Notes under the pieces: generated by a model
What the model saw: only the letters and a program-made list of their open reading frames with translations
What the model was told of the DNA's origin: nothing
Database searches by the model: none
Assembly: GCA_965644315.1 (NCBI GenBank)
Contig: CBFFRQ010000032.1
Coordinates: 186,001 to 250,000 of the forward strand
Origin: Caecitellus pseudoparvulus
Lineage: Eukaryota > Protista > Bigyra: Bicosoecida
Direction of reading: 5' to 3'
Length of the DNA stretch: 64,000 nt
Part shown: positions 1 to 64,000 of the stretch, one piece after another
How the letters are laid out: each line of letters starts with the position of its first letter
Position numbering within the stretch: the stretch's first letter is position 1
Position numbers and translations under genes: made by a program

Positions 1-621
1 CAAGCGGAAGTGCTTGAAGAGCACATGGAGAGAAACCCCGACACGCCCCCCAAAGTTGCCGCATCCCTCGTGGCATCTCACCGCATCGATGCTGGCATTG
101 CGGCTGAACTGGCTCTGAGCGTGGGCATCGGCACCGACACGGAGGAGCTGTCTTACATTCGAGACGAGCTGCTGAACTCCGATGCAAACCTACGCGTCAA
201 GAGTCGGTACCATGTGCAGTTCGTCAAGCCAGCCGTGCGAGAAGTGCGGGCGGTTGTGAGGGGCGAGCTGCCGCCAGGCAAACTGCAGTGGAGCTTCCGG
301 CACACTCTGCTGCTGTATGGCATGTTGTTCACGGTGGGCGGTACGCAGCAAGGCAAGGCATGGTTGAACAAGGCAGCTATCAGCCCGCCAGGTGGCGACA
401 GGGTTCTGCAAGAGACGTCCGGAGGTCTGGCAGATTTCCGCAGCGCGGTGCACGAACTGCTCACGTCACTTGTTGGGGTGTTCCGCCTCACTTCCCCCGA
501 ACAACAGGTGGCGTTGCCCGCCAGCGACCCAGCGTTAGACCACCTGCCTCTGGGTGATGCGCAGCGCCGAGCCTGTGTGCAAGCGGTGCACAACCACGTG
601 CGGTTCTTGGCATGGGAGTGA
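1..621 (+). CDS. 3' end of an unknown protein (5' part lies outside the window)
   Basis: Frame 1 is open from base 1 to TGA at 619-621 with ordinary globular-protein composition; no motif recognised. Confidence 0.6.
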   Translation, partial: QAEVLEEHMERNPDTPPKVAASLVASHRIDAGIAAELALSVGIGTDTEELSYIRDELLNSDANLRVKSRYHVQFVKPAVREVRAVVRGELPPGKLQWSFRHTLLLYGMLFTVGGTQQGKAWLNKAAISPPGGDRVLQETSGGLADFRSAVHELLTSLVGVFRLTSPEQQVALPASDPALDHLPLGDAQRRACVQAVHNHVRFLAWE

Positions 622-623
622 AT

Positions 624-1937
624 TCAACTCGCTAGGCTGGCTTGGGCACGCAGCAACAGTGGCAGGCGGCGGCGGCGATAGTGCGCGAAACCCGCCAGCT
701 CGGCGATTTGCCGCGCCTGGCCGGCATTCACGGCTGTGGCCACCTGTTGCGTGCCATGCAGTCGCACAAGTGTCGCTGCAACGCAGCAGGCTTCGGCGAA
801 CCCCGGCTCCCCCCGCTGAACCTGCACCCTTTGGAACATGCGAGTCACCAGCCCACCCGTGATGACACGGAGGAAAGGGGTGGCGTCTTCGAACTTGGCA
901 ATGTCCTGACGCTGTTCACCCTGTGTGAAGAAGTTGCCCGCCCGTTCCTGTGTCAGCAGGCGACGCTCTGCATCTTGCAGCTCCTCCTGATCCCACGTGT
1001 CCAAGGGCACCTCACATGTGGCTTCTGCAGGTGCTGACCAAGAGTACACGTGCAAACCCACGTCGGCACCCCATGCTCGCATCTCCTGCATGACGGGTCT
1101 GCACATGTGCGCCAACAGCGCGACAAAGTCAATGGAGTTAGCCCCGGGTTGGGTAGCTGGGCGGGGAGAGACCATCCTGAGCAGGCACACAACAGCATGG
1201 TGCAAGTCTGGGCGCAGCTGGCGGTGCTGCAGCATGTTCGTCAGGACGAGGGGACGCCGCCCGGCACTCTCCACCCACACATCGTGCAGCTGCATCTTGG
1301 CAGTTACCTCTTGGACAAGCAGAAGCGACTGCATGTCTCCCCCGTGCACAGTGCACTCCATTGGCAGCGTCGCTTGCACTTCTTTGTATCGGTCTTCCCA
1401 GTCAGGATAGTGACACTTCACCCGTGCCCAGTGCTGCAGCAGCGTGCGCACACAGGCGGCGTGTCCGTGGAACGCGGCCACCATGAGCGGCGAGGGCGCG
1501 TGCAAGTTTCCATCGGGGGAGCCGCCCCGCTGCAGCAGCAGGCGCAGCACAGCCTCATGGCCCTCCGAGCAGGCGCCATGCACAGGTGTCAGCGAGCTCT
1601 CCATGCCCTCCCAGCGGCTCGGGAACCCCACCATGCACCGCAGCATGGGGTGAACTGCCCGCGGGTCTGCGCCCATGTCCAGCAGCTGCCGCACCTGCCC
1701 CAGCTCCCCCCGCCGCGCGGTGCTGAACAGGTGCCAGTCCTTCTTCCACTGCTCCTCGACGGGCCTGCCGTCCCACAGCTCCATGCCATTTGGCCCGTCA
1801 CCTTCAAAGTGCCCCTCCCACTCGTCCTCGGCTGGCCCGCCCCCGAAGTCGCCAAAGCCACCCTGGAGAGCGCCCTGCAATTGAAATCCTAGCTCCACGT
1901 CTTCTTGGCCAAAGGCGAAGCCCTGCGGGTCAGCCAT
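624..1937 (-). CDS. Ankyrin-repeat protein (437 aa)
   Basis: Three ankyrin-like units: LFSTARRGELGQVRQLLDMGADP, TPVHGACSEGHEAVLRLLLQRGGSPD, SPLMVAAFHGHAACVRTLLQHWARV. Acidic Gly-rich N-terminus and basic C-terminal RRRRLPLLLRA. Confidence 0.85.
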   Translation of the reverse strand: MADPQGFAFGQEDVELGFQLQGALQGGFGDFGGGPAEDEWEGHFEGDGPNGMELWDGRPVEEQWKKDWHLFSTARRGELGQVRQLLDMGADPRAVHPMLRCMVGFPSRWEGMESSLTPVHGACSEGHEAVLRLLLQRGGSPDGNLHAPSPLMVAAFHGHAACVRTLLQHWARVKCHYPDWEDRYKEVQATLPMECTVHGGDMQSLLLVQEVTAKMQLHDVWVESAGRRPLVLTNMLQHRQLRPDLHHAVVCLLRMVSPRPATQPGANSIDFVALLAHMCRPVMQEMRAWGADVGLHVYSWSAPAEATCEVPLDTWDQEELQDAERRLLTQERAGNFFTQGEQRQDIAKFEDATPFLRVITGGLVTRMFQRVQVQRGEPGFAEACCVAATLVRLHGTQQVATAVNAGQARQIAELAGFAHYRRRRLPLLLRAQASLAS

Positions 1938-2350
1938 GCCTGACTAGAGCGCGCTCGGGGCGCTCCAGCGAAATGGCGGCCACACCCAACTGTTGCATGC
2001 AGCGACGCAGGCGGGAGCATCAGGTCAAACGGAGGTCAAATCAAGTGAAAACTACCCGATGTTACTAGATTTTGTGGTCAGAACCCTAACTGTTTCCCAC
2101 AGGAGGTGGCACTGCCGTGGGGGGGGTCGACGGGGAGTGCCGTGGGCTGGTCGATTTCCGCGCAGGCCCCATTTCTGTCCGGACCAAAAACAGAGGCGGC
2201 GAAATGCCATTTCATATCATCTTCAAGTTCGACAGCTGGTAGCCTGCATCTGCGGGTTCCTTGCTTCCGCCTTTCTGCCGTGACTTCAGGCTGGTTTTTT
2301 GTTTGGCGTGGTGGGCCCGACCTTTCTGCTCTTGCTCGCAAGCACACGGC

Positions 2351-5300
2351 ATGTCGCAAGCTGGACCAGGAGGTGCAAAAGGCTACGAAATCCCACGCTT
2401 GGCACCTGGTTTATCGCGAAATAAACCATGGATTCCAGTTGATCACATGAAGGGCGAACTTGTGGAGCCTGCAGTGTGCACGCTCAGCTTGCCTGGCACG
2501 AAAGCCACGACCCGGCTCTCCGTCCGTTCCTTCCTTCGCGCATGCCCAGCTGTCAATACAGCCGTCGCAAGTGGAAATGCCCTTGTTCTTCCTCACTTCC
2601 CTGTCGGTGGCATTCGGCGTGGACGGGCTGCCCTCTTGCGCGAAGTGGCCCAGCGACTGGGCAGGTCCAGCAGCTTGGATGCAGTGTGCGAGCGAGTGGA
2701 CAGGGACGTACGAGGCACCTTGCACAAGTATGAGTGCGTCTTTGCGAGCAAGGGCGGCGAGATGGGTTTGACGGGGCTCCTGGACCCCACGAATATTCTG
2801 TGGGGGCAAGGGCCGTTCGCTCCGTGGGCCGATGGGGCTTCGGGCGCCGCCGCTCCCGCGGGTGATCTTCCGCGCCACCCCCTAGAGCCCCTGTACCCAG
2901 AAAGCGATTCCGCGTCGTCAGACTCTTCTGATGATTTTGACGGGCACTTTGCTGCGCAGTCAGCAGATTCCCCCGTCGGTGCCGAGTTCGTGCCACTGTG
3001 CATGTTATTCTGGGGAGTGGAGAGGGGCGACCCGCACTTCTTGGCAATGGCCAGACAGAGCATCCACACTTTTGTCAACCAGTTTCGTGGTGTCAATAGT
3101 TTGGACTGTTCTGCTGGGGGGGGGCTGCAGCACTGGCTGCGTTTCGTGCTTCGCACTGTGCCGGTCTTGCTCGCGGGGCACTGCCGAGACTTTGCCCAGC
3201 ACTTCTTGCTGCAAGCTACAGCAGCAGTGTGCCCCAGCCTCACAAGTGGCAGTGTCTTGGCGTCGCTTTGCAAGCAGTCCCTGCTAGAGGCAGAGCAGCT
3301 GCGCTTGGCTGCTCAGCTGCGTACGACGTGCGGTGATTGCGACGCTGCGATGCTAATGTCTGCTGTGGCCCTTGCCGCAGCGGGGGGCCACTGGGCGTTC
3401 ATAGCCTGCCTGCTGGATGCATCTGGCGAAGCTTTCCCGGATCCACTGCTTGGGGTCTTGGGGACGACAGCCCTGTTGTGCTGGGATGCAGCTTGTGCGT
3501 GTGGCGGACAGCCGCAGCCAGGAGCTGACACTCTACACAAGCTCCTTTGCTGCGACGGCACACATGAACTGCGTAGCATGGTCGAATTCTCCAGCGCCCT
3601 TCACATTGCCCTCTTCAGGCTTGCCGTCGTGAAGGACTCAGTCGAGGCGTTCCGGCTGTCGGCCGAAACTGCAGATAAAGTGTTGACGGGGAGGGTTACC
3701 GTGGCCCCTGTCGTGCAAGTCCAGGATGACGGCACCGCAGGTGGTGATGAGAAGGCGAGGGCCACCCCCTCTGCAGTCCGCAAAGCTCTGCTGAACCTCC
3801 TTCCTGAAGTGCTCGAGGCTGGCGCGTTGCCTCTGGCACTGCGATGTGCCAGCCCGGACGCAGCTGCCCCTGTCTTCGATCCCAAGGCCAGCTTCCCTTT
3901 CCCCGTTGGCATGGAGGTTGGGACTGCCTCCCGACCGCGTATCGGCATGCAGCGACTTGCCACTGCCATGGCGCTCAACGAGAGCGTCCCCCAAGCCGCG
4001 TGGGTTGCAGACCAAGTCCTGCGTGCGATGCAGCCAACCAGCGCGTGGACTGACCAGGACGGCCTTCTGGCGTTGACACACAACATTGCCTCAGAAGCCG
4101 TGAAAGAGGGGCGTGTGGATCTCTTCCAGGCCATCATAGATTGGGCCCAGACAAGCGGGCAAGGTCACCCAATCATCACCACAGTGCTGGCCATCGGGCG
4201 GGCAGGGAGACACTGCAAGGCACGCCATCCGTATGTGCAGCAGGACGCAGACAACTTTTTCAAGTGGATGTGCACTGCCAGTGCAAATGGCGATGAGGAA
4301 ATGCTTGGGGAGCTGTGCAGGCTGGTGCAAGCTGCCCTGAGTGGCGCATATACGTCCCACTCGCAGTCCGACGCTGGAGCTGCCTCTTCACCAGGGGCCA
4401 CCTCTCTTTTCCGTGGACGACTTCAGCCCGTGCTTGAGATTGATGTGTCTGGCTTTGAGTACGCACAGGCACTGGTCTCGGCCAAGGGTGGGCACGCCTG
4501 GGGGGCAGCTTGCAAGGTCTTGGCGCCGCATGCAAGAGACCCCCGAGCACGTGCTGCGTTTTACCGAGGATTGGAATCGCTGTTGAAGGAAGGAGAGCTT
4601 GAGAGCATTGCCTGGTTCAGAAAAGGCCACGTCATTCCCACAGACAGCCTTAAAATCAGTGCTAGACAAGCCATACTAGCCGTGCAGCATCCTCGTGTTC
4701 TGTGCAGCGTTCTGCACGATGACAGACTCCAGGGGGTGGTACCATGGACCGTGCCTGTATTGCGCGGGGGCGCCACCGACGCTCACCTATGTCTGCAGCT
4801 TCTCGCAGCTGTTTGGTGCAATCAAGAGACTGCCGTGCTCGCACTACAATCGTTCTGCGCTGCTGGCGTGCTGCCGCTTCTCTTCGAAGCTGCTCACAGC
4901 GAGCTTGCGAAAGCCTCGGAACGACGCATCGATGAAGGTGCTCGGCATGCGAATCGTGGTTTCCCTCACCTCGAACGTCTCGCTGACTTTGATTCAGAAT
5001 TAGGCACAGACTCCGACTCCCACTCCGACTCAGACTCAGACTCAGACTCGAGCAGTGACAGTGGCGTGGCTGTTGGCATGCTCGGGAAGGGTGGGTTGGT
5101 TCCGTTGCCGGCACAGCAGAGGGTTCGTCGCTTGGCCAATCGCACCGACCGGCCTGTGCCTGACAAGGCCAGGTGTAGTACTGCTGATTCGGGCTCGGAC
5201 TCGAGCAGTGGCAGCGGTTTGGCTTCTGGCATGCTCGAGAAGGCGGGGTTGATTCCGTTACCCCCGCAGCAAAGGGCCCGCCACTTGGGCAAGCGCACGG

Positions 5301-6331
5301 ACGAGCCGGTGGTTGACAAGCGCAACTTCAGTGTTGCCGACTCAGACTCAGACTCGAGCAGTGGCAGTGGCGTGGCTGCTGGCATGCTCGGTAGGGGTGG
5401 GTTGGTTCCGTTGCCGGCACAGCAGAGGGTTCGTCGCTTCGCCAATCGCACGCACAAACCGGTGGCGGCCAAGTCTGAGCACAATGCTGCTGACTTTAGC
5501 TCCGACTCCGACTCTGACTCCGACTCCGACGCCGGCGCCGAGCACGGAAGATTCAAATCAGATCCAGGCCTCGCAGTGCCACAGCAACAGCAATTGGAGC
5601 TTGTGATGCCTCCGGATAGCGACGAAGAGCCCCAGCAAGGGCTTTTTCCAGCTTCTCAATTATTTGTTCCGCTTGCGAATGGTGGAGAAGGGCAGCCAGA
5701 AATGCTGCCGCAGCGCTGGGGCGGCAACCGAGGAGGAGGCGGCCTTGCTGAATTGAGCGAAGTCTTGACGCCTGGCGGGCCTCAGTGGGGCATTGATGAG
5801 CCTCACGCTGCCTTCTCTGCCCTGTTGCTGGGAATCGCCGAGTGGAGCTGCATCCCGCCCTGTCCTGCAGCTGCTGGTTTTATTTTTGATGTTGCAGGGG
5901 ACAGTGTGGGACTATTGGTGCCACTTCTTCTGAAGGAGTTGTACGGTGGTAGCTCCGTGGCCGGGAGCGAACTGCACGTGTGGGACGCTCTGACTCGTGC
6001 TGAGCATGGCATGGCATACTTGCATGGAGAGGCTGCCTTGCTGTGTGCTGTGCACCATGCAGCGTGCGAAGCCGTGGCGGAGGGCTTCGACAGCGCACCG
6101 TGGCTGCCAGCGCTTGTGCAGCGGACACGGCGGGATGTGGCGCAGGCATGTGGACGTGGCCAAATACCAGACAAGGGAAGAGAGCTTGTGCAAGGCTTGC
6201 TGGGCTGGGAGAAGCCAGCCCGAGTTGCTGGTGACGTGGCGTGGTGTGGATGGGACCGCCAGTCTGGATTGCTTCGGCGGGACTTGGTGCTGGCTCGAGC
6301 CGCGATGCAAAGAGGCCGGCTAGGCAAATAG
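2351..6331 (+). CDS. Large helical protein with degenerate ankyrin-like repeats, a possible N-terminal BTB/Skp1-like region and Ser/Asp-rich repeats
   Basis: First in-frame ATG at 2351 (MSQAGPGG). Ankyrin-like helices include AVALAAAGGHWAFIACLLD, ASEAVKEGRVDLFQAIID and CTASANGDEEMLGELCRL. The ORF is uninterrupted for ~4 kb. Confidence 0.65.
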   Translation: MSQAGPGGAKGYEIPRLAPGLSRNKPWIPVDHMKGELVEPAVCTLSLPGTKATTRLSVRSFLRACPAVNTAVASGNALVLPHFPVGGIRRGRAALLREVAQRLGRSSSLDAVCERVDRDVRGTLHKYECVFASKGGEMGLTGLLDPTNILWGQGPFAPWADGASGAAAPAGDLPRHPLEPLYPESDSASSDSSDDFDGHFAAQSADSPVGAEFVPLCMLFWGVERGDPHFLAMARQSIHTFVNQFRGVNSLDCSAGGGLQHWLRFVLRTVPVLLAGHCRDFAQHFLLQATAAVCPSLTSGSVLASLCKQSLLEAEQLRLAAQLRTTCGDCDAAMLMSAVALAAAGGHWAFIACLLDASGEAFPDPLLGVLGTTALLCWDAACACGGQPQPGADTLHKLLCCDGTHELRSMVEFSSALHIALFRLAVVKDSVEAFRLSAETADKVLTGRVTVAPVVQVQDDGTAGGDEKARATPSAVRKALLNLLPEVLEAGALPLALRCASPDAAAPVFDPKASFPFPVGMEVGTASRPRIGMQRLATAMALNESVPQAAWVADQVLRAMQPTSAWTDQDGLLALTHNIASEAVKEGRVDLFQAIIDWAQTSGQGHPIITTVLAIGRAGRHCKARHPYVQQDADNFFKWMCTASANGDEEMLGELCRLVQAALSGAYTSHSQSDAGAASSPGATSLFRGRLQPVLEIDVSGFEYAQALVSAKGGHAWGAACKVLAPHARDPRARAAFYRGLESLLKEGELESIAWFRKGHVIPTDSLKISARQAILAVQHPRVLCSVLHDDRLQGVVPWTVPVLRGGATDAHLCLQLLAAVWCNQETAVLALQSFCAAGVLPLLFEAAHSELAKASERRIDEGARHANRGFPHLERLADFDSELGTDSDSHSDSDSDSDSSSDSGVAVGMLGKGGLVPLPAQQRVRRLANRTDRPVPDKARCSTADSGSDSSSGSGLASGMLEKAGLIPLPPQQRARHLGKRTDEPVVDKRNFSVADSDSDSSSGSGVAAGMLGRGGLVPLPAQQRVRRFANRTHKPVAAKSEHNAADFSSDSDSDSDSDAGAEHGRFKSDPGLAVPQQQQLELVMPPDSDEEPQQGLFPASQLFVPLANGGEGQPEMLPQRWGGNRGGGGLAELSEVLTPGGPQWGIDEPHAAFSALLLGIAEWSCIPPCPAAAGFIFDVAGDSVGLLVPLLLKELYGGSSVAGSELHVWDALTRAEHGMAYLHGEAALLCAVHHAACEAVAEGFDSAPWLPALVQRTRRDVAQACGRGQIPDKGRELVQGLLGWEKPARVAGDVAWCGWDRQSGLLRRDLVLARAAMQRGRLGK
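5047..5505 (+). repeat. Three in-frame 153-bp (51-aa) tandem repeats flanked by (SD)n microsatellites
   Basis: CTCGAGCAGTG recurs at 5047, 5200 and 5353; peptide unit SSSxSGxAxGMLxxxGLxPLPxQQRxRxxxxRT. Confidence 0.9.
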
Positions 6332-6460
6332 TGCACTCTGGCTTTAAATGCAGTTGCATACGCAGCTCTCAGCAGGGGGTTTCAGAAGGTGCCAGCTCCA
6401 GCATTAGTGCTGACCGCTGGGTCTTCGCTGGGGTGGTCATTCGATTTCCGCAGAGCAGAC

Positions 6461-9400
6461 ATGGCTGATGCGGTGAGCCGGAGCGACTAGAGCAGCTGGC
6501 GCACCCGTTCTCATTGGAACTCGTTGAATTTCTCCTATGCAGGCTGTTCGTGCGACCCTTGCGGCGCGAGCAGACGACCTGGGCTCAGTGTGCCCCCAAG
6601 CTTGGGTGGACTTGGCGCTTTGTGATGTTGCAGCTGGCGCAGACGACATCCTCGGCTACACACAGAAAGCTGTGCAGGAGGTGGAGCAGCAGCAGCGTTC
6701 TACATCCGAGTTCTTGATCCTGCGCACGATTGAGGCAGCTCTGCTCAGGTACGACGCGGCCAGCAGACGTTGTGTGCGCGTTCAGCTGCCGTTACGATAC
6801 CAACGCCCGGTGACACAGTGAGCGGGACATTGACGCGGCGCGGGAGCTGTTCTCGGAACTGAAGGCGAATCCAAAGAGCAAGGGAGTTTGGCAGTTCTGG
6901 TTCTTGTTTGCTGGCGTCGAGGCGCGCGCAGGTATGCAGTGGCCTTCGGCTGTGTGTCCATCAAGTTCCGCAAAGCAACCAGACGACCCTCTTGCGTGCA
7001 CAGGTGAGCCGGAGCGTGCGAGGCAGCTAGTTCAGCTGGGACGCACACACTGTGGACTTGGTACATGTATGAAGGCCCTGGACGAGGCCGTGAAGCTGCA
7101 TGGCGTGCAAGCTCTGGCGAGCGCAACACTCCAGCCGGTGGCTGCCGCGGCTCGTGGCGAGAAAGTGGAGATCTGTGCCCCCGCTCCCTCCACGCGCCGT
7201 CCATTGAGCAGCAAGAGTGTGAACGCAAAGAATTCCACTGAATCCGCTCGGAAAACCCGCCGCTCAGCACGTCTGGCGGCAGCGCCGCCGGCTGCAGCAA
7301 GCACAGCGGCCGACGAGGATGACGACACGATCGTCTTCAATTTCTCGCGAACACGCAGGCGGGGCCGGAGGCGCTCACCAGAACCAGATTCTACGCCTTC
7401 CACTGAGCCTGCTGCAGCACCCGCGCCTTCCTCCACTGCCGCTGCCGCTGTCCCACCCACCGCTGAGCAGTCTCGCACCACTGAGGCAGCAGGTGCAAGG
7501 CAGCGGCCCAGTTTCCGGAAGTATGGGGGGGCGCTGCGAGTGCCTGCGTCCAGGTCGGGCCGCAAGTCTCTCATGCCAGGCGCCTTGCCGCCGCTCAGCC
7601 CAGTGCAGGAGGACGGCGGCTCCGCCTCGGGGGAGGAGGGGGAGTCGGCCAAGACGCAAACCAAGCAGGGCAACGCCAGCAAGCCCAAGGCGTTCGTCAT
7701 GCCAGCGTACATGAAAGAGTGGAAACCGCTGTCCCATCGGGCCAAACTCAGCGCAAGTGGCCGGCTGAGTGCCGAGGAGCTGCCCAGCGCCGCAGGCAGC
7801 GGTGGGGCCACTGGCCCTCGCCGTAGGGGGGGCTCAGGCGGCCTGGCAGCACCCCCCCTCGCACCCCCCACCTCAGTGCCGGACAGCACTCCTCACCGAC
7901 ACAGTGCAGGCGAAGCGACACCTGTCTCTGCCGGTGTCCAGGAGTCGCAGAAGGCGGGCACTTCGCTGGGTGGGAGCCGACGTGGCCGCGATGCCGAGTC
8001 GGTGGCTGACGAGGGTGTGGCCAAAGCAACCCGCACTGCAAAGGCACAGACATCGCCCTCAGCCTCTGAATCGACCAAGGGCAGTAGCCACAGTGGTGAA
8101 ATCCGCTCTCCACCGGCAACGGCAGCCCGGCAAGAAACCGCAGCGGATGACGATGGTGACAGCACGCTGGAGTCACCCGTCATCACCTTCAAGCCACGCA
8201 GTGTGGCCCTGCTGGGCACGCACACGGCCAAAGCACCCTCTCCGCAGACAGCAGCCCCTGACGCACCCTCGGTGGGTGGCAGTGACGGAGGCACCATTGA
8301 GTTCCAGCCTCGTGCACGCAAGGCTAGTCGCAGGAGCGAAGGACAGTCCGCGCCCGTGGCGACAGCACAGTCCAGCCAGCTCGACGCCGACGCTGACGCC
8401 GACGCTGACACAGTAGTGGAGGGTGCGGGCGGCAGCACACAAGGCAGCGCCCCCCAGGCTCCAGCCAGTGCCTCCGCTGCCCACACGCAAGCCAGCACCG
8501 CCTGTGCCCACTCTCACACGGCAGGGGTGGGGGCAGAAGCCTCCGGGAATCCCTTTGCGGCACTGCTGTCTGACCGCAGCCTGGTCACCGTGAACGGCAT
8601 GCCGTACGTGCGGCTGGAGGTCATCGGCCGAGGGGGGTCGTCCAAGGTGTTCCGGGTGCTGGGCCCTGACCTGCAAGTGTACGCGCTGAAGCGCGTGAAG
8701 CTTGGGCGGGGGGACAGCGGCAGCTTGGCGTCGTTCGCCAACGAGATCGCCCTGCTGCGACGGCTGGCTGGCAAGGCCAACATCATCCGGCTGGTGGACG
8801 CGGAGGTGAATGCCCCGCGCAAGACCATCCACGTCGTGATGGAGGCGGGCGAGATTGACCTCAGCAAGCTGCTGGCCCGAGAGCGCAGTGCTGCCGCTGA
8901 TGGCAGCTCCGGCGCCCGCCCGCCTCTTGCCGGGCGCATTGGCGACCTGGACGGTAACTTCCTGCGCCTGACGTGGCGGCAGATGCTGGAGGCAGTGGGC
9001 ACTATCCACGCGGAGCGCATCGTGCACGGGGACTTGAAGCCCGCCAACTTCGTCTTCGTTGCGGGGACGCTGAAGCTCATTGACTTCGGCATCGCCAAGG
9101 CCATCTCCACCAACACCACCAACATCTACCGCGAGTCACAGGTGGGCACGCTGAACTACATGTCCCCCGAGGCCATCCTGGACACCTCTGGCAGCGTAGG
9201 CGGCGGCCGGGGTGGGCGCAGTGCCCGCATGCGCCTGGGCCGTGCCTCTGACGTGTGGTCCATGGGCTGCATCCTGTACCAGATGGTGTACGGCCGGACC
9301 CCGTTCGCACACTTGAGCCTGGTGCAGAAGCTGCACAGCATCACCGACCCCACGTACGAGGTGGACTTCCCCCCCACGGGGCAGCCAGCTCTGGATGCAG

Positions 9401-9954
9401 TGCTGGCCGCCTGCTTGACTCGGGACCCGGCGGCGCGCCCCAGCATTGAGCAGTTACTGCAGCACGAGTTCCTGGCCCCAGGCGTGTCAGCCCCGGCCGC
9501 TTCCCCTCACCTGCCTGCCCAAGGTCCCAGTGCCTCAGACTTGATGGAAGCGCTGGCCCAGCCAGCCGCCCTGTCATCGCTGGACCAGCTTGCCAAGCCA
9601 GACTGCAGGGCTCAAGTGCTGGCTGCGCTGGCGGAGGGTGGGCCCACCGCTGCTGCCACGGCCCTGGTGCGCTCGGCTGAGAGCAGCGCTGCCGCGGGCC
9701 AGGACAAGAAAGCCGCAAGCGCAGCGCAGACGCCTGCAGCCCCCCGCCTGCCCTCCGCACTCGCCTCTGGCATCAAGCTGGGCAGCAGCCGCCTGCGCAA
9801 GGCAGCGCCCCAAGCCAAGCCAACGAAACAAGACGATGGCAGCGACTTGGAGAGTGTTTTGCGGCGGGGGCTGGCCAAGCGCTTCGCTGCGCTGCACGGG
9901 GATGATGAGAGCGCCACAGATGAAGGGGAGTTCACGTTCACGACGGTGCACTGA
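6461..9954 (+). CDS. MPS1: MPS1/TTK spindle-checkpoint kinase; predicted introns 6473-6542, 6749-6818, 6932-7003
   Basis: Kinase domain ~8584-9474 has Mps1 signatures IGRGGSSKVF, HGDLKPANF, LKLIDFGIA and ESQVGTLNYMSPEA. The spliced N-terminus gives a TPR-like region (IDAARELFSELK...FAGVEARAGEPERARQLV). All three GT-AG introns keep the frame. Confidence 0.92.
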
Positions 9955-10235
9955 TGCTCACGAGGCCGCCCAGCTGCGTTTGCGGGCCGAAGGCTGACAG
10001 AGCTGCTGTAAAACACGCCCACGATCAACAATCCAGCGGCCCATGTGGCAGATCGAACACGTTCAGTCACTTCTTGCCTGCCCATGTCGCCCTGCTGCTT
10101 CTTCAGGTTTGTCTTGACCTGCGCTTTCTGGCAGGATTAGTGCCTTGCGGGTCAAGCCAGCCAGCTTGCGCTTGGCTGTGCAAGAAGCGGGAATATTGGA
10201 GGGCAGGGAGCCCCGGCACAAGCACGAGTGGGGAA

Positions 10236-12743
10236 ATGCTGCGATTTGCATTGTCTCCACTGCACAGGCGCCTGCGGCCTGCAGTTTCAGTCGCGTGGAG
10301 CTTGGCAGCTTTGGGAGCGCAAAGCAATTTCCGCGTTCCAGCAGGCGTTGCTGACGGCCCTCCCTTTTCCACGACGAGCAATGCCCCGCTCCTGGCCACC
10401 ATCCACGCCTACGTATCGAGTGTCCGCAAGCAGCTTCGTCTGGCTGCTTTTGACGCTTCTCCTCGTGATGCAGTGCAGGCAGCTGTCGGCCCGTCAGGCT
10501 GGCGCTCGGTGGGCTTGCTGGATGCAGCTGTGGCCGCCCAAGCAATGACGCAGCACGGCCGCGGAAGCTTGCGAGGGCAGGAGACCTTCGAAGGAATGCT
10601 TGTCCACACAGAGCACCTTCTGCAGGCTCTGCTTGACCAACCCCTCAAGCACTGGTGCATGCATCGCTTGGCACCGGTGGAAGTATCAGCGCTGGTCACG
10701 GCAGGTGTGAGAGAGGCTCCCACGCCACAGGCGCTGGGCCACCTGATAGCAGGCGCCGCAGGCATTGCAGGCGCGCTGAATCGCCTGCCTGACATGCTCC
10801 CTCGCGACCTGGCGCTGTACAGGGCTCTCAACTCCCTACTCACACGGGTGTGTGCGCCTGTGAGCAGGTCAGCTGCATCTGCCCGCGCCTGGCGAGAGGG
10901 TGTGGCTTGTCAACCAGAAGTCATGCAGCATGCAGTTGCACTGGCGTTTCGCCTGGTGGCCAGTGGAGCTTGGAGTGATGCCGCCATGGCGGGCCTGGGG
11001 GGCTGCCTCGACACCTTCATCCGTCGGACGGCCCAGCGGCTGCAAGAACATGCTGCAAGGTCAAAGGAGGCCTCCTTGCCTGAGTTTGGTCTGGTGGACA
11101 TCAGCACGGCAATGGAGGGGGCCCATGTGCTGTGCGCGGCAGGTGCTCCCAACGCACTGTCTCCTGCCGGGTGGGCGGGGTTGCTGGACCTCGCATCGCA
11201 CTTGCAGCAGACGTCAGTCCCAGCCAAGCTGTCCTCGGTGACTCGCCAGGAAGTGGGCAGCTCTGCACAGCAGGCATGGTTTGGCTCGGCAGCTGCGTCT
11301 GCCAGTGTGGAGGACGTGTGGGACGTAGAGGATGTGCGCGCTGCCAGTGACGGCGCAGAGCCTGAAGTCCTGGGCGCATGGAACGACCTGCTGGCGAGCA
11401 CCGAGTCACTGGGCACGGCAGAGGACATGGCTCTCGCCAAGGCAGCCCCACTTCCTCAGTTGCCCCGTGTCCCCAGCACTGCGCCGGCTGCCGCCTGGAG
11501 CCGACTGTACTCCGACACCAAGCCACGCACAGACCCCCTGACGGCTGCCCGTGCATCGGCGCACCACGTGCTGCTGTTCCTGCAGCACGTTCCTGTAGAC
11601 AACTTGGCAGAGGTGGCGGTCATGGCACGCGCTCTCTCTGCGCAGCGCTGCTTCGGGGAAGCCGCCCAGGCGCAGGCTGGCCCAGGGAGCAGCACACCCG
11701 CATCACAGGCCGCCCTGCTGGAGGCAGCGCGCATGGCACACCTGCAGCCTCCACACGCCCTGGCACTGCGGGACAGTGCTGTGGCGCACACCAGTGCAGA
11801 GACCTCTGGCGCTCGTCTGGCAGCCCAGGCGATGCCCCAAGGCCGCAGACGACGACCCGCGCACGCTCACAGGACAGCCACAGCGCACACGCCATGCTTG
11901 GCTGGTGGCTACCCAGTGGCAGCGGTGTGGCAGGCCCCTGTGCGGGCAGCTGTGGAGCTGGTGCACGCTGGCACGCATGCGCAGCGACGTCCCGACACGG
12001 CAGCTGACTTGCAGTGGGTCGCCCCACACAGCCCTCTGCACGAAGAGCGCCGTCGCTGCCGCGCGCGCCAGTTGGCAAGCGAAGCCACCGCTCGTCAGGC
12101 AGCAGCCACGCCCGGCGTGCCCCAGGCTCGCGCCCTGGACTACGGTGTGCCGCTGGCTGCTCTGCTAGGGCAGGCGGGGGGAGCTGCCGGGCCGTCACAG
12201 GCTTCGCAGCAGCTACAGCTGCCCAAGGCCAGTCGACGCAGCTGGAAGGCGCTTGGTACACCTGGCACTCCCAGGCAACTGCACCATGCACCGCCACCGG
12301 CTGTCTGCGCTGTTGACTGTGCAGCCTTGCCTGCCATCGGCGATTCAGCGCGAGATGCAAGCCAGCCCTCTCTCCTCACGCCCCTTGCCCCGCCAGCTGC
12401 CCCTTCCAGCTCTGCGCTGGGACTGCAGCGGGAGGCGGCACTCCAAGCTGGGCGCAGCGCCGCGCAGACGTCCCTGGCTGGCTGGACTGCGGCGCTGCCC
12501 CCTGCCGTCGGCAAGGACGTCGCCTCCACGGGCTTGGAGAGTGCGGAGGTCGCCTTCCTCGCAGAGCGTGCGCGGGTGCTGGAGCCCTTCACTGCCCTGC
12601 GCCGGAGGGTTCAACTGGCGCAAGGCCTGCACGTCGTGTCCCTCCCTGTGGACGCCTGGCGCTCCATCTCCGCACGCCGCAGGGCAGCCTACCTTCGTAT
12701 GCTGCTGCCAGATGCGCTGCACGGCTCGGGTCACAAGCACTGA
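10236..12743 (+). CDS. RAP-domain (FASTK-like) protein, probably mitochondrial
   Basis: ATG 10236 starts a presequence-like MLRFALSPLHRRLRPAVS. C-terminal FTALRRRVQLAQGLHVVSLPVDAWRSISARRRAAYLRMLL fits the RAP consensus T.L+.R.L...G..VV.+P...W......+..YL..LL. Confidence 0.75.
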   Translation: MLRFALSPLHRRLRPAVSVAWSLAALGAQSNFRVPAGVADGPPFSTTSNAPLLATIHAYVSSVRKQLRLAAFDASPRDAVQAAVGPSGWRSVGLLDAAVAAQAMTQHGRGSLRGQETFEGMLVHTEHLLQALLDQPLKHWCMHRLAPVEVSALVTAGVREAPTPQALGHLIAGAAGIAGALNRLPDMLPRDLALYRALNSLLTRVCAPVSRSAASARAWREGVACQPEVMQHAVALAFRLVASGAWSDAAMAGLGGCLDTFIRRTAQRLQEHAARSKEASLPEFGLVDISTAMEGAHVLCAAGAPNALSPAGWAGLLDLASHLQQTSVPAKLSSVTRQEVGSSAQQAWFGSAAASASVEDVWDVEDVRAASDGAEPEVLGAWNDLLASTESLGTAEDMALAKAAPLPQLPRVPSTAPAAAWSRLYSDTKPRTDPLTAARASAHHVLLFLQHVPVDNLAEVAVMARALSAQRCFGEAAQAQAGPGSSTPASQAALLEAARMAHLQPPHALALRDSAVAHTSAETSGARLAAQAMPQGRRRRPAHAHRTATAHTPCLAGGYPVAAVWQAPVRAAVELVHAGTHAQRRPDTAADLQWVAPHSPLHEERRRCRARQLASEATARQAAATPGVPQARALDYGVPLAALLGQAGGAAGPSQASQQLQLPKASRRSWKALGTPGTPRQLHHAPPPAVCAVDCAALPAIGDSARDASQPSLLTPLAPPAAPSSSALGLQREAALQAGRSAAQTSLAGWTAALPPAVGKDVASTGLESAEVAFLAERARVLEPFTALRRRVQLAQGLHVVSLPVDAWRSISARRRAAYLRMLLPDALHGSGHKH

Positions 12744-12798
12744 TCCGCCAAGTCGATGGAATGCATTGCCGTGCCACCTGGGCAGGGGAAGCAAGGCT

Positions 12799-15700
12799 CT
12801 ACTCCGCTGGCTGCTGCAACATACCCTGCAGCGCCTTCCAGAGGCCTGCACTCCAGGCCCCTAGCGCTTGAGCATGGGGCCCAAGCGCCCCCACTGCCGA
12901 CGTCAAGTGCCGTGACACAGCCTCCGACGCAGCTGCTGTCTTCTTCACCTGCCGCCCCAACCAAGCGCCTGCGACGTGCCCAGCAGAGGCCAGCGCTGAA
13001 GGGGCACCTGCCGAGCTGGTCGCAGACGACGCGTGGGTGGACCACTGCCCCGCCCACGCAACAGGCGCTTCCCGCTCCCAACGAAAAGCTGGGAGGAGCG
13101 TGGACAGGCCACTGGACGGAGGGCCATCAGTCGTCGCCGGGGTGCTGGAGGGCAAGTGGATGTGCAAGCGGCAGTGGGGCTGGAGGCTGACTGCCAAGTG
13201 CTCGGGTGTGTGGCGTGCGGCAGGCTTCGAAGGGGCGGCACCGGCTGGCTGAGGGACACCTGCTGCCTGGGGTCCAGCCGCCTTGTGCAGGCGAACACTG
13301 GCACCCCACGCATCAGGCTGCAAGGATACGTGTACGTGTGGCACGGCGAGGGAAATGGACGTGTGGGTACTAGTGGCAGCTTGCAGTGCCTTGGCCGTCG
13401 CCAGGTCGTGCGCTGGGCCAAGTATGGCTTGGCCCAGGGGCAAGTTGACTTGCCTTGGCGCGACCGGGGACACCTGTGCGAACTGCAGAGCGGGGTGGGG
13501 CAACTGTCCCCGCAGTGGCTCCGAGGTGCTCGCAGGCGCACACTGCAGCAGGGCGTGCACTCGGTGAGCGGGGCCTGCCTTGGTAGGGTCTCGAAGGTGC
13601 GCGAGGGAGGGGGTGAGGGCCAGGACGTGGCCACCTTGCGGCAGTTCCACTCCACACAAGGTTACTGTCCCAAGGCTCTCACCCCCCTCACACACGTTGA
13701 ACTGCGCGAGGTTCAGCGCCAAGCTGGAGATGCTGGCCACGACCCCGTTCCGAGACGCCTCAAATGAAGCATGCACGCGAGAATCCGCCCTCACGACCGG
13801 GGCGGCTGCTGCCTCACCCTCCGCACCCGCAGCTGTCGCTGGGAGGGGAGGAGCTAGAGTTGACAGGTCGTCGCTGGACGGCCTGCGACCATGGTGGCCC
13901 TCGTTTACTCGGACGCCCTTGCCCAGTCCGCCAGGCAGGTCCGCCTCGGAGGGCACGAGCAATACATCCACACTGCACGCAACTGCCACGCACTGCACCT
14001 GGCAGACTGTCCGGGCCGTTGATGGGCCGGTGCCCATCCGGGCAGCGTGAGAAGCTGCCAGCTGCTGCACTGGCGCGCTGGCTGCAGTGGCGGCGGAGGC
14101 TACGGAAGGAACCGCTGCCGTGGCGCGAGGTGGGCCCATAGTTACGATGGTCGGAGGTTGCAGGCTCAGACGCTGCCTGCGTGGCACTCCAGCCCATGCC
14201 AGCGTGCTGGCCGGTGCATGGCCGTACCTGTGCGTGCGAAGTGCGGCCGGCAACACGCAAGCAAAAGCCGAGCAGCTGACCGGTACGCCCGCGCTGTCAC
14301 CACCTGCCAGTGTGTGCAGCGGGTGTTGCGCACCATCTGCACAGGGGACACTGAACGTGGCATGTGCCGCCCCGTCCTCGCTGGCAGCCCCGCCTGTTGC
14401 CGCCGGGAAATAGTCCGCTCTCAGTTGCAGGGCGGCTGTCATTGCTCCGGTGGGCTCCTCGGGCCTCCCCAGAGCTGGAGCATCTGACGGAGCCGTAGGG
14501 GGCTTCATAGGAACGGCCTTCTGCTCAGCGCTGGATCTGCTTGCCAAGACCTGTGCCAGCCCGCCGGGGATGCAGGCTGCCGCAATGCTGCCGGCGGGGG
14601 ATGGATCCACCGCCGCGCTCTGAGGCCAGCGCAGGCGAACCCCCCCCCCTCTCGCAGGTGCCAAGGTGCTCGCTCCCTCAGCGGGCTTCGAGCCACTGGC
14701 CAAGTGCTTCACACAAGCGAGCAGCGCCGTGGCAGAGGCAGGCGTCATCGCCGCCAGGAGATGCCCACCCCGCAAGAATATGCTTGTGAGGTACCGCCCC
14801 TCGAAGCCCCTGACCGCTTCGTACACAATGCTACAGTGCAGAGACGACAATGTCATGCACTGTGTGGGGGCCAAGGACGCAAACCAAGCAGCCAAGGAGC
14901 CCTCGGCCTGCACGTGGCGATGCAGCATGGATGCCAGGGACTGCCCGTCAAGTACTGGCACGGCGAGGTGCGATAGCCGCGCCTCATTCACTGCCAGAGT
15001 GTAGGAAGCTCCTGCTTGAGTGTCGTCCGCTGCCAGTGGCGTCAGCACCTCCAGGGTGGCGGAGTCCAGGGTCAACAGAGCGCCTCGCCCAGCTGGGCCG
15101 GTGAAGAGCAATGGGCATCCACGGGCGGTCAGTGACACAAGCAGCGGCGACGTTGGCCCAGCTGCAGACTGCACACCATCAGGCGGAACTGCCACCGACT
15201 TGGAGGGCAGCACGCCTGGTAGGGCAGCAAGCAGGGGCTGTAGCCACTGCTCATCGTGCACATCCAGCAGCAGGACCTCCTCCAGAGCCACCACCACATG
15301 ACTGCCTTCGGGAATGCCTTGCCCAGCAGCAGGCGTGGAACCGAGCTGCAGCCGCACAGCTGCCTCGCAAGTGTCCGACTGACGGTGGCCACCCCCCTGT
15401 GCGATGAGGCTGCCTGAGTGAGCCAGTGTGAACCCCCCGGCTGATGCACGCCAAGATGGGGACACTGTCGCGGCCCGCCCTGCTGACACTCTGGGAGGTG
15501 CCGCAGCGGGGTCGAAGGGGGTGTGTGGCGCACTTTCTGGCAGGTATTCCCCCTGCAGGATGGACTGCACGAGGACATGTGACAGTGTCAAGTCGTAAAG
15601 TGCGTCGGCCACGCCCAAACAGAGAGCCGCACCTGGCCCTGCCTCCTGTGCAACGAGGGGTGGTGCCACGCACTGCACGCTTACCCGCTGTGACGCGATG

Positions 15701-18486
15701 CGGTAAGCCGTGACACTGCGAATGGCGCTGGACTTGGTCGGTCTGGCTGCCTTTTGCGCCAGTGCTGCGCGGAGGGCTCGGATGTGCGGCATGGCGGCAT
15801 CCGCCAGTCCTCGTGCCGAAGCCATGTTCAGTGTCACTTGCACTTGGGAAGGCTGGATGAGCCAGGAGTATTCCAAGTCCACTGCAGGGCTCCCAGGTGC
15901 CAAGTCAGGGAGTTTTGCCCGAAGGCAGAACAGGTTGGGAACAGGGCTGCCACTTGGTCCATGCTGGGACACGCCGGAGGGCAGTGACAGAGTTGCGCTG
16001 GCAGCTTTGGCACCAGCTTGGTTCGAGAGCACGACATGAGCCTCATCCAGCGTCACAGCCACGAGCACGGCCCTGGACGTGCCACCACACACGCGAAGGC
16101 CGTGCACAGCGGCCTTCACAGTGCCCACTCCCTGCCCCAGACACGTGGCGGTGACAGGCTTCCCCAGCGAGACCCCCCAACGAAGGGATGGGTGCAAGAT
16201 GTCCTCCACTGGCGCTTCAGACAATGGCCAGGCAGCAACGAGGGCTTGCGCTGTCTCCACCACACAGACTACGTCGGGCACTTGCGCCACAAGGTTCAGC
16301 TCGCGATGCACCACCACATCCAGCCGCCACTGCTGTGCGCCTATGGCGTCACCGGGAGGAGCGAGGGAGAGAGAGATGGCGTGCGGTAGGCCAGGCACAT
16401 GCGGGGCGGACAGGATGTCGGCGGCGTGAGCGCCCACTGCCCCCCCTGCAGCCCGCCAGGCGGAGACGCAGACGTCCCCGACGCCGATCGTGAGCAGGGG
16501 TAGACTTGCCTGCGCAGTCTGGGCTAGCGCGGCTCGCGCACTGATGTACTTCAGCTTTGCGCACAGTGGGGCCGCGTTCAGCTCCAGCTCCAGCACAGAA
16601 ACGGCTAAAAAAATGCCAGGCTGCCACTTTTCAGGTGCGGCGGGGGGCGACGATGCCGCCGAATCTGCAGCAGTGGCTTCGGAAACTCCTGTGTCTGCCT
16701 GCTGCGCTGGCTCAAAGGCTGACATGGCTTGCAGGCCTGCCTGCACGCGCTCTTGAGCAGCAAATGCCCCTGCCTCAATGCTGGGAAGGTAGTCCGGTGA
16801 AAAGGAGTGCTCGAGCTCGACGCGGCTGCCGCGCCGCTGCTGTGGCGTGGGCTTGGCGATTGGGGGGGGTGCTTCACTGGACTCCTGCACGGGGCGCAGG
16901 GACGAGAGGAAGGAGGCAGCAGCTGCAGTTTCAGCCACCGCCTCCTTCGCTGCGACACCTCGCCCCGCGCCGGCGCTAGCGCTTGGCGTGCTGCTTCCAG
17001 GCTCGTCAGCACCGGGCTCCGGCCAAAACCCACTGCGAGCTAGCTGCAGCCGCACTGCTGACCAGGACTGGGAAATGTGGGGGGGTGCGATCGGCGCTGG
17101 TTCGGGGTCCGGGCTGGCTTCCCGCAGCTCGCCGTGCACGTCTGGAAGGCTGGACAGGAAGCCAGACACAGCCACTGCCTCCTGGGGTGGCGGCGTGTCC
17201 TCTGTGCCGGGCTGCCCCAGCACGTCCCCTGCCAGGGCCAGCGAGTGCAGGAGGCTGGAGCCTGCGGCAGTGCGAAAGGATGCGGCAAGGGAGGCCTGCA
17301 CGGCCGACAGCTGGGCTGGGGAGGGTGTCTCGCCTGTCAAGCCCTGTGCAACGCTCTGCAGATCATGCTGCAGGGACGCCGCGAGGTCTATCCTGTACAC
17401 CTCACGGCCGCCGCTCGCCCGGGAGGCAGCAGCGCTGCTGGGACTGAGTGGGCTGCTGGGGCCGGTGGAAGGCGGTGTGGTGGAAACCGGTGAGTCAAAG
17501 CCACCCTCGCTCCACTGTGCCGTCGCAAACATGTCCATGGGGGAGGCTGCATCCAAAGCATGTCGTACTGACGCTGCTAATGGGCTTGCCAGGGAGGGCG
17601 GGGCGGGCGCTGCGTGAAGAATCCTGTGCAGGGCCTTGACGTTGCCTGGAGTCAGGTGCAGGTTGATGCTGGGCAGGTTCAGCTCCACATCCACCCTGGA
17701 CGAAGCCCGCTCCGCAGTGGGGGCTGTGTGGGTGAGGAGGGCCTCCGCCGAGCCAGTCATGTTCAGCAGGCGCCCCTCCCCTTCCACAGACTGGCTCAAG
17801 ACCTGTACCGAGAAGCCCTGGCCCAGCAGCAAGCGCCACTTGGAGCGCAGGCAGGTGATAGGCTGCTGTGACATAGACAGGAACTGCTCGTGCAGCATGG
17901 ACGCCCCCATGGCTGACGATGGCGCCTGGGGGGGCGGCACAGTCGCCAGCTCGCGCACCTGCAACAGTGCGCTGGAGCATTCAGGAATGACGAGGACCAG
18001 GCTGCCAGCTGGAGACTTCAAGCGAATGCGAGAGTTCCTCAATGTGACCCTCAGCTGCCGCAGGGCAGCATCGATGGTGCTTTGCAGCATGGCCAGGATC
18101 GGGCCAGCTGCCGAGCTGCCTGGCGGTGCAGCGTCGCTGGCACCTGAGCCAGCAGGTTTGGTTTGGGCAGCATGTGTGGCCGTCGTCGAGGGGGCGATGC
18201 GCAGCTCGACATCCAAGTTGTCAACCGAAATACTTAGGTCTGCAGACACTGTGAGCTTCTGCAAACGAGCAGATGTGACTTGGATGGGGGCTGGGGCTGG
18301 GATGAGTGCCTGCAGAGCCGGGCTGTGAAACGCTAGGCCTTCCACCAGGCCACTGCCGCTATCTGGGCAGATGGACACTGCTGAGCTGGGAAGCGGCTCT
18401 AGCAGCAGGGATCCTATGGAGGAGGCGACGACATAGTGAAACGCCTTGCGCTTGAGCTCTGTGCTGAGCCCGACAAGCCACTCCAT
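12799..18486 (-). CDS. ATG2: Autophagy-related protein 2-like bridge lipid-transfer protein (divergent)
   Basis: Chorein_N-type start (LKRKAFHYVVASSIGSLLLEPL...PIQVTSARLQKLTVS...VDNLDVELR), followed by LQSTIDAALRQLRVTLRNSRIRL as in ATG2. Beta-rich body; the length (1895 aa) is typical. Confidence 0.7.
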   Translation of the reverse strand: MEWLVGLSTELKRKAFHYVVASSIGSLLLEPLPSSAVSICPDSGSGLVEGLAFHSPALQALIPAPAPIQVTSARLQKLTVSADLSISVDNLDVELRIAPSTTATHAAQTKPAGSGASDAAPPGSSAAGPILAMLQSTIDAALRQLRVTLRNSRIRLKSPAGSLVLVIPECSSALLQVRELATVPPPQAPSSAMGASMLHEQFLSMSQQPITCLRSKWRLLLGQGFSVQVLSQSVEGEGRLLNMTGSAEALLTHTAPTAERASSRVDVELNLPSINLHLTPGNVKALHRILHAAPAPPSLASPLAASVRHALDAASPMDMFATAQWSEGGFDSPVSTTPPSTGPSSPLSPSSAAASRASGGREVYRIDLAASLQHDLQSVAQGLTGETPSPAQLSAVQASLAASFRTAAGSSLLHSLALAGDVLGQPGTEDTPPPQEAVAVSGFLSSLPDVHGELREASPDPEPAPIAPPHISQSWSAVRLQLARSGFWPEPGADEPGSSTPSASAGAGRGVAAKEAVAETAAAASFLSSLRPVQESSEAPPPIAKPTPQQRRGSRVELEHSFSPDYLPSIEAGAFAAQERVQAGLQAMSAFEPAQQADTGVSEATAADSAASSPPAAPEKWQPGIFLAVSVLELELNAAPLCAKLKYISARAALAQTAQASLPLLTIGVGDVCVSAWRAAGGAVGAHAADILSAPHVPGLPHAISLSLAPPGDAIGAQQWRLDVVVHRELNLVAQVPDVVCVVETAQALVAAWPLSEAPVEDILHPSLRWGVSLGKPVTATCLGQGVGTVKAAVHGLRVCGGTSRAVLVAVTLDEAHVVLSNQAGAKAASATLSLPSGVSQHGPSGSPVPNLFCLRAKLPDLAPGSPAVDLEYSWLIQPSQVQVTLNMASARGLADAAMPHIRALRAALAQKAARPTKSSAIRSVTAYRIASQRVSVQCVAPPLVAQEAGPGAALCLGVADALYDLTLSHVLVQSILQGEYLPESAPHTPFDPAAAPPRVSAGRAATVSPSWRASAGGFTLAHSGSLIAQGGGHRQSDTCEAAVRLQLGSTPAAGQGIPEGSHVVVALEEVLLLDVHDEQWLQPLLAALPGVLPSKSVAVPPDGVQSAAGPTSPLLVSLTARGCPLLFTGPAGRGALLTLDSATLEVLTPLAADDTQAGASYTLAVNEARLSHLAVPVLDGQSLASMLHRHVQAEGSLAAWFASLAPTQCMTLSSLHCSIVYEAVRGFEGRYLTSIFLRGGHLLAAMTPASATALLACVKHLASGSKPAEGASTLAPARGGGVRLRWPQSAAVDPSPAGSIAAACIPGGLAQVLASRSSAEQKAVPMKPPTAPSDAPALGRPEEPTGAMTAALQLRADYFPAATGGAASEDGAAHATFSVPCADGAQHPLHTLAGGDSAGVPVSCSAFACVLPAALRTHRYGHAPASTLAWAGVPRRQRLSLQPPTIVTMGPPRATAAVPSVASAATAASAPVQQLAASHAARMGTGPSTARTVCQVQCVAVACSVDVLLVPSEADLPGGLGKGVRVNEGHHGRRPSSDDLSTLAPPLPATAAGAEGEAAAAPVVRADSRVHASFEASRNGVVASISSLALNLAQFNVCEGGESLGTVTLCGVELPQGGHVLALTPSLAHLRDPTKAGPAHRVHALLQCAPASTSEPLRGQLPHPALQFAQVSPVAPRQVNLPLGQAILGPAHDLATAKALQAATSTHTSISLAVPHVHVSLQPDAWGASVRLHKAAGPQAAGVPQPAGAAPSKPAARHTPEHLAVSLQPHCRLHIHLPSSTPATTDGPPSSGLSTLLPAFRWEREAPVAWAGQWSTHASSATSSAGAPSALASAGHVAGAWLGRQVKKTAAASEAVSRHLTSAVGALGPHAQALGAWSAGLWKALQGMLQQPAE

Positions 18487-18626
18487 CAGCGTTTCAGATT
18501 CACCGTGAAACGCGAGGAAGGCGCAGGAGGCCAGCCACGGAACTGCAAGACGAGTGGGCCGTCAAAGGCCGGTACGAAGCGCAGAGGGGGGGCATGAATT
18601 CTTCAAGTTAGCCTAGTGTCGTACCC

Positions 18627-20467
18627 TCATTTTGCCCGGGCCATGTGCATGCCGCCCTCATGTGCCTTGCGTGGGCTGCCAGAGCGTGAGGCCAAGCCGC
18701 CCTTGGCAAAACTTCCGCCAAGCGAGGCGCCTGCCTGGCCCCCATACCGTGAGAGCCCCCCCCACGAAGCAGCCATGCTAGAGGGCGGGGGGTAGCTTCC
18801 AACAATCGCACCAGCCCCGGCGATGGGGATGCTGCTACTGGCGTGTGTGTGGGCAGGTGGCTTGCGGGGCGTCGTGGCGAAGACGTCAGACAGGGACTTC
18901 TTCAGCACATCCACGTTGTAGGCCACCAATCCCCGTTGCTCCAAAGCATCTGTGCAAAGGGAATTGAGTGTGAACGACGGACTTCTCTGCGTTTCGCCCG
19001 GCCCAAGGTACGCACCCTGCTTCAGCAAGCACACGACGGCCACAGATGGCGACACCTGGCGCAGGAACAGCGCCATGCCATTTCCCAGACAAATGGAGCT
19101 CTCGCTCTGAGAGTCGAACGCGAACGACTCTGCGAAGTCGCTGAAGGGGCCCGCCTCTTCCTGTAGCACAGCCGTGGAAGTGGGCCCCGTGCCGCCTCCG
19201 TTAATGCTGCCTGTGTCGGCCAGTGCCCCCGGCGGCGCGGCCACGTCATCCAAGTCCTCTGGCGGTGGGCCGTAAATGCACGAGATGTCTACGATGACGT
19301 CCAGCATGTCAGAGCACAGCTCGTGGGTGTGCTCGTCCATGGGCGACGAGTCCGTTGCGAGGTACAGCTTGGACACGACGTCGCACAAGAACGCCTTCTC
19401 GGCATCGCACATGCGCACAAAGGTGTCCAGCAGCCCAACAAGAGTTGGGAGCTGCGGCAGCATCTTCTGCACCACCCGGGAGAAGGCCTCAAAGACGCTG
19501 TGGTCATAGATGGAGGTCTGGTGGTACGTGAGCATGTGGGACAGCACACCACCCGCCATGAGCTCTTGCTCGACTTGACCCTGGAAGCGTGCATGGGACT
19601 CTGTGCGTGGATAGGCAGTAGGGAGAGCGGTGCACGGCAGTGGCAGAGCCCTGGCCCAAAGCCTGCTCACCTGCTCGGTGCTCCATTGACTGGAACAAGT
19701 CACCGTCCATCTTGTGCACAAAGACCTCAATAGGGACGTCTGGGGCCATGGTGCTTGCTTTCAGCACGATGGAATGCAGCAGCTCGATTGCGTGCGTGTA
19801 GGGGGCATCCTGAGCGTCCATGACGAAGACGATGGCCGAGGCGCGGGCGAAGAGCTCCTCCTCGGTGAACTGGCGCCCATCGACGATGGCGCCTTCTGCG
19901 CAAGGAGAGAGGCAAGGGCACCAAAGACATCCTCAACGTGTCACGCTTTGCGTCAGGTGTCAGGCTTAGCGTCGCACCTTCCATGGGGTAGTCTCCAGGG
20001 AAGTCCCAGATCTCCAGCTTGGCCCAGGAGTTGTACGCCAGCAGCTTCACCTCAGGGCCAGGAGCCGCGGGGTCCGAGCCAGTGGCAGTCAGAAAGAGAG
20101 TCTCATGAGGTGACATCTTGTGGAACACAACGCGTTGGATCGAAGTCTTCCCAGACCTGCGGGTGGCCGAGACAAGCATGGCGGCCGTAGTGCAGTGCAC
20201 TTGGGCGAGGTGGGACATGCTCGCCCACACACCTGTGTGCGCCTACAAGCAGGACAGTTTTAACATTCTTCGGTTTCCCTGGATCCGATGTGTGTTGGCG
20301 CCTGGAATCAGTCCCCAAGCGCTCTGCCCCGCTGCAGTGAAAAGGGAAAGGATGGTGCACTGGTGCGCACGGCGGACAGGCGGAAGCTTGCCTTACCCAG
20401 ACACTTGCTGCTGACCACCATCCACGGGGGGCTGGTAGTACCTGCCACTAATGTCCGCTTCCGCCAT
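18627..20467 (-). CDS. RRAGC: Rag GTPase RagC/RagD (Gtr2), multi-exon (about 5 introns, first 20332-20396)
   Basis: Spliced product contains LLVGAHR|SGKTSIQRVVFHKMSPHETLFL, IWDFPG, EVFVHKMDG, TSIYDHSVFEAFSRVVQK and AFLCDVVSKLYLATDSSP. ATG 20467 splices in frame. Confidence 0.93.
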
Positions 20468-21088
20468 ATCCAGCGCTCTGCCCACGGCCTGATACGAGGC
20501 TTACCACAACGAACGGCAGATTTTCTCGATCCTGCGAAAGCAAACCCGGCACGAGGCTGCGAAAGTGCCGCGGCGGCTAATTTTCGATTGAATCACAATG
20601 GAAAGCTCAGTACAAGGGCGGTATTTCCGTGCTACGTTGTAGGTCAGCCACTTAGTTTTGCCGCAGTCAAGTGTCTTCGAGTAGCCAGGTGGCAGTGGCA
20701 GAACAGACCCTCAGCCGGCAGCAACGCTACAGGGGCTGACAAATGTTTGCTATGCAGGCTTGAAAACGAAGGGAGCGGCTGCCTCGAGCCATCTTGCGAG
20801 CTGTGCGCAACTGGGAAGCTCAGGACCATTCATTCGACTGAAAAGGACTCCGCCCAAGCGCAGTCCGCGAGGGTCCTCCACATTCTCTTTGATTCAAAGC
20901 ATGGGCCACCTGCAGCATGTTGCAGTAGCTCAAAAGAGGGGTGCAGAACTCCAAAGCATCCTCTTCAGGGGCTGAAAGGTGGACAAGGGAACGGCCTGGA
21001 GGCTCTCAGGCCTGACTGTCGTCACTGCGCGTTCCCGTTGACGCGCTTCTCCAGCTACACTGACGTGGGGGTCACAGAAGCCCGAGGC

Positions 21089-24000
21089 ATGCTCAGCATG
21101 GGGCCTCTTCTCCTCACAGTGGTAATGTCCGCGCTGGCTCTTCAAGGGGCTGCGGGCACCTGCTCCTGCGGCGCAGGTCAGCGTTTCAACCATGCAACGC
21201 AACGCTGCCAACCATGCGCTGCTGGCTCTGCCCGCTCCAGCTCCAGCTCCATGTGTGAAGAGTGCGAATTGTGTCCACCTGGACAGCGATCGATCTATCC
21301 TGGCGCTTCCAGCTGCTCGCCGTGCCAAGCATCCTTTGCCTGCCCGGAGGCCGGCACGGTGGTGGGCGTGCCAGTGCCGCTTGGCATGGCGCTCAAGCCC
21401 GACGGGAAGGGAGTTGAGCCTTGCCCAGCTGGGCATTCGTGCACCCCACAGTCGGGAATGCGGGCAGCGAAGTGTCCCAAAGGCACATTTTCAGCTGCTG
21501 GGGCTCCAGTGTGCTCCGATTGTCCAGCTGGGACCTTGGCAGTGCTGCCAGGTTCATCGGCCTGCGAGGTCTGCTCGGGGTCATTTGACTGGTGCCCGCC
21601 TGGCAGCAGCTCTTCTGAATTCTGCATGGGGACTGCACAGTGGATAGACTCCGAGTGTGTCGTCCAGCGCCGGTCAGACGGCTGCATCTACTCAAGTGGG
21701 GTGGGAGTTGTCCAGTCCGCCGGATTCATTGCAGACTCCGCATTCACTGAGTGTACGCGGAACTGGGGAAATGATGCCTGGTTCCTTATCATCCCCGAAG
21801 TTTCCAATGCTGACTGTGGCACTTCCCCTGTCTGCAACAATATTTCATCCGCGTTGCTGCATGCCTCGACGAGAAGTGAAAAGGCTACACAAATCGTGCT
21901 GGCAGCGGGTTCAGCACACCACGTTGCACTGCCCAACGATATCCTCATTCCAGGCCAGTTAGCCATACATAGTGGATTGCTGAGCATTGCCACGGATGCC
22001 TCTGCTACAGGGGCCTCTCTTTTCATGCCTCGGATGGGCTATAACAATGAGCCCGCGTACCTGACCCTGCAGCTTCCTCCCGCTCCCGATTCAGGAGTAA
22101 GAAGGGTGACCTTATTCTTGGGGAAGACTGCGACGACTTTGCACACCTCAGCCCTGACCTTTCTTCAAAGCAAGGATGCGGTTGGCATCTTCGAAGTGAA
22201 CGCTGACACCACCGGTGCTTTCAGTGTGCCGTCGGTCATGACAGCAGCTTCTGTGGATGACAGCGTCAAGTACAGCGCAAAGATCCACCACCAGGGACAG
22301 CAGATCCGACTGCTTGCCGGTCGAAGCTTCAGCTCATCATCTGCTGTCAAGGATTGGGCCAGGTTTGCGAGTGACCCGCACGTTTCTCTCGTCGTAGAAA
22401 TCGGTGAATCACTGCCATCAACCGTTGCTTGGGACGTGACTGCAACTGTTCCGTTTCCTCTCATGATCGGTTCGGAGACTGCATCACCTTCCACTCTCAC
22501 ACTGCAACAAAAGCACAGCATTCTGGTGGAGTCGCTAACCCTGTCTCGGGTTCACGTGAGGGCGGTAGCGTTGGAACCTTGCGCACGCGTTGTTCCCCAG
22601 TTCGTCGTCTCCTCAGAGGTCAATGTTCCGGCTGGTTCTGACATAGCACATTTTTCTGTCCTCCAACAGACGTGTTCCACCACACCAATTATCTTGTTTG
22701 CGAAGCTCCCATGGGGATCTGTTATTGACTTCAGAGACAGTGTCCTTGGGAGCTTTGGATTGGCAGTTGTCATCTCAAGCCCGGCTCACGTGTCCATCCT
22801 GCACAGCAACGTCACCCTTCCTCCAGCTGCAAGCACGCCTGCCATGGCCTTGGATGGGCTGATCTCGCTGACAATAGAAGACTCCCTGATAGCTTCCAGT
22901 GGCTCAGTCTCATCTTCCATCGTTCAAGTCTCAGGCACCGCGTCAGTTTCGACGACCAGAGTTACGTTTGATAGCTCTGATGCGCTGCCATCTGGGATTC
23001 CTTTGCTGAGCATCGACCTGGACCCCATGCCAGCTGGAGCTGGCGCTGCCCACGCGCACTCCACACTGGGCGACACCCATGTCCTCGGCAGTGCACGCCC
23101 GTGTGTTTCCTTTCAAGGGCCGGCAGGAGAGCATCAACTGCAAAGTGCGCAGCCAAACCTCATCAGCCGCCCTGCCACGACAAGTGTGTCGGTCCAGTAC
23201 CTCTCCATTGCGGAGCTGGCACCTGACACACGCAACCGCTCGGCTGCTGTCTTCGTGGTTGCTCCAAACATTGATGTGTCCGTCGACTCCATCACCCTGC
23301 TGGACAAAGACCTACCGTCTGATTTTATGGTTGTGGAAGGGGGGTGGGCAGGAGGGCAGCAACTGCCCCAAGGGCTGCAGCACCATGCCGGAGTGGTGAG
23401 CATTTCACGGATGCCCTTGCATGGCAAAGAAGGACCAAACTGCAACGTTGTCGCGTACTCGTGCGCCTCAGAGCACGGATGCCATGGTACCGTCAATGTC
23501 ACGTTCGTTGAAGCTGTGGAAAGCACACTTCGTTCCTTGTCGCTTGCCAGAGTGCGCAACTCACGAGCTGGACGAGGAACATTCATTCTTCCAGTGATCT
23601 CTGCGAAGAACATTGTCGTTCAGGGCTCTTACCTGACCTCACAGGCGCCCTTGCTGAAGGGGCAGCCAACAGCAGAAGTTAGTGTGTCCGACGCACTCGT
23701 CGAGCGCTCCACAATCGGGACGCAAGGGCCTTCGTGGGGTGTTTGGGCCTCATTCGGGGGTGACATGGGAGCGTGCCCCGCGGGTTGGGTGGACTTTGGA
23801 CCAGGAACATCTGCCTGCGGAAGACCTGCAGCAGGTCCCCACAAGGGACTGCAGGCGGCTACCGATGCGTGTCGCAGGCTGGGTGGCGCGTCGCTGCCGT
23901 TTGCAGTTGCTGAGCACAAGGAAGCTCTGTCCTTGATGTGTACGAGTGGAAGGTGCCTACTCAACGAACTGGACAGCTTCCTTTCGGCAGGGCAGCTGAC

Positions 24001-27000
24001 TTCCGACCGTTCCACAAGCTCCTCGCAAGCACTGTACGATTCATGGAAGGGCAGCATCTCCTTCTCCGCACACACCAGCTCTGTGGGGGCCCCAAAAAGG
24101 TGCATTGCTATAGACTCGGATGACCCTCTGAGGCTCATCATCGTTTCATGTGCGTCGCAGTTTGACACTGCCCTCTGTGTTGCGCCAGCCTTCCGCGCCG
24201 GGAACAGCGTGGTACCAGTGCAAAGCGCACTTGCAGCCCCTCTCGGACAGACGTTGCGCACGAACACTTTCCGCAACGTAAACTTGCACGACACGGTCAT
24301 CACGTCAACGAGGCCATCAAGTACATGGAGCTCGGACCAAGCTTGCAGCTTCGCTTTTTTGCGGGGAGGCATGAGCACCGCATCAACCTTGGACCTCAAC
24401 TTCGACGATGTGCGCCTGCTGGGGTGCAGCCACAGCGTGGCGAGCCTTGAGAGCCCTGGCAATGTTTCGATCCAGGGCACTTTTGAGGGGGTGCACCTGG
24501 AACTTCCCGGCTCTGTGTTTGAGGCTGTCACACATGACCACCCTCCTGCTTCCCTTGTCGGAGGAACCCTTGGCTCCTCTTCACATGTACGCATCAGCGG
24601 GCTCAAGGTGCGCAACGTCTCAGCTTCCCTCCCAAGCGCCTTGGTGGCTCTTCGAGTGCTCGCTCCACCCGATCAGTCACCCCAACATACCGAGTTCGGC
24701 CTCCAAGTGCAAGATATTGACATGCATGGACAGCCCCAAAGCAGTGCACTTGCTGACCTTCGCGGGAACAGTGGCCTGCCCGGCTTGTACTTCCAAGGCT
24801 TCAACTTCTCAGCGCATGCTCTGCCGGACTTGAGCATCCCGCTCATTCGCGTCCAGCACGCAACTTCCGTGCATATCGAAAACGTGTCTGTTCGTGATGT
24901 GCACGTCACGGGCCATGGCGACACAGGCTTGGTGCACATTAGCGACTGCCTTGCCCATCCAAGCAAGCTGCCCAGCTTGCACGCCCCAGTCCCACTTCAA
25001 GCTGCTCTCGAGTCGATGACGTTTCAGAATGTGTCTTTGGCTGCCCCTCGGGGGGGGGCACTGTTTGCCCAGGCCTGCAGCTCGGCGGTACGAGGAGCTG
25101 TGTTCCGTGCTGCTCGGGCATTCCCGGTGCAAGACCACGACACTGTCACTGGTGGGGTTCTGGTTTCTGGCCCCCAAAGCTATGCGCACATAACTTCAGC
25201 TGTTTTTGTGGACTGTAACGCAACCCATGGGGGTGGCATTGCCGCCGAGTTCTTGCAGCACCTGGAAGTGTCCCAGTGCCACTTCTTCAACACCAGTGCC
25301 TCCGTGGCAGGTGGCGGAGTCAGTGCCAGACGGATAGGAACCGTATTCGTGCACAATAGCAGCTTCGAAGAAACTACGGCAGGGGGCGAGTCTTCCTTCG
25401 GCAGCGGTGGCGCCGTGTCCTGCGCCGGCAACAAGCGCACGCTCCTTCAAACCCTGACCCCGATCACCGCGCCAGCACAAGCTCTGAGCCCAGAAACCGT
25501 GACAGGAACAACTGTGACCGTGCTTGACGGTGCCATGCTGCTGGCCAACTTGTCGGTGATTCGTAGCCGTGCGGGGCAAGGTGCATCCCTCTTCTTGGAC
25601 CGGGCAGACGCGCCCGGGCGGTCGGCGGTGCGAGACCTGCGGGTGCTCTCGTCTGATGGGAACGCAGGCATTTTTGACACGTCCAACAACGTCACATTCG
25701 CCAACTGCCAAGTGCAAGATGTCGATGGTGGCTCTCCCCAGGATGCGGTCGTGGAGTCCCCTGCCACACAACTCCAGTGGAGAACAGGAACCGGACAGGC
25801 GGCGATTGAGGTGCTGGACCTGGTGCCGGGCGCACCACACCCAGCTGACGAAACGCCAGAGCTTGCGGTGCTATCGGCTTCGGGAGTCGTACAAGCTGAT
25901 GACTTTAGCACGACTTGCGAGTTTCAGGCTGAGGATGAGGACGGGATAGCGCTCATTTTGGGCTATTCACAGCCCCGCATTGCGGAGGCAGGAATGGTGA
26001 GCCTCGCCCCGTTGCAGCTTGACTCTTTGTACAACTCCACGGTGTGGGTATATGGAGAGTGCTCTCTCTTTCGAGCTGATGATGAGTTCGCGTTGCTGAG
26101 GAAGCTGCCTGTTCCCAAGCTGCCCGTGCGCTCGGTCAGTGTAAACCTGACGTGGGCCCATGACTGGACTGCCGTGGATGCAACCCCTTACACAGCACAA
26201 TCTCCGTCCATGCTGCCCGAAAAACCAGTCCTGACTGCAGCTCTGGTGAGATGGAATGGAAGCAGGGTGGGAGTCACAGAAGCAGTCGCTGAGGGACTCG
26301 CTGACGCGGAAGAGGCTGTCCGCGATCGCCCCCTGCCCTTCGAGCTTCAGTGCTGGGTCGATGTTGCCGCTGCAAGTGTGGGGGGCTCTTCTATCAACCC
26401 TGCAACTGTGACGTTGGCAGGGAACATCTCCTTGGAAACCGTGGGAAATGCTGCCGCGTTCGAGTTCGGCGTCAGTGCCGCGGAAGGCACGACGCTCGAA
26501 GTGCAAGGCCACTGCAAAGGCCCCAGCGGCGAGCAAGTGTCCACGACGTCTCGATTTTCCGTTGAAATCTTCCCCGTGTTGCTTCAGTGGGAGCTTCTCG
26601 CAGGTGATGCCCCTTCCGCCTCCACAACTGCGGATCCACCACTTGCCGACCCAAGTGTCTTGAAGACATCCGCTATGGCATCAAGTGACAGCGTTGTATT
26701 CGCCCTTCGACCCTTTCCTGCCATCTTTCACGAGCTGAACGATAGGGAGTGTCGCTTGAGCATCGCTGATGCCGAAGGAAGCAGCTCTTCTGCGGGCGTG
26801 ACTGCCCTACTCCGTGGTCAAACCACAACAGTATCACGACAGTTCGCATCTGGTAAGTCACTGGCGATCTTCAACAATGTCGGCGTTCAGATAGTAGACG
26901 CTGACCCCTTCACCCAAGACTACGTAGTCCACATCGGCGCCGAGTGTCGCGGGTCTTCAGCCGCATACATCCCCCTTCTCGACCTGCTTGAAGTCAAGGT

Positions 27001-30000
27001 TCGCTTCCCCCAGCCGCGCCTCAAACCTTCCACCACGATGAACTTGCCCGTGTCTTTGCTTCCTACTCCACCAGGGCAGGAGGATGTCGGGCCACAGCCG
27101 GGCCTCTTTGTGCGAATCGAGGCAGAGGTGGAGCTGACCCACGCAGAGATACTCGCGGTGGTAGCAAGTGCTCAAGCGGGAAACTCGTTTGAGGCCGTCA
27201 ATTCCCTTGGTTTCGACTGCTACCTCTTGCTGACGGACAGCGATGGGGATGAGTCTGAGCAGGTAGCCGTCTCTGGAGCAGACCAAGTTAGGCTTTCCAT
27301 CCCCCTCGGTACAAGAACAACTGGGGGGCCAGCACTGCTTCCTCTCATGTTCAACCTGTCTGTTGTTGGCTCTCCAGGCGAAGGAGCTCAAGTGAGACCT
27401 GCCTGTGAATGGGTGGATACGACACTGTCTGTCGCACGGGCAGAAGCCTCTGCCACTGTGCATGTGTCAGAGTTTGTCGTTGAGCTCGAACACGCGACGC
27501 CCGGCACAGTTTCTGCCCTGAGGTCTGAAAGCGTAGGCCTCCAAACACCTGATGAGTTCCTCCTTTCGCATGCCCCCCGCCTAGTGGTGTCAGTGCTCGA
27601 TGCAGTGTCAGGGCAGAGGAAGCCAATGAGCATGGTCCTCGCCGGCCGCAGCGACCTGATGGGTCTCATGCAGTGCAGCATGTTCTCTGCATCGACAGAA
27701 GTATCTCTTTTGGGGGACACCACGACTTTGGTGGTCGGGGGCAACGCCACGTTTGACAGGGTGGGACTTGGCGGGCAATTTGGTGCAAGTGCTGTTGCAA
27801 ACTTCAGCTGTTCCTGGGGAGGCGATGCGACCGCATCGGAAAACGGTGTGCAAGTGCTCGTGCTGGGCTTCGAAATTGGCGGCCCTTCGATTGGGCGCCG
27901 GGCCCTGCAGCTGAAAATGATGCCCCACGCCTTGCGCAGCAGCGGAGCCTTTTTCAACCCCCTCACGCCGCCACCCATGCAGTGTTTGACTTGGAGCACC
28001 CCCACTGGACCTCAACCGCTGGCACTTGAGCTGCCATGCTCCATTCGAATCGTGACATCCTGGCCAGACTCCACGGCTTTTCTCATGGGGAAGACGAGCG
28101 TCAGCATCAACGCGTCGACCGGCTGCTTGGCTTTTGACGAGCTGGGAGTCAGTGCTCCGCCCGGCGCAGTGTTGCAGCTCGCAGCAACATGCGACTATCT
28201 GGGGCTTTCAAACCTTGATGTGGACATGGGGAATGTAAGTATAGACTCTCTCAAGCTCAGGTGGACGCTGGACGGCGAACTGGCAGAAAACGCAAGCCTG
28301 GGGGCGCTGCCAGTGGCACTCCACGGGCACTCTCCCGACGAAGGCGCGAACATTCCTCTTTCCCGCGAAGTCGGCATTGAAGCCCTCGTCTCGGGACCGA
28401 GCGCTGCATACCCAGCTCCTCGGGAAGTGACTTGCAGCGTGGCAGTTAATGCTGCCTTCCACTCCTCCGGTGCCCTTCCTGTGCTGCTTACAACACATGG
28501 CAATGCCACCATGCATAAAGACCAGTGGTCTTTCCTTCTTGCTGGACCCCTTGCGGCGGAAGCCCAAGTCACCCTCCTGCTGTCTTTCGCAGACAGCACT
28601 GACGTGGCGATCCCACCTGGGTCCAGGCGGGCCACATTTTCCGGGACAGGTTTGACCGGCGAATCGAGCAGCATTGGCGCGCTGGATGCCACGTGCTCGC
28701 TCGATGGTAGCCCGTACGAGGTTGAAGAACTCATCTTCATTGAGTCACTTGACTTGGGCCTTAGCCTTGGGTGGGGCGGGCACACTACACCTCAGTTCTT
28801 CCTCCCTTCCACGGCAGCAGGAACTGGGTCAGCGCTGATCCCACTTTCTCCGGATGTGAACGTGACACTCCATGCAGAATCGGCCTTTGCTGAAGTGCCA
28901 AGTTCAGACACTCTGTCTAGCATTGAGCTGGGGGAAACTGTGTCATGCTCACTGGACCTTGACCCAAAGCCCGCCTTCAACGGCTCTGCGTTTAGCGGCG
29001 AATTGCTCGGCACGGAGCTCGTAAACGCTGCCTCCGTGCCCATGAGCGGAAGCCCGCCCGCGGCAGTTTTCTCCGATGTCGGCATCTCAGGGCCGCTGGG
29101 AGCAGCTGGGCTGCTGACTGCGACGTGTTCGTGGGTGAGTGGCGAGCTGCTGCACGCTGCCGCCCGCACAATCGTGGCCGTTCCACCTCACCGTGTAGTT
29201 TGGGCACAGCCGCCAAGCCCATTCTTCCTCTTCAATACCGAGCTTGATGAATTCTCTGTTGCGTTCGAAGATGTGGCGACCGGAGGTTCAGTTCCCGTGC
29301 CGGCCTTTTTCGATCCAGCAGCCTTGTCTTGCAGCGTGGCCGCAGTAGATGCTTCAGGCAGCGCGATGAGCATGCAGGGTCTCACCACGGCAAGCGTGCT
29401 GCAAGGCACACATACTGTGCACTTTAGCAGCGCACTGTCTCGCATAGCTTTCAGCAGCCCAGAGTCTGCGATTCCCCTGCTGAGCAACGTCACAATCACC
29501 GTGCAGTGCTCGTTCAACGGGCAGCGTCTCGAACCAGTGTCAGCGACCACAGCAGTCCAAGCGCTGGAGCTCGCCTGGAGCACGGCACCCCCTGCTGAAA
29601 GCCCACCGGTCTCACGTTCAGCAGGTGGACAGCTGAAAGGCACCCTTGACGCGTTCTCTGTTGTGCTGCTCAACCACACCACCCACGTACTTGTCCAGGA
29701 AAATGGCGCTCTTTGCACTGCTTCCTACGTGCTGCAAGGCACAGTGGACACAAAAGCTATGGCGTCAGCGACCATGACAGGCGGACAAGCGAAGTTTGAA
29801 GGGCTCTACATCGACGAGCCGTTTGGCTCAAATGTAACGCTGCGCGTGCAATGTGAACGAGAGCAAGGCGGCCCAACATACTCTGTGGAGGCAGCGATCC
29901 AAGTTGCACCGCTTCACATTCTGCCTTTGCCACCCGCTCCGGCACTGCAGGTCTTCAACCATTCGACACTTCAGATTAACGCATTGGTGGTGCTGGGGGG

Positions 30001-33000
30001 GGGGTCACCCCCTTGGCTGGGAGCAGCAGCGCCTACACGGCTCATGCAGCCTGCGAACCAGTCAGACTCAGAACAGGCTCGCGCGGTGGCTGCGGCCTCT
30101 GGCTTCTTTGATTGGGAAGGGGTCTCCCAGCCTCGCCCGCTGGACATCCTCAGAGTGTCGTGCACAATTTCCATCGCTGCAGCACCGAATGCTTCGAGCT
30201 TGCTATCCCTTGCTGGCAGCCTGTCAGTGACCCCATCGTCTAAAGGAGAGGCTGGTCTGACACCAAGTATTGTGGGACTTGCGGGGGATGCGGGGGAGCT
30301 GCTCCTTACATGCTCTGTCGGCTCCCACTCGACCTCCCTGAGGCTGTTCGGCGTCGGCCTCCCTCGACCAGCGCTGCATTGGCTTGTGCCACCGCCAAGC
30401 ATGTGGTTCCCCTCGAATGCCCAAGCAGAGGCGCCCATGTCGCCCGTACCCACCCTGGAAGTGCGTGCGGAGAGTGGGGTTGCCATGCCCGTGCGAGACA
30501 GTGCCGGTGGGTACTTCTGTGACATACTCATGAGCACTCACGACGACCGGGCAATTTCCCTCTTGCAGCCGCCAGACGGTGGCTTTCAGAACTCTGAGCT
30601 TGGTGCCACTCAGATTGCCCTGTCACCCCTCATGCCCATGACGGGCAGTGGGACGCTGGTCTCCTTCACTGTCGCATGCCAGCGAACCGCAGGCGATGAG
30701 CCTCTTACCCTCTCCTGGGAAACTGACTTCCCCCTGTTAGGAATCGAGGTGTCTATGCCTGCGCTTTTCAGGATCTTGCCCGACGATGAAGCGAGTCTAA
30801 TTTTCCCTGAAGTGCAAGTCACAGCCGTCGAAACCCGTCCGGGAGCTGACTTCCGCCCAGCAACGTTCCTGTCGACAGATGCGGTATTCTGCTCTGTATC
30901 CGTCCTTGCAGCTGCGGAGGGGACTTTCTTCACAAGCACTGGCCCGTCGCGGCTGCCTGCTTCTTCAGGCCGTGTTTCGTGGATTGGCACGGCTGGCATC
31001 AACATCCGCGGGGCCCGGGAGTCAACTGGCGAGTTGCGGCTAGCATGCTTTCTGGGCTCCTCCCAAATCGGCAAAACAGTTGTAAGCGGCATCAAAATTC
31101 GTGGGTGCAATGAGGGGGAAGAGCCACAAGTTGAGCAAGGCAGACCGGACAAGTGCCAGCCCTGCGATGTAGGGGAGTACTCCCTGGGCGGAGACATGCC
31201 CTGCACGACCTGCCCAAAGCGGGGTGTCGAGTGCACCAATGGCCTCATTACGCCAAGCAAGGACTACTTCTTGCAAGTGAAGGAAGGCGCCACACAGTAC
31301 ATAAATGCCACGTCTGGCACGGTGCTGCTTGATGCAAGCTCAGAACTTCACCCTTGCTTCTTCCCGAATGCCGGCGCGTGCCTCGTGGACCAAGACTTGC
31401 TGGCATATTCCTGTGCACCAGGGTACGTCGGACCGCGATGCGGCATTTGCGATGTTAACAGCGGGTATGCTCGGGATGGCGCTGTGTGCTCCCGCTGCTC
31501 GGACCCGGCGGTGAACTGGCTCATTGTGGCTGCAATGGGGGTCGCCCTGCTGGCTGGCCTTGTCTACATTTCACAGCGAAAGGTAACCAGCTTGCGTGAC
31601 AGGAAGTTTGATTCAATTGCAGGGAAGATCTTCATGTCCTATGCCCAGGCGTTGGGCGCTCTGGGTCTCTACGCTGCGAAAGGCACTGCAACCTTCCGGC
31701 GCATCATGGGAGCCACGGAAGCGGTTGCAGCAGGGGGCATCTTGGGCGCCCAGCCCATCACATGTGTCACCAATGGCGCATTCAACTACTACTTCATGAC
31801 CTACGCAACATTCTTGCTTCCAGCCATCGTTGCGGTGCTTGTCGTGCTCGTCAGCGTCGGAATCATCATTCTGAAGCACTGCGGCAGCTCCAAAGCGCGG
31901 GCAGCAGCCCTGGCAGCTGCCAGCAGCGACCACTCACCCGGGGACGTCGAGCAGCAAGCAGCGAGGGAGGCTGAAGAGCTTGAGGAGGCAGCCGAGCAGG
32001 AAGAGGTGTCCATGACCCCTCGAGAGGAAGTCGGCAGCACAGGAGCTGCGAACAGCAACGTCAGCTTGAACGACGCTCAAGACAGTGACGATGACTTCAC
32101 TGCGCTGGGTCCAGGAACGAGGGAAGGGGAGAGTGCCAGCGATGCCCGGAAGCGCCGTGCGGTCGCCGCCGAGGCTGCCGCAGCCGCCGATGCTCGACGG
32201 CAACTGCTTCTTCCGCTCGGGACCAAACTGTACTTGTTCATCAAAGAGAAGCAGTACATCGCTGTCGTACTCGGCATCTTGTTCCTCACCTACACCACCT
32301 CGACCTCGAGAGCCTTTCAAGTGCTGGACTGCGATGATGAGACAGTGGGTGGGGTGCGCTACCTCGCGGTTGACATGGCAACGCCTTGTGAGGGTGCTGA
32401 CTACGTCCTAGCGACTGTTTTGTCTGTGACTGTGCTGTGCGTGCTGGGCCTTGGCTTCCCGCTGGCATTTGCAAGGTACTTGGTCTCCAAGCGACACAAA
32501 CTGAAGCAGCGGGCATTCTTCATGCGGTTTGGATTCATGTACGAAGGCTTGTCCATCGATAGAGGGACATTCTGGTATGAGTCTGTGACACTCATCCGTA
32601 AGGCTGGAATCGTCATGCTGGCGTCACTCATTACGGATCCGTTCAACCAAATCATGGCTGCACTGTTCCTTGTGAACTTCTTCCTGGTCTTGCACCTGCG
32701 CTTCAGGCCCTACGCTGCGTCCAAGCACAACAAGTTAGAGATGATGACCCTCATTTGCCTCTCCATCACTCAGTCGGTGTCCATGCTCTACTTCCGAGCA
32801 GAGCGCGCGCTGGCCGAGTCAACGCAGGAGGAGGCTCTCGCACTGGAGGTCGTGACCACCATCGCATTGACCCTTCCCAACCTGGCCTGCGGGCTGGTGT
32901 GCATTGCAGCTGTGCTGAGGCTTGGCCCGTTCAAGCACAGCCTTCCAGATCACCATGGGGACGCATGGCACGCGGAGATGAAACTGTGGGAAGTTACGAG

Positions 33001-33310
33001 GAAGCCAGACGTCTCCGTCGAAGAAGTGGACGCCGCCATCAGCAAGCTAAGTGACACGGCAAGGACTGGAACCTACGCATCCAGCCGTGTGCAGACGCCT
33101 CGAGCTGCTGCACAGGCCCGGCGTGCGAAGCGCAAGGCACTTGTGCTCGAACAAGACGCTCAGCACAACAGGAGACAGCACGCGGCGGTGAGAGAGGCCA
33201 TTGGGGCCGGAGAGAAGCAAGGGGTGCCCGAAATCACACCAGAGGGTGCCGAAGTCCTCATGGTTCCACGCGGCGTCAACCTATCACCCAGCCGCAAACA
33301 AGAAGAGTGA
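21089..33310 (+). CDS. Giant (~4,070 aa) cell-surface protein: signal peptide, Cys-rich repeats, C-type-lectin-like module, beta-helix/Pmp-like repeats, ~13 Ig-like repeats, Cys-rich stalk and multi-TM C-terminus
   Basis: Signal peptide M(LSM)GPLLLTVVMSALALQGAAG; CxxCxxG repeats; CPAGWVDFG...C; GGGIAA/FFNTSA/GGAVSC motifs; TM region with RFGFMYEG...WYESVTLIRK and FRPY...NKLE. The ORF-track start at 20288 overlaps RagC and is unlikely. Confidence 0.85.
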   Translation: MLSMGPLLLTVVMSALALQGAAGTCSCGAGQRFNHATQRCQPCAAGSARSSSSSMCEECELCPPGQRSIYPGASSCSPCQASFACPEAGTVVGVPVPLGMALKPDGKGVEPCPAGHSCTPQSGMRAAKCPKGTFSAAGAPVCSDCPAGTLAVLPGSSACEVCSGSFDWCPPGSSSSEFCMGTAQWIDSECVVQRRSDGCIYSSGVGVVQSAGFIADSAFTECTRNWGNDAWFLIIPEVSNADCGTSPVCNNISSALLHASTRSEKATQIVLAAGSAHHVALPNDILIPGQLAIHSGLLSIATDASATGASLFMPRMGYNNEPAYLTLQLPPAPDSGVRRVTLFLGKTATTLHTSALTFLQSKDAVGIFEVNADTTGAFSVPSVMTAASVDDSVKYSAKIHHQGQQIRLLAGRSFSSSSAVKDWARFASDPHVSLVVEIGESLPSTVAWDVTATVPFPLMIGSETASPSTLTLQQKHSILVESLTLSRVHVRAVALEPCARVVPQFVVSSEVNVPAGSDIAHFSVLQQTCSTTPIILFAKLPWGSVIDFRDSVLGSFGLAVVISSPAHVSILHSNVTLPPAASTPAMALDGLISLTIEDSLIASSGSVSSSIVQVSGTASVSTTRVTFDSSDALPSGIPLLSIDLDPMPAGAGAAHAHSTLGDTHVLGSARPCVSFQGPAGEHQLQSAQPNLISRPATTSVSVQYLSIAELAPDTRNRSAAVFVVAPNIDVSVDSITLLDKDLPSDFMVVEGGWAGGQQLPQGLQHHAGVVSISRMPLHGKEGPNCNVVAYSCASEHGCHGTVNVTFVEAVESTLRSLSLARVRNSRAGRGTFILPVISAKNIVVQGSYLTSQAPLLKGQPTAEVSVSDALVERSTIGTQGPSWGVWASFGGDMGACPAGWVDFGPGTSACGRPAAGPHKGLQAATDACRRLGGASLPFAVAEHKEALSLMCTSGRCLLNELDSFLSAGQLTSDRSTSSSQALYDSWKGSISFSAHTSSVGAPKRCIAIDSDDPLRLIIVSCASQFDTALCVAPAFRAGNSVVPVQSALAAPLGQTLRTNTFRNVNLHDTVITSTRPSSTWSSDQACSFAFLRGGMSTASTLDLNFDDVRLLGCSHSVASLESPGNVSIQGTFEGVHLELPGSVFEAVTHDHPPASLVGGTLGSSSHVRISGLKVRNVSASLPSALVALRVLAPPDQSPQHTEFGLQVQDIDMHGQPQSSALADLRGNSGLPGLYFQGFNFSAHALPDLSIPLIRVQHATSVHIENVSVRDVHVTGHGDTGLVHISDCLAHPSKLPSLHAPVPLQAALESMTFQNVSLAAPRGGALFAQACSSAVRGAVFRAARAFPVQDHDTVTGGVLVSGPQSYAHITSAVFVDCNATHGGGIAAEFLQHLEVSQCHFFNTSASVAGGGVSARRIGTVFVHNSSFEETTAGGESSFGSGGAVSCAGNKRTLLQTLTPITAPAQALSPETVTGTTVTVLDGAMLLANLSVIRSRAGQGASLFLDRADAPGRSAVRDLRVLSSDGNAGIFDTSNNVTFANCQVQDVDGGSPQDAVVESPATQLQWRTGTGQAAIEVLDLVPGAPHPADETPELAVLSASGVVQADDFSTTCEFQAEDEDGIALILGYSQPRIAEAGMVSLAPLQLDSLYNSTVWVYGECSLFRADDEFALLRKLPVPKLPVRSVSVNLTWAHDWTAVDATPYTAQSPSMLPEKPVLTAALVRWNGSRVGVTEAVAEGLADAEEAVRDRPLPFELQCWVDVAAASVGGSSINPATVTLAGNISLETVGNAAAFEFGVSAAEGTTLEVQGHCKGPSGEQVSTTSRFSVEIFPVLLQWELLAGDAPSASTTADPPLADPSVLKTSAMASSDSVVFALRPFPAIFHELNDRECRLSIADAEGSSSSAGVTALLRGQTTTVSRQFASGKSLAIFNNVGVQIVDADPFTQDYVVHIGAECRGSSAAYIPLLDLLEVKVRFPQPRLKPSTTMNLPVSLLPTPPGQEDVGPQPGLFVRIEAEVELTHAEILAVVASAQAGNSFEAVNSLGFDCYLLLTDSDGDESEQVAVSGADQVRLSIPLGTRTTGGPALLPLMFNLSVVGSPGEGAQVRPACEWVDTTLSVARAEASATVHVSEFVVELEHATPGTVSALRSESVGLQTPDEFLLSHAPRLVVSVLDAVSGQRKPMSMVLAGRSDLMGLMQCSMFSASTEVSLLGDTTTLVVGGNATFDRVGLGGQFGASAVANFSCSWGGDATASENGVQVLVLGFEIGGPSIGRRALQLKMMPHALRSSGAFFNPLTPPPMQCLTWSTPTGPQPLALELPCSIRIVTSWPDSTAFLMGKTSVSINASTGCLAFDELGVSAPPGAVLQLAATCDYLGLSNLDVDMGNVSIDSLKLRWTLDGELAENASLGALPVALHGHSPDEGANIPLSREVGIEALVSGPSAAYPAPREVTCSVAVNAAFHSSGALPVLLTTHGNATMHKDQWSFLLAGPLAAEAQVTLLLSFADSTDVAIPPGSRRATFSGTGLTGESSSIGALDATCSLDGSPYEVEELIFIESLDLGLSLGWGGHTTPQFFLPSTAAGTGSALIPLSPDVNVTLHAESAFAEVPSSDTLSSIELGETVSCSLDLDPKPAFNGSAFSGELLGTELVNAASVPMSGSPPAAVFSDVGISGPLGAAGLLTATCSWVSGELLHAAARTIVAVPPHRVVWAQPPSPFFLFNTELDEFSVAFEDVATGGSVPVPAFFDPAALSCSVAAVDASGSAMSMQGLTTASVLQGTHTVHFSSALSRIAFSSPESAIPLLSNVTITVQCSFNGQRLEPVSATTAVQALELAWSTAPPAESPPVSRSAGGQLKGTLDAFSVVLLNHTTHVLVQENGALCTASYVLQGTVDTKAMASATMTGGQAKFEGLYIDEPFGSNVTLRVQCEREQGGPTYSVEAAIQVAPLHILPLPPAPALQVFNHSTLQINALVVLGGGSPPWLGAAAPTRLMQPANQSDSEQARAVAAASGFFDWEGVSQPRPLDILRVSCTISIAAAPNASSLLSLAGSLSVTPSSKGEAGLTPSIVGLAGDAGELLLTCSVGSHSTSLRLFGVGLPRPALHWLVPPPSMWFPSNAQAEAPMSPVPTLEVRAESGVAMPVRDSAGGYFCDILMSTHDDRAISLLQPPDGGFQNSELGATQIALSPLMPMTGSGTLVSFTVACQRTAGDEPLTLSWETDFPLLGIEVSMPALFRILPDDEASLIFPEVQVTAVETRPGADFRPATFLSTDAVFCSVSVLAAAEGTFFTSTGPSRLPASSGRVSWIGTAGINIRGARESTGELRLACFLGSSQIGKTVVSGIKIRGCNEGEEPQVEQGRPDKCQPCDVGEYSLGGDMPCTTCPKRGVECTNGLITPSKDYFLQVKEGATQYINATSGTVLLDASSELHPCFFPNAGACLVDQDLLAYSCAPGYVGPRCGICDVNSGYARDGAVCSRCSDPAVNWLIVAAMGVALLAGLVYISQRKVTSLRDRKFDSIAGKIFMSYAQALGALGLYAAKGTATFRRIMGATEAVAAGGILGAQPITCVTNGAFNYYFMTYATFLLPAIVAVLVVLVSVGIIILKHCGSSKARAAALAAASSDHSPGDVEQQAAREAEELEEAAEQEEVSMTPREEVGSTGAANSNVSLNDAQDSDDDFTALGPGTREGESASDARKRRAVAAEAAAAADARRQLLLPLGTKLYLFIKEKQYIAVVLGILFLTYTTSTSRAFQVLDCDDETVGGVRYLAVDMATPCEGADYVLATVLSVTVLCVLGLGFPLAFARYLVSKRHKLKQRAFFMRFGFMYEGLSIDRGTFWYESVTLIRKAGIVMLASLITDPFNQIMAALFLVNFFLVLHLRFRPYAASKHNKLEMMTLICLSITQSVSMLYFRAERALAESTQEEALALEVVTTIALTLPNLACGLVCIAAVLRLGPFKHSLPDHHGDAWHAEMKLWEVTRKPDVSVEEVDAAISKLSDTARTGTYASSRVQTPRAAAQARRAKRKALVLEQDAQHNRRQHAAVREAIGAGEKQGVPEITPEGAEVLMVPRGVNLSPSRKQEE

Positions 33311-33339
33311 AGAACTTGCAGAGCAGCACGGGTTCCGCG

Positions 33340-35634
33340 TCAAGGGCTGCCATCACCCTGCAATCCAGAGAGTGCTGCCAGCGAGCCAATGACTGCAAGC
33401 CCACTTCCATACTCCTCGCCGGGTGAGCTTTCGTAAGCTGTGTCAGTGTGAGCTGCGGCTGCTCCTGCCCCGGTCTCGGCGATAACAGAGGACGTGTGCA
33501 CTGCGGTCTGCGGCCTTGCTGCATCAAATGACAGCCCTGCTTGAGCCATGAGCATCTGCGCAGCCCCAGAGTCGCGGGTAGCTGCCTTGGCTCGCCCTGC
33601 TGTTCTGCCGCGGGTGACAACGGTACATGCTGGGATGGGTGGAGGGTGTGCGGCCTGCGAGGGTAGAGCATCTGCCTTGGTGGCCTGTGGTGGGGACTCA
33701 AAGCATGCAGCGGCAGCTGCCATGGACGTGTCAGATTCTTCAGACCACGACTGTGAAGGGGGGGGGAGTCTCCCAAACTGTGACAGCCACAGCCACTCCA
33801 CACGGGAAAGGACCACTGCGCAGCGAAGGCTGTGCTGTTGGGGCGAGTCGGTAGCGTGCAACTTCCAGCAAGCTTTCAATGCACTCCGAAGAATTGACGA
33901 CAAAGGCCAGTGTTGCTGCAGCGCGACTGCCCCTTCAAACCGTCTCTGGGCGGACTCTGCCCGTTTCGCAAGGGAGCCTCGGCACGCTTGCACAGCCTGT
34001 TGAACAGTTTCGGGAACTTGCAAATCCGGAATGTTGTCCAAGAGCAAGACATCGACGCCAGGGCAGGAAGAGGCAACCCCTGGCTGACTCTCATGGGGGA
34101 GGGTGGCAGAGGTTGGCAATGCCAGGCACACTCCAGCCAGTGCCTCGGGCTCCATGACAGGGAGCTCGGCATCTGCATCTGCGCCGGCTTCGGGAGTCCT
34201 GCCCGTACCGGGCCCTTGCTGTGTCACAATCCAACCCAATGTCCAGGCAGGGAGTTGTGCGCCCGCCAGCGCGGTGGACACCGCGAGGAGCGCCTTGACA
34301 AACTGCACCTTGCTGGACAGCAACGCGCGGGAGCTCCTGGCCACCTCCTGTTCCATGGCATCTCTGTCCTGAGGTGCACTTGCAAGAGCTTGTTGGTGCG
34401 TGGAACTCTGCGATGTGCCTCCTGTCATGGCCGAAGACGTCGCTTCTTGGATGCGCTTGAGCTGGTCGAGTGCGCCTTGCAAGCGATCTGCAACAGCCTC
34501 GTGCGCCACCACGGCCTCAGCCGAGAGTAATACATGTCTCCACAATGCAGCTAGTCCAGCAGCAGCGGTCGAGGCCCGGAGCTGGAGGGCAAACGCCTCC
34601 CGGTCCGCCAGGTCTGTCACCTCTGCCACCGCACTGCCTTTCCATGCCAGGGTCAAGTTGGCCCGCTCAAACACCCACCTAGCAGCGTCAACACATGCCC
34701 ATGGCTCGCTGTGGGGCCCGACAAGTGCAAGCCAGGCTGGCACACCGCTCGCAACGGCGGCAGATGGGGGAGTATCTTCATCTGAAGAGTCGCCGTGGGA
34801 GTCACAATCCGACACGGCCTCTGCGTCGGCAGCAGCTGCTGCTGCCGCAGACGGCACAGGGGGGGCGGTATCCCATGTAGTGCCGCCTTCAAGGAGTGGC
34901 AGGGTGGGCAGGGTGGCCTTGGAGTGATAGGCCCACTCCGCTGAGCTCCCGTACAGGAGTGTGTCCCACCGGTCCCCTTTCCCTAGCGCGGCCTTCAAAG
35001 CCACAACGTCAGCTGCCGCGCGCCCAGTGTGGGAGTGCATAGCGTAGCCATGGGAAAGGAGCTGGTCGGCGCGCTCCCCTCCATCTGCGCCTAGGATCAG
35101 GCCCTGGACCCTGGACACCACTTCCTCCACCTCGGCGAGCGTCTCAGCTGGCACGCCCTCCAAGAACTTCGACGTGTGCAGCAGCAGCACTGGCTGACAG
35201 GAGTGAGGTGGTAGCTCAGCGACAAGTCGCTCCGGTTCTTGTGGCTGGGGCGCACTGGCCGCTGCTCGAGCAGCAGCAGCAGCCACGACGGCGTCCATTT
35301 CACCTTCGTCAGCGCTTTCCCAGCTGTCCAGCACGGGCTGCGAGGCAGCTGCCGCAGGCCCAGAGGAGGGAGTAGGGGAGTCCGGGGCTCGAGAAGCATG
35401 TTCCACTGGCTGCGGTGGGTTGCTGCCTGGTGCTGGGGCATCACCCCAAGCGTCCTGCACTGGCACAGCAGGTTGTGCGGAGGCATGCAGCTGAGCTTTG
35501 GCATGTTCTGCTGCTGCCGACAGTGTCCCTTTCGGAAGCTGAAACGTCGTGCCTTGGCCCACGACTTTAACAGACACGGGCTTCTTGACAATGGGGATGC
35601 TCACCCACCCCTTGCGGCCCGATGGCGTGGCCAT
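33340..35634 (-). CDS. Hypothetical protein (764 aa)
   Basis: Long ATG-initiated ORF filling the gap between neighbours, with a disordered N-terminus and a helical/coiled-coil middle; no family recognised. Confidence 0.65.
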   Translation of the reverse strand: MATPSGRKGWVSIPIVKKPVSVKVVGQGTTFQLPKGTLSAAAEHAKAQLHASAQPAVPVQDAWGDAPAPGSNPPQPVEHASRAPDSPTPSSGPAAAASQPVLDSWESADEGEMDAVVAAAAARAAASAPQPQEPERLVAELPPHSCQPVLLLHTSKFLEGVPAETLAEVEEVVSRVQGLILGADGGERADQLLSHGYAMHSHTGRAAADVVALKAALGKGDRWDTLLYGSSAEWAYHSKATLPTLPLLEGGTTWDTAPPVPSAAAAAAADAEAVSDCDSHGDSSDEDTPPSAAVASGVPAWLALVGPHSEPWACVDAARWVFERANLTLAWKGSAVAEVTDLADREAFALQLRASTAAAGLAALWRHVLLSAEAVVAHEAVADRLQGALDQLKRIQEATSSAMTGGTSQSSTHQQALASAPQDRDAMEQEVARSSRALLSSKVQFVKALLAVSTALAGAQLPAWTLGWIVTQQGPGTGRTPEAGADADAELPVMEPEALAGVCLALPTSATLPHESQPGVASSCPGVDVLLLDNIPDLQVPETVQQAVQACRGSLAKRAESAQRRFEGAVALQQHWPLSSILRSALKACWKLHATDSPQQHSLRCAVVLSRVEWLWLSQFGRLPPPSQSWSEESDTSMAAAAACFESPPQATKADALPSQAAHPPPIPACTVVTRGRTAGRAKAATRDSGAAQMLMAQAGLSFDAARPQTAVHTSSVIAETGAGAAAAHTDTAYESSPGEEYGSGLAVIGSLAALSGLQGDGSP

Positions 35635-35751
35635 GGCGGCAGCGTCTGGATGACTGCCACGTTTCGGCGGCGTTTCACCTGTGCACTGGAGCAGAAGAGC
35701 GCACCAGCGGGGCTCGGTCGGGTTTCAGAAAAAAGGTGCATTGACAGGGCA

Positions 35752-37630
35752 TCAGTAGAAGTTGTAGCCGATGCTGTCAAAAAAGTCACACTCCTCCTTG
35801 AATGTGAAGGTTTGTTCAGAGTTGGCAGGTGTGTCCAGGCGCAGGTAGCTCTGCGTGGTCATGTTGAAGGGGTGCCACGGGATGCCGGCATCGACGCCAG
35901 AGACAGGAGGCAGGGGCACACCACCAGAGGCCATGCTGGTCCAGTAGCTCTGCATGCTCATGCTGAGGTTCTGCTCGCCGGGGGTGTAGGCCAGGTTCAG
36001 GGCTGACGCGTTGGGGTGGAAGATGAAGGGCAAGTCGCCGCCGTGGCAGACGTACGGGTCACACTCCTGGAACTCGGGTCCCCACACCTCCTTGCCGAAG
36101 GACATGACGTGGTCGAAGTGGCCCACGTAGGCAGGGGCGGTCATGCCAGCCATGGCGTAGCGTGTGGGGCACACGAACAGCGCCAGAGTGCCGATGTGAG
36201 ACACCCACGGGCGAGCATCTGTCTTCATGTTGTCGGGGAGGGGGAACTGCTTCTTCACCTTGCCGCCGTTGCCGAGGAACACCACGTCCACGACCACTTC
36301 ATACTCCAGGGAGGACATGGGCTTCCCGAACGCCTCGTAGATGAAGAGCAGTGCTTCGTTGGCGACAGTGGTGGCGATGGCAGGCTTGGTCATGTCAGCC
36401 AGCTGGCCGTTGTGGAAGCCGTCGATGGGGCGGTGGGGGATGAGGGGCGTCTGCACAGTGGGCGTCCAGGGCATGAACAGCTCCAGCAGGCGGGGCCACT
36501 CATCCAGCACATCGTGCAGGGCATCCACCTGGGCCGTGACTATATCCTCCGCAGACTTGCCCATGAGACAGGCCAGCTCGGTGGCGCTGTCTCCGCCCGT
36601 GCAGTTGGCGTACTTGGTGAAGGCGGCGGCGATGGGGCCCCACGTGCCAGGCGTGCGCAGGGGCAGGGCGAGCGGCTCGGACAGCATGTACGACTTGCTG
36701 AAGAGGCCCTTGGAGGACGGCGCGACGTTGTGCAGGGCCACGGAGGCGGCGCCTGCTGACTGGCCGAAGATGTTCACGTTCTCGGGATCGCCGCCGAAGG
36801 CAGCGATGTTCTCCTTGATCCACTGCAGGGCCAGCTGCTGGTCCTGGAAGCCGAAGTTGCCCGCCAGCTGCCCCTCGCCGGTGCCAGTGTACAGGGACCC
36901 TAGCACGCCCAGGCGGTAGTTGAGGGTGACGCACACGACGTTGTGTTGAGAAGCCATGAAGGAGCAGTCGTACAGCAGGCCGCCGGAGTAGCCTGCGGGG
37001 GAGGGGGGGAAGGGTTGGTTGTCGCATGCCGACCCCTCGGCTGCCTCGCAGCGCCACTCACCCTGCTTGAAGTTGCCGCCATGGATGAACGCGACGACAG
37101 GCAGCTTGTGGGGCACGGTCTTGGGGGAAAAGATATTCAGGAAGAGGCAGTCCTCTGCGCAAACGGACGCGGAACCCCGTGCAACGCCACGGAATCCAGC
37201 GAGCGTGGTCGCCGCCCTGCCAGCCCTAGAGCTCGGCGAGGGGTCGGCATGAGACGCACCAGAGGTCACGGCAGGGCATGTGTGAGGGGGGAGGCCGCAG
37301 TCTTGAGGGCAACCAGGGGGGTCTGTGTAATGCTCGAAGCGGAAAGCGCCATGCACTCTGCGTTGCAGAAGCTGTGCGCGCTGGGCAGCCAAGTGCACTG
37401 CACTTCGTACCGGCCGTGGTTTGCTTGATGCCTGACCAGGCTGCCGCTGGCTGTGGGGCTTTCCAACGCAGTGGGCCGACTGGAGGTGCACCATATGGGA
37501 TGCTGCTCCAGACATTGGCCAGCTCAGTCTCGTACCCTTCCACCTTCCCCGTGGAGATGGTGGTGACAGGGCCAGCCCAGGCAGCTGCCACAGCAGCTGC
37601 TGCAACGAGCACGCTAAGCAGGCTGCGCAT
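35752..37630 (-). CDS. Secreted type-B carboxylesterase, copy A; introns 37323-37410, 37155-37259, 36993-37061
   Basis: Signal peptide MRSLLSVLVAAAAVAAAWA; motifs [33 protein letters not shown] and FGQSAGA (catalytic Ser); NEALLF (Glu) and CHGGDL (His). Confidence 0.92.
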
Positions 37631-37886
37631 GTCCGGCACGGTGCTTGCCAAACTTGAGCACTGGTACAGTCTGTAGGGCAGACTGTCGTCACACCGAGAG
37701 GGAACTCGGCTGCTCGTGGAGGATGGTGATTTGTCGGCAGAGCACTGGAGCTGCGGAACTTGCGGCAGCCCAAAAACCGCACTGCAGGCCAGTCTGCTCA
37801 AAACCCGAACCCCGGAATACATTTACAGCATCAAAGTGCTCTCCAAGTCGACGTTGGTTTCGTTTCACACTCGTTGCGCTGTCGCC
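37631..37886. promoter_or_regulatory. Putative bidirectional promoter between the divergent esterases
   Basis: A 256-bp gap separates the two outward-facing ATGs; inferred from position only. Confidence 0.45.
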
Positions 37887-39736
37887 ATGATGCGTCTTGC
37901 GACAGTGCTGGCTGCCGCAGCTGCTGTGGCTGAGGTTGCGGCACTTTCTGCCAATGGACTCACGGTGCAGACCACGGGCGGCACTGTGCAAGGCTACGAG
38001 ACAGACCTTGCGTATGCCTTCACAAGCATCCCCTATGCAAAGCCTCCAGTGGGGCCCCTTCGTTGGAAGAACCCTGAGCCAGCTGTGCCTTGGTCAGGCG
38101 TGTTGCAAGCCACGAGCGGTGAGCCCTGGCGCGGGCAGGGCGATGCTGCATTCCCTTTGCAACGCCGCCCGCGTCTTCCGTTCCGCAGACCCCCCTGGCT
38201 GCCCCCAAAAGTGCGATCTGCCTCCCCACACGTGCCCGACAGTGCAAAGCGGTGCGTGCAGCAGGCTACCCGAGGTGCTATGCTCGCCGCACCTTGCATG
38301 CACAAGCCCATCCTTGCTTTCAGAGGACTGCCTGTTTCTGAGCGTGTTTAGGCCCAAGAACGTCACCAGCAAGCTGCCTGTGGCCGTCTTCATGCCAGGT
38401 GCGCACTCTAGGCGTGCAGCCGCTCCGACAACGCACACGCTTGTCACCCTGTACCTTCCTTGCCACAGGCGGGGACTACAAGGTTGGCTACTCAGGCGGC
38501 GTCCTGTACGACTGCTCAGTGCTCGTGTCTGAGCAGAACTTTGTGTGCGTCACTATCAACTACCGTCTGGGCGCCCTGGGCTTCCTGTACACTGGCACAG
38601 ACGGTGACAGCATCACGGGCAACTTCGGCATGCTGGACCAACAGCTGGCCCTGCAGTGGGTGGCAAGCAACGCCGCTGCCTTCGGCGGCGACCCCGCCAA
38701 CGTGAACATCTTCGGGCAATCAGCAGGGGCGGTATCTGTGGCCCTGCACAACGTCGCGCCGTCCTCCAAGGGCCTTTTCAACCGCACCCTCATGATGTCC
38801 ATGCCCTTCTCCTTGCCCCTGCGCACGCCAGACACGTGGAAGCCCCTCGCTGACTCCTACATCAAACATGCTGGCTGCAGCACCGGCTTGATCAAGAACA
38901 TCGCCAAGGAAATTGAGTGCATTCGTGCCCTGCCAGCCGACAAGCTGGTGGAAGCGCAGGTGGCGGCGGAGCACGACATTCTCGACGAGTACAAGCGCGC
39001 TGTGGAGTTGTTCCTGCCCTGGACGCCCACGCTGGGCAGCGACCTGGTGCCTGTGTCCCCTATCGACGCCTTCCACAGCGGCCAGCTGCCAGACCCATCC
39101 AAGCCCGTCATCGCGACCACTGTGGAGAACGAGGCTGTTCTGTTTGTGTGGCAGGCCTTCACGAAGCCCATGTCTTCCCTCGAGTACGACTTGCTCGTGG
39201 ATGTCATCTTCGCAGGCAGCGGCGGCAAGGTGAAGAAGCAGTTCCCCCTCCCCGACAACATGAAGGCAGATGCTCGCCCGTGGCTGGCACACATCGCGAC
39301 GTTTGGCCTGCTGGTGTGCCCCACACGCTACGCCATGGCTGGCATGACCGCCCCTGCCTATGTGGGCCACTTCGACCACGTCATGTCCTTCGGCAAGGCC
39401 ATTTGGGGCCCCGACTACACCGAGTGTGACGACGTCGTGTGCCACGGCTCCGACCTCGTGCCGTTGTTCCGCCCAGACCCGGCCGATATCGGCGGCCAGT
39501 ACACCCCTGCAGAGGTGGCGCTGAGCCAGAGCATGCAGACCTATGCAGGCAGCTTCTTCCACGATGGGGTGCCAGCGCCACCCGCCACCGGCGTGGACGC
39601 AGGGCTGACCTGGCCTCGCTTCAACATGACGCAGCAGATGTACATGCAGTACCAGACCCCTGCCAATGTGCAGACAAGCCACACGTACGAGACGGAGTGC
39701 GGGTTCTTCGACTCCATCGGATACCACTTCTACTAA
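37887..39736 (+). CDS. Secreted type-B carboxylesterase, copy B; introns 38119-38188, 38252-38323, 38399-38468
   Basis: Signal peptide [19 protein letters not shown]; motifs [41 protein letters not shown] and CHGSDL. Colinear paralog of copy A. Confidence 0.92.
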
Positions 39737-39919
39737 ACACGCAGCCACTCGCTGCCCGACTCCTATGGGCGGCCGGCCACACATCGGCCGCCCTGTCAAA
39801 ATGCAGCGAGTTCACTGTGCGACTGCACCTGCTTTCGCCACACGGCCCTCGTGTGTTCAGCGAGATTTCCCCCCGCTGTGCTCGGACTCCCGCGTGCTGT
39901 GCCGCGCATCGTGCACGGT

Positions 39920-42900
39920 ATGCAGCCGTTTCGCGGCGTCCGGGGACGGCCCCGCACGGCCCACTTGCACCCTGCGCCACCGGGAGAGCCCGCCCCGCTC
40001 CTGCACACCTTAACTGTGCACAGGCGGGCGACAGCAGTGCCTGGCCGATCTCGCCCAGCTAGCGCAGGGGCAGCTTCGACCGCTTCAGCGGCGGACCAGT
40101 ACACTGCGCTGCCTCCCTCCCTCCGGAAAGCCCAGGCACGCTTTGCAAAGGTCATGCAGTTCTCCCAGCGGTTCGACAAAAAGGTTGATCAAAAGTTAGC
40201 CCGCCTGCGTGAAGAGGAGTCCAAAGGCATCCTGGCTGCCCGGCAGGAGTTGCGCAGGTCATTGGTGAGTGTCGCTGCGACCACTCTCCCTTCGCGCCTT
40301 CGGGTCTTGCCATACGCTCGCGGAGAGGCTACATGCGCTGTCCTCTGGAGTTCCCAACCGAAATGGTGATTGGGTTTCATCTTTTTGCGTTGGTGCTCCC
40401 CAAGGCTGTGCCTTTGCTCTCTTCCCGGCGATGCTGAGCCGTGTGGCGCTCAACGCTCATCACCAATCCTTGGTCGGTTCACAGGCGCAGGGGAAGGACG
40501 GCCCGGCATCGAGTGGGCAAGGGATTAAATCTTCTAGTCGTCAGCAAAGGTCAAGTGCCATCTCGAAGCATGCCCGCTCGCTGTCTCGGAAGCCTCTCTC
40601 TGTGGATGTAACGGAAGCACGTGCAGGGCACGGTTCAGCACACAGCGCCAGCACGCACCAACTGCGACAACTGCTGGGAGTGGCCACCCCAACAGGAAAT
40701 GTGGCTCTCTCTGACCGAAAACGGGCGGTGGGCTTGGTGGAGCTGCTGCTGTCCCGTTGTGAGGTGGTGCAGGCGGAAAGCAGCGCGGGTGACTCAGAGC
40801 CTGTTGCGTTGCTGCAACTTGACGCAGATCTGCGTGCTGCGTTGCAACGCGTGTTGCAGGAAGTGGAACAACACGAACAAGCTGAGCAGCGGTGGAATGC
40901 GGCCCTCAGGGCAAGAGCAGCCGCTGGCGAGGACGGCGATGGACATGCGTCGGTGCAGAGTGACGCTGCGGCCAGCACGCTTCATGGTGCAGCCACGCCC
41001 GAAAGGACAGAGAGTGATGAGTCATGCACTTCTTTCACTGAGAGTGGGGCCTCGTCTCAGCAGCAGCAGTCAAGTGGAGACGGCGTGGGGAGCAGTGCAG
41101 TGCTCCCGCCGCCCAGGACGGGGCAGGCGACAGAGCTTAGAGTGCGCACCAGGGCCCCGAGTGGCATTGATGCAGAGAGCATTGATGGGCCATCAAGTGT
41201 CCTGGGTGATGCCGATGAAGCGGCTGCGTGGGGAGCCTTGACCGCGCTGGCTGTGGCCTCCGGCACGGGGCAGGGGGACATTCACCTGGGCATGGGCATA
41301 GACCTGGGCTTGCACGTAGGCGCCGGGTTGAACCTGACGGGGCCGGGGGCCATCGGCCTTGGCACTGGCTTCGACCAGAACGAGGTGGCCTTGCACAGAA
41401 CCCACGTGCCAGATGAGGTGGACTTGCTGCCTGTGGATGAGTGCGTGAGTGAGCCGGGCACGCCCCCCGGCATGGAAGACCCCCTGGTTGAGCTGCCTCC
41501 CAAGATGTGGGCTGATGTGCACGACTACATCGCCAAGCCTGACGGGCACTTCCAGCGCGCCTCGCGGCGGCGCCAGCGTGAAGCCTACGCACAGCATGCC
41601 CTGCGGCACAGTGGGGCTGGGAAAGCGGTGCAGCGCGCTCAGTCAGGCAGCTCGGCACCCTTGACACCCACCTCGGGCTCGGCATATAATTCGCGAGCCC
41701 CTGTCTTGCCTCCCGGTGCAGCGAAAGCGAGGCCCCGCAAGGTGGGCCCAGGTGTGGCTGCATATTTCCGCACGGCCAATGCCCGGGATGAAGGCACAGA
41801 CACTCGCCTCGCTCAGCGCAGCATGGACTTGTTGGCTCGCACAGCCCGCGATGTACCTCCCTCACAATCACGCAAGGAGCGGGGAATGGTGCGCCGCGCA
41901 GCTCGCCAGGCCCGACAGGTCGCCGTCGGCGACCAGGTTGCAGGCGACTCAGATGATGGCTCTTCGGATGAGGAGCGCCGCGGCGTTGACACTGCTGCGG
42001 CAGACCTGGAGGATGCACTGGCTGTCAGTGGCGGCGGCGACATGTACCGTGGCGTGCAGCTGTTGCTGCATGAGATCGCCCGAGTCACTGGCACACCCGC
42101 TTCTGCTGCGCTGCAGCGACACCTTGCTGAGCTCGCGAACCCTCAAGTGAAGGACACTGCAGGCCCCTCAGAAGATGCAGCTGGCAAGCCACCACCCCTT
42201 CGACAGGGTGACATGTCCGCCTTGCCTGCCCTGCGTGCTCGTGCAGCTGGGCGCCGCCGCGCCAGGCAGGCTCAGGGCGAAGAGACGGTGGCAGCGTCCG
42301 AGACGCAGCTGGCGCACCGGCTGGCCCGCCGCCTCATGCACCGTGCCAAGATGAGCGCCTCGGTCGCCGCACGCAGCGCTCAAGACGCCGCCAAGACCGC
42401 CGAGGCGGAGGCACTCAAGGTGCACTGTGCTATGTACCCCATCGGCGGCGGTGGCGGTGCTGGTGCAGTGCAGCAAGCCCTGACACGCACAGCGCTGCAG
42501 GAGGCGGCAGCAGCTTCCCGCCGCCGCATGCAGGGCTCTGAGGCTGCAGCGGGCGATGTGTCGCCTACCAAGCCGCGGCCCAAGGGCTCCCGCCGCCGGA
42601 CGCTGCCCGACCGAGATCCAGACTTGCGGCGGCGGTGGGCCCACCTGCGGCGCTCGGCCCGCCGCCCTCAGGAGGCGCATGGCATGAGCACTGCGCCAGG
42701 CTCGGGCGGAGCAGGGCGCCCGGGGCACCCACGCCCCTCATCGTACATGTTTGCCAGCCAGCCCGGGGACCGCGTGCCTGTCGCGGGGGCTTGGGCCACA
42801 CACATAACCCTGCCCGCTGTGTCCGTGCACCGCATCATCCAGCTCGTGCAGCAGTACCGACTGGATGATGCGGACAATGCCGAAGCTCTAGACACGGATG

Positions 42901-45900
42901 GCCTGGCCTTGCCTGAGGAGGGTGCCGACAGTGCCTCCCTGAGTCCCAGAGCCACCCCGCGTGCAGGAGGCCAAGCAAGCCCAAGGGGGGTGAGTGATGG
43001 AGAGCTGGTGCTGGAGACGGGGGGTGAGCTGGGCAAAGGAGTCGTGCTCGTCTCACCCCGTGCAGGCGCACCTGCCACTGCCCGGTGGGGTGCCGGCGGC
43101 ACCGGGCGCCTGTCGCCACGGGACAGGCGCGGCTCGCCACGCGCAGGCAGTGAACAGAGCGCCTCCCCGCGACCCAAGCCACTCCCCGGCAAACTGGACC
43201 TGCGCCTGGCAACTCCGCAAGACGGGCGTGTCAAGGCCCGCATCCAGGCGGCCGAGGAGACTGCGCGCAAAGCGCTGCTGGATGCAGGCGACACAGGCTC
43301 GACTAGCCCTCGGCATGGACACCGCCGCAGCAGCTCCCAGCCCCTGGCTGACGCTCTGGAGATGCTCAAGGCAACGGAAGGAGATGCGGCCCTGGCAGAG
43401 CAGGCAGCCGCTGCACTGAGCAAGAATGAAGCTGAGCTGAAGGCCAAGGTGCGTGCAGGAGCCGCCGAGCTGCCGCTGGGCAGCGCCGAAGAAACTGCCA
43501 GCGCACGAAAGGCATTCGAAGCCATGGTCGGGACGACGATCCGAGATCGCGTGGAGCATGTTGGTTCGGATGGCTTGCCAGTGGAGACTGGCAGCGATGA
43601 CGCCTCTGAGGCAGGCTCGGTATCTGCAGCCTCGGGGGTTGCGCCGAGTGCATGGGGGGAGTGGCGAACTGGTCGACGGCAAACGGCCATCACGCCCCTC
43701 GCACACCGCTCCCCGCAACACAGCCGCAGACAACGGCCGTCGTCTGCCGCCTCCTCCGCAAGCAGTGTGGATGGCAGGCAGCTGCCCGACCCAGCTGCCA
43801 TGACAGAGAGTGCCCTGTCCCTTGCTCGTACAGAAGCAGTGGCAGAGCTTCAGGTTGGCGTCCCACTGTGGAGCACTGATGTGCATTTGAGGCACACGCT
43901 GACTGAGGCAGTGCAGGGACACCGACACGCCAAGCATACCAAGGCTTCACAGCCCGCTGGCGAGCAAGTGCCTCCGAACCAGCCGCCGTGCTTGTCAGAA
44001 ACCCTCGCTGCGGCAACAAGCCGCACGGAGCTTCCTCCCCGCCCTGCGTCGACCAAGGTCGCCCACTTCACACAAGAGTTGCAAGCGAAGCCGCAGGATG
44101 TGCTGGCTTTGACCCACACTGTGAAGCACAGCATGCCTGCACATGCCGGTGTGTCTCCCTTTGTCGTGGCAGCAGGGTCTGCGAACTCACAGCGCGCGCC
44201 GGAGAGGAAGCTGCGACCTGCTCGAACACGGCGCAAGGACGCGCAAGGCGCGCTGCCAGTCAGCGTCGTGCCGACCCCGGTTGATGCACGAATCGGGAGT
44301 GTTTGGACGGGCACTGAAGGCAGTGTGAAGCGCATTTTGAACGCTCAGCGCGTACATGATGCGCTGGAAGGACGCACTGGGCCGCCAGTTGTCCCGCACA
44401 GTGCGGCAGTCGTAGCAGAGGCGAAGAATGCCAGTGAGGGCAGTGACGATGACTTGGCCGTCGATGTGGGGGGTGATGGGGAGGCACTTGGAATGGCCCC
44501 GACGAGGCAGCAGGCCACCTCTCCTCGCCCGCGCCTGGACCGCAAGGAGAGCCATGGGGACCTGGCGCAGGAGGATGCCTCCCAAGCGTTCGCACCCCCA
44601 ACGGACCCCAGCAGGGGGGCCACAGAAAAGCGCCTCAATGCGGAGGCCCTGCAAAAATGTGGTGGGGTTCGCGGAGCAGGGCCCCGCCGCGGCGGGCGCT
44701 CAGGCTCCCCGCTGCCCTTGGAAGAACAGACAGCTGCACCTCGTGCCGTCCAGTGGGGCAGCGGGACCGCCACCTCCCCTGCCCTGCTTGAACAGCATGC
44801 TTCCCACCCAGAACGAGTCTTTGGCTCGCCAAGTGTAACTCCTGGGCACACCGTCCTGTCCCGCTTGTTGCCGCGCCCAATTGGAGCGACGTCTGTCTTG
44901 CGAAGGGTGCGGACTGGTGGCTCCACCACCACACCCAAGCGAGCCGCCGCAGGCACATCACCTGCTCGCACGCCCAACAGCACGGCAGCCCCAAGCAGTC
45001 TTAGCACACCCTTCACTTTGTCCCCAAGCCCTGAGCGGCAACCCGGTCCAGCCCCCACGACCACGCCGCGCCTTGTGTTTCGAGCGCCGTCGTTTCGGGA
45101 GGCTCAGCATGGGCCCAGCCCCGCCTCACAAGGTGCCGAGGGGGACGATGTGTCTTTTCACAGCAGTGAGGAAGGCAAGGCCCCACGAGACGTTTCCGGG
45201 GGATCCCAGGCGTCCAGTGGCAGCCCCTCGACACTTCCTGGCAGCCCAGTCGCTCGCGGTTCGCCAGGGCTGAACGTAGGTAAGTTCCGGAAACTGCTGG
45301 CCATGCAAGGCGCAGTGGCCCGCCTCAGCAGCGTCGTTGGCCGGAAAAATGCCCGCAGCAAGCGCAACAGCCTCCTACGGGTGGCGCAACTGGCGAACGC
45401 GCAGCAGAACCTCGCAGTTTCCGCGGCGGCCGGCGGCGACGATACGCTGACAGCGGCTGACGTGCAACGAGCAGCCGAGCAGCTGGCAGCGGCCGAGGTG
45501 GCTGGGGCGCTGTCTGTGGCTGGGCACATGGTGGATCCCATTGTCGGGCCCAAAGTGTCTGTGATGGTGTCCGAGGTGAATGATGCCTCAGCCGTCGTTG
45601 CGCGCATGCCGTGGAGCGAAGTGGGCACGGACGCCTTGCGCGCCCCACGGACAGCGCTGCAGGCCCTCACAGAAGAGGACATCGCAGAAGGCAGAGTGGA
45701 TCGAGCAGCCGATTTTGACCCCTTTGGAGCCCGGGGCACACTTGGACTGCCTTCAACTGACACGGGCCTGGACTACGGCGAGTACAGTGCAGAGAGGCGA
45801 GAATGGAGCACCGCTCTGCACGCTCGAGCCACTAGCGCGGTGCAAAAGGCTCTGTACAAGGCGCAGCCCTGGTGGCATCGTGCTGAACCCGGGGAAGAAG

Positions 45901-46955
45901 CAGCCACCCTTGCCGATGAGCCGCCTGCGCAGCAAGTTGGAAGCGCGCCGAGTCCGGCTGCTGAGGCCAACCGACCTGCGCCGCCACAGCCTTCAGTCGG
46001 TCCTCCGTCGAGCAAAGACGGCAGCTTTGACGAAGACTTGGCGGGGCTCAACCTGGAGGGCATGGGAGAAACCCTTGCTCTGTCCGCTTCCGCAGTGGCG
46101 TCAGGCCTGGTTGCGCGCCTGCGCCACCGGGAAAAGCGGCCAAGCGCCGTGTCCTGGGCGACACGCACAAGCGCCGCAAGTGATGGCGAACCAGGCGGCA
46201 AGTCACGCGCTCCAGTGGAAGAGGGGGGTGAAAGCAGCTTCAAGATCAAACATGAGCGGGACATTCGCCCCAGCGTTGCTTCTCTGACGGTGCGCCGCGG
46301 CCAGAGGGGTGCGGCGCAGAAGGGGCAAGGTGTCAGCGCAGTGCCACGCCAGGTGGAGCCTAGTGTGAGCATGGTGGCGTTGGCATCCGTGCCATCTGTC
46401 GCACAGTCGTTGGGCGGTGCAGATGATGATGTGGCCTCAGTCAGCTCACACTTGGCACATGTGACAGGAACTGCAGGGGGCGAAGTGGCAGTCGGAGCAC
46501 GCAGTGTCGGGCAACAGGGAAGAAACTCACAAGGTGACCCCGACGTGCAGCTGTCATTGGAGCAAAAGATACAGCTTCATGGTGCAGCTGCGCTGCGAGC
46601 TGGTCAGACTGCCGAGTTCCAGCCACGGCACACACATCGTCGTGCTGAGGCCATGCCCCGCTGCTTCGCGGATGCTGTGCAGTTCCGCTTGACTGGGGTG
46701 AAGGCTCACACCCAAGAAGGCGCGAAGAAAGTTCGCAAGGCTGCGCAATCCGCTGTGCGAAAGTACCAGCGGAGGGAGCTGAGCAAGCTGAAGAGTGCCC
46801 AAGAACACCACCAGCGGGAAGTGGCCATTCGCAGCGCAGCCATGAGCGCTGTGAACGATGTCATGTCCGACATTGCCCTGAGCCGCCGTCGCCACGTGCA
46901 CCGCGCAGCTTTCGGCGTGCAGGATCGCCCGCCGACCATGAAGGACTCTGAATGA
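39920..46955 (+). CDS. Large, mostly disordered hypothetical protein (>2,200 aa) with terminal coiled coils; start uncertain; predicted intron 40265-40484
   Basis: 6.5-kb open frame. An upstream coiled-coil exon (FDKKVDQKLARLREEESKGILAARQELRRSL) joins it in frame via GTGAGT...TTCACAG. Ser/Pro/Arg/Ala-rich. Confidence 0.65.
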
Positions 46956-47007
46956 CTTGGTGCCGGTGCTGCAAGAATGCATTCGAAGCGAAGCCCCTCC
47001 AGACGAC

Positions 47008-49812
47008 TCAGACTGCCTCCACCAGCTTGGGGCAGCGAGGGAACTTGAGGGACTGAAAGCCAGCCTTGGCTTGTACGGACCCAGCATACTTCGCCAACAG
47101 CTCCTGCGGCCAGCCAGCCTTGTGCAGGACAGCTACAATTGCAGGTGGGGTTGGCACTTGCATGATCTGTTCTGGGGTCAAGTGTTCCGCGTCTCCACTG
47201 TGAACCAGGGCAGAATGCGCGAGCGCAGTGCAGGCTTCGATCCAAGCGGGCTCTGTGCCTGAGGAGCCATGCTCCAGTCGAGGAGCAGGGCTTTCCAAGC
47301 ATTCGAGGAGACGAATGACAGCCGCTTCCGCACTCTTCGCATATGGGGCGCTGGCATCCCACTGAGGGGCTTTGCGTGCTGTGTTGTACAAGTGACGCGC
47401 CGAAACTGCCAGCATCCACTGCTGCGTCCCATCCAAGTCCCGCAAAGCCGCTCGCAAAGCTGCCGGCTGACGAAGAGCAACCGGCTTAGAAGGGCGAGTA
47501 TCGAACACGAGCTTGTGCAGGGCCAGGGACAGCAGGCCTGCCGCGGATTCGGCAGACACCTCTCGTATGCTAGTGGCAACTGCAAGCAGCTGCACAAGGT
47601 CGGGCGTGGACCACTGCGTGGCGCGGGTGGCCTGGGAATGCTGATTGACACGACATGTCTTGGACTCGTTTGCCGTGGCTGTGCCCGAGTGTGCTTGCAA
47701 GTACGTGCCAATGCCTGTGGAGGTAGCTGCTGCGTGTTTTTGTGCCCGGTGGCTGGACGGCTTGGGGGGAAAGAGCTCGCTGCCGAAACCCGGGACTTTC
47801 CCCTCATGCTGCACGGCGCGGCGAAGCAGAGGCTCAATGAAGCGGTCTGTGACTAGCTGAGGGTCAATTCCAGCAGGGGAGTTCTTCGCACCCACTGACC
47901 TCACGCCTGCCTGCGCCATGGCGGCGGACAGGTCGCGCTCTGCCCCTTCGTCCCCTGCCCGTAGCTCAGCTGCCGCTCTAAACGGATCGCTGCGGTGCAG
48001 ATTCACCGCTTGTGGGTGCACATGGCTGCGTAGTGCCACGGCCAGCAGCGCCCGCATGCCACTGTGGGGCGGCAGAGCTGCACATGCGCTGACGCTGAGC
48101 ACCGCTTGCAGCAAAGCTGGCGGAGCGCCTTTCCCAATGGCAGCGGGAACAGAGGCAAAGTACGCTGCGTATTGTAAGGCACTTGCAATTTGGTGGGGTT
48201 TCCAATGCAGTGCTGGCAATGTGGCAAGGTACTGCGCCATGGCGTGGGGTGACAGGTCCCGCAAGCGCGGACTGACCTGCCGCCCTGCCACAGCCGCCAA
48301 CTGCCCATCCTGCAGCCCAACAGTGGCCAGGGAGCGCAGAAGCGAGGTGATTTCTCGCGGCTCGGGGGCAACTGGTCGTACAGGCGCATACGAGCGCTTG
48401 GTGGAGCGTTTTCCGTGCGTTAGGGCGTCAGGGGGGGGGTCAGCGTGATGCAACATGGCGGCTGTCGCGCTTTTCACTGCAGTCACGACCAGCGGCTTCA
48501 AAACTGCTGCCTCGGGGCTGTCAGCAGCCAGCTGCTGATGAGCCCAAGCTGCATGGTCCGCCAATGCTGCCACTTGTTGCCCCGTGCCTCGCCCCAGGCG
48601 CTGGGGGTGCTGTGCGGCCTGCAGCAGCAATGCCCACAGAGGCACGTCAACCAGGCCAAGCTTGCGGTAGCCTGACGCGATGGAAATGAGGCCTACGAGG
48701 GACTGCTTGCGCATGCTTGCCATGAGGGCAGGTCGCAAGCTTTGCATAACTTGCGCTGTGGGTGTCAAGGATCCATCTCGGTGGAGGCAGAGTGACGGCG
48801 TGCTTGACTTGGCGATGGCGTGGGTGAGGTTGGCCAGCACCTGCGGCGTGACGCTGGCCTTGGCCAGCGCCGTCTCCAGGTGGGCGGGGGGGAGGTCAGC
48901 CACAGACTGAATGGCCCGCTGCAGCTTGTGCGTCGCCAGACTCAGCAATACGTGCACGCTCTCCGCATTGGTCGCAGGGGGCGGCGCGGGCCGGCCTTGG
49001 TGAAAAGCGTACATCTCGCGCAGGTGCTGGGGTGACGGGACTGCCACGGCGCTGCCTGGCGCCAGGGACACGGCAGACGTCGCCATGCTGACTGCTTCGA
49101 TGAGAGACACGTGCTTGCGGAGGCGAGCGGCCCGCTCGGCAGCCTGTGCCAGCACCTGTGCGTCGGCCGCCCCGGCCATGCTCAAACCGTGCAAAAACTG
49201 CACCAAGTCCTTGGCGTTGAAGCGCCTGAAGCGGCCCCTGGCCGCACCAACCACACCTTGCACTAACTGGGGCATGGCCATGCCAGAACGCCCCACGGCG
49301 TACAGCGTGGAGGACAGTGAGCGTGGGTTGAGAGCAGGCGCATCAGGCTTGCCAGCCGCCAGCTCCGCCAGCATACTGCTCTGCAAGTCTGCCATGCGCG
49401 CAGTGAAGGTTTGCAGGGGCAGTGGTTGGCGCTTGTGGGGTGCAACTTCCTTCTGCAGTGCAAGGACTCGCTGCAGCGCCGAGGCGTGGGCAATGGCGTC
49501 TGCGGAGTGCGCCTCGGCAGACCACACCTCCAGGGCCTCGCCGGCTGTCCGGCACGACCGCAGCAAGCCGTGGATGTAGGCAGCTGGGGAATCAGTTGCA
49601 CGGCGCTCGGCAGGTGCAGGACGACTCTGGTACACCTTCACTGCTCGCTTGCTCTTCGGGGCTTTGGCCAGTGCGTCCCCGACTGAGGACTCCACAGCCG
49701 TCGTTGAGCTGGTTCTCACTGCATGAAACGCTGGGATGAAACTGCGCCCGACCCTGCAAGCCACCCCAGAGCGCCCTCTGAGCGAGGCAGCCGCAGCCGC
49801 GGCCACAATCAT
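47008..49812 (-). CDS. Helical-repeat (OPR/FASTK-like) organellar RNA-binding protein
   Basis: Presequence-like N-terminus; repeated units LNPRSLSSTLYAVGR, FNAKDLVQFLHGLSM, VTPQVLANLTHAIAK, PEPREITSLLRSLATVG and LSPHAMAQYLATL. Confidence 0.7.
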   Translation of the reverse strand: MIVAAAAAASLRGRSGVACRVGRSFIPAFHAVRTSSTTAVESSVGDALAKAPKSKRAVKVYQSRPAPAERRATDSPAAYIHGLLRSCRTAGEALEVWSAEAHSADAIAHASALQRVLALQKEVAPHKRQPLPLQTFTARMADLQSSMLAELAAGKPDAPALNPRSLSSTLYAVGRSGMAMPQLVQGVVGAARGRFRRFNAKDLVQFLHGLSMAGAADAQVLAQAAERAARLRKHVSLIEAVSMATSAVSLAPGSAVAVPSPQHLREMYAFHQGRPAPPPATNAESVHVLLSLATHKLQRAIQSVADLPPAHLETALAKASVTPQVLANLTHAIAKSSTPSLCLHRDGSLTPTAQVMQSLRPALMASMRKQSLVGLISIASGYRKLGLVDVPLWALLLQAAQHPQRLGRGTGQQVAALADHAAWAHQQLAADSPEAAVLKPLVVTAVKSATAAMLHHADPPPDALTHGKRSTKRSYAPVRPVAPEPREITSLLRSLATVGLQDGQLAAVAGRQVSPRLRDLSPHAMAQYLATLPALHWKPHQIASALQYAAYFASVPAAIGKGAPPALLQAVLSVSACAALPPHSGMRALLAVALRSHVHPQAVNLHRSDPFRAAAELRAGDEGAERDLSAAMAQAGVRSVGAKNSPAGIDPQLVTDRFIEPLLRRAVQHEGKVPGFGSELFPPKPSSHRAQKHAAATSTGIGTYLQAHSGTATANESKTCRVNQHSQATRATQWSTPDLVQLLAVATSIREVSAESAAGLLSLALHKLVFDTRPSKPVALRQPAALRAALRDLDGTQQWMLAVSARHLYNTARKAPQWDASAPYAKSAEAAVIRLLECLESPAPRLEHGSSGTEPAWIEACTALAHSALVHSGDAEHLTPEQIMQVPTPPAIVAVLHKAGWPQELLAKYAGSVQAKAGFQSLKFPRCPKLVEAV

Positions 49813-50163
49813 TGTGGGAACTGGGCTAGTGTTGCTAAGACAGTGGCCAGCCCGTCCTGCCCTCTGCAGTGCAGCCTGGAAGTAGCCAGGCAGGCAAGTA
49901 CTCCTCCAGGTGCTGGCTTGTGAGAGTTCCTGGGAAGTGGCACTTTGTCGTACGGCTCAAAACGTCGGCCCAGCGTATTTCCACAGGGCGCACATTTTTG
50001 TTGTATGCCTTACAAGTCTTAGTGCCAACTCTCCTGTTGCGCGGCACGCTCCCCTCACAGGCATCCACAAGAGTTTCGTGCACATCACACGCCCCAGCAC
50101 TTCTGCCAGGCTTTGAGGTAAATCTGGACGGATACGGCGAAACCTTGGGCTGAAGACGTGTAA

Positions 50164-51824
50164 ATGGCATCTCAGGAGTATGTTATCAGCAAAGAGACAG
50201 AGCTCCGCGTCGTGGTGGGGGCAAAGGGAACCTGTACCGTGAGGGTGAGTGCGGAAGCGAAACGCAGGCAAGGGACACGCCTCGCCTGCGCACGAGCGGC
50301 ACTACGCCCGCGCTCCCTTTGCCACACAGCTCACACAAGGCACTGCCGAAATCTTCGGTGCAGAGCTGGTGGAAGGGAAGGAGTACTCTTTCCAGCCCAA
50401 GAGCACGTTCTCCGTCTTCAGCTGGCTCGGCGCAACGGTGAGTAGCCACGTGACCTGCCCGTGCTTTCCTGCCACACACCCCATGCCCACCTCTGAGCAT
50501 GCAAGCCACCCCCCTCTACCCCCTGCGACAGGTGAGCCTTGTCGGGGATTTGTCCGAGGAGGTCCCCCCCACTTGCAGCTCAGACACCACGGTGGCATCC
50601 ATTGTGGCGATTCACCAGCGCTTGGAGGCGCGGCGGCAGGCAGCCGCCTCCACTGGCTCCTATGGCCCTCGAGTAATGGTTGCGGGGCCCACAGACGTTG
50701 GCAAGTCCACCATGGTGCGCACACTGGCGACTTACGCGGCTCGGCTGGGCTGGGCGCCGACCCTTGTGGACTTGGACGTGGGACAGGGTGACACGCTGGC
50801 ACCGGGCTGCATTGCCGCCTCACCTGTCGACATCCGGTGCGTGGACCCGGCCGCAGACGGAGGGTGGCAAGGCCGGACGCCGCTTGTGTACTTCCCTGGC
50901 TCCACCAACCCTGATGCTGTCATGCCTGTGTGGGAGCACCACACCTGCCAGCTCGCCCGCGGAGTCAATGCTCGCATGGTGTCCGATGCGACTGCGCGGG
51001 CATCTGGGCTGTTCATCAACACGGCAGGTTGGGTGGAAGGTAAGGGCTACGGCATGCTTTTGCACGCTGCCAAGGCGTTCAACGCTGACGTTGTGCTGGT
51101 GCTGGGACAAGAGACGCTGGTCACTCGGCTCAAGTCTGCGAAAGGACTGGCCGACATCCAGCTGCCGCCCCTGCCCACCCCTGCTGCAGACCCCGTTGCA
51201 GCCAAGACAGGGGGAGCGCTGGCCTCCAGCTCCACTGCCAGCGCACCCAGTGCTGCGGCAGGGGGCGCACAAGCTGGGGCAGGTGCAGGTGCCACAGAGA
51301 CGGATGCAGCAGAGGTGGAGGAGGGGGCGTGGTCTGCTCAGCCGGCTTTGCCCCCGCGCCCCCACACCACTGCAATTGTGTACGTGAAGCGATCTGCAGG
51401 CGTGGTGCCGCGATCCAGGGTGGTGCGGCAGCAGAGCAGGAACGAGCGAGTGCGTCAGTACTTCTACGGTGCCCAGGGCGACCTCATGCCCACTGCGCAC
51501 ACACTGCTCTTGGAGGAGGTGCACGTCGTGTCCGTGGGGGGTGGCGTGCTGGATGCCCTGCTGCTGCCTGTGGGCAAGGAGTCCCTCTTGCACCCACTCC
51601 GCGTGACAGAGTTGAGTGACAGCGAGCTGGAAGACCTCGTGCACCAGGTGCTGGCAGTTTCCTTTGCCAGCAAGCAGGACGCCGTCCCTCACGTGAACGT
51701 CGCTGGTTTTGTGCATGTGCTGGGCGTGGATGTTGCCAAGGGCACCATGCGAGTCATGAGCCCCAACTCCAAGAAGCTGCCCGGCAAGTTCCTCATCTGC
51801 GGCAGCGTGAAGTGGGTCCCCTGA
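50164..51824 (+). CDS. CLP1: CLP1 polynucleotide 5'-kinase / mRNA cleavage factor; introns 50245-50329, 50438-50531
   Basis: ETELR...LTQGTAEIFGAEL N-domain; GPRVMVAGPTDVGKST P-loop; VDLDVGQG; INTAGWV; RQYFYG; NVAGFVHV. Confidence 0.94.
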
Positions 51825-51858
51825 GCCACCTCGCCTCTTCAGCTAGAATGCATTCCGC

Positions 51859-52999
51859 TCAGCCGACTCGGCGCCTCAGGGTGCTGGCAGCCTCACCCTC
51901 ACTCTCTGCAGCCCCAGTCCCTGGGCTGCCTCCCGCCGCCGCTGCTGTTGCTGCCGCTGCTGCCCTTCGTGCAGTGCCCCGCACATCCCGTGCTGGGTTT
52001 GCGGGCGCTGCGGGGGGGCGCCGGTCGTCTCCAAGCCACGCTGCGAACAAAACAATGCCGGAACAGAACGACATGACAGTCACCAACAACAGCACGAATC
52101 CAGCGATGAGGTCTGGCAAGCCGGTGAGGCGAGCAATGCCCTTGTGCAGAGACTGCGGCAGGGCACAGCGCGTGAAGGGCAGTCAGGGTTGGGCAGATCC
52201 TGCAGCTTGGCCTGCCAAGCGACGTCGCGCACGCACCGCGAATGAGTTCAGCGCCTTCATCGCTTGGCCCCGCATTCGCAGGAAGGGGCTCATGGGAGAA
52301 GTCCAGTAAGGCAGGGGCTGCACCTTCTCCCATCCGCCACGCACGAAGTCCTGCAGAGATGTCTTGGACCACCCTCCCACGTACCGGCGTACCTCGCCAT
52401 TTTGCACGCTGCGAAATGAAGCGACCGGGGTGAGCAAGGTCGGGCATGGCAGCGCACTGTGCCCACCCGTCATAGCACGCACTGGAAGAGGGTAGGGTAC
52501 CCTCGCACGGTAAAGCGCGTTGCAAGGCCCCTGTGCTCAGTGGCATCCACCTTGATGAACTTGGCTTCCTCTGCAGGCAAGCAGGAGGCCAGGCATGCCA
52601 GCGACCCGAAGGACACACGTGCAAGTTTACAGGGGCGCCCTACCTTTCATTGCCCTGGCTGCCTGTTCGAATTGGGGCGCAAATTTCTTGCAGTGACCAC
52701 ACCTGCACACATGGAGATGAAAAAGGGTGGCGCTGGTTGCGTTGCCGTTTCACCTGAAACGCTGATGCTCACCAAGGTGCGTGGAAAAAGACAACAGCAG
52801 GGCCGCTTCCAACATCATCGTCAAAGGAGTCTGTAGATGATACTACTGTGTGCCTGTGTAAGTGGGCGATGGTGAAGGAGACTGGGCGAGGATGGAGCAC
52901 GGGGACGCGGCAGTCCACACACTTGGCTTTGCGTGCGTCAACCACGCTGGCGGCCAGGCAGGCCAATACTGCACAGCTGAACAGGGCCCTGGAAAGCAT
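51859..52999 (-). CDS. Thioredoxin-related transmembrane protein (TMX-type), multi-exon
   Basis: Signal peptide MLSRALFSCAVLACLAASVVDA; spliced FHAPW|CGHCKKFAP active site; KVDATEHRGLATRFTVRGYPTL; C-terminal TM helix LIAGFVLLLVTVMSFCSGIVLFAAWL. Confidence 0.85.
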
Positions 53000-53193
53000 G
53001 GCTCTGAATAGAACGCGAGGTGTGGGTGCATTCATTGACTGCCAATTCACTGCGCAGTTGGCCGAGGTCTACAACTTTTTGGCCTCGTGCTCGCAATGAG
53101 ACCTGGCATACGCGACGCTTGCCCGACAGGTCTCCGGGGCCTGGAAGTCACCCACTCTGTGCAGAGACTGCTGACACCACTTTAACCACTCAT

Positions 53194-54388
53194 TCACACC
53201 TTCCATAACTTGGCCACCGTCATGCCAGCCGGAAGCTGCTCCATGGCCAGGCCGAGGCCCTCATCGAACACCAGCGGCCGGTCGGGCTCCGCTGAAGCTG
53301 CGGCCAGGTATGCCGCAAAGGAATCCGTCGTCTCCTCGCCTTCAATGATTTCAACATCTTCGGTCACCCGGCTCACTGTTCGGGCTGCCAAGGGTGCAGG
53401 CTGGTTCTCGATCGTGTACTTGACACCAAACACAGGCCGAGCGGCAAACGTCGTGTGCATGGCTTGCACCGCTCGAAACACTTCAGTCAACTTCTCCTCG
53501 GGCTCAACCTTGAAGCCCAGCGTGTAGTTCCCGCTGCGAGGTGTGGTGGTCAGCACCAGCGCCTTGCCGAAACGGCTCTCCCGCAAGCCAATGCCTGTCA
53601 TCTGCAGGTACGGTATGGAGACGTTGAAGTTCTCGGCCAAGTCGGCATGCCACACCATGCGGATGTTGGTGATAAACAGCGTGCCAAGGTTCCCCTGCTC
53701 AGCGGAGAGGTTCATCACGCCCCCCTGCTGCAGGTACACCTCCTCGTCGGGCAGGTGAATGAGGGCGCCGTCCTTGATGATAGCACCACGAAGGCGCAGG
53801 TCGCGGAACAGCTTGGACGTCTCGTACGCCCGGAAGACTGCCTGCACGGTCGTGAACATGCGCGGCGACGCCTTGACCAGGGAGGTGAAGATGAACTCGT
53901 ACCGCTTCTTGCCCATGCGGGTCATGAGGAAGAGTGCCTGTGTGCGGCCACCCCGCAGGCGGCTGTCTGTTGTGCGAATGGTGATGGTCTGAATCGTGCT
54001 GTATCCAATGCCTGTGTGGACGAGGGAGGCATCGTGCTCAGTAGCGTCGCAAGACACGCCAGGCCAGCATGCAGACTGTGCGCCAGACCCACTCAGATTC
54101 ACACGGTCACTCCGATGCGACGTCCACATGATGCGCAGGTTGGTCATGCACAAGCTTCCACGCATTCCATTGTTTCCTTTCGTGTCCTCCACGCTGTTAA
54201 TACGGTCAATCACTTCCTCCCCTGGGCGTGGTCGAAGGAACCTGGGCAAAGGGCGTTACAGTGTGAAACGCGCGCCACTCGGCGTTGCCGCGCCCCCACG
54301 CCCCCACGCACTTGGGGTGCACATCAAAACGAAGTTCGAATGGTTGCCACCAGTCGCCCCCCGCGATGCTGCTGCTATCAGCAGCCAT
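53194..54388 (-). CDS. BBS5: Bardet-Biedl syndrome 5 protein (BBSome subunit); first intron 54242-54311, plus a second in-frame intron after VNLS
   Basis: ELRFD|...RPGEEVIDRINSVEDTKGNNG, YEFIFT, RAYETSKLFRDLRLRGAII, NLSAEQGNLGTLFITNIR, NFNVSIPYLQM, SRFGKALV, LGLAMEQLP. Confidence 0.96.
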
Positions 54389-54692
54389 TAGATTCGATCG
54401 TCAGCCGTGCAAACGTCAACGAGTGCGCTCTCCCTGACTGGAATCCGCCTGCCCGGATGCTCCTCCTCCTAAGTGCCCACAGCGTCGGATCGACTTCCCT
54501 GAACGTTACACGCACGCTCATAGCCTGCTTTGTGTCATCCATTTGGAGTGTAAATTGGCAGCGAGGATCTCAGGGGTGTCCGGATCTGCCCCCCTCGGGT
54601 GTCCGGGAACTGGCCCTGGGACACTCCTTGCACCCCCTTTCAGGGCCTCAATAAATGACACCCTCTGGTCCATGCTAGCGCTTCGTAGGTAA

Positions 54693-55253
54693 AACATATC
54701 ATTTTTTTCATTCTCAGAGGGTCAGGGAAGTTCGGGAGGATTCCCTGCTCGTGGGTGGCGTGGAGGTGGTGGCACGGATGTGGTCCGCACTGTGCAGGCG
54801 GCAGAGCACGCGGCCAGCGACCCCCGCCTGGCCGACGCTCCATCCTGGTCGGAACAAGGCCAGCAGGCAGCCGCTGCAGCGGAGGCAGGCGCCTTGGCAT
54901 CGGAGGTCATGGGGGTGGTGCTGGCTGCCATGGGTGCAGATGTGTTCCTGACGGCGTACAACGGTGAGCGGCGGACCAGGGCGGTAGCGAAAGAGCGGCG
55001 GGCGAAACAGGTGGCGCAGGAGGTGGTGGTGAACCCGGCAGCAGCAGCTGCAGGGTGTCGGATCCGGAAGGCACAGGCGAAGAAGCGCCACGTGGCGAAA
55101 CGCATGGACAAGCTGAAGGTGCTGCGAGGCGGTGGTGGGAAGTGCAGGAAGCGTGCGAGGGAGGAGTCAGAGGAGTTGGTGTGTGCAGGTGTGAGAATGC
55201 AATGCAGGTGTGGGAGCGGGAGATGTGGGGATGGTGGTGAGGTGTGTTGTTGA
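54693..55253 (+). pseudogene. UTP20: 5'-truncated fragment resembling the extreme C-terminus of UTP20 (SSU processome)
   Basis: LASEVMGVVLAAMGADVFLTAYN...KERRAKQVAQEVVVNPAAAA...RIRKAQAKK matches my recollection of the UTP20 tail pattern LxxE+xxxxxxxxGxxxFxxA(Y/F)...RxKxxAxExVxNPxxAA. An in-frame stop at 54690 precedes it and there is no suitable upstream start. Confidence 0.65.
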
Positions 55254-55363
55254 GTTGCGTGTGGTGGATTGAAGTGTGTACTGGCCTAAAGTGGGTGTCA
55301 GGTCTGCCACATGTTGCATTGGACTGTGCGTGAAGCCAGAGATCAACTCAAGTCTGTCAAGCT

Positions 55364-57628
55364 CTAAAACGTGGGAGCTTGCCGCCGCACGTTGTCTGGG
55401 ATCCTTCGGTGTCCAGTGAGGCCCAGCAGCTCACGCACGATGCCTGTGTGGCCTTTCAAGCATGCCCATCGGAAGGCGGCCTCAGGTCCACCCCTATCCA
55501 CCGCATGCACATCCACTTCTCGAGCTCCAGAGAGGCCCAGCAGCTCACTAACGATGTCTATGTGGCCATTGGCGCATGCTTCTCGGAAGGCAGCCTCAGG
55601 TCCAACCTCATCCGCTGCATGCACATCCACTTCCCGCGCCCTAGTCAGGGCGAGAAGCCCACGCACGATGTCTGTGCGGCCATAGCGGCATGCGGTGCGG
55701 AAGGCGGCCTCAGGTCCGTTCCTATCCGCCGCATGCACATCCACTGCCTCATCACCCGTCAATGCAAGCAGCTCACGTACTCGCTCAAGTTTGCCTTCAC
55801 TGCACGCTTCTACAAAAGCAGTCGTATTCTCCTCACTGAACTTTACTTGCCCAGGGGCGTGCCCTGCCTGCACCTGAGCTGCCGCAGCAGCTGCCTGCTC
55901 TCGATCAAGCACACTCCGCACAGCACTCTCCACATCTGACAGGCGCCACACTCCACCCCCGCTTCTTTCACACGCCATCGCGTATGCACCCATGCAGCTA
56001 CCACTCCCTCCCCGCCCCAACACCTCCAATGTGCTCGACAGGGCATGCTCACCACCTTCACCGCTGCCCACGAAAAGTGACCCAACGCCCGATCCGCCAC
56101 CCAAGGCCCCACCTCCCACTCCAAGCACCCCGTGCAGCACACCCAGCACACCATCACCAGCACCGCCGCCACCATCAGCCTGGCGTGTGCCCCACACACG
56201 GCCACATGCACTCAACACCACCTCACACCCACCCCCATCCAGTGCCGCCACCAGATCACCCACACTGCCACTCTCCACACCCACCACCACAAAGCTCCCC
56301 ACACCCACACCATTCAGACTCACTCCACACGCCTCCGCCACAGCACACACACCCAGCACCCTTACAGCCACGCGATGCTTCACATCCAGCCCAACATCGT
56401 CCCACGCTTCATCCTCCAGGAACACCCTCAGCGGCCACCCCGCCTCACACTGCACCTGCACTGTGGCACTGCTCCTCTCACCACTTGGCTCATCAGCTCG
56501 GCCACCAATGACTCCATGTGCGAGTGCTGCCTTGTGTGGAGTCTGCGCCATCCGTGGAAGTCCTTGGGCGATGCGAGTCGCTTCGCCACGCTTCACGGCG
56601 CCAACACTAGTTGCAAGCGCTGTCGCACCCGCATCCACACTCCCTGCCCACTCTTCCACATCCTCAGCTCTATCGATATCTTCATCCACGATCTCACTCC
56701 GTCCACTGTACACACTCACATCCTTGCCGTTCAGGCACTCAAAGCCGCCCGACAAGTCCAAGCCACGCACAGCCTTCACCTTCCGACCACTCATGACCGG
56801 CGCACACCCCAGCAGCCCCCGCAGCTCCTCCACCGCACTCGCTGCACTCTCCAGGTGCTCCGCAGCACTCTCACTCCTCAGATCGCCTGCTGCCTCGCCT
56901 CGCAGCCACTCAGCCTGCTGACGCATGCCGGCTAGAGCCGCCTCCGTCGCTGCTTCGCCACCGGCATCATGTGTGACTGGGCCACCCTCACCAGCCACAC
57001 CTGCCTCCGCCCTCTCGAAGCCCTGCCACCATCGTGTCAGATCAGCCAGCGCACCCTCTACATCCACACCGCTCCGAACACTGCTCCAAGCACCCACGAT
57101 GGCGCCCCACAGTGCGTCACCCTCCGGCACTGCATCAACACTCACGCCAGATACCGCCTGGTGCAGCACATCCACCGCGGCGAAGCACCGGAACGACAGG
57201 TACTGCAGCGCAGCACACACATCACCTCGCTCACGCTGCCCCGCCAACAACGCAGCTTGCTCCAACAGCGCACCCCCCGCGTCACGCAGTGCAGCCTCCA
57301 GCTCCACCAGGCTCATGGCCGATGGGGCGTCATCACCTGCAGCATGCACTTCGCCACGCCCAATGGCTGCCAGTCCTCGCAGTGCAGGGCCGTGTGCCAT
57401 GAAGCTGCCCGGCAAGCACTTCATCTTGCCCAAGCATGCCGCCACCCCCTCAGCCTGTGTGACGTCGATGCCTGCAGTGGGAGCTGCACTGTCGTCCATG
57501 GATTGCCCTGTGGCTGCTGCCTGTGGTGTGGGGGAGGGACAGGGCGTTGTGTGCTGTGTGGTGTGAGCGACACGCTCTGGCGCAAGTGCTTGCGAAAGCG
57601 GAGCGCCGTGTCCACGCCAACGCACCAT
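55364..57628 (-). CDS. Transposon cargo gene: helical N-domain, probable pseudokinase and 4 ankyrin repeats; predicted introns 57521-57625 (right after the ATG) and 57683-57788 (5' UTR)
   Basis: Intact 2.2-kb ORF; ankyrin units EAAFRxACxxGxxxIVxxLLxL; kinase-like spacing PLRVFLE...KHRVAVRVLGVCAVAEACGVSLNGVGVGSFVV and MACER...RLSDVESAVRSVL. Both introns end CACACCACAG. Confidence 0.75.
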   Translation of the reverse strand: MVRWRGHGAPLSQALAPERVAHTTQHTTPCPSPTPQAAATGQSMDDSAAPTAGIDVTQAEGVAACLGKMKCLPGSFMAHGPALRGLAAIGRGEVHAAGDDAPSAMSLVELEAALRDAGGALLEQAALLAGQRERGDVCAALQYLSFRCFAAVDVLHQAVSGVSVDAVPEGDALWGAIVGAWSSVRSGVDVEGALADLTRWWQGFERAEAGVAGEGGPVTHDAGGEAATEAALAGMRQQAEWLRGEAAGDLRSESAAEHLESAASAVEELRGLLGCAPVMSGRKVKAVRGLDLSGGFECLNGKDVSVYSGRSEIVDEDIDRAEDVEEWAGSVDAGATALATSVGAVKRGEATRIAQGLPRMAQTPHKAALAHGVIGGRADEPSGERSSATVQVQCEAGWPLRVFLEDEAWDDVGLDVKHRVAVRVLGVCAVAEACGVSLNGVGVGSFVVVGVESGSVGDLVAALDGGGCEVVLSACGRVWGTRQADGGGGAGDGVLGVLHGVLGVGGGALGGGSGVGSLFVGSGEGGEHALSSTLEVLGRGGSGSCMGAYAMACERSGGGVWRLSDVESAVRSVLDREQAAAAAAQVQAGHAPGQVKFSEENTTAFVEACSEGKLERVRELLALTGDEAVDVHAADRNGPEAAFRTACRYGRTDIVRGLLALTRAREVDVHAADEVGPEAAFREACANGHIDIVSELLGLSGAREVDVHAVDRGGPEAAFRWACLKGHTGIVRELLGLTGHRRIPDNVRRQAPTF
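55400..55830 (-). repeat. 114-bp (38-aa) ankyrin tandem repeat with high internal DNA identity
   Basis: GCATGCACATCCAC recurs at 55503, 55617 and 55731; CGGAAGGC(G/A)GCCTCAGGTCC recurs with the same period. Confidence 0.9.
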
Positions 57629-58046
57629 GGCGATGGGTGACAGGGGGTCTGATCAGGCGTGGCAGTGCTGTGAAACTAGCTCCTGTGGTGTGGGTACAGT
57701 GGGCAAGTGTGCTAGGTGTGGCGGGGAGGCGTTGTCGTAGTTCACGTGCGAGGGTGCAACTTCCGCACTTGCACCAGTACGTCCTCACCTGTGGCGGCCA
57801 GGAGTGCTGAAAAAGCCCCAGGCACACTGGTGGGCGCACATGCAGTGACAGCACAGGTGTGTGTGGGAATACGTTGAGGTGTAAATTGGTGGAAGGCATT
57901 TCAAAGGTGTCCGGCTATGCTCGACCGAGTGTCTGGCATCTCAGCAAAAATGCGGAAAGAGCTTGCAGGACACCCCTGAGATCCCTGATTGGCAGGCACA
58001 GATCTCTGCACAGAGCCAGCTGGCTCAGTTCGAATGCTCAACAGTA

Positions 58047-61000
58047 TCAAAACCACTCCTCAGTGCCATCCAAGTCACCTGACTCCTCAACAGCGCCACT
58101 CTGCGCAGTCAAGCGTCCACCTGCGCTGCTCCCCTTTGACTTCTCCAGCGCTTGGATGCCCCCGCCTCCAGAGCCAACAGACAGGCCAGAAATGGCGCCA
58201 GTCCGTGCGGGCGCTGTCGGCGTCGCCTTCTCCGGTTGGCCAAGCTTGCCTTGTGGGCTCAGTTCACTGGAAGCCTGCTTGATCGCATGCCTGGAAATAA
58301 CGGGCTGGTCGTCTTCGTCGGAGTCACTCCACCCCTCGTCGCCATAGTCGCTGTCCGTGTCACTGCCACCACCCGCCCCCTTGCCCCCTCCAAAGCTAGG
58401 AGCAGAGCCAACAACTGGCGAGAGAGCTGCCTTAGCCTGCGCATCGGCTGCACTGCCTTCCATGGCCCCATGCGACGTTGAGCTCGCCATCCAGCTTGGC
58501 TTGTAGGCGCCTGATTCCTCTGCCGCCGGGCTTCCTGCACCCGGGGCCTCCAAGCTTGCCTCCTGCATCCACGATGGCACATCAGCTGCTGGTGCTGCTG
58601 CTGGTGCTGGTGCTGCTGCTGGTGCTGGTGCTGGCGACGGTGCACTTGCCTCCTGCATCCACAATGGCACATCAGCTGCTGGTGCTGGTGCTGGTGCTGG
58701 TGCTGGTGCTGGTGCTGGTGCTGGCGACGGTGCACTTGCCTCCTGCATCCACAATGGCACATCAGCTGCTGGTGCTGGTGCTGGTGCTGGTGCTGGTGCT
58801 GGTGCTGGTGCTGGCGACGGTGCACTTGCCTCCTGCATCCACAATGGCACATCAGCTGCTGGTGCTGGTGCTGGTGCTGGTGCTGGTGCTGGTGCTGGCG
58901 ACGGTGCACTTGCCTCCTGCATCCACAATGGCACATCAGCTGCTGCTGCTGACGCTGGTGCTGGTGCTGGTGCACTTGCCTCCTGCATCCACGATGGCAC
59001 ATCAGCTGCTGCTGCTGGTGCTGGTGCTGGTGCTGGTGCTGGTGCTGGTGCTGGCGACGGTGCACTTGCCTCCTGCATCCACAATGGCACATCAGCTGCT
59101 GGTGCTGGTGCTGGTGCTGGCGCTGGTGCTGGTGCTGGCGACGGTGCACTTGCCTCCTGCATCCACAATGGCACATCAGCTGCTGGTGCTGGTGCTGGCG
59201 CTGGCGACGGTGCTGGTGCTGGCGCTGGCGACGGTGCTGGTGCTGGCGCTGGCGACGGTGCACTTGCCTCTTGCATCCACGATGGCACATCAGCTGCTGG
59301 TGCTGGTGCTGGTGCTGGTGCTGGCGCTGGCGACGGTGCACTTGCCTCCTGCATCCACAATGGCACATCAGCTGCTGGTGCTGGTGCTGGTGCTGGCGAC
59401 GGTGCACTTGCCTCCTGCATCCACGATGGCACATCAGCTGCTGGTGCTGGTGCTGGTGCTGGCGACGGTGCACTTGCCTCCTGCATCCACGATGGCACAT
59501 CAGCTGCTGGTGCTGGAGCTGGAGCTGGTGCTGGTGCTGGTGCTGGCAACGGTGTAGAAGCCACCTGGCTGTCAGAACCAGAGGCTTGAGCACTGTCTTC
59601 GAAGTCGCTGTCTGCATATTCGTCGAAGCCATCATCCGAGTACCCTGCATCTGTGTCGGGTGATGGTGCACGCTGCGGCTTGGCAATGTGTTGGGTGGGT
59701 GCAGGAGAAGGCGAGGGCGCAGGTGATGCGCTTGCTACACTGGGCACTTTAACGTGGCTTTCTGGTCCAGTGCTTGTATCAACATGAACAGGGTCCGGCT
59801 CAGGCGAGAGGGCTTGCTGTGGGCGGGTGGCGGATTGGGTCGCAGAGGACGCTTGGAAGCCAGAGGTGCTGCGTGCATGCTTGCTGCTCGAAGATTGGCG
59901 CATAGTGTGTGCAGGGGCTGCTTGCTGGGCTGCGCTGCGACCTCCGCCCGCCTTGCGTGGCTGTGCGAAGCCGGGAGACGCGAAGGGTGCTCCAGCCCCG
60001 CCGCCTGCGACCTTGGCGCCAGCCCGTGCGATGCTCGAGGCGGAGCGGTGGTGGGATGCGCGACTCTGAATCGTGTCTTTCTGTCGCTGAGGTGGCTGTC
60101 GCTTTGGTGACGGGGACTCGCGCGCGGGTGCGGGGGATGGCGATGGCACAGCACTGGGCAGCGGTGGGTGTGTCCGTTGGTACGTGCCGCTCTCCTTGGC
60201 GCGTGTGAGGTACGCAGGAAGGGGGGACGCCTTGAAAGGTTTTGAGGACTGCTGTGTTGGGCGAGTGCGGCACCTGGAGCTAGCCCTGCCCTTGGACCTC
60301 CCGCGGCGTCCGCTAGCCTGGCGATCCTGCACTGCCAAATCAGCCTCGTGCTTCATCGCCAGGTGGGCCCGCTGCCGCAGCGACCGTGCGCGGTCCCTGG
60401 CCCTGGGCCTGGACATGGCTTCAACTGTGCTGCGCTGGCGGGCGGCCCGGGCTGCGGCCTGGGCGCGGGCTACTTCATCTGCCGGCCCAGACTTGCGGCT
60501 GGCAGTGGTTCGCACACCGCCCCAGAGCGCGCCATACGTGCCCTTGACGCTCGCCTTGAGAGAGCGGCCGCCTAGGTTCGCCTTGGCTCGCTTGCGCTGG
60601 GCTGGGGAGAGGTCTGCCGTGTAGATCCCAGCTGTGCGGCGGGTGGCAGTGCGGCCCGCCCTGGCTCGCAGTGGCGACATGGCGTCTCCGCCAGCGCCAG
60701 CGGGGTCGACGACCGGGTCCCCCCTGCCCTCTCCTCGGCCAGATCCTGAGCCAGAGTCGCCTGGCTGGGGCAGGCCAACCGCTTCCGCCACCTGTGCGAT
60801 GAAGTCCTTGTTGGTGACGTACCCGTCATGGCCGCGCGGAGGGGGGCTGCGACCTGCACCCCCCCCCTCGCCTGCACGTAGGTGGGCTGGGCGCCTGCTG
60901 CGCCTGTTGGAGTGCTTGGCTCCTGCTGTGGATGCCATGGAACGAAGAACGCCTCGTGCTCCGCGCTGCCTTGTCGCCAGCACGTCGGCCACGCTAGGAC

Positions 61001-61743
61001 TCTCGGAGCGGGGCTGCCTGAGCCTGGGGCGCCGCTTGCGGGAGACGTCCACCAGGGGCTTGCTCTTGGGAGAGTCTCCTGTCGGTGAGGGGGGCGATGC
61101 GTCCACCAAGGCAGGAGCTGCCTCGTCCCCGCCGTCCACGACAGGCGCGTAGCCAGACACGCCAGCCGGCAGGGGGCCTCTACCGCTCATCGCCGCCTCC
61201 TCTCCCAGGGAAGCCATCATACCTGAGGCAGTACTGGTAGGTGACATCATGTGTGGCCCCGCACCGTGCCGGCGTCGTTGGCGGTGCTTCTGGCGAGGCA
61301 TACGCGTCGCTGTGATGTGCGGCCTCCTGCGCACTGGGTCGCTGTGCGACGCAGCTTGCTGTGCTCCACCGTCCCTGCCTGATGCAGCAGTCGCTGCCTG
61401 CATGGCATCAAGCTGGGCTTGCAGTTCTTCCACAGTCAAATCTTCCAGGGCCGACGGCTCGGTCAAATCAAGCACGGCCTGGGCGTGGCCCTCCACAGAC
61501 CTGTGAGGAAGAAAAACCGAAGCTGTTGGCAACTGCTTGTGCAGGGGCAGGAGCGCCTTCTGCGACAAGCCTGGTGTCGCAAGCAAGTGGACAACGTAGG
61601 CGTTAGCACTGCCACAGTACTGCAGCCAGCACTGCGGCACTCTGCCGCGTGTGACCTGGCACACAGAGCCGAACCACACAGCCCAACTGGCCGGCAACAT
61701 GCGTGACACCTCAACGCAGGCGCGCGCACCTTGCAGAACTCAT
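58047..61743 (-). CDS. Disordered Pro/Ala/Arg-rich protein with a Trp-motif repeat array; predicted intron 61501-61729
   Basis: ATG 61743 (MSSAR|SVEGHAQ) splices in frame into the long ORF. Contains KPFKASPLP, 12 ADVP(S/L)WMQEA repeats and an acidic tail ending EEWF. Confidence 0.7.
58553..59550 (-). repeat. Coding minisatellite: 12 copies of ADVP(S/L)WMQEAS separated by variable (PA)n hexamer runs
   Basis: + strand unit CTTGCCTCCTGCATCCAC(A/G)ATGGCACATCAGCTGCT followed by (GGTGCT)n. Confidence 0.95.
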
Positions 61744-62260
61744 TGTCGCCTAAATTCGGTGTATAAATCAGAGAAACCGCTGTTCTTCGCAAGAATGGCT
61801 TCGTGAGGGCTGCTGTGACGCCGGGCGAAGCCAAGCAGATGTGCGGAGTTTCCGAGCGCGTTTCACACTCGCCGCACAGCACAGCGAAGAGCAAACGAAC
61901 GGAGCATGGAAGGCGTAGGTTCGTGCAAGTACCCGCACCTTTCAACGGTTTTCATTACGAAATTGGTCCAACAACGCGACTGCTGTGACCCTGCACAGTG
62001 CAAGCCCTTGTCGCAGGGGCGGTGGTGGTGTGAGCAGCTGGCCGAGCAAGGCCAAAGCGAGCAATCTGCCTGGTTGCGCAAAATACTTCACATACTCTTC
62101 TCGATACTTGGTGCGCAGTCTTACAAACTCAGCAGGCCTCCTGTAGCTGGCTATTGCCCTGCCTCTACTTTCCGAGCCCCCCTCTGCGCGTGCTGCACAA
62201 ACCAGCAGCAGGCAACACCACGCCGCTGCCGTAACCGCCTTCCACAAGCGCGCCAACACA

Positions 62261-64000
62261 ATGGCGACTGAAGGCGGCGACCTGACAGCCGTCTCCGAGG
62301 CACGCATAGAGCAGGCGGTCCGAGACGATGGCTACTTCCACGCCACCTACCACACCGCGCGGCAAGATTTCCTCGCCGCAGCACAGACCGTGCCACACTG
62401 CCGCACACTCAGCCTGCGCATTGGGGAGGAGGAGGACTTGCGGTGAGTGCACTGGGCAGGCCCAGGACGCAGTGCCCAGTAGAAGCACACATTCACCCTT
62501 CTTGTCCTGCCTCGTCGCTCCCAGGGGCCCGTTCGGGGAGGAGCTGTGCATCACGCTGGCGATTGTGCGGTCGCCGGACGACGAGGAGGAGCCAGCGCAG
62601 CCCTCTGCCGTATTCCTGCACACCAGCGGGCTGCACGGCGTTGAGGGCTATGCGGGCTCAGCCATTCAGATCAAGATGCTGCAGGAGTGGGACTCCCTCG
62701 GCCCCAAGCTGTCAGCAGGCCAGCTGCTCGTGGTGGCGCACGCAGTGAACCCGTTCGGCATGGCGTGGCGATCTCGCTTTGACCAGGGGAACAGGGACCT
62801 CAACCGCAACGGGCTGAATGTGCGGGGCACTGCGGAGGAAGACAGCGCTCGCTTCGCGGCGTTGAAGGCAGAGGGGAACCCTGACTATGACACCTTCAGC
62901 GACGTCATCAACCCGACGACCATCGGCTGCTGCGACTGCTTCCCGCTCCGGGCAGCTTGCCTGCTTGCAGTGCACGGCATGGACCGCATGAAGCGGGCCA
63001 CTGCCACGGGGCAGTACGACAATGCTGCTGGCATTTTCTTTGGCGGCTTCTCCCTCGCTGAGAGCTACACGTCCCTGCTGCAGACGCTCGTGGCTCTGGG
63101 CGTGAACCGCGAGAACCCAAACCTGACCCGCTTCGCTCACGTGGACGTGCACACTGGCCTCGGGCAGCCAGGCGTGGCGTCGCTACTGGCGCCCGCGGGC
63201 CAGCCAGTCGGGCTCATTCGTAGCATTGCCGGCGTCGCGGGGGAGGCCCGGCGCACGCAGGACGGCACTGCCCTTCTCGTGCAAGGCAACAGCACTGCCG
63301 GCGTGGCATACCCCATGCAGGGGACGCTGGTGTGTGCCGTCGCGTCCCTGTTGGGCCCACAACACCCTGCCCTGTTCTCGGGGCTGACTCCGGGCACTGA
63401 AGGGGTGGATGGCTGGGAGGAGTGGGTGCGTGCGGAGGCCGCGGCGGCAGAGCCGACCCAAGCCCCTCTGGAGGGGGTGCCGGGGGCTCCTTCGGGTGCA
63501 GCCTCCACCCCTCCTGCCGAGGACGCCGAGGGGAAGGCAGATCCCCCCCAAGCTTCCCCTGTGGATGATTCGGATGTGACGCCAGTCATGCCGAACCCAG
63601 GGGATGCAGCAGCCGCTGCGCCAGGGGCCAGCGACGCGTCGCCCCCAGCTGCTGTCGAGCCCCCCAGCGCAGGGCAGGCCAAGACGCACGAATCGTCCCC
63701 TGCGAGGCATGTGGAGGGTGCCCCGACTCCCCCGCCTGGCACGCCGGCTGTGAAGCTGTTCTTCGCGCAGGAATTCGGCACCGTGCCGCCGGCGGAAGTG
63801 GTGCAGGCACTGCGCGCCTTGAACTGTGTGACTCGCGGCACACAGGAGCCGCTGCCCATCACGGCGCCTGAGCGCACGGCAGTGTTCAAGGCCTTCTTCG
63901 TCAGCACGCCTGAGTGGAAGGAGGCCATCCTGCGGCAGGGCGTGCAGGCATTCCAGCAGTTCGCGACGGCCACCTTTTCCCACACGGGCGAGGAGGGCCT
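62261..64000 (+). CDS. DUF2817 / M14-like zinc peptidase (runs off the window); intron 62443-62524
   Basis: YFHATYHTARQDFLAAA, TSGLHGVEGYAGSAIQ (HxxE), HAVNPFG...R....NRDLNRN, VDVHTGLG and QEFGT motifs. The main exon is absent from the ORF track because it has no stop in the window. Confidence 0.82.

Follow-up and report, generated by a model that had tools for sequence, protein, structure and literature searches.

We found that a 3,426-bp non-autonomous hAT element in the protist Caecitellus pseudoparvulus carries host DNA copied from one chromosomal segment, and in all likelihood it is one member of a multicopy Pack-hAT family. The element occupies positions 54562-57987 of the window, by which we mean the whole stretch of 64,000 nucleotides that was analysed (C32:240562-243987 in contig coordinates). 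It combines a CAGGG-like start of the terminal inverted repeat (TIR), mutated at the left tip, with an 8-bp target site duplication (TSD) and ends common to a hAT-transposase element; as in Pack-TIRs, the host donor lacks transposon ends and no transposase lies inside. Its features and those of the flanks are listed in Table 1.

Table 1 Features of the element and its flanks in the window
Feature	Position	Strand	Remark
Flanking host gene BBS5	53194..54388	-	PF07289
Left part of the 220-bp host intergenic interval	54392..54561	.	51% identity to the empty allele; right part 57996-58045
Left TSD copy, 8 bp ATTGGCAG	54554..54561	+	empty allele L060 has one copy, diverged
hAT left end: TIR with CGA tip and subterminal repeats	54562..54742	+	70-88% identity to left ends of C68/C99/C96
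Captured UTP20 3' fragment, truncated	54743..55230	+	PF23099, E 0.0036
Intact 754-aa cargo ORF: helical domain, kinase-like fold without catalytic motifs, linker, 38-aa ankyrin repeats	55364..57628	-	
Ankyrin array, 114-bp units	55394..55840	-	Pfam ankyrin; each unit has five positions that are hypervariable in the family
Kinase-like part, residues ~271-480	56189..56818	-	model pLDDT 85.6
Upstream region of the cargo gene, common to the donor	57629..57850	-	C43 copies match to 57850, then stop
95-bp mini-hAT forming the right end, contains the right TIR	57893..57987	+	
Right TSD copy, 8 bp ATTGGCAG	57988..57995	+	
Flanking 1,220-aa host gene	58047..61709	-	silent divergence from the empty allele falls away from the insertion

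An earlier note on this DNA had described 20-bp TIRs with a perfect inner 17 bp, an exact 8-bp TSD and subterminal motifs, all of which were confirmed: the TIRs lie at 54562-54581 and 57968-57987, and the motifs at 54575, 54598, 54620, 54657 and 57906. Even when 3 mismatches are allowed, the window has two matches to the TIR 17-mer (0.19 expected), and the whole genome contains 35 matches at ≤2 mismatches, compared with 1 for a control. A Pfam search of the interior detected no transposase and returned only ankyrin and a weak UTP20_C match, in agreement with the host-type, transposase-free interior that had been reported. Relative to the transposase, the left end of the element is its 3' end and bears a 48-bp subterminal deletion compared with a cognate element. 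The right end is a 95-bp mini-hAT in which ~35 bp of left-end type are joined, at a common 11-bp motif, to the last 60-64 bp of a right end. Its first 35 bp match the left tip at 23/35 positions versus 13/35 for the native right-end position, and through this structure the left tip recurs inside the element as a direct repeat.

The two TIR tips differ, reading CGA on the left versus CAG on the right. Because other wild alleles of this insertion have CAA at the left tip, CAG>CAA>CGA would be the simplest path. Immobilisation of this copy by the tip change, as raised earlier, is plausible from the sequence, and the 48-bp subterminal deletion could matter as much.

We identified several transposase-bearing relatives of the element. 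Two 2.1-kb elements, C68 and C99, are 93% identical, have perfect 22-bp TIRs and retain a remnant of a PF05699 transposase. Three 4.14-kb elements (C3:20880-25018, C84:59523-63661 and C89:392759-396898) match the window element at both ends and encode 1,062-codon frames with PF05699 domains of identical scores. The suggested search for an autonomous hAT with the same TIR thus gave candidates that match at the ends, whereas the TIR itself departs from that of the window element after the first 7 bases; judging from their frames and ends, the 4.14-kb elements are likely to be the helpers. Since the transposase reads from right to left, the right end of the window element corresponds to the 5' end of the hAT, and the cargo gene has the orientation that a transposase gene would have. 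The 4.14-kb elements were analysed by coordinates, as were the C43 donor described below and the left flanks of the copies on C62, C92 and C144. Among the relatives, the TSD matches at 7/8 positions at C68 and at 8/8 at C96. The C96 element spans 25.3 kb (C96:25631-50917; L009, L010); hAT homology breaks at L009:2457 and the sequence turns AT-rich ~80 bp further on, and therefore ~23 kb are nested inside. Elsewhere, C89:63448-71007 holds two inverted hAT copies, with right ends facing outward and sharing 8 identical outer bases and left ends facing each other ~2.7 kb apart, and a tandem pair of hAT right ends lies beside an ankyrin copy at L006:1301-1562 (C66).

The origin of the cargo could be traced to a locus on C43. 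The UTP20 fragment, which in the window has an internal deletion of ~230 bp after 54772, matches C43:618894-619368 at 86%, inside a 4,210-codon UTP20 frame; the captured piece is 91% identical to that frame at the protein level, and the frame includes the sole UTP20 N-terminal domain in the genome. Convergent ankyrin genes lie directly beyond UTP20 on C43, where no hAT end is present, and the similarity to the element stops at window position 57850, before the hAT end. Because the UTP20–ankyrin junction exists at C43 without a hAT end, the cargo is one contiguous copied segment whose donor remains intact. With cognate transposase elements, a donor locus and an empty site all found, the classification as a non-autonomous hAT with captured host DNA is upheld. 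The view of the element as a gene-shuffling vehicle stands in so far as captured host genes are carried, but every cargo-bearing copy examined contains the same block, namely the 3' end of UTP20 with the ankyrin gene convergent to it; the element therefore amplifies a single gene and does not shuffle a variety of them. Two related loci were noted. In the common spacer of the main arrays (L032:4096-4770), the UTP20 fragment is fused to a piece of another host gene whose frame is broken. At L052:10001-12511, housekeeping genes surround a distant homolog of the cargo protein (~50% identity); as this homolog has no hAT end, the gene family is older than the capture.

A genome search placed cargo matches at no fewer than 38 loci (at least 38, with 79-85% identity), and metagenome read depth over the cargo is ~15-40x that of the single-copy flank. 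In most copies examined, similarity stops at a decayed right TIR tip, beyond which nine unrelated flanks were seen, with a tenth in a metagenome. The proposed search for TIR pairs with differing TSDs recovered five two-ended copies (window, C62:75930-81849, C67, C92:16502-21419 and C144:2988-8231) with distinct right flanks. Their TSDs gave a mixed answer: the match is 8/8 at the window and 6/8 at C67 (p ~0.006), and a test that tolerated 2 mismatches across TSD and TIR tip detected none at C62 and C92. In C62, C92 and C144, a fixed position in UTP20 lies at the same distance of 654-655 bp from the left tip, suggesting a single founding capture; the copies in the window and at C67 are shorter derivatives. 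Taken together, multicopy transposition is well supported, with TSDs shown at two copies. Many copies stand in head-to-tail arrays with a common spacer (C21, C22, C79, C142 and C196), indicating that tandem duplication made much of the family; since most copies are in arrays or lack a left end, transposition accounts for only part of the expansion. In the C72 array, the left-tip repeat continues into a full left end and then into UTP20, a structure as would arise from unequal recombination between left-tip repeats. In the C32 array, the outer flank (L036:1-1500) resembles a dihydrouridine synthase gene by its motifs, and the first 280 bp of L036 are duplicated in the array spacer.

We propose that a hAT acquired the chromosomal segment once, perhaps by template switching or through two hAT ends bracketing it. 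The founder would have begun with a left end of ~240 bp, followed by ~1.7 kb of UTP20 and by the ankyrin gene together with the DNA upstream of it, and would have had the 95-bp mini-hAT at its right end. Transposase supplied in trans may have moved this founder to several loci, after which arrays would have been built by tandem duplication and by recombination between the two left-end repeats. Selection would have kept the ankyrin gene open as the UTP20 piece and the TIRs decayed. The window copy would then be a deletion derivative that inserted upstream of BBS5, is probably immobile now and is polymorphic between strains.

The copies might instead have arisen by gap filling without transposition of the cargo: ordinary hATs would have inserted first, leaving the TSDs, and their interiors would later have been replaced by cargo through ectopic recombination or repair on the common ends. 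The family tree is star-like, as expected under conversion, but such replacement is at odds with the right ends of the cargo copies, which have changes in common that are specific to the cargo family and do not show the states found in resident hATs. Likewise, the internal direct repeat created by the mini-hAT offers a substrate, and the C72 array shows recombination between such repeats, yet no cargo-free 95-bp mini element occurred among 40 scored candidates. Although this route has been described for single-copy Pack-TIRs (PMC8277862), we regard it as unlikely here and favor the multicopy Pack-hAT.

Besides the truncated UTP20 fragment, the element carries an intact gene as its main cargo, and purifying selection acts on it. 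The frame is open in all 20 genomic copies examined and in one metagenome copy (21/21; 695-1,265 codons) at ~15% pairwise divergence, with the 20 copies chosen as best DNA matches, a choice that favors intact ones; a rough neutral expectation of an open frame is <2% per copy. dN/dS is 0.30-0.45, and two alleles of the window copy differ by 51 silent and 42 replacement codon changes with no stop. These patterns, read from sequence comparison, argue for purifying selection on the cargo gene, while the UTP20 pieces decay, several of them containing stops and frame breaks. If the cargo were passive filler made of pseudogene fragments, and the element a selfish relic without host benefit, the truncated UTP20 part and the stops and frame breaks in several copies would be explained, but the open frames, the dN/dS (from best-match copies, favoring intact ones) and the stop-free allelic changes would not, and we consider this very improbable.

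The cargo protein is predicted to comprise a helical domain followed by a kinase-like fold (structure model pLDDT 85.6). All 50 top VIA-align rows for the kinase-like part are kinase-domain structures, the best being chain B of the mouse RIP3-MLKL complex (Z 9.2, rmsd 3.5, 151 aligned). Thus, the protein resembles MLKL-type proteins in its predicted helical region preceding a kinase-like fold without catalytic motifs, with MLKL at or near the top. It differs in that the Foldseek match to MLKL reaches only E 0.028, many kinases tie and the cargo adds C-terminal ankyrin arrays. The kinase-like fold scores Z 7-9, and neither an HRD nor a DFG motif is visible in the family alignment. The helical domain gave no alignment to the MLKL four-helix bundle, and its single-domain model has a pLDDT of 50. 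Across the ankyrin repeat family, 5/38 positions are hypervariable and the repeat-motif count ranges from 2 to 14 per copy. The exact 754-aa protein has no database record, and an Atlas feature search gave no match. From its architecture, the protein may have a sensor or defense role. The transposon route explains the spread of part of the host's hypervariable ankyrin family.

We then compared the family with known systems. In plant Pack-hATs, the cargo consists mostly of gene fragments; here a single intact gene is carried, and selection on it is purifying. Non-autonomous hAT ends, the 8-bp TSD and captured coding DNA from a contiguous segment are features that the present element has in common with plant Pack-hATs and other Pack-TYPE elements (PMC8903248). 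Pack elements, described earlier as documented mostly in plants, are indeed known there but have also been reported from frogs (PMC8277862) and fungi (ToxhAT, PMC9594970). Multicopy Pack-TIRs in animals include Ssk-FB4 of Drosophila and Pack-hAT-N8_XT of Xenopus (PMC8277862), which likewise hold host sequence between TIR ends and have a transposon-free parent locus and several dispersed copies; Ssk-FB4 carries nearly a whole gene. Copy numbers of these elements are 3-5, and in the frog a 291-bp stretch of UTR serves as cargo, in contrast to the at least 38 copies, 2-3.8-kb frame, variable repeat number and tandem arrays of the protist family. ToxhAT of wheat-pathogenic fungi is similarly bounded by hAT ends and moves an intact host-type gene between loci (PMC9594970), but it is 14 kb long, single copy per genome and horizontally transferred, with no expansion of a repertoire. 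A limited literature search found no report of a Pack-TIR from a protist. The family differs from these closest cases in its host group, its size and its intact hypervariable cargo. With a donor, a likely helper element, dispersed copies, arrays and an empty allele, it can be traced in full how a DNA transposon built up a large set of genes that are intact and diversifying.

Finally, we analyzed the insertion site, a 220-bp interval bounded by the stop of the 1,220-aa gene and by the BBS5 start. The best named relatives of BBS5 include oomycetes and Platysulcus, which together with the marine origin of the reads points to a marine protist, probably a stramenopile, as host. Independent metagenome contigs from marine samples cross the left junction (X5, X8 and X13) and the right junction (X5 and X8), and the left junction is also present in L055-L059. 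In three of the metagenomes with the filled allele, the tip is CAA and the left target copy varies; the insertion is thus of sufficient age for diversification to have occurred. A spliced BBS5 contig, L054, has a filled-type leader and extends to 54511, 50 bp from the element, indicating that BBS5 is still transcribed. The empty allele sought by the earlier note was found in L060, which is colinear and measures 221 bp against the 220 predicted, with one target copy recognizable at only 6/8 positions in this strongly diverged allele. L060 was deposited as Symbiodinium sp. KB8 (GCA_905221625.1); as its flank is 98% identical to the locus of this protist, it most likely represents a contaminating strain of the protist in that assembly. 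In addition, a coverage gap in run X12 starts at the same place as the insertion, which suggests the same empty allele. An assembly artefact or a chance TIR/TSD is refuted by the junction-spanning contigs of independent studies, the genome-wide TIR family and the empty allele; the data thus contradict each of the circumstances held to count against the element, namely no other TIR copy, no empty site or an artefact at the junctions.

Filled and empty intervals are 51% identical, with an alignment score of 94 versus a maximum of 75 in 1,000 shuffles, and the two alleles are therefore clearly homologous. Silent divergence between them is 0.31 beside the insertion and 0.07 further off (p 3e-9), and introns differ by 2%. 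This pattern fits an old presence/absence dimorphism, as seen with one empty sequence. Divergence peaks at indels can arise without selection (PMC5127803). The indel-associated nucleotide dimorphism of Arabidopsis similarly shows a divergence peak at a presence/absence junction (PMC5127803), but the peak here is ~49% within the 220-bp interval. A further idea is that the hAT spread a repertoire of immune receptors of an MLKL-like pseudokinase-ankyrin type, with balancing selection maintaining single insertions such as this one as ancient presence/absence polymorphisms, as for plant R genes; we consider it doubtful. The natural pair of filled and empty strains could serve to test a defense role of the cargo proteins, for example against viruses.

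Two minor observations concern the flanks. The left flank (54543-54561) resembles the 19 bp before the mini-hAT (57874-57892) at 15/19 positions (p ~1e-4, uncorrected). hAT targets are biased toward T at positions 2 (15/21) and 3 (13/21) and G at position 6 (13/21), with a preference for G at position 4 as well; this preference accounts for part of the likeness, and the rest exceeds it. We rejected both a flank brought in with the element and a birthplace of the family at this site, because the flank aligns colinearly with the empty allele, and because the resemblance to the flank is weaker in the family consensus than in this copy. Within the 1,220-aa gene, window positions 58555-59470 hold a Pro-Ala repeat array with Trp motifs, of which the empty-allele strain has far fewer units.

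Follow-up and report, generated by a model that had tools for sequence, protein, structure and literature searches.

A putative receptor gene with predicted pseudokinase and ankyrin domains inside a hAT-type element of Caecitellus pseudoparvulus

An intact gene lies within what appears to be a non-autonomous hAT-type element in the window (the whole 64,000-nucleotide stretch of Caecitellus pseudoparvulus DNA analysed here), and we give an even chance to the reading that this gene, a member of a lineage-restricted multigene family, encodes a one-piece non-self receptor. In such a receptor, a foreign ligand would dock on the variable ankyrin face, the nucleotide-free pseudokinase would, on the analogy of MLKL, change shape as a conformational switch, and the N-terminal helices, once released, would signal or harm membranes in the manner of MLKL, a step that hinges on the candidate four-helix bundle (4HB). 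The protein may have a role in defence or cell death, and the turnover that receptor repertoires need would come from transposition together with shuffling of the repeats. The features are collected in Table 1.

Table 1. Features of the element and its cargo gene, in window coordinates
Feature	Position	Strand	Basis
Left copy of the duplicated 8-bp target site (TSD), ATTGGCAG	54554..54561	+	sequence
Left TIR, 20 bp; 2nd and 3rd bases unlike right TIR	54562..54581	+	sequence; junction bridged by contigs
185-codon open frame within element	54696..55253	+	multi-copy by depth; no coding signal or transposase match
Four ankyrin repeats (residues ~556-698), capping helix and stop	55364..55834	-	three are 114-bp DNA repeats
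Pseudokinase (residues ~229-545)	55865..56815	-	predicted fold and motif loss
Helical N-region (residues 1-230), candidate MLKL/HeLo-like bundle and brace	56810..57499	-	structure model; no Pfam family
Predicted intron 2, 105 nt, directly 3' of in-frame ATG 57628-57626	57521..57625	-	sequence only
Predicted intron 1, 106 nt, in 5' leader	57683..57788	-	sequence only
Right TIR, starts CAGGGAT	57968..57987	-	sequence; contig of run X13 matches to exactly 57987
Right copy of the 8-bp TSD	57988..57995	+	sequence

The coding frame, 711 aa long, is open throughout on the minus strand between its ATG at 57499 and its stop codon at 55364, as a sequence-only reading of this DNA had observed in describing an intact ORF with a helical N-region, a middle region and four ankyrin repeats. 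It sits in a short gap, with a BBS5 gene on one side and a 1,230-codon ORF (ending at 58047) on the other; this neighbour of the element (58050-61739, minus strand) carries an extended Ala-Pro/WMQEAS tandem array and matches nothing in Pfam. Both introns in the leader are plausible GT-AG candidates. The earlier reading had taken them to indicate DNA-level capture; that argument is weak because long intron-free coding frames are common in the window, although the TIR and TSD structure leads to the same point. The GC3 of the gene is 0.60, low for the genome, compared to 0.74-0.88 in three host genes. The sole run recorded as RNA, X19, gave no support for splicing or transcription: it covers 21 of 30 bins at depth <21 and contains a 48-kb contig, and its coverage extends to non-coding bins, so that it is uninformative on expression or splicing.

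The middle segment (residues ~229-545) almost certainly adopts a kinase fold, based on its structure model. A kinase had been proposed for this segment tentatively, and the model supports a dead kinase fold, with the MLKL pseudokinase among the tied best matches. However, ALK, IRAK4 and RIPK2 score within 1 Z of MLKL, and the RIPK1 and RIPK2 kinase domains are both among the fold matches; thus, the match with MLKL points to a kinase fold and not to MLKL descent. The loss of HRD and DFG noted earlier in this copy extends to all aligned family members: with motif positions taken from the secondary structure of the model, the catalytic loop has neither Asp nor Asn and DFG is replaced by [SG]AC. 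Moreover, the 22 aligned rows have no conserved beta3 Lys (the VAIK lysine) in strand 261-271, although MLKL retains it according to the available text of PMC4718504. At the sequence level, there is no kinase match by Pfam or by family profiles against PDB sequences, and hhalign gave a probability <1% both against the Mps1 kinase of the window and against a 121-row Mps1 alignment. Atlas rows for this segment carry RIO/APH at 0.87-0.88, a lead only, and fold searches with the full-length model returned ankyrins alone.

Three of the four ankyrin repeats have near-identical framework codons, and the differences between them are concentrated in five hypervariable codons, at repeat positions 7, 8, 16, 19 and 20. 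In these codons 23 of 30 first and second positions differ, compared to 22 of 186 in the other codons, while 15 of 49 four-fold silent sites differ between the repeats. The Fisher P value for the five codons (8e-5) is overstated, because the codons were chosen after seeing the data and because the three pairwise comparisons depend on one another. Among 32 repeats from nine other proteins, four of these five positions are likewise the most variable; they fall in the hairpin loop and inner helix, the binding face of the predicted ankyrins. Replacement changes at this face exceed silent divergence. We take the hypervariable codons as a strong hint of a diversifying binding face. In addition, relatives P0008 and P0025 differ by one whole repeat, and this change in repeat number, together with the hypervariable codons, gives new support to the proposal that the ankyrins are a sensor; we consider a diversifying sensor likely. 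The C-terminal location of the repeats, their variable number and the probably diversifying sites on their binding face are features shared with NLR/STAND receptors, and the ankyrins of Podospora NLRs are described, in the available part of PMC4986451, as having positive selection at the same face and repeat-number polymorphism.

When residues 1-545 were searched for family members against 1.84 billion entries, we obtained 19 representatives, all with E<=3.5e-26, and nothing weaker to E=0.001; a profile search added two fragments and one unrelated ankyrin protein. All relatives are ENA/Logan records, bar two labelled Symbiodinium sp. KB8. The family core is kept at 33-81% identity in full-length frames of 600-1,600 aa, while several relatives are fragments or have degenerate tails. 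The tails vary: ankyrin motifs number 0-8 in 17 proteins, P0009 has nine Sel1 repeats, P0013 combines Sel1 with a probable coiled coil rich in Ala and Glu (Sel1 was found in 2 of 20 relatives scanned), and P0015 and P0020 have no repeat tail. In P0020 (1,608 aa, on 54-kb contigs in two assemblies), the bundle-pseudokinase module is C-terminal, and the roughly 1,150 residues that precede it match nothing in Pfam. A tree of 16 long members shows different tails on three close relatives, and identity among P0002-P0004 swings from 47 to 100% along the chain, which suggests either recombination between paralogs or chimeric assembly of repeats. Pattern searches confirmed no family loci in JGI metagenomes (0 of 47 hits) or IMG/VR (0 of 32), and PADLOC gave no match.

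The host lineage was examined with the Mps1 kinase of the window. A single-gene tree of 53 rows, made up of the query, the 45 best of 120 hits and 7 additional named sequences, groups this kinase with Cafeteria, labyrinthulids and a diatom (98/96), though on a branch of its own with unnamed sequences. On this one gene the host is a stramenopile, and Cafeteria was rejected as the host because of the separate branch. The Symbiodinium sp. KB8 records (P0044, P0151, P0152) comprise an Mps1 domain identical to that of Cafeteria and two family members. This identity makes the Symbiodinium label doubtful, and the KB8 assembly probably mixes in stramenopile flagellates.

The remainder of the window holds two carboxylesterase genes, about 80% alike, in a head-to-head inverted duplication (35755-37797, minus strand; 38342-39733, plus strand), and a further ankyrin-repeat ORF of 439 codons (627-1943, minus strand). 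A 4,348-codon open frame (20264-33307, plus strand) in a lower-GC stretch (54-61%) has no Pfam match at E<=0.01, nor do six other long ORFs of 794-2,228 codons (2243-6328, which contains three 153-bp repeats, 9924-12740, 12802-18561, 33343-35724, 40269-46952 and 47011-49956).

The N-region is a confident all-helical domain in the structure model, with helices at residues 13-25, 36-47, 64-85, 89-116, 127-139, 147-165, 182-200 and 210-230, the last three of which sit between the bundle and the pseudokinase and are a candidate brace. The helical N-region of the earlier reading holds, and an MLKL/HeLo four-helix bundle is a candidate identity for it. All seven atlas rows listed for the N-region carry families of the MLKL/HeLo/RPW8 clan, at scores of 0.76-0.78, although shuffled proteins also reach scores <0.8. 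The first-ranked Foldseek match is full-length MLKL, 4BTF (398 columns, E=0.014, rmsd 22.7, no printed range), with PINK1 almost level at E=0.016. None of 25 family members matches Pfam MLKL_N/RPW8 at E<=10. A four-copy complex prediction for residues 10-232, in which the alignment was not used and the partner fold was uncertain, scored 0.00 and counts neither for nor against a bundle. We put homology to HeLo/4HB domains at slightly better than an even prospect.

If the N-region were instead an ordinary helical adaptor, the same fold and diversifying ankyrin sensor would make up a non-lethal scaffold or decoy, in which the pseudokinase recruits or regulates a partner, as do the pseudokinases ILK, JAK JH2 and plant ZED1/RKS1; such a protein might act in signalling, in prey recognition or in trapping viral proteins that target kinases. 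We regard this explanation as unlikely, though worth serious consideration. It gains from the unproven identity of the N-domain and from its first two helices, which are short (13 and 12 residues), while membrane attack by HeLo domains centres on the extreme N-terminal helix in the text available for PMC12881547. The N-lobe is also the more variable half of the kinase (mean identity 0.37, compared to 0.55 in the first part of the C-lobe), and the members lacking repeats or bearing the 1,150-residue N-terminal fusion fit a scaffold as well. However, two methods that share no scoring place the N-region, weakly, in the MLKL/RPW8 clan, and N-region conservation (0.49-0.53) equals that of the C-lobe core, the best-conserved part of the kinase.

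The element that carries the gene is probably mobile. A perfect inverted repeat of 17 bp (54565-54581 / 57968-57984), detected by script, can be lengthened to 20 bp if two terminal mismatches are allowed, and an identical 8 bp, ATTGGCAG, flanks the ends of the element (54562-57987, 3,426 bp) immediately on both sides. The maize Ac/Ds TIR starts with CAGGGAT, as does the right end here, and is likewise flanked by an 8-bp TSD, according to the accessible part of PMC3260210. As short TIRs and an 8-bp TSD are present, as in non-autonomous hAT elements (Ds-like, Pack-TIR), and no recognisable transposase was found within it, the best reading of the element is that of a non-autonomous hAT type carrying a cargo gene. 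Its 185-codon frame is probably 3' flanking sequence or else filler: among 13 listed differences, 5 are synonymous compared to 3.9 expected, one yields a stop, and other copies have a recurrent 3-base deletion, but also a stop. A transposase remnant in this frame is unsupported, with no family match over the cut-off and no coding signal.

Evidence for movement comes from a contig of run X13 (record 24), which matches 57750-57987 at about 90%, halts exactly at the end of the TIR and continues into 182 unlike bases; by this match it is the same right end at another insertion site, seen in one contig and at the right end only. Both junctions of the insertion in the window are bridged by contigs of X3, X5 and X7, from three studies, at single-copy depth, and one such contig differs at 34 of 1,839 bases; the insertion is thus shared and not brand new. 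No empty-site joint in another strain was present among the joints listed (15 of 120 and 15 of 130). Scans with the TIR gave only lone matches, three viral and one from a metagenome, none with a second TIR or further similarity to the element, and we take these four as chance.

The gene is amplified far more than the ends of the element. In run X3, contig depths sum to 71 over the flanking genes and to 740-1,530 over the non-coding parts of the element; the sums are 1,770-5,940 where bundle and kinase are encoded and as high as 18,400 in the ankyrins, but only 91 and 286 in the bins with the element ends. The profile has the same shape in X1, X5 and X7; X11 and X13, with small word shares, were used for contig ends and depth shape only. 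Summed depths cannot be read as exact copy numbers; nevertheless, they indicate that tens of copies exist at >=85% identity, with the non-coding flanks co-amplified. Long near-identical pieces of the locus also occur in two runs labelled marine metagenome. Amplification by transposition, as claimed earlier, therefore divides into two parts: the TIRs, TSD and X13 end support mobility of this element, but the small rise in depth at its ends does not place most paralogs between these TIRs, and their origin by this TIR pair is not upheld.

Such multiplication need not benefit the host, and it is possible, though improbable, that an old member of a host family was captured by a hAT element and lately multiplied as a passenger, its young copies drifting. 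Between this copy and the bulk of the others, 16 of 40 listed coding differences are synonymous compared to 11.4 expected (P=0.07), in a biased sample of the best-supported few of about 690 and 1,390 rows, a synonymous excess that points to weak constraint. The weakness of this excess suits a passenger, as do the atypical codon use, the lack of expression evidence and the fragmentary or degenerate relatives, and a precedent exists in histone H3 copies amplified by a fungal hAT (PMC6710886, available in part). However, the 40 differences include no stop codon, long frames have been maintained in divergent relatives, replacements outnumber silent divergence at the ankyrin face, and the insertion is common to samples from three studies, with as many as 34 of 1,839 bases differing in their flanks. 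Least probable is a selfish addiction or kin-discrimination module, in which a bundle toxin checked by matching ankyrin alleles kills cells, or mating or fusion partners, lacking a copy: a candidate death domain and hypervariable recognition repeats do lie together on a mobile element, and fungal allorecognition NLRs have the same repeat pattern (PMC4986451), but the element has no second gene showing a coding signal and the family is old and diverse.

Taken at its broadest, the receptor reading would mean that a marine stramenopile built its own NLR-like receptor repertoire, combining in one chain an MLKL-type killing bundle, a fully dead kinase as switch in place of an NTPase and a hypervariable, DARPin-like ankyrin sensor, and multiplied and reshuffled it by hAT transposons; this is a bolder proposal, which we hold only tentatively. 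If true, MLKL-like death proteins would have arisen independently once more, and a protist would possess a mobile library of immune receptors. If the N-region kills, MLKL-like execution would reach stramenopiles in addition to animals, plants and fungi, and a whole receptor gene would have been caught being spread by a DNA transposon; even if it does not, the family would be a new pseudokinase family, invisible to every sequence profile tried here, and a natural ankyrin library. How single-celled eukaryotes recognise viruses, bacteria and non-kin is largely open, and the family is a concrete, testable candidate, in which a pseudokinase would replace the NLR NTPase and sensor repeats evolve like those of fungal NLRs.

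A search of the openly accessible literature turned up no paper describing such a family, whether in stramenopiles or carried by a transposon. The sequence-only reading had offered RIPK4 and ANKK1 as analogues, and these, like ILK, share a kinase fold joined to ankyrin repeats. However, RIPK4 and ANKK1 are poor analogues because they are active kinases; they have no N-terminal bundle, and the cargo protein lacks their catalytically competent N-terminal kinase. ILK is a pseudokinase, but its ankyrins are N-terminal. The element itself resembles Pack-TIR and Ds-like hAT elements with cargo (Ssk-FB4; the fungal hAT with histone H3) in its short TIRs, 8-bp TSD, lack of transposase, captured gene and several copies, and multicopy Pack-TIRs are already known (PMC8277862, in its available part). 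The cargo differs, as it is a whole, open and old multidomain gene with receptor-like evolution, whereas theirs is a fragment, a chimera or an inactivated housekeeping gene.

Animal MLKL (4BTF, 4M67, 6VBZ) and plant AtMLKL1-3 share with the cargo protein a helical N-region, candidate linker helices and a predicted kinase fold without HRD and DFG. Identity to MLKL is 13-14%, with no sequence-level match, and the 4HB is only a candidate here; moreover, the cargo family is multigene and mobile, has no conserved beta3 Lys and adds a C-terminal ankyrin or Sel1 tail, whereas MLKL ends with the pseudokinase. As far as the accessible text of 10.1101/681015 goes, bundle-kinase proteins occur in plants, immunity by plant MLKL is separable from death, and plant and animal MLKLs are thought to be convergent; the cargo family may therefore be an independent assembly. 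Fungal HELL-kinase/pseudokinase and Glomeromycotina MLKL-like proteins, some of which have Sel1 repeats (PMC12881547 and PMC8778642, excerpts), resemble the cargo family in its candidate bundle, predicted kinase fold, repeat tail and lineage-specific expansion, but we found no sequence similarity to them, and the cargo family is stramenopile, transposon-borne and mostly ankyrin-tailed. Fungal NLRs with ankyrins (e.g. PNP_UDP/NACHT/ANK) share the three-part layout, the change in repeat number and the hypervariable hairpin and inner-helix sites. Their central domain is a NACHT or NB-ARC NTPase, whereas ours has a predicted kinase fold and the cargo protein has no Pfam match to either P-loop NTPase; the ankyrin repeats of this copy are about 68% identical, compared to the 85% mark for fungal NLRs (PMC4986451, the part available). 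By analogy, the cargo protein would work like MLKL joined to a sensor of the fungal NLR type, yet it is a member of neither group, as its extra tail and lack of a beta3 Lys set it outside the MLKL family and its lack of an NTPase sets it outside the NLRs.
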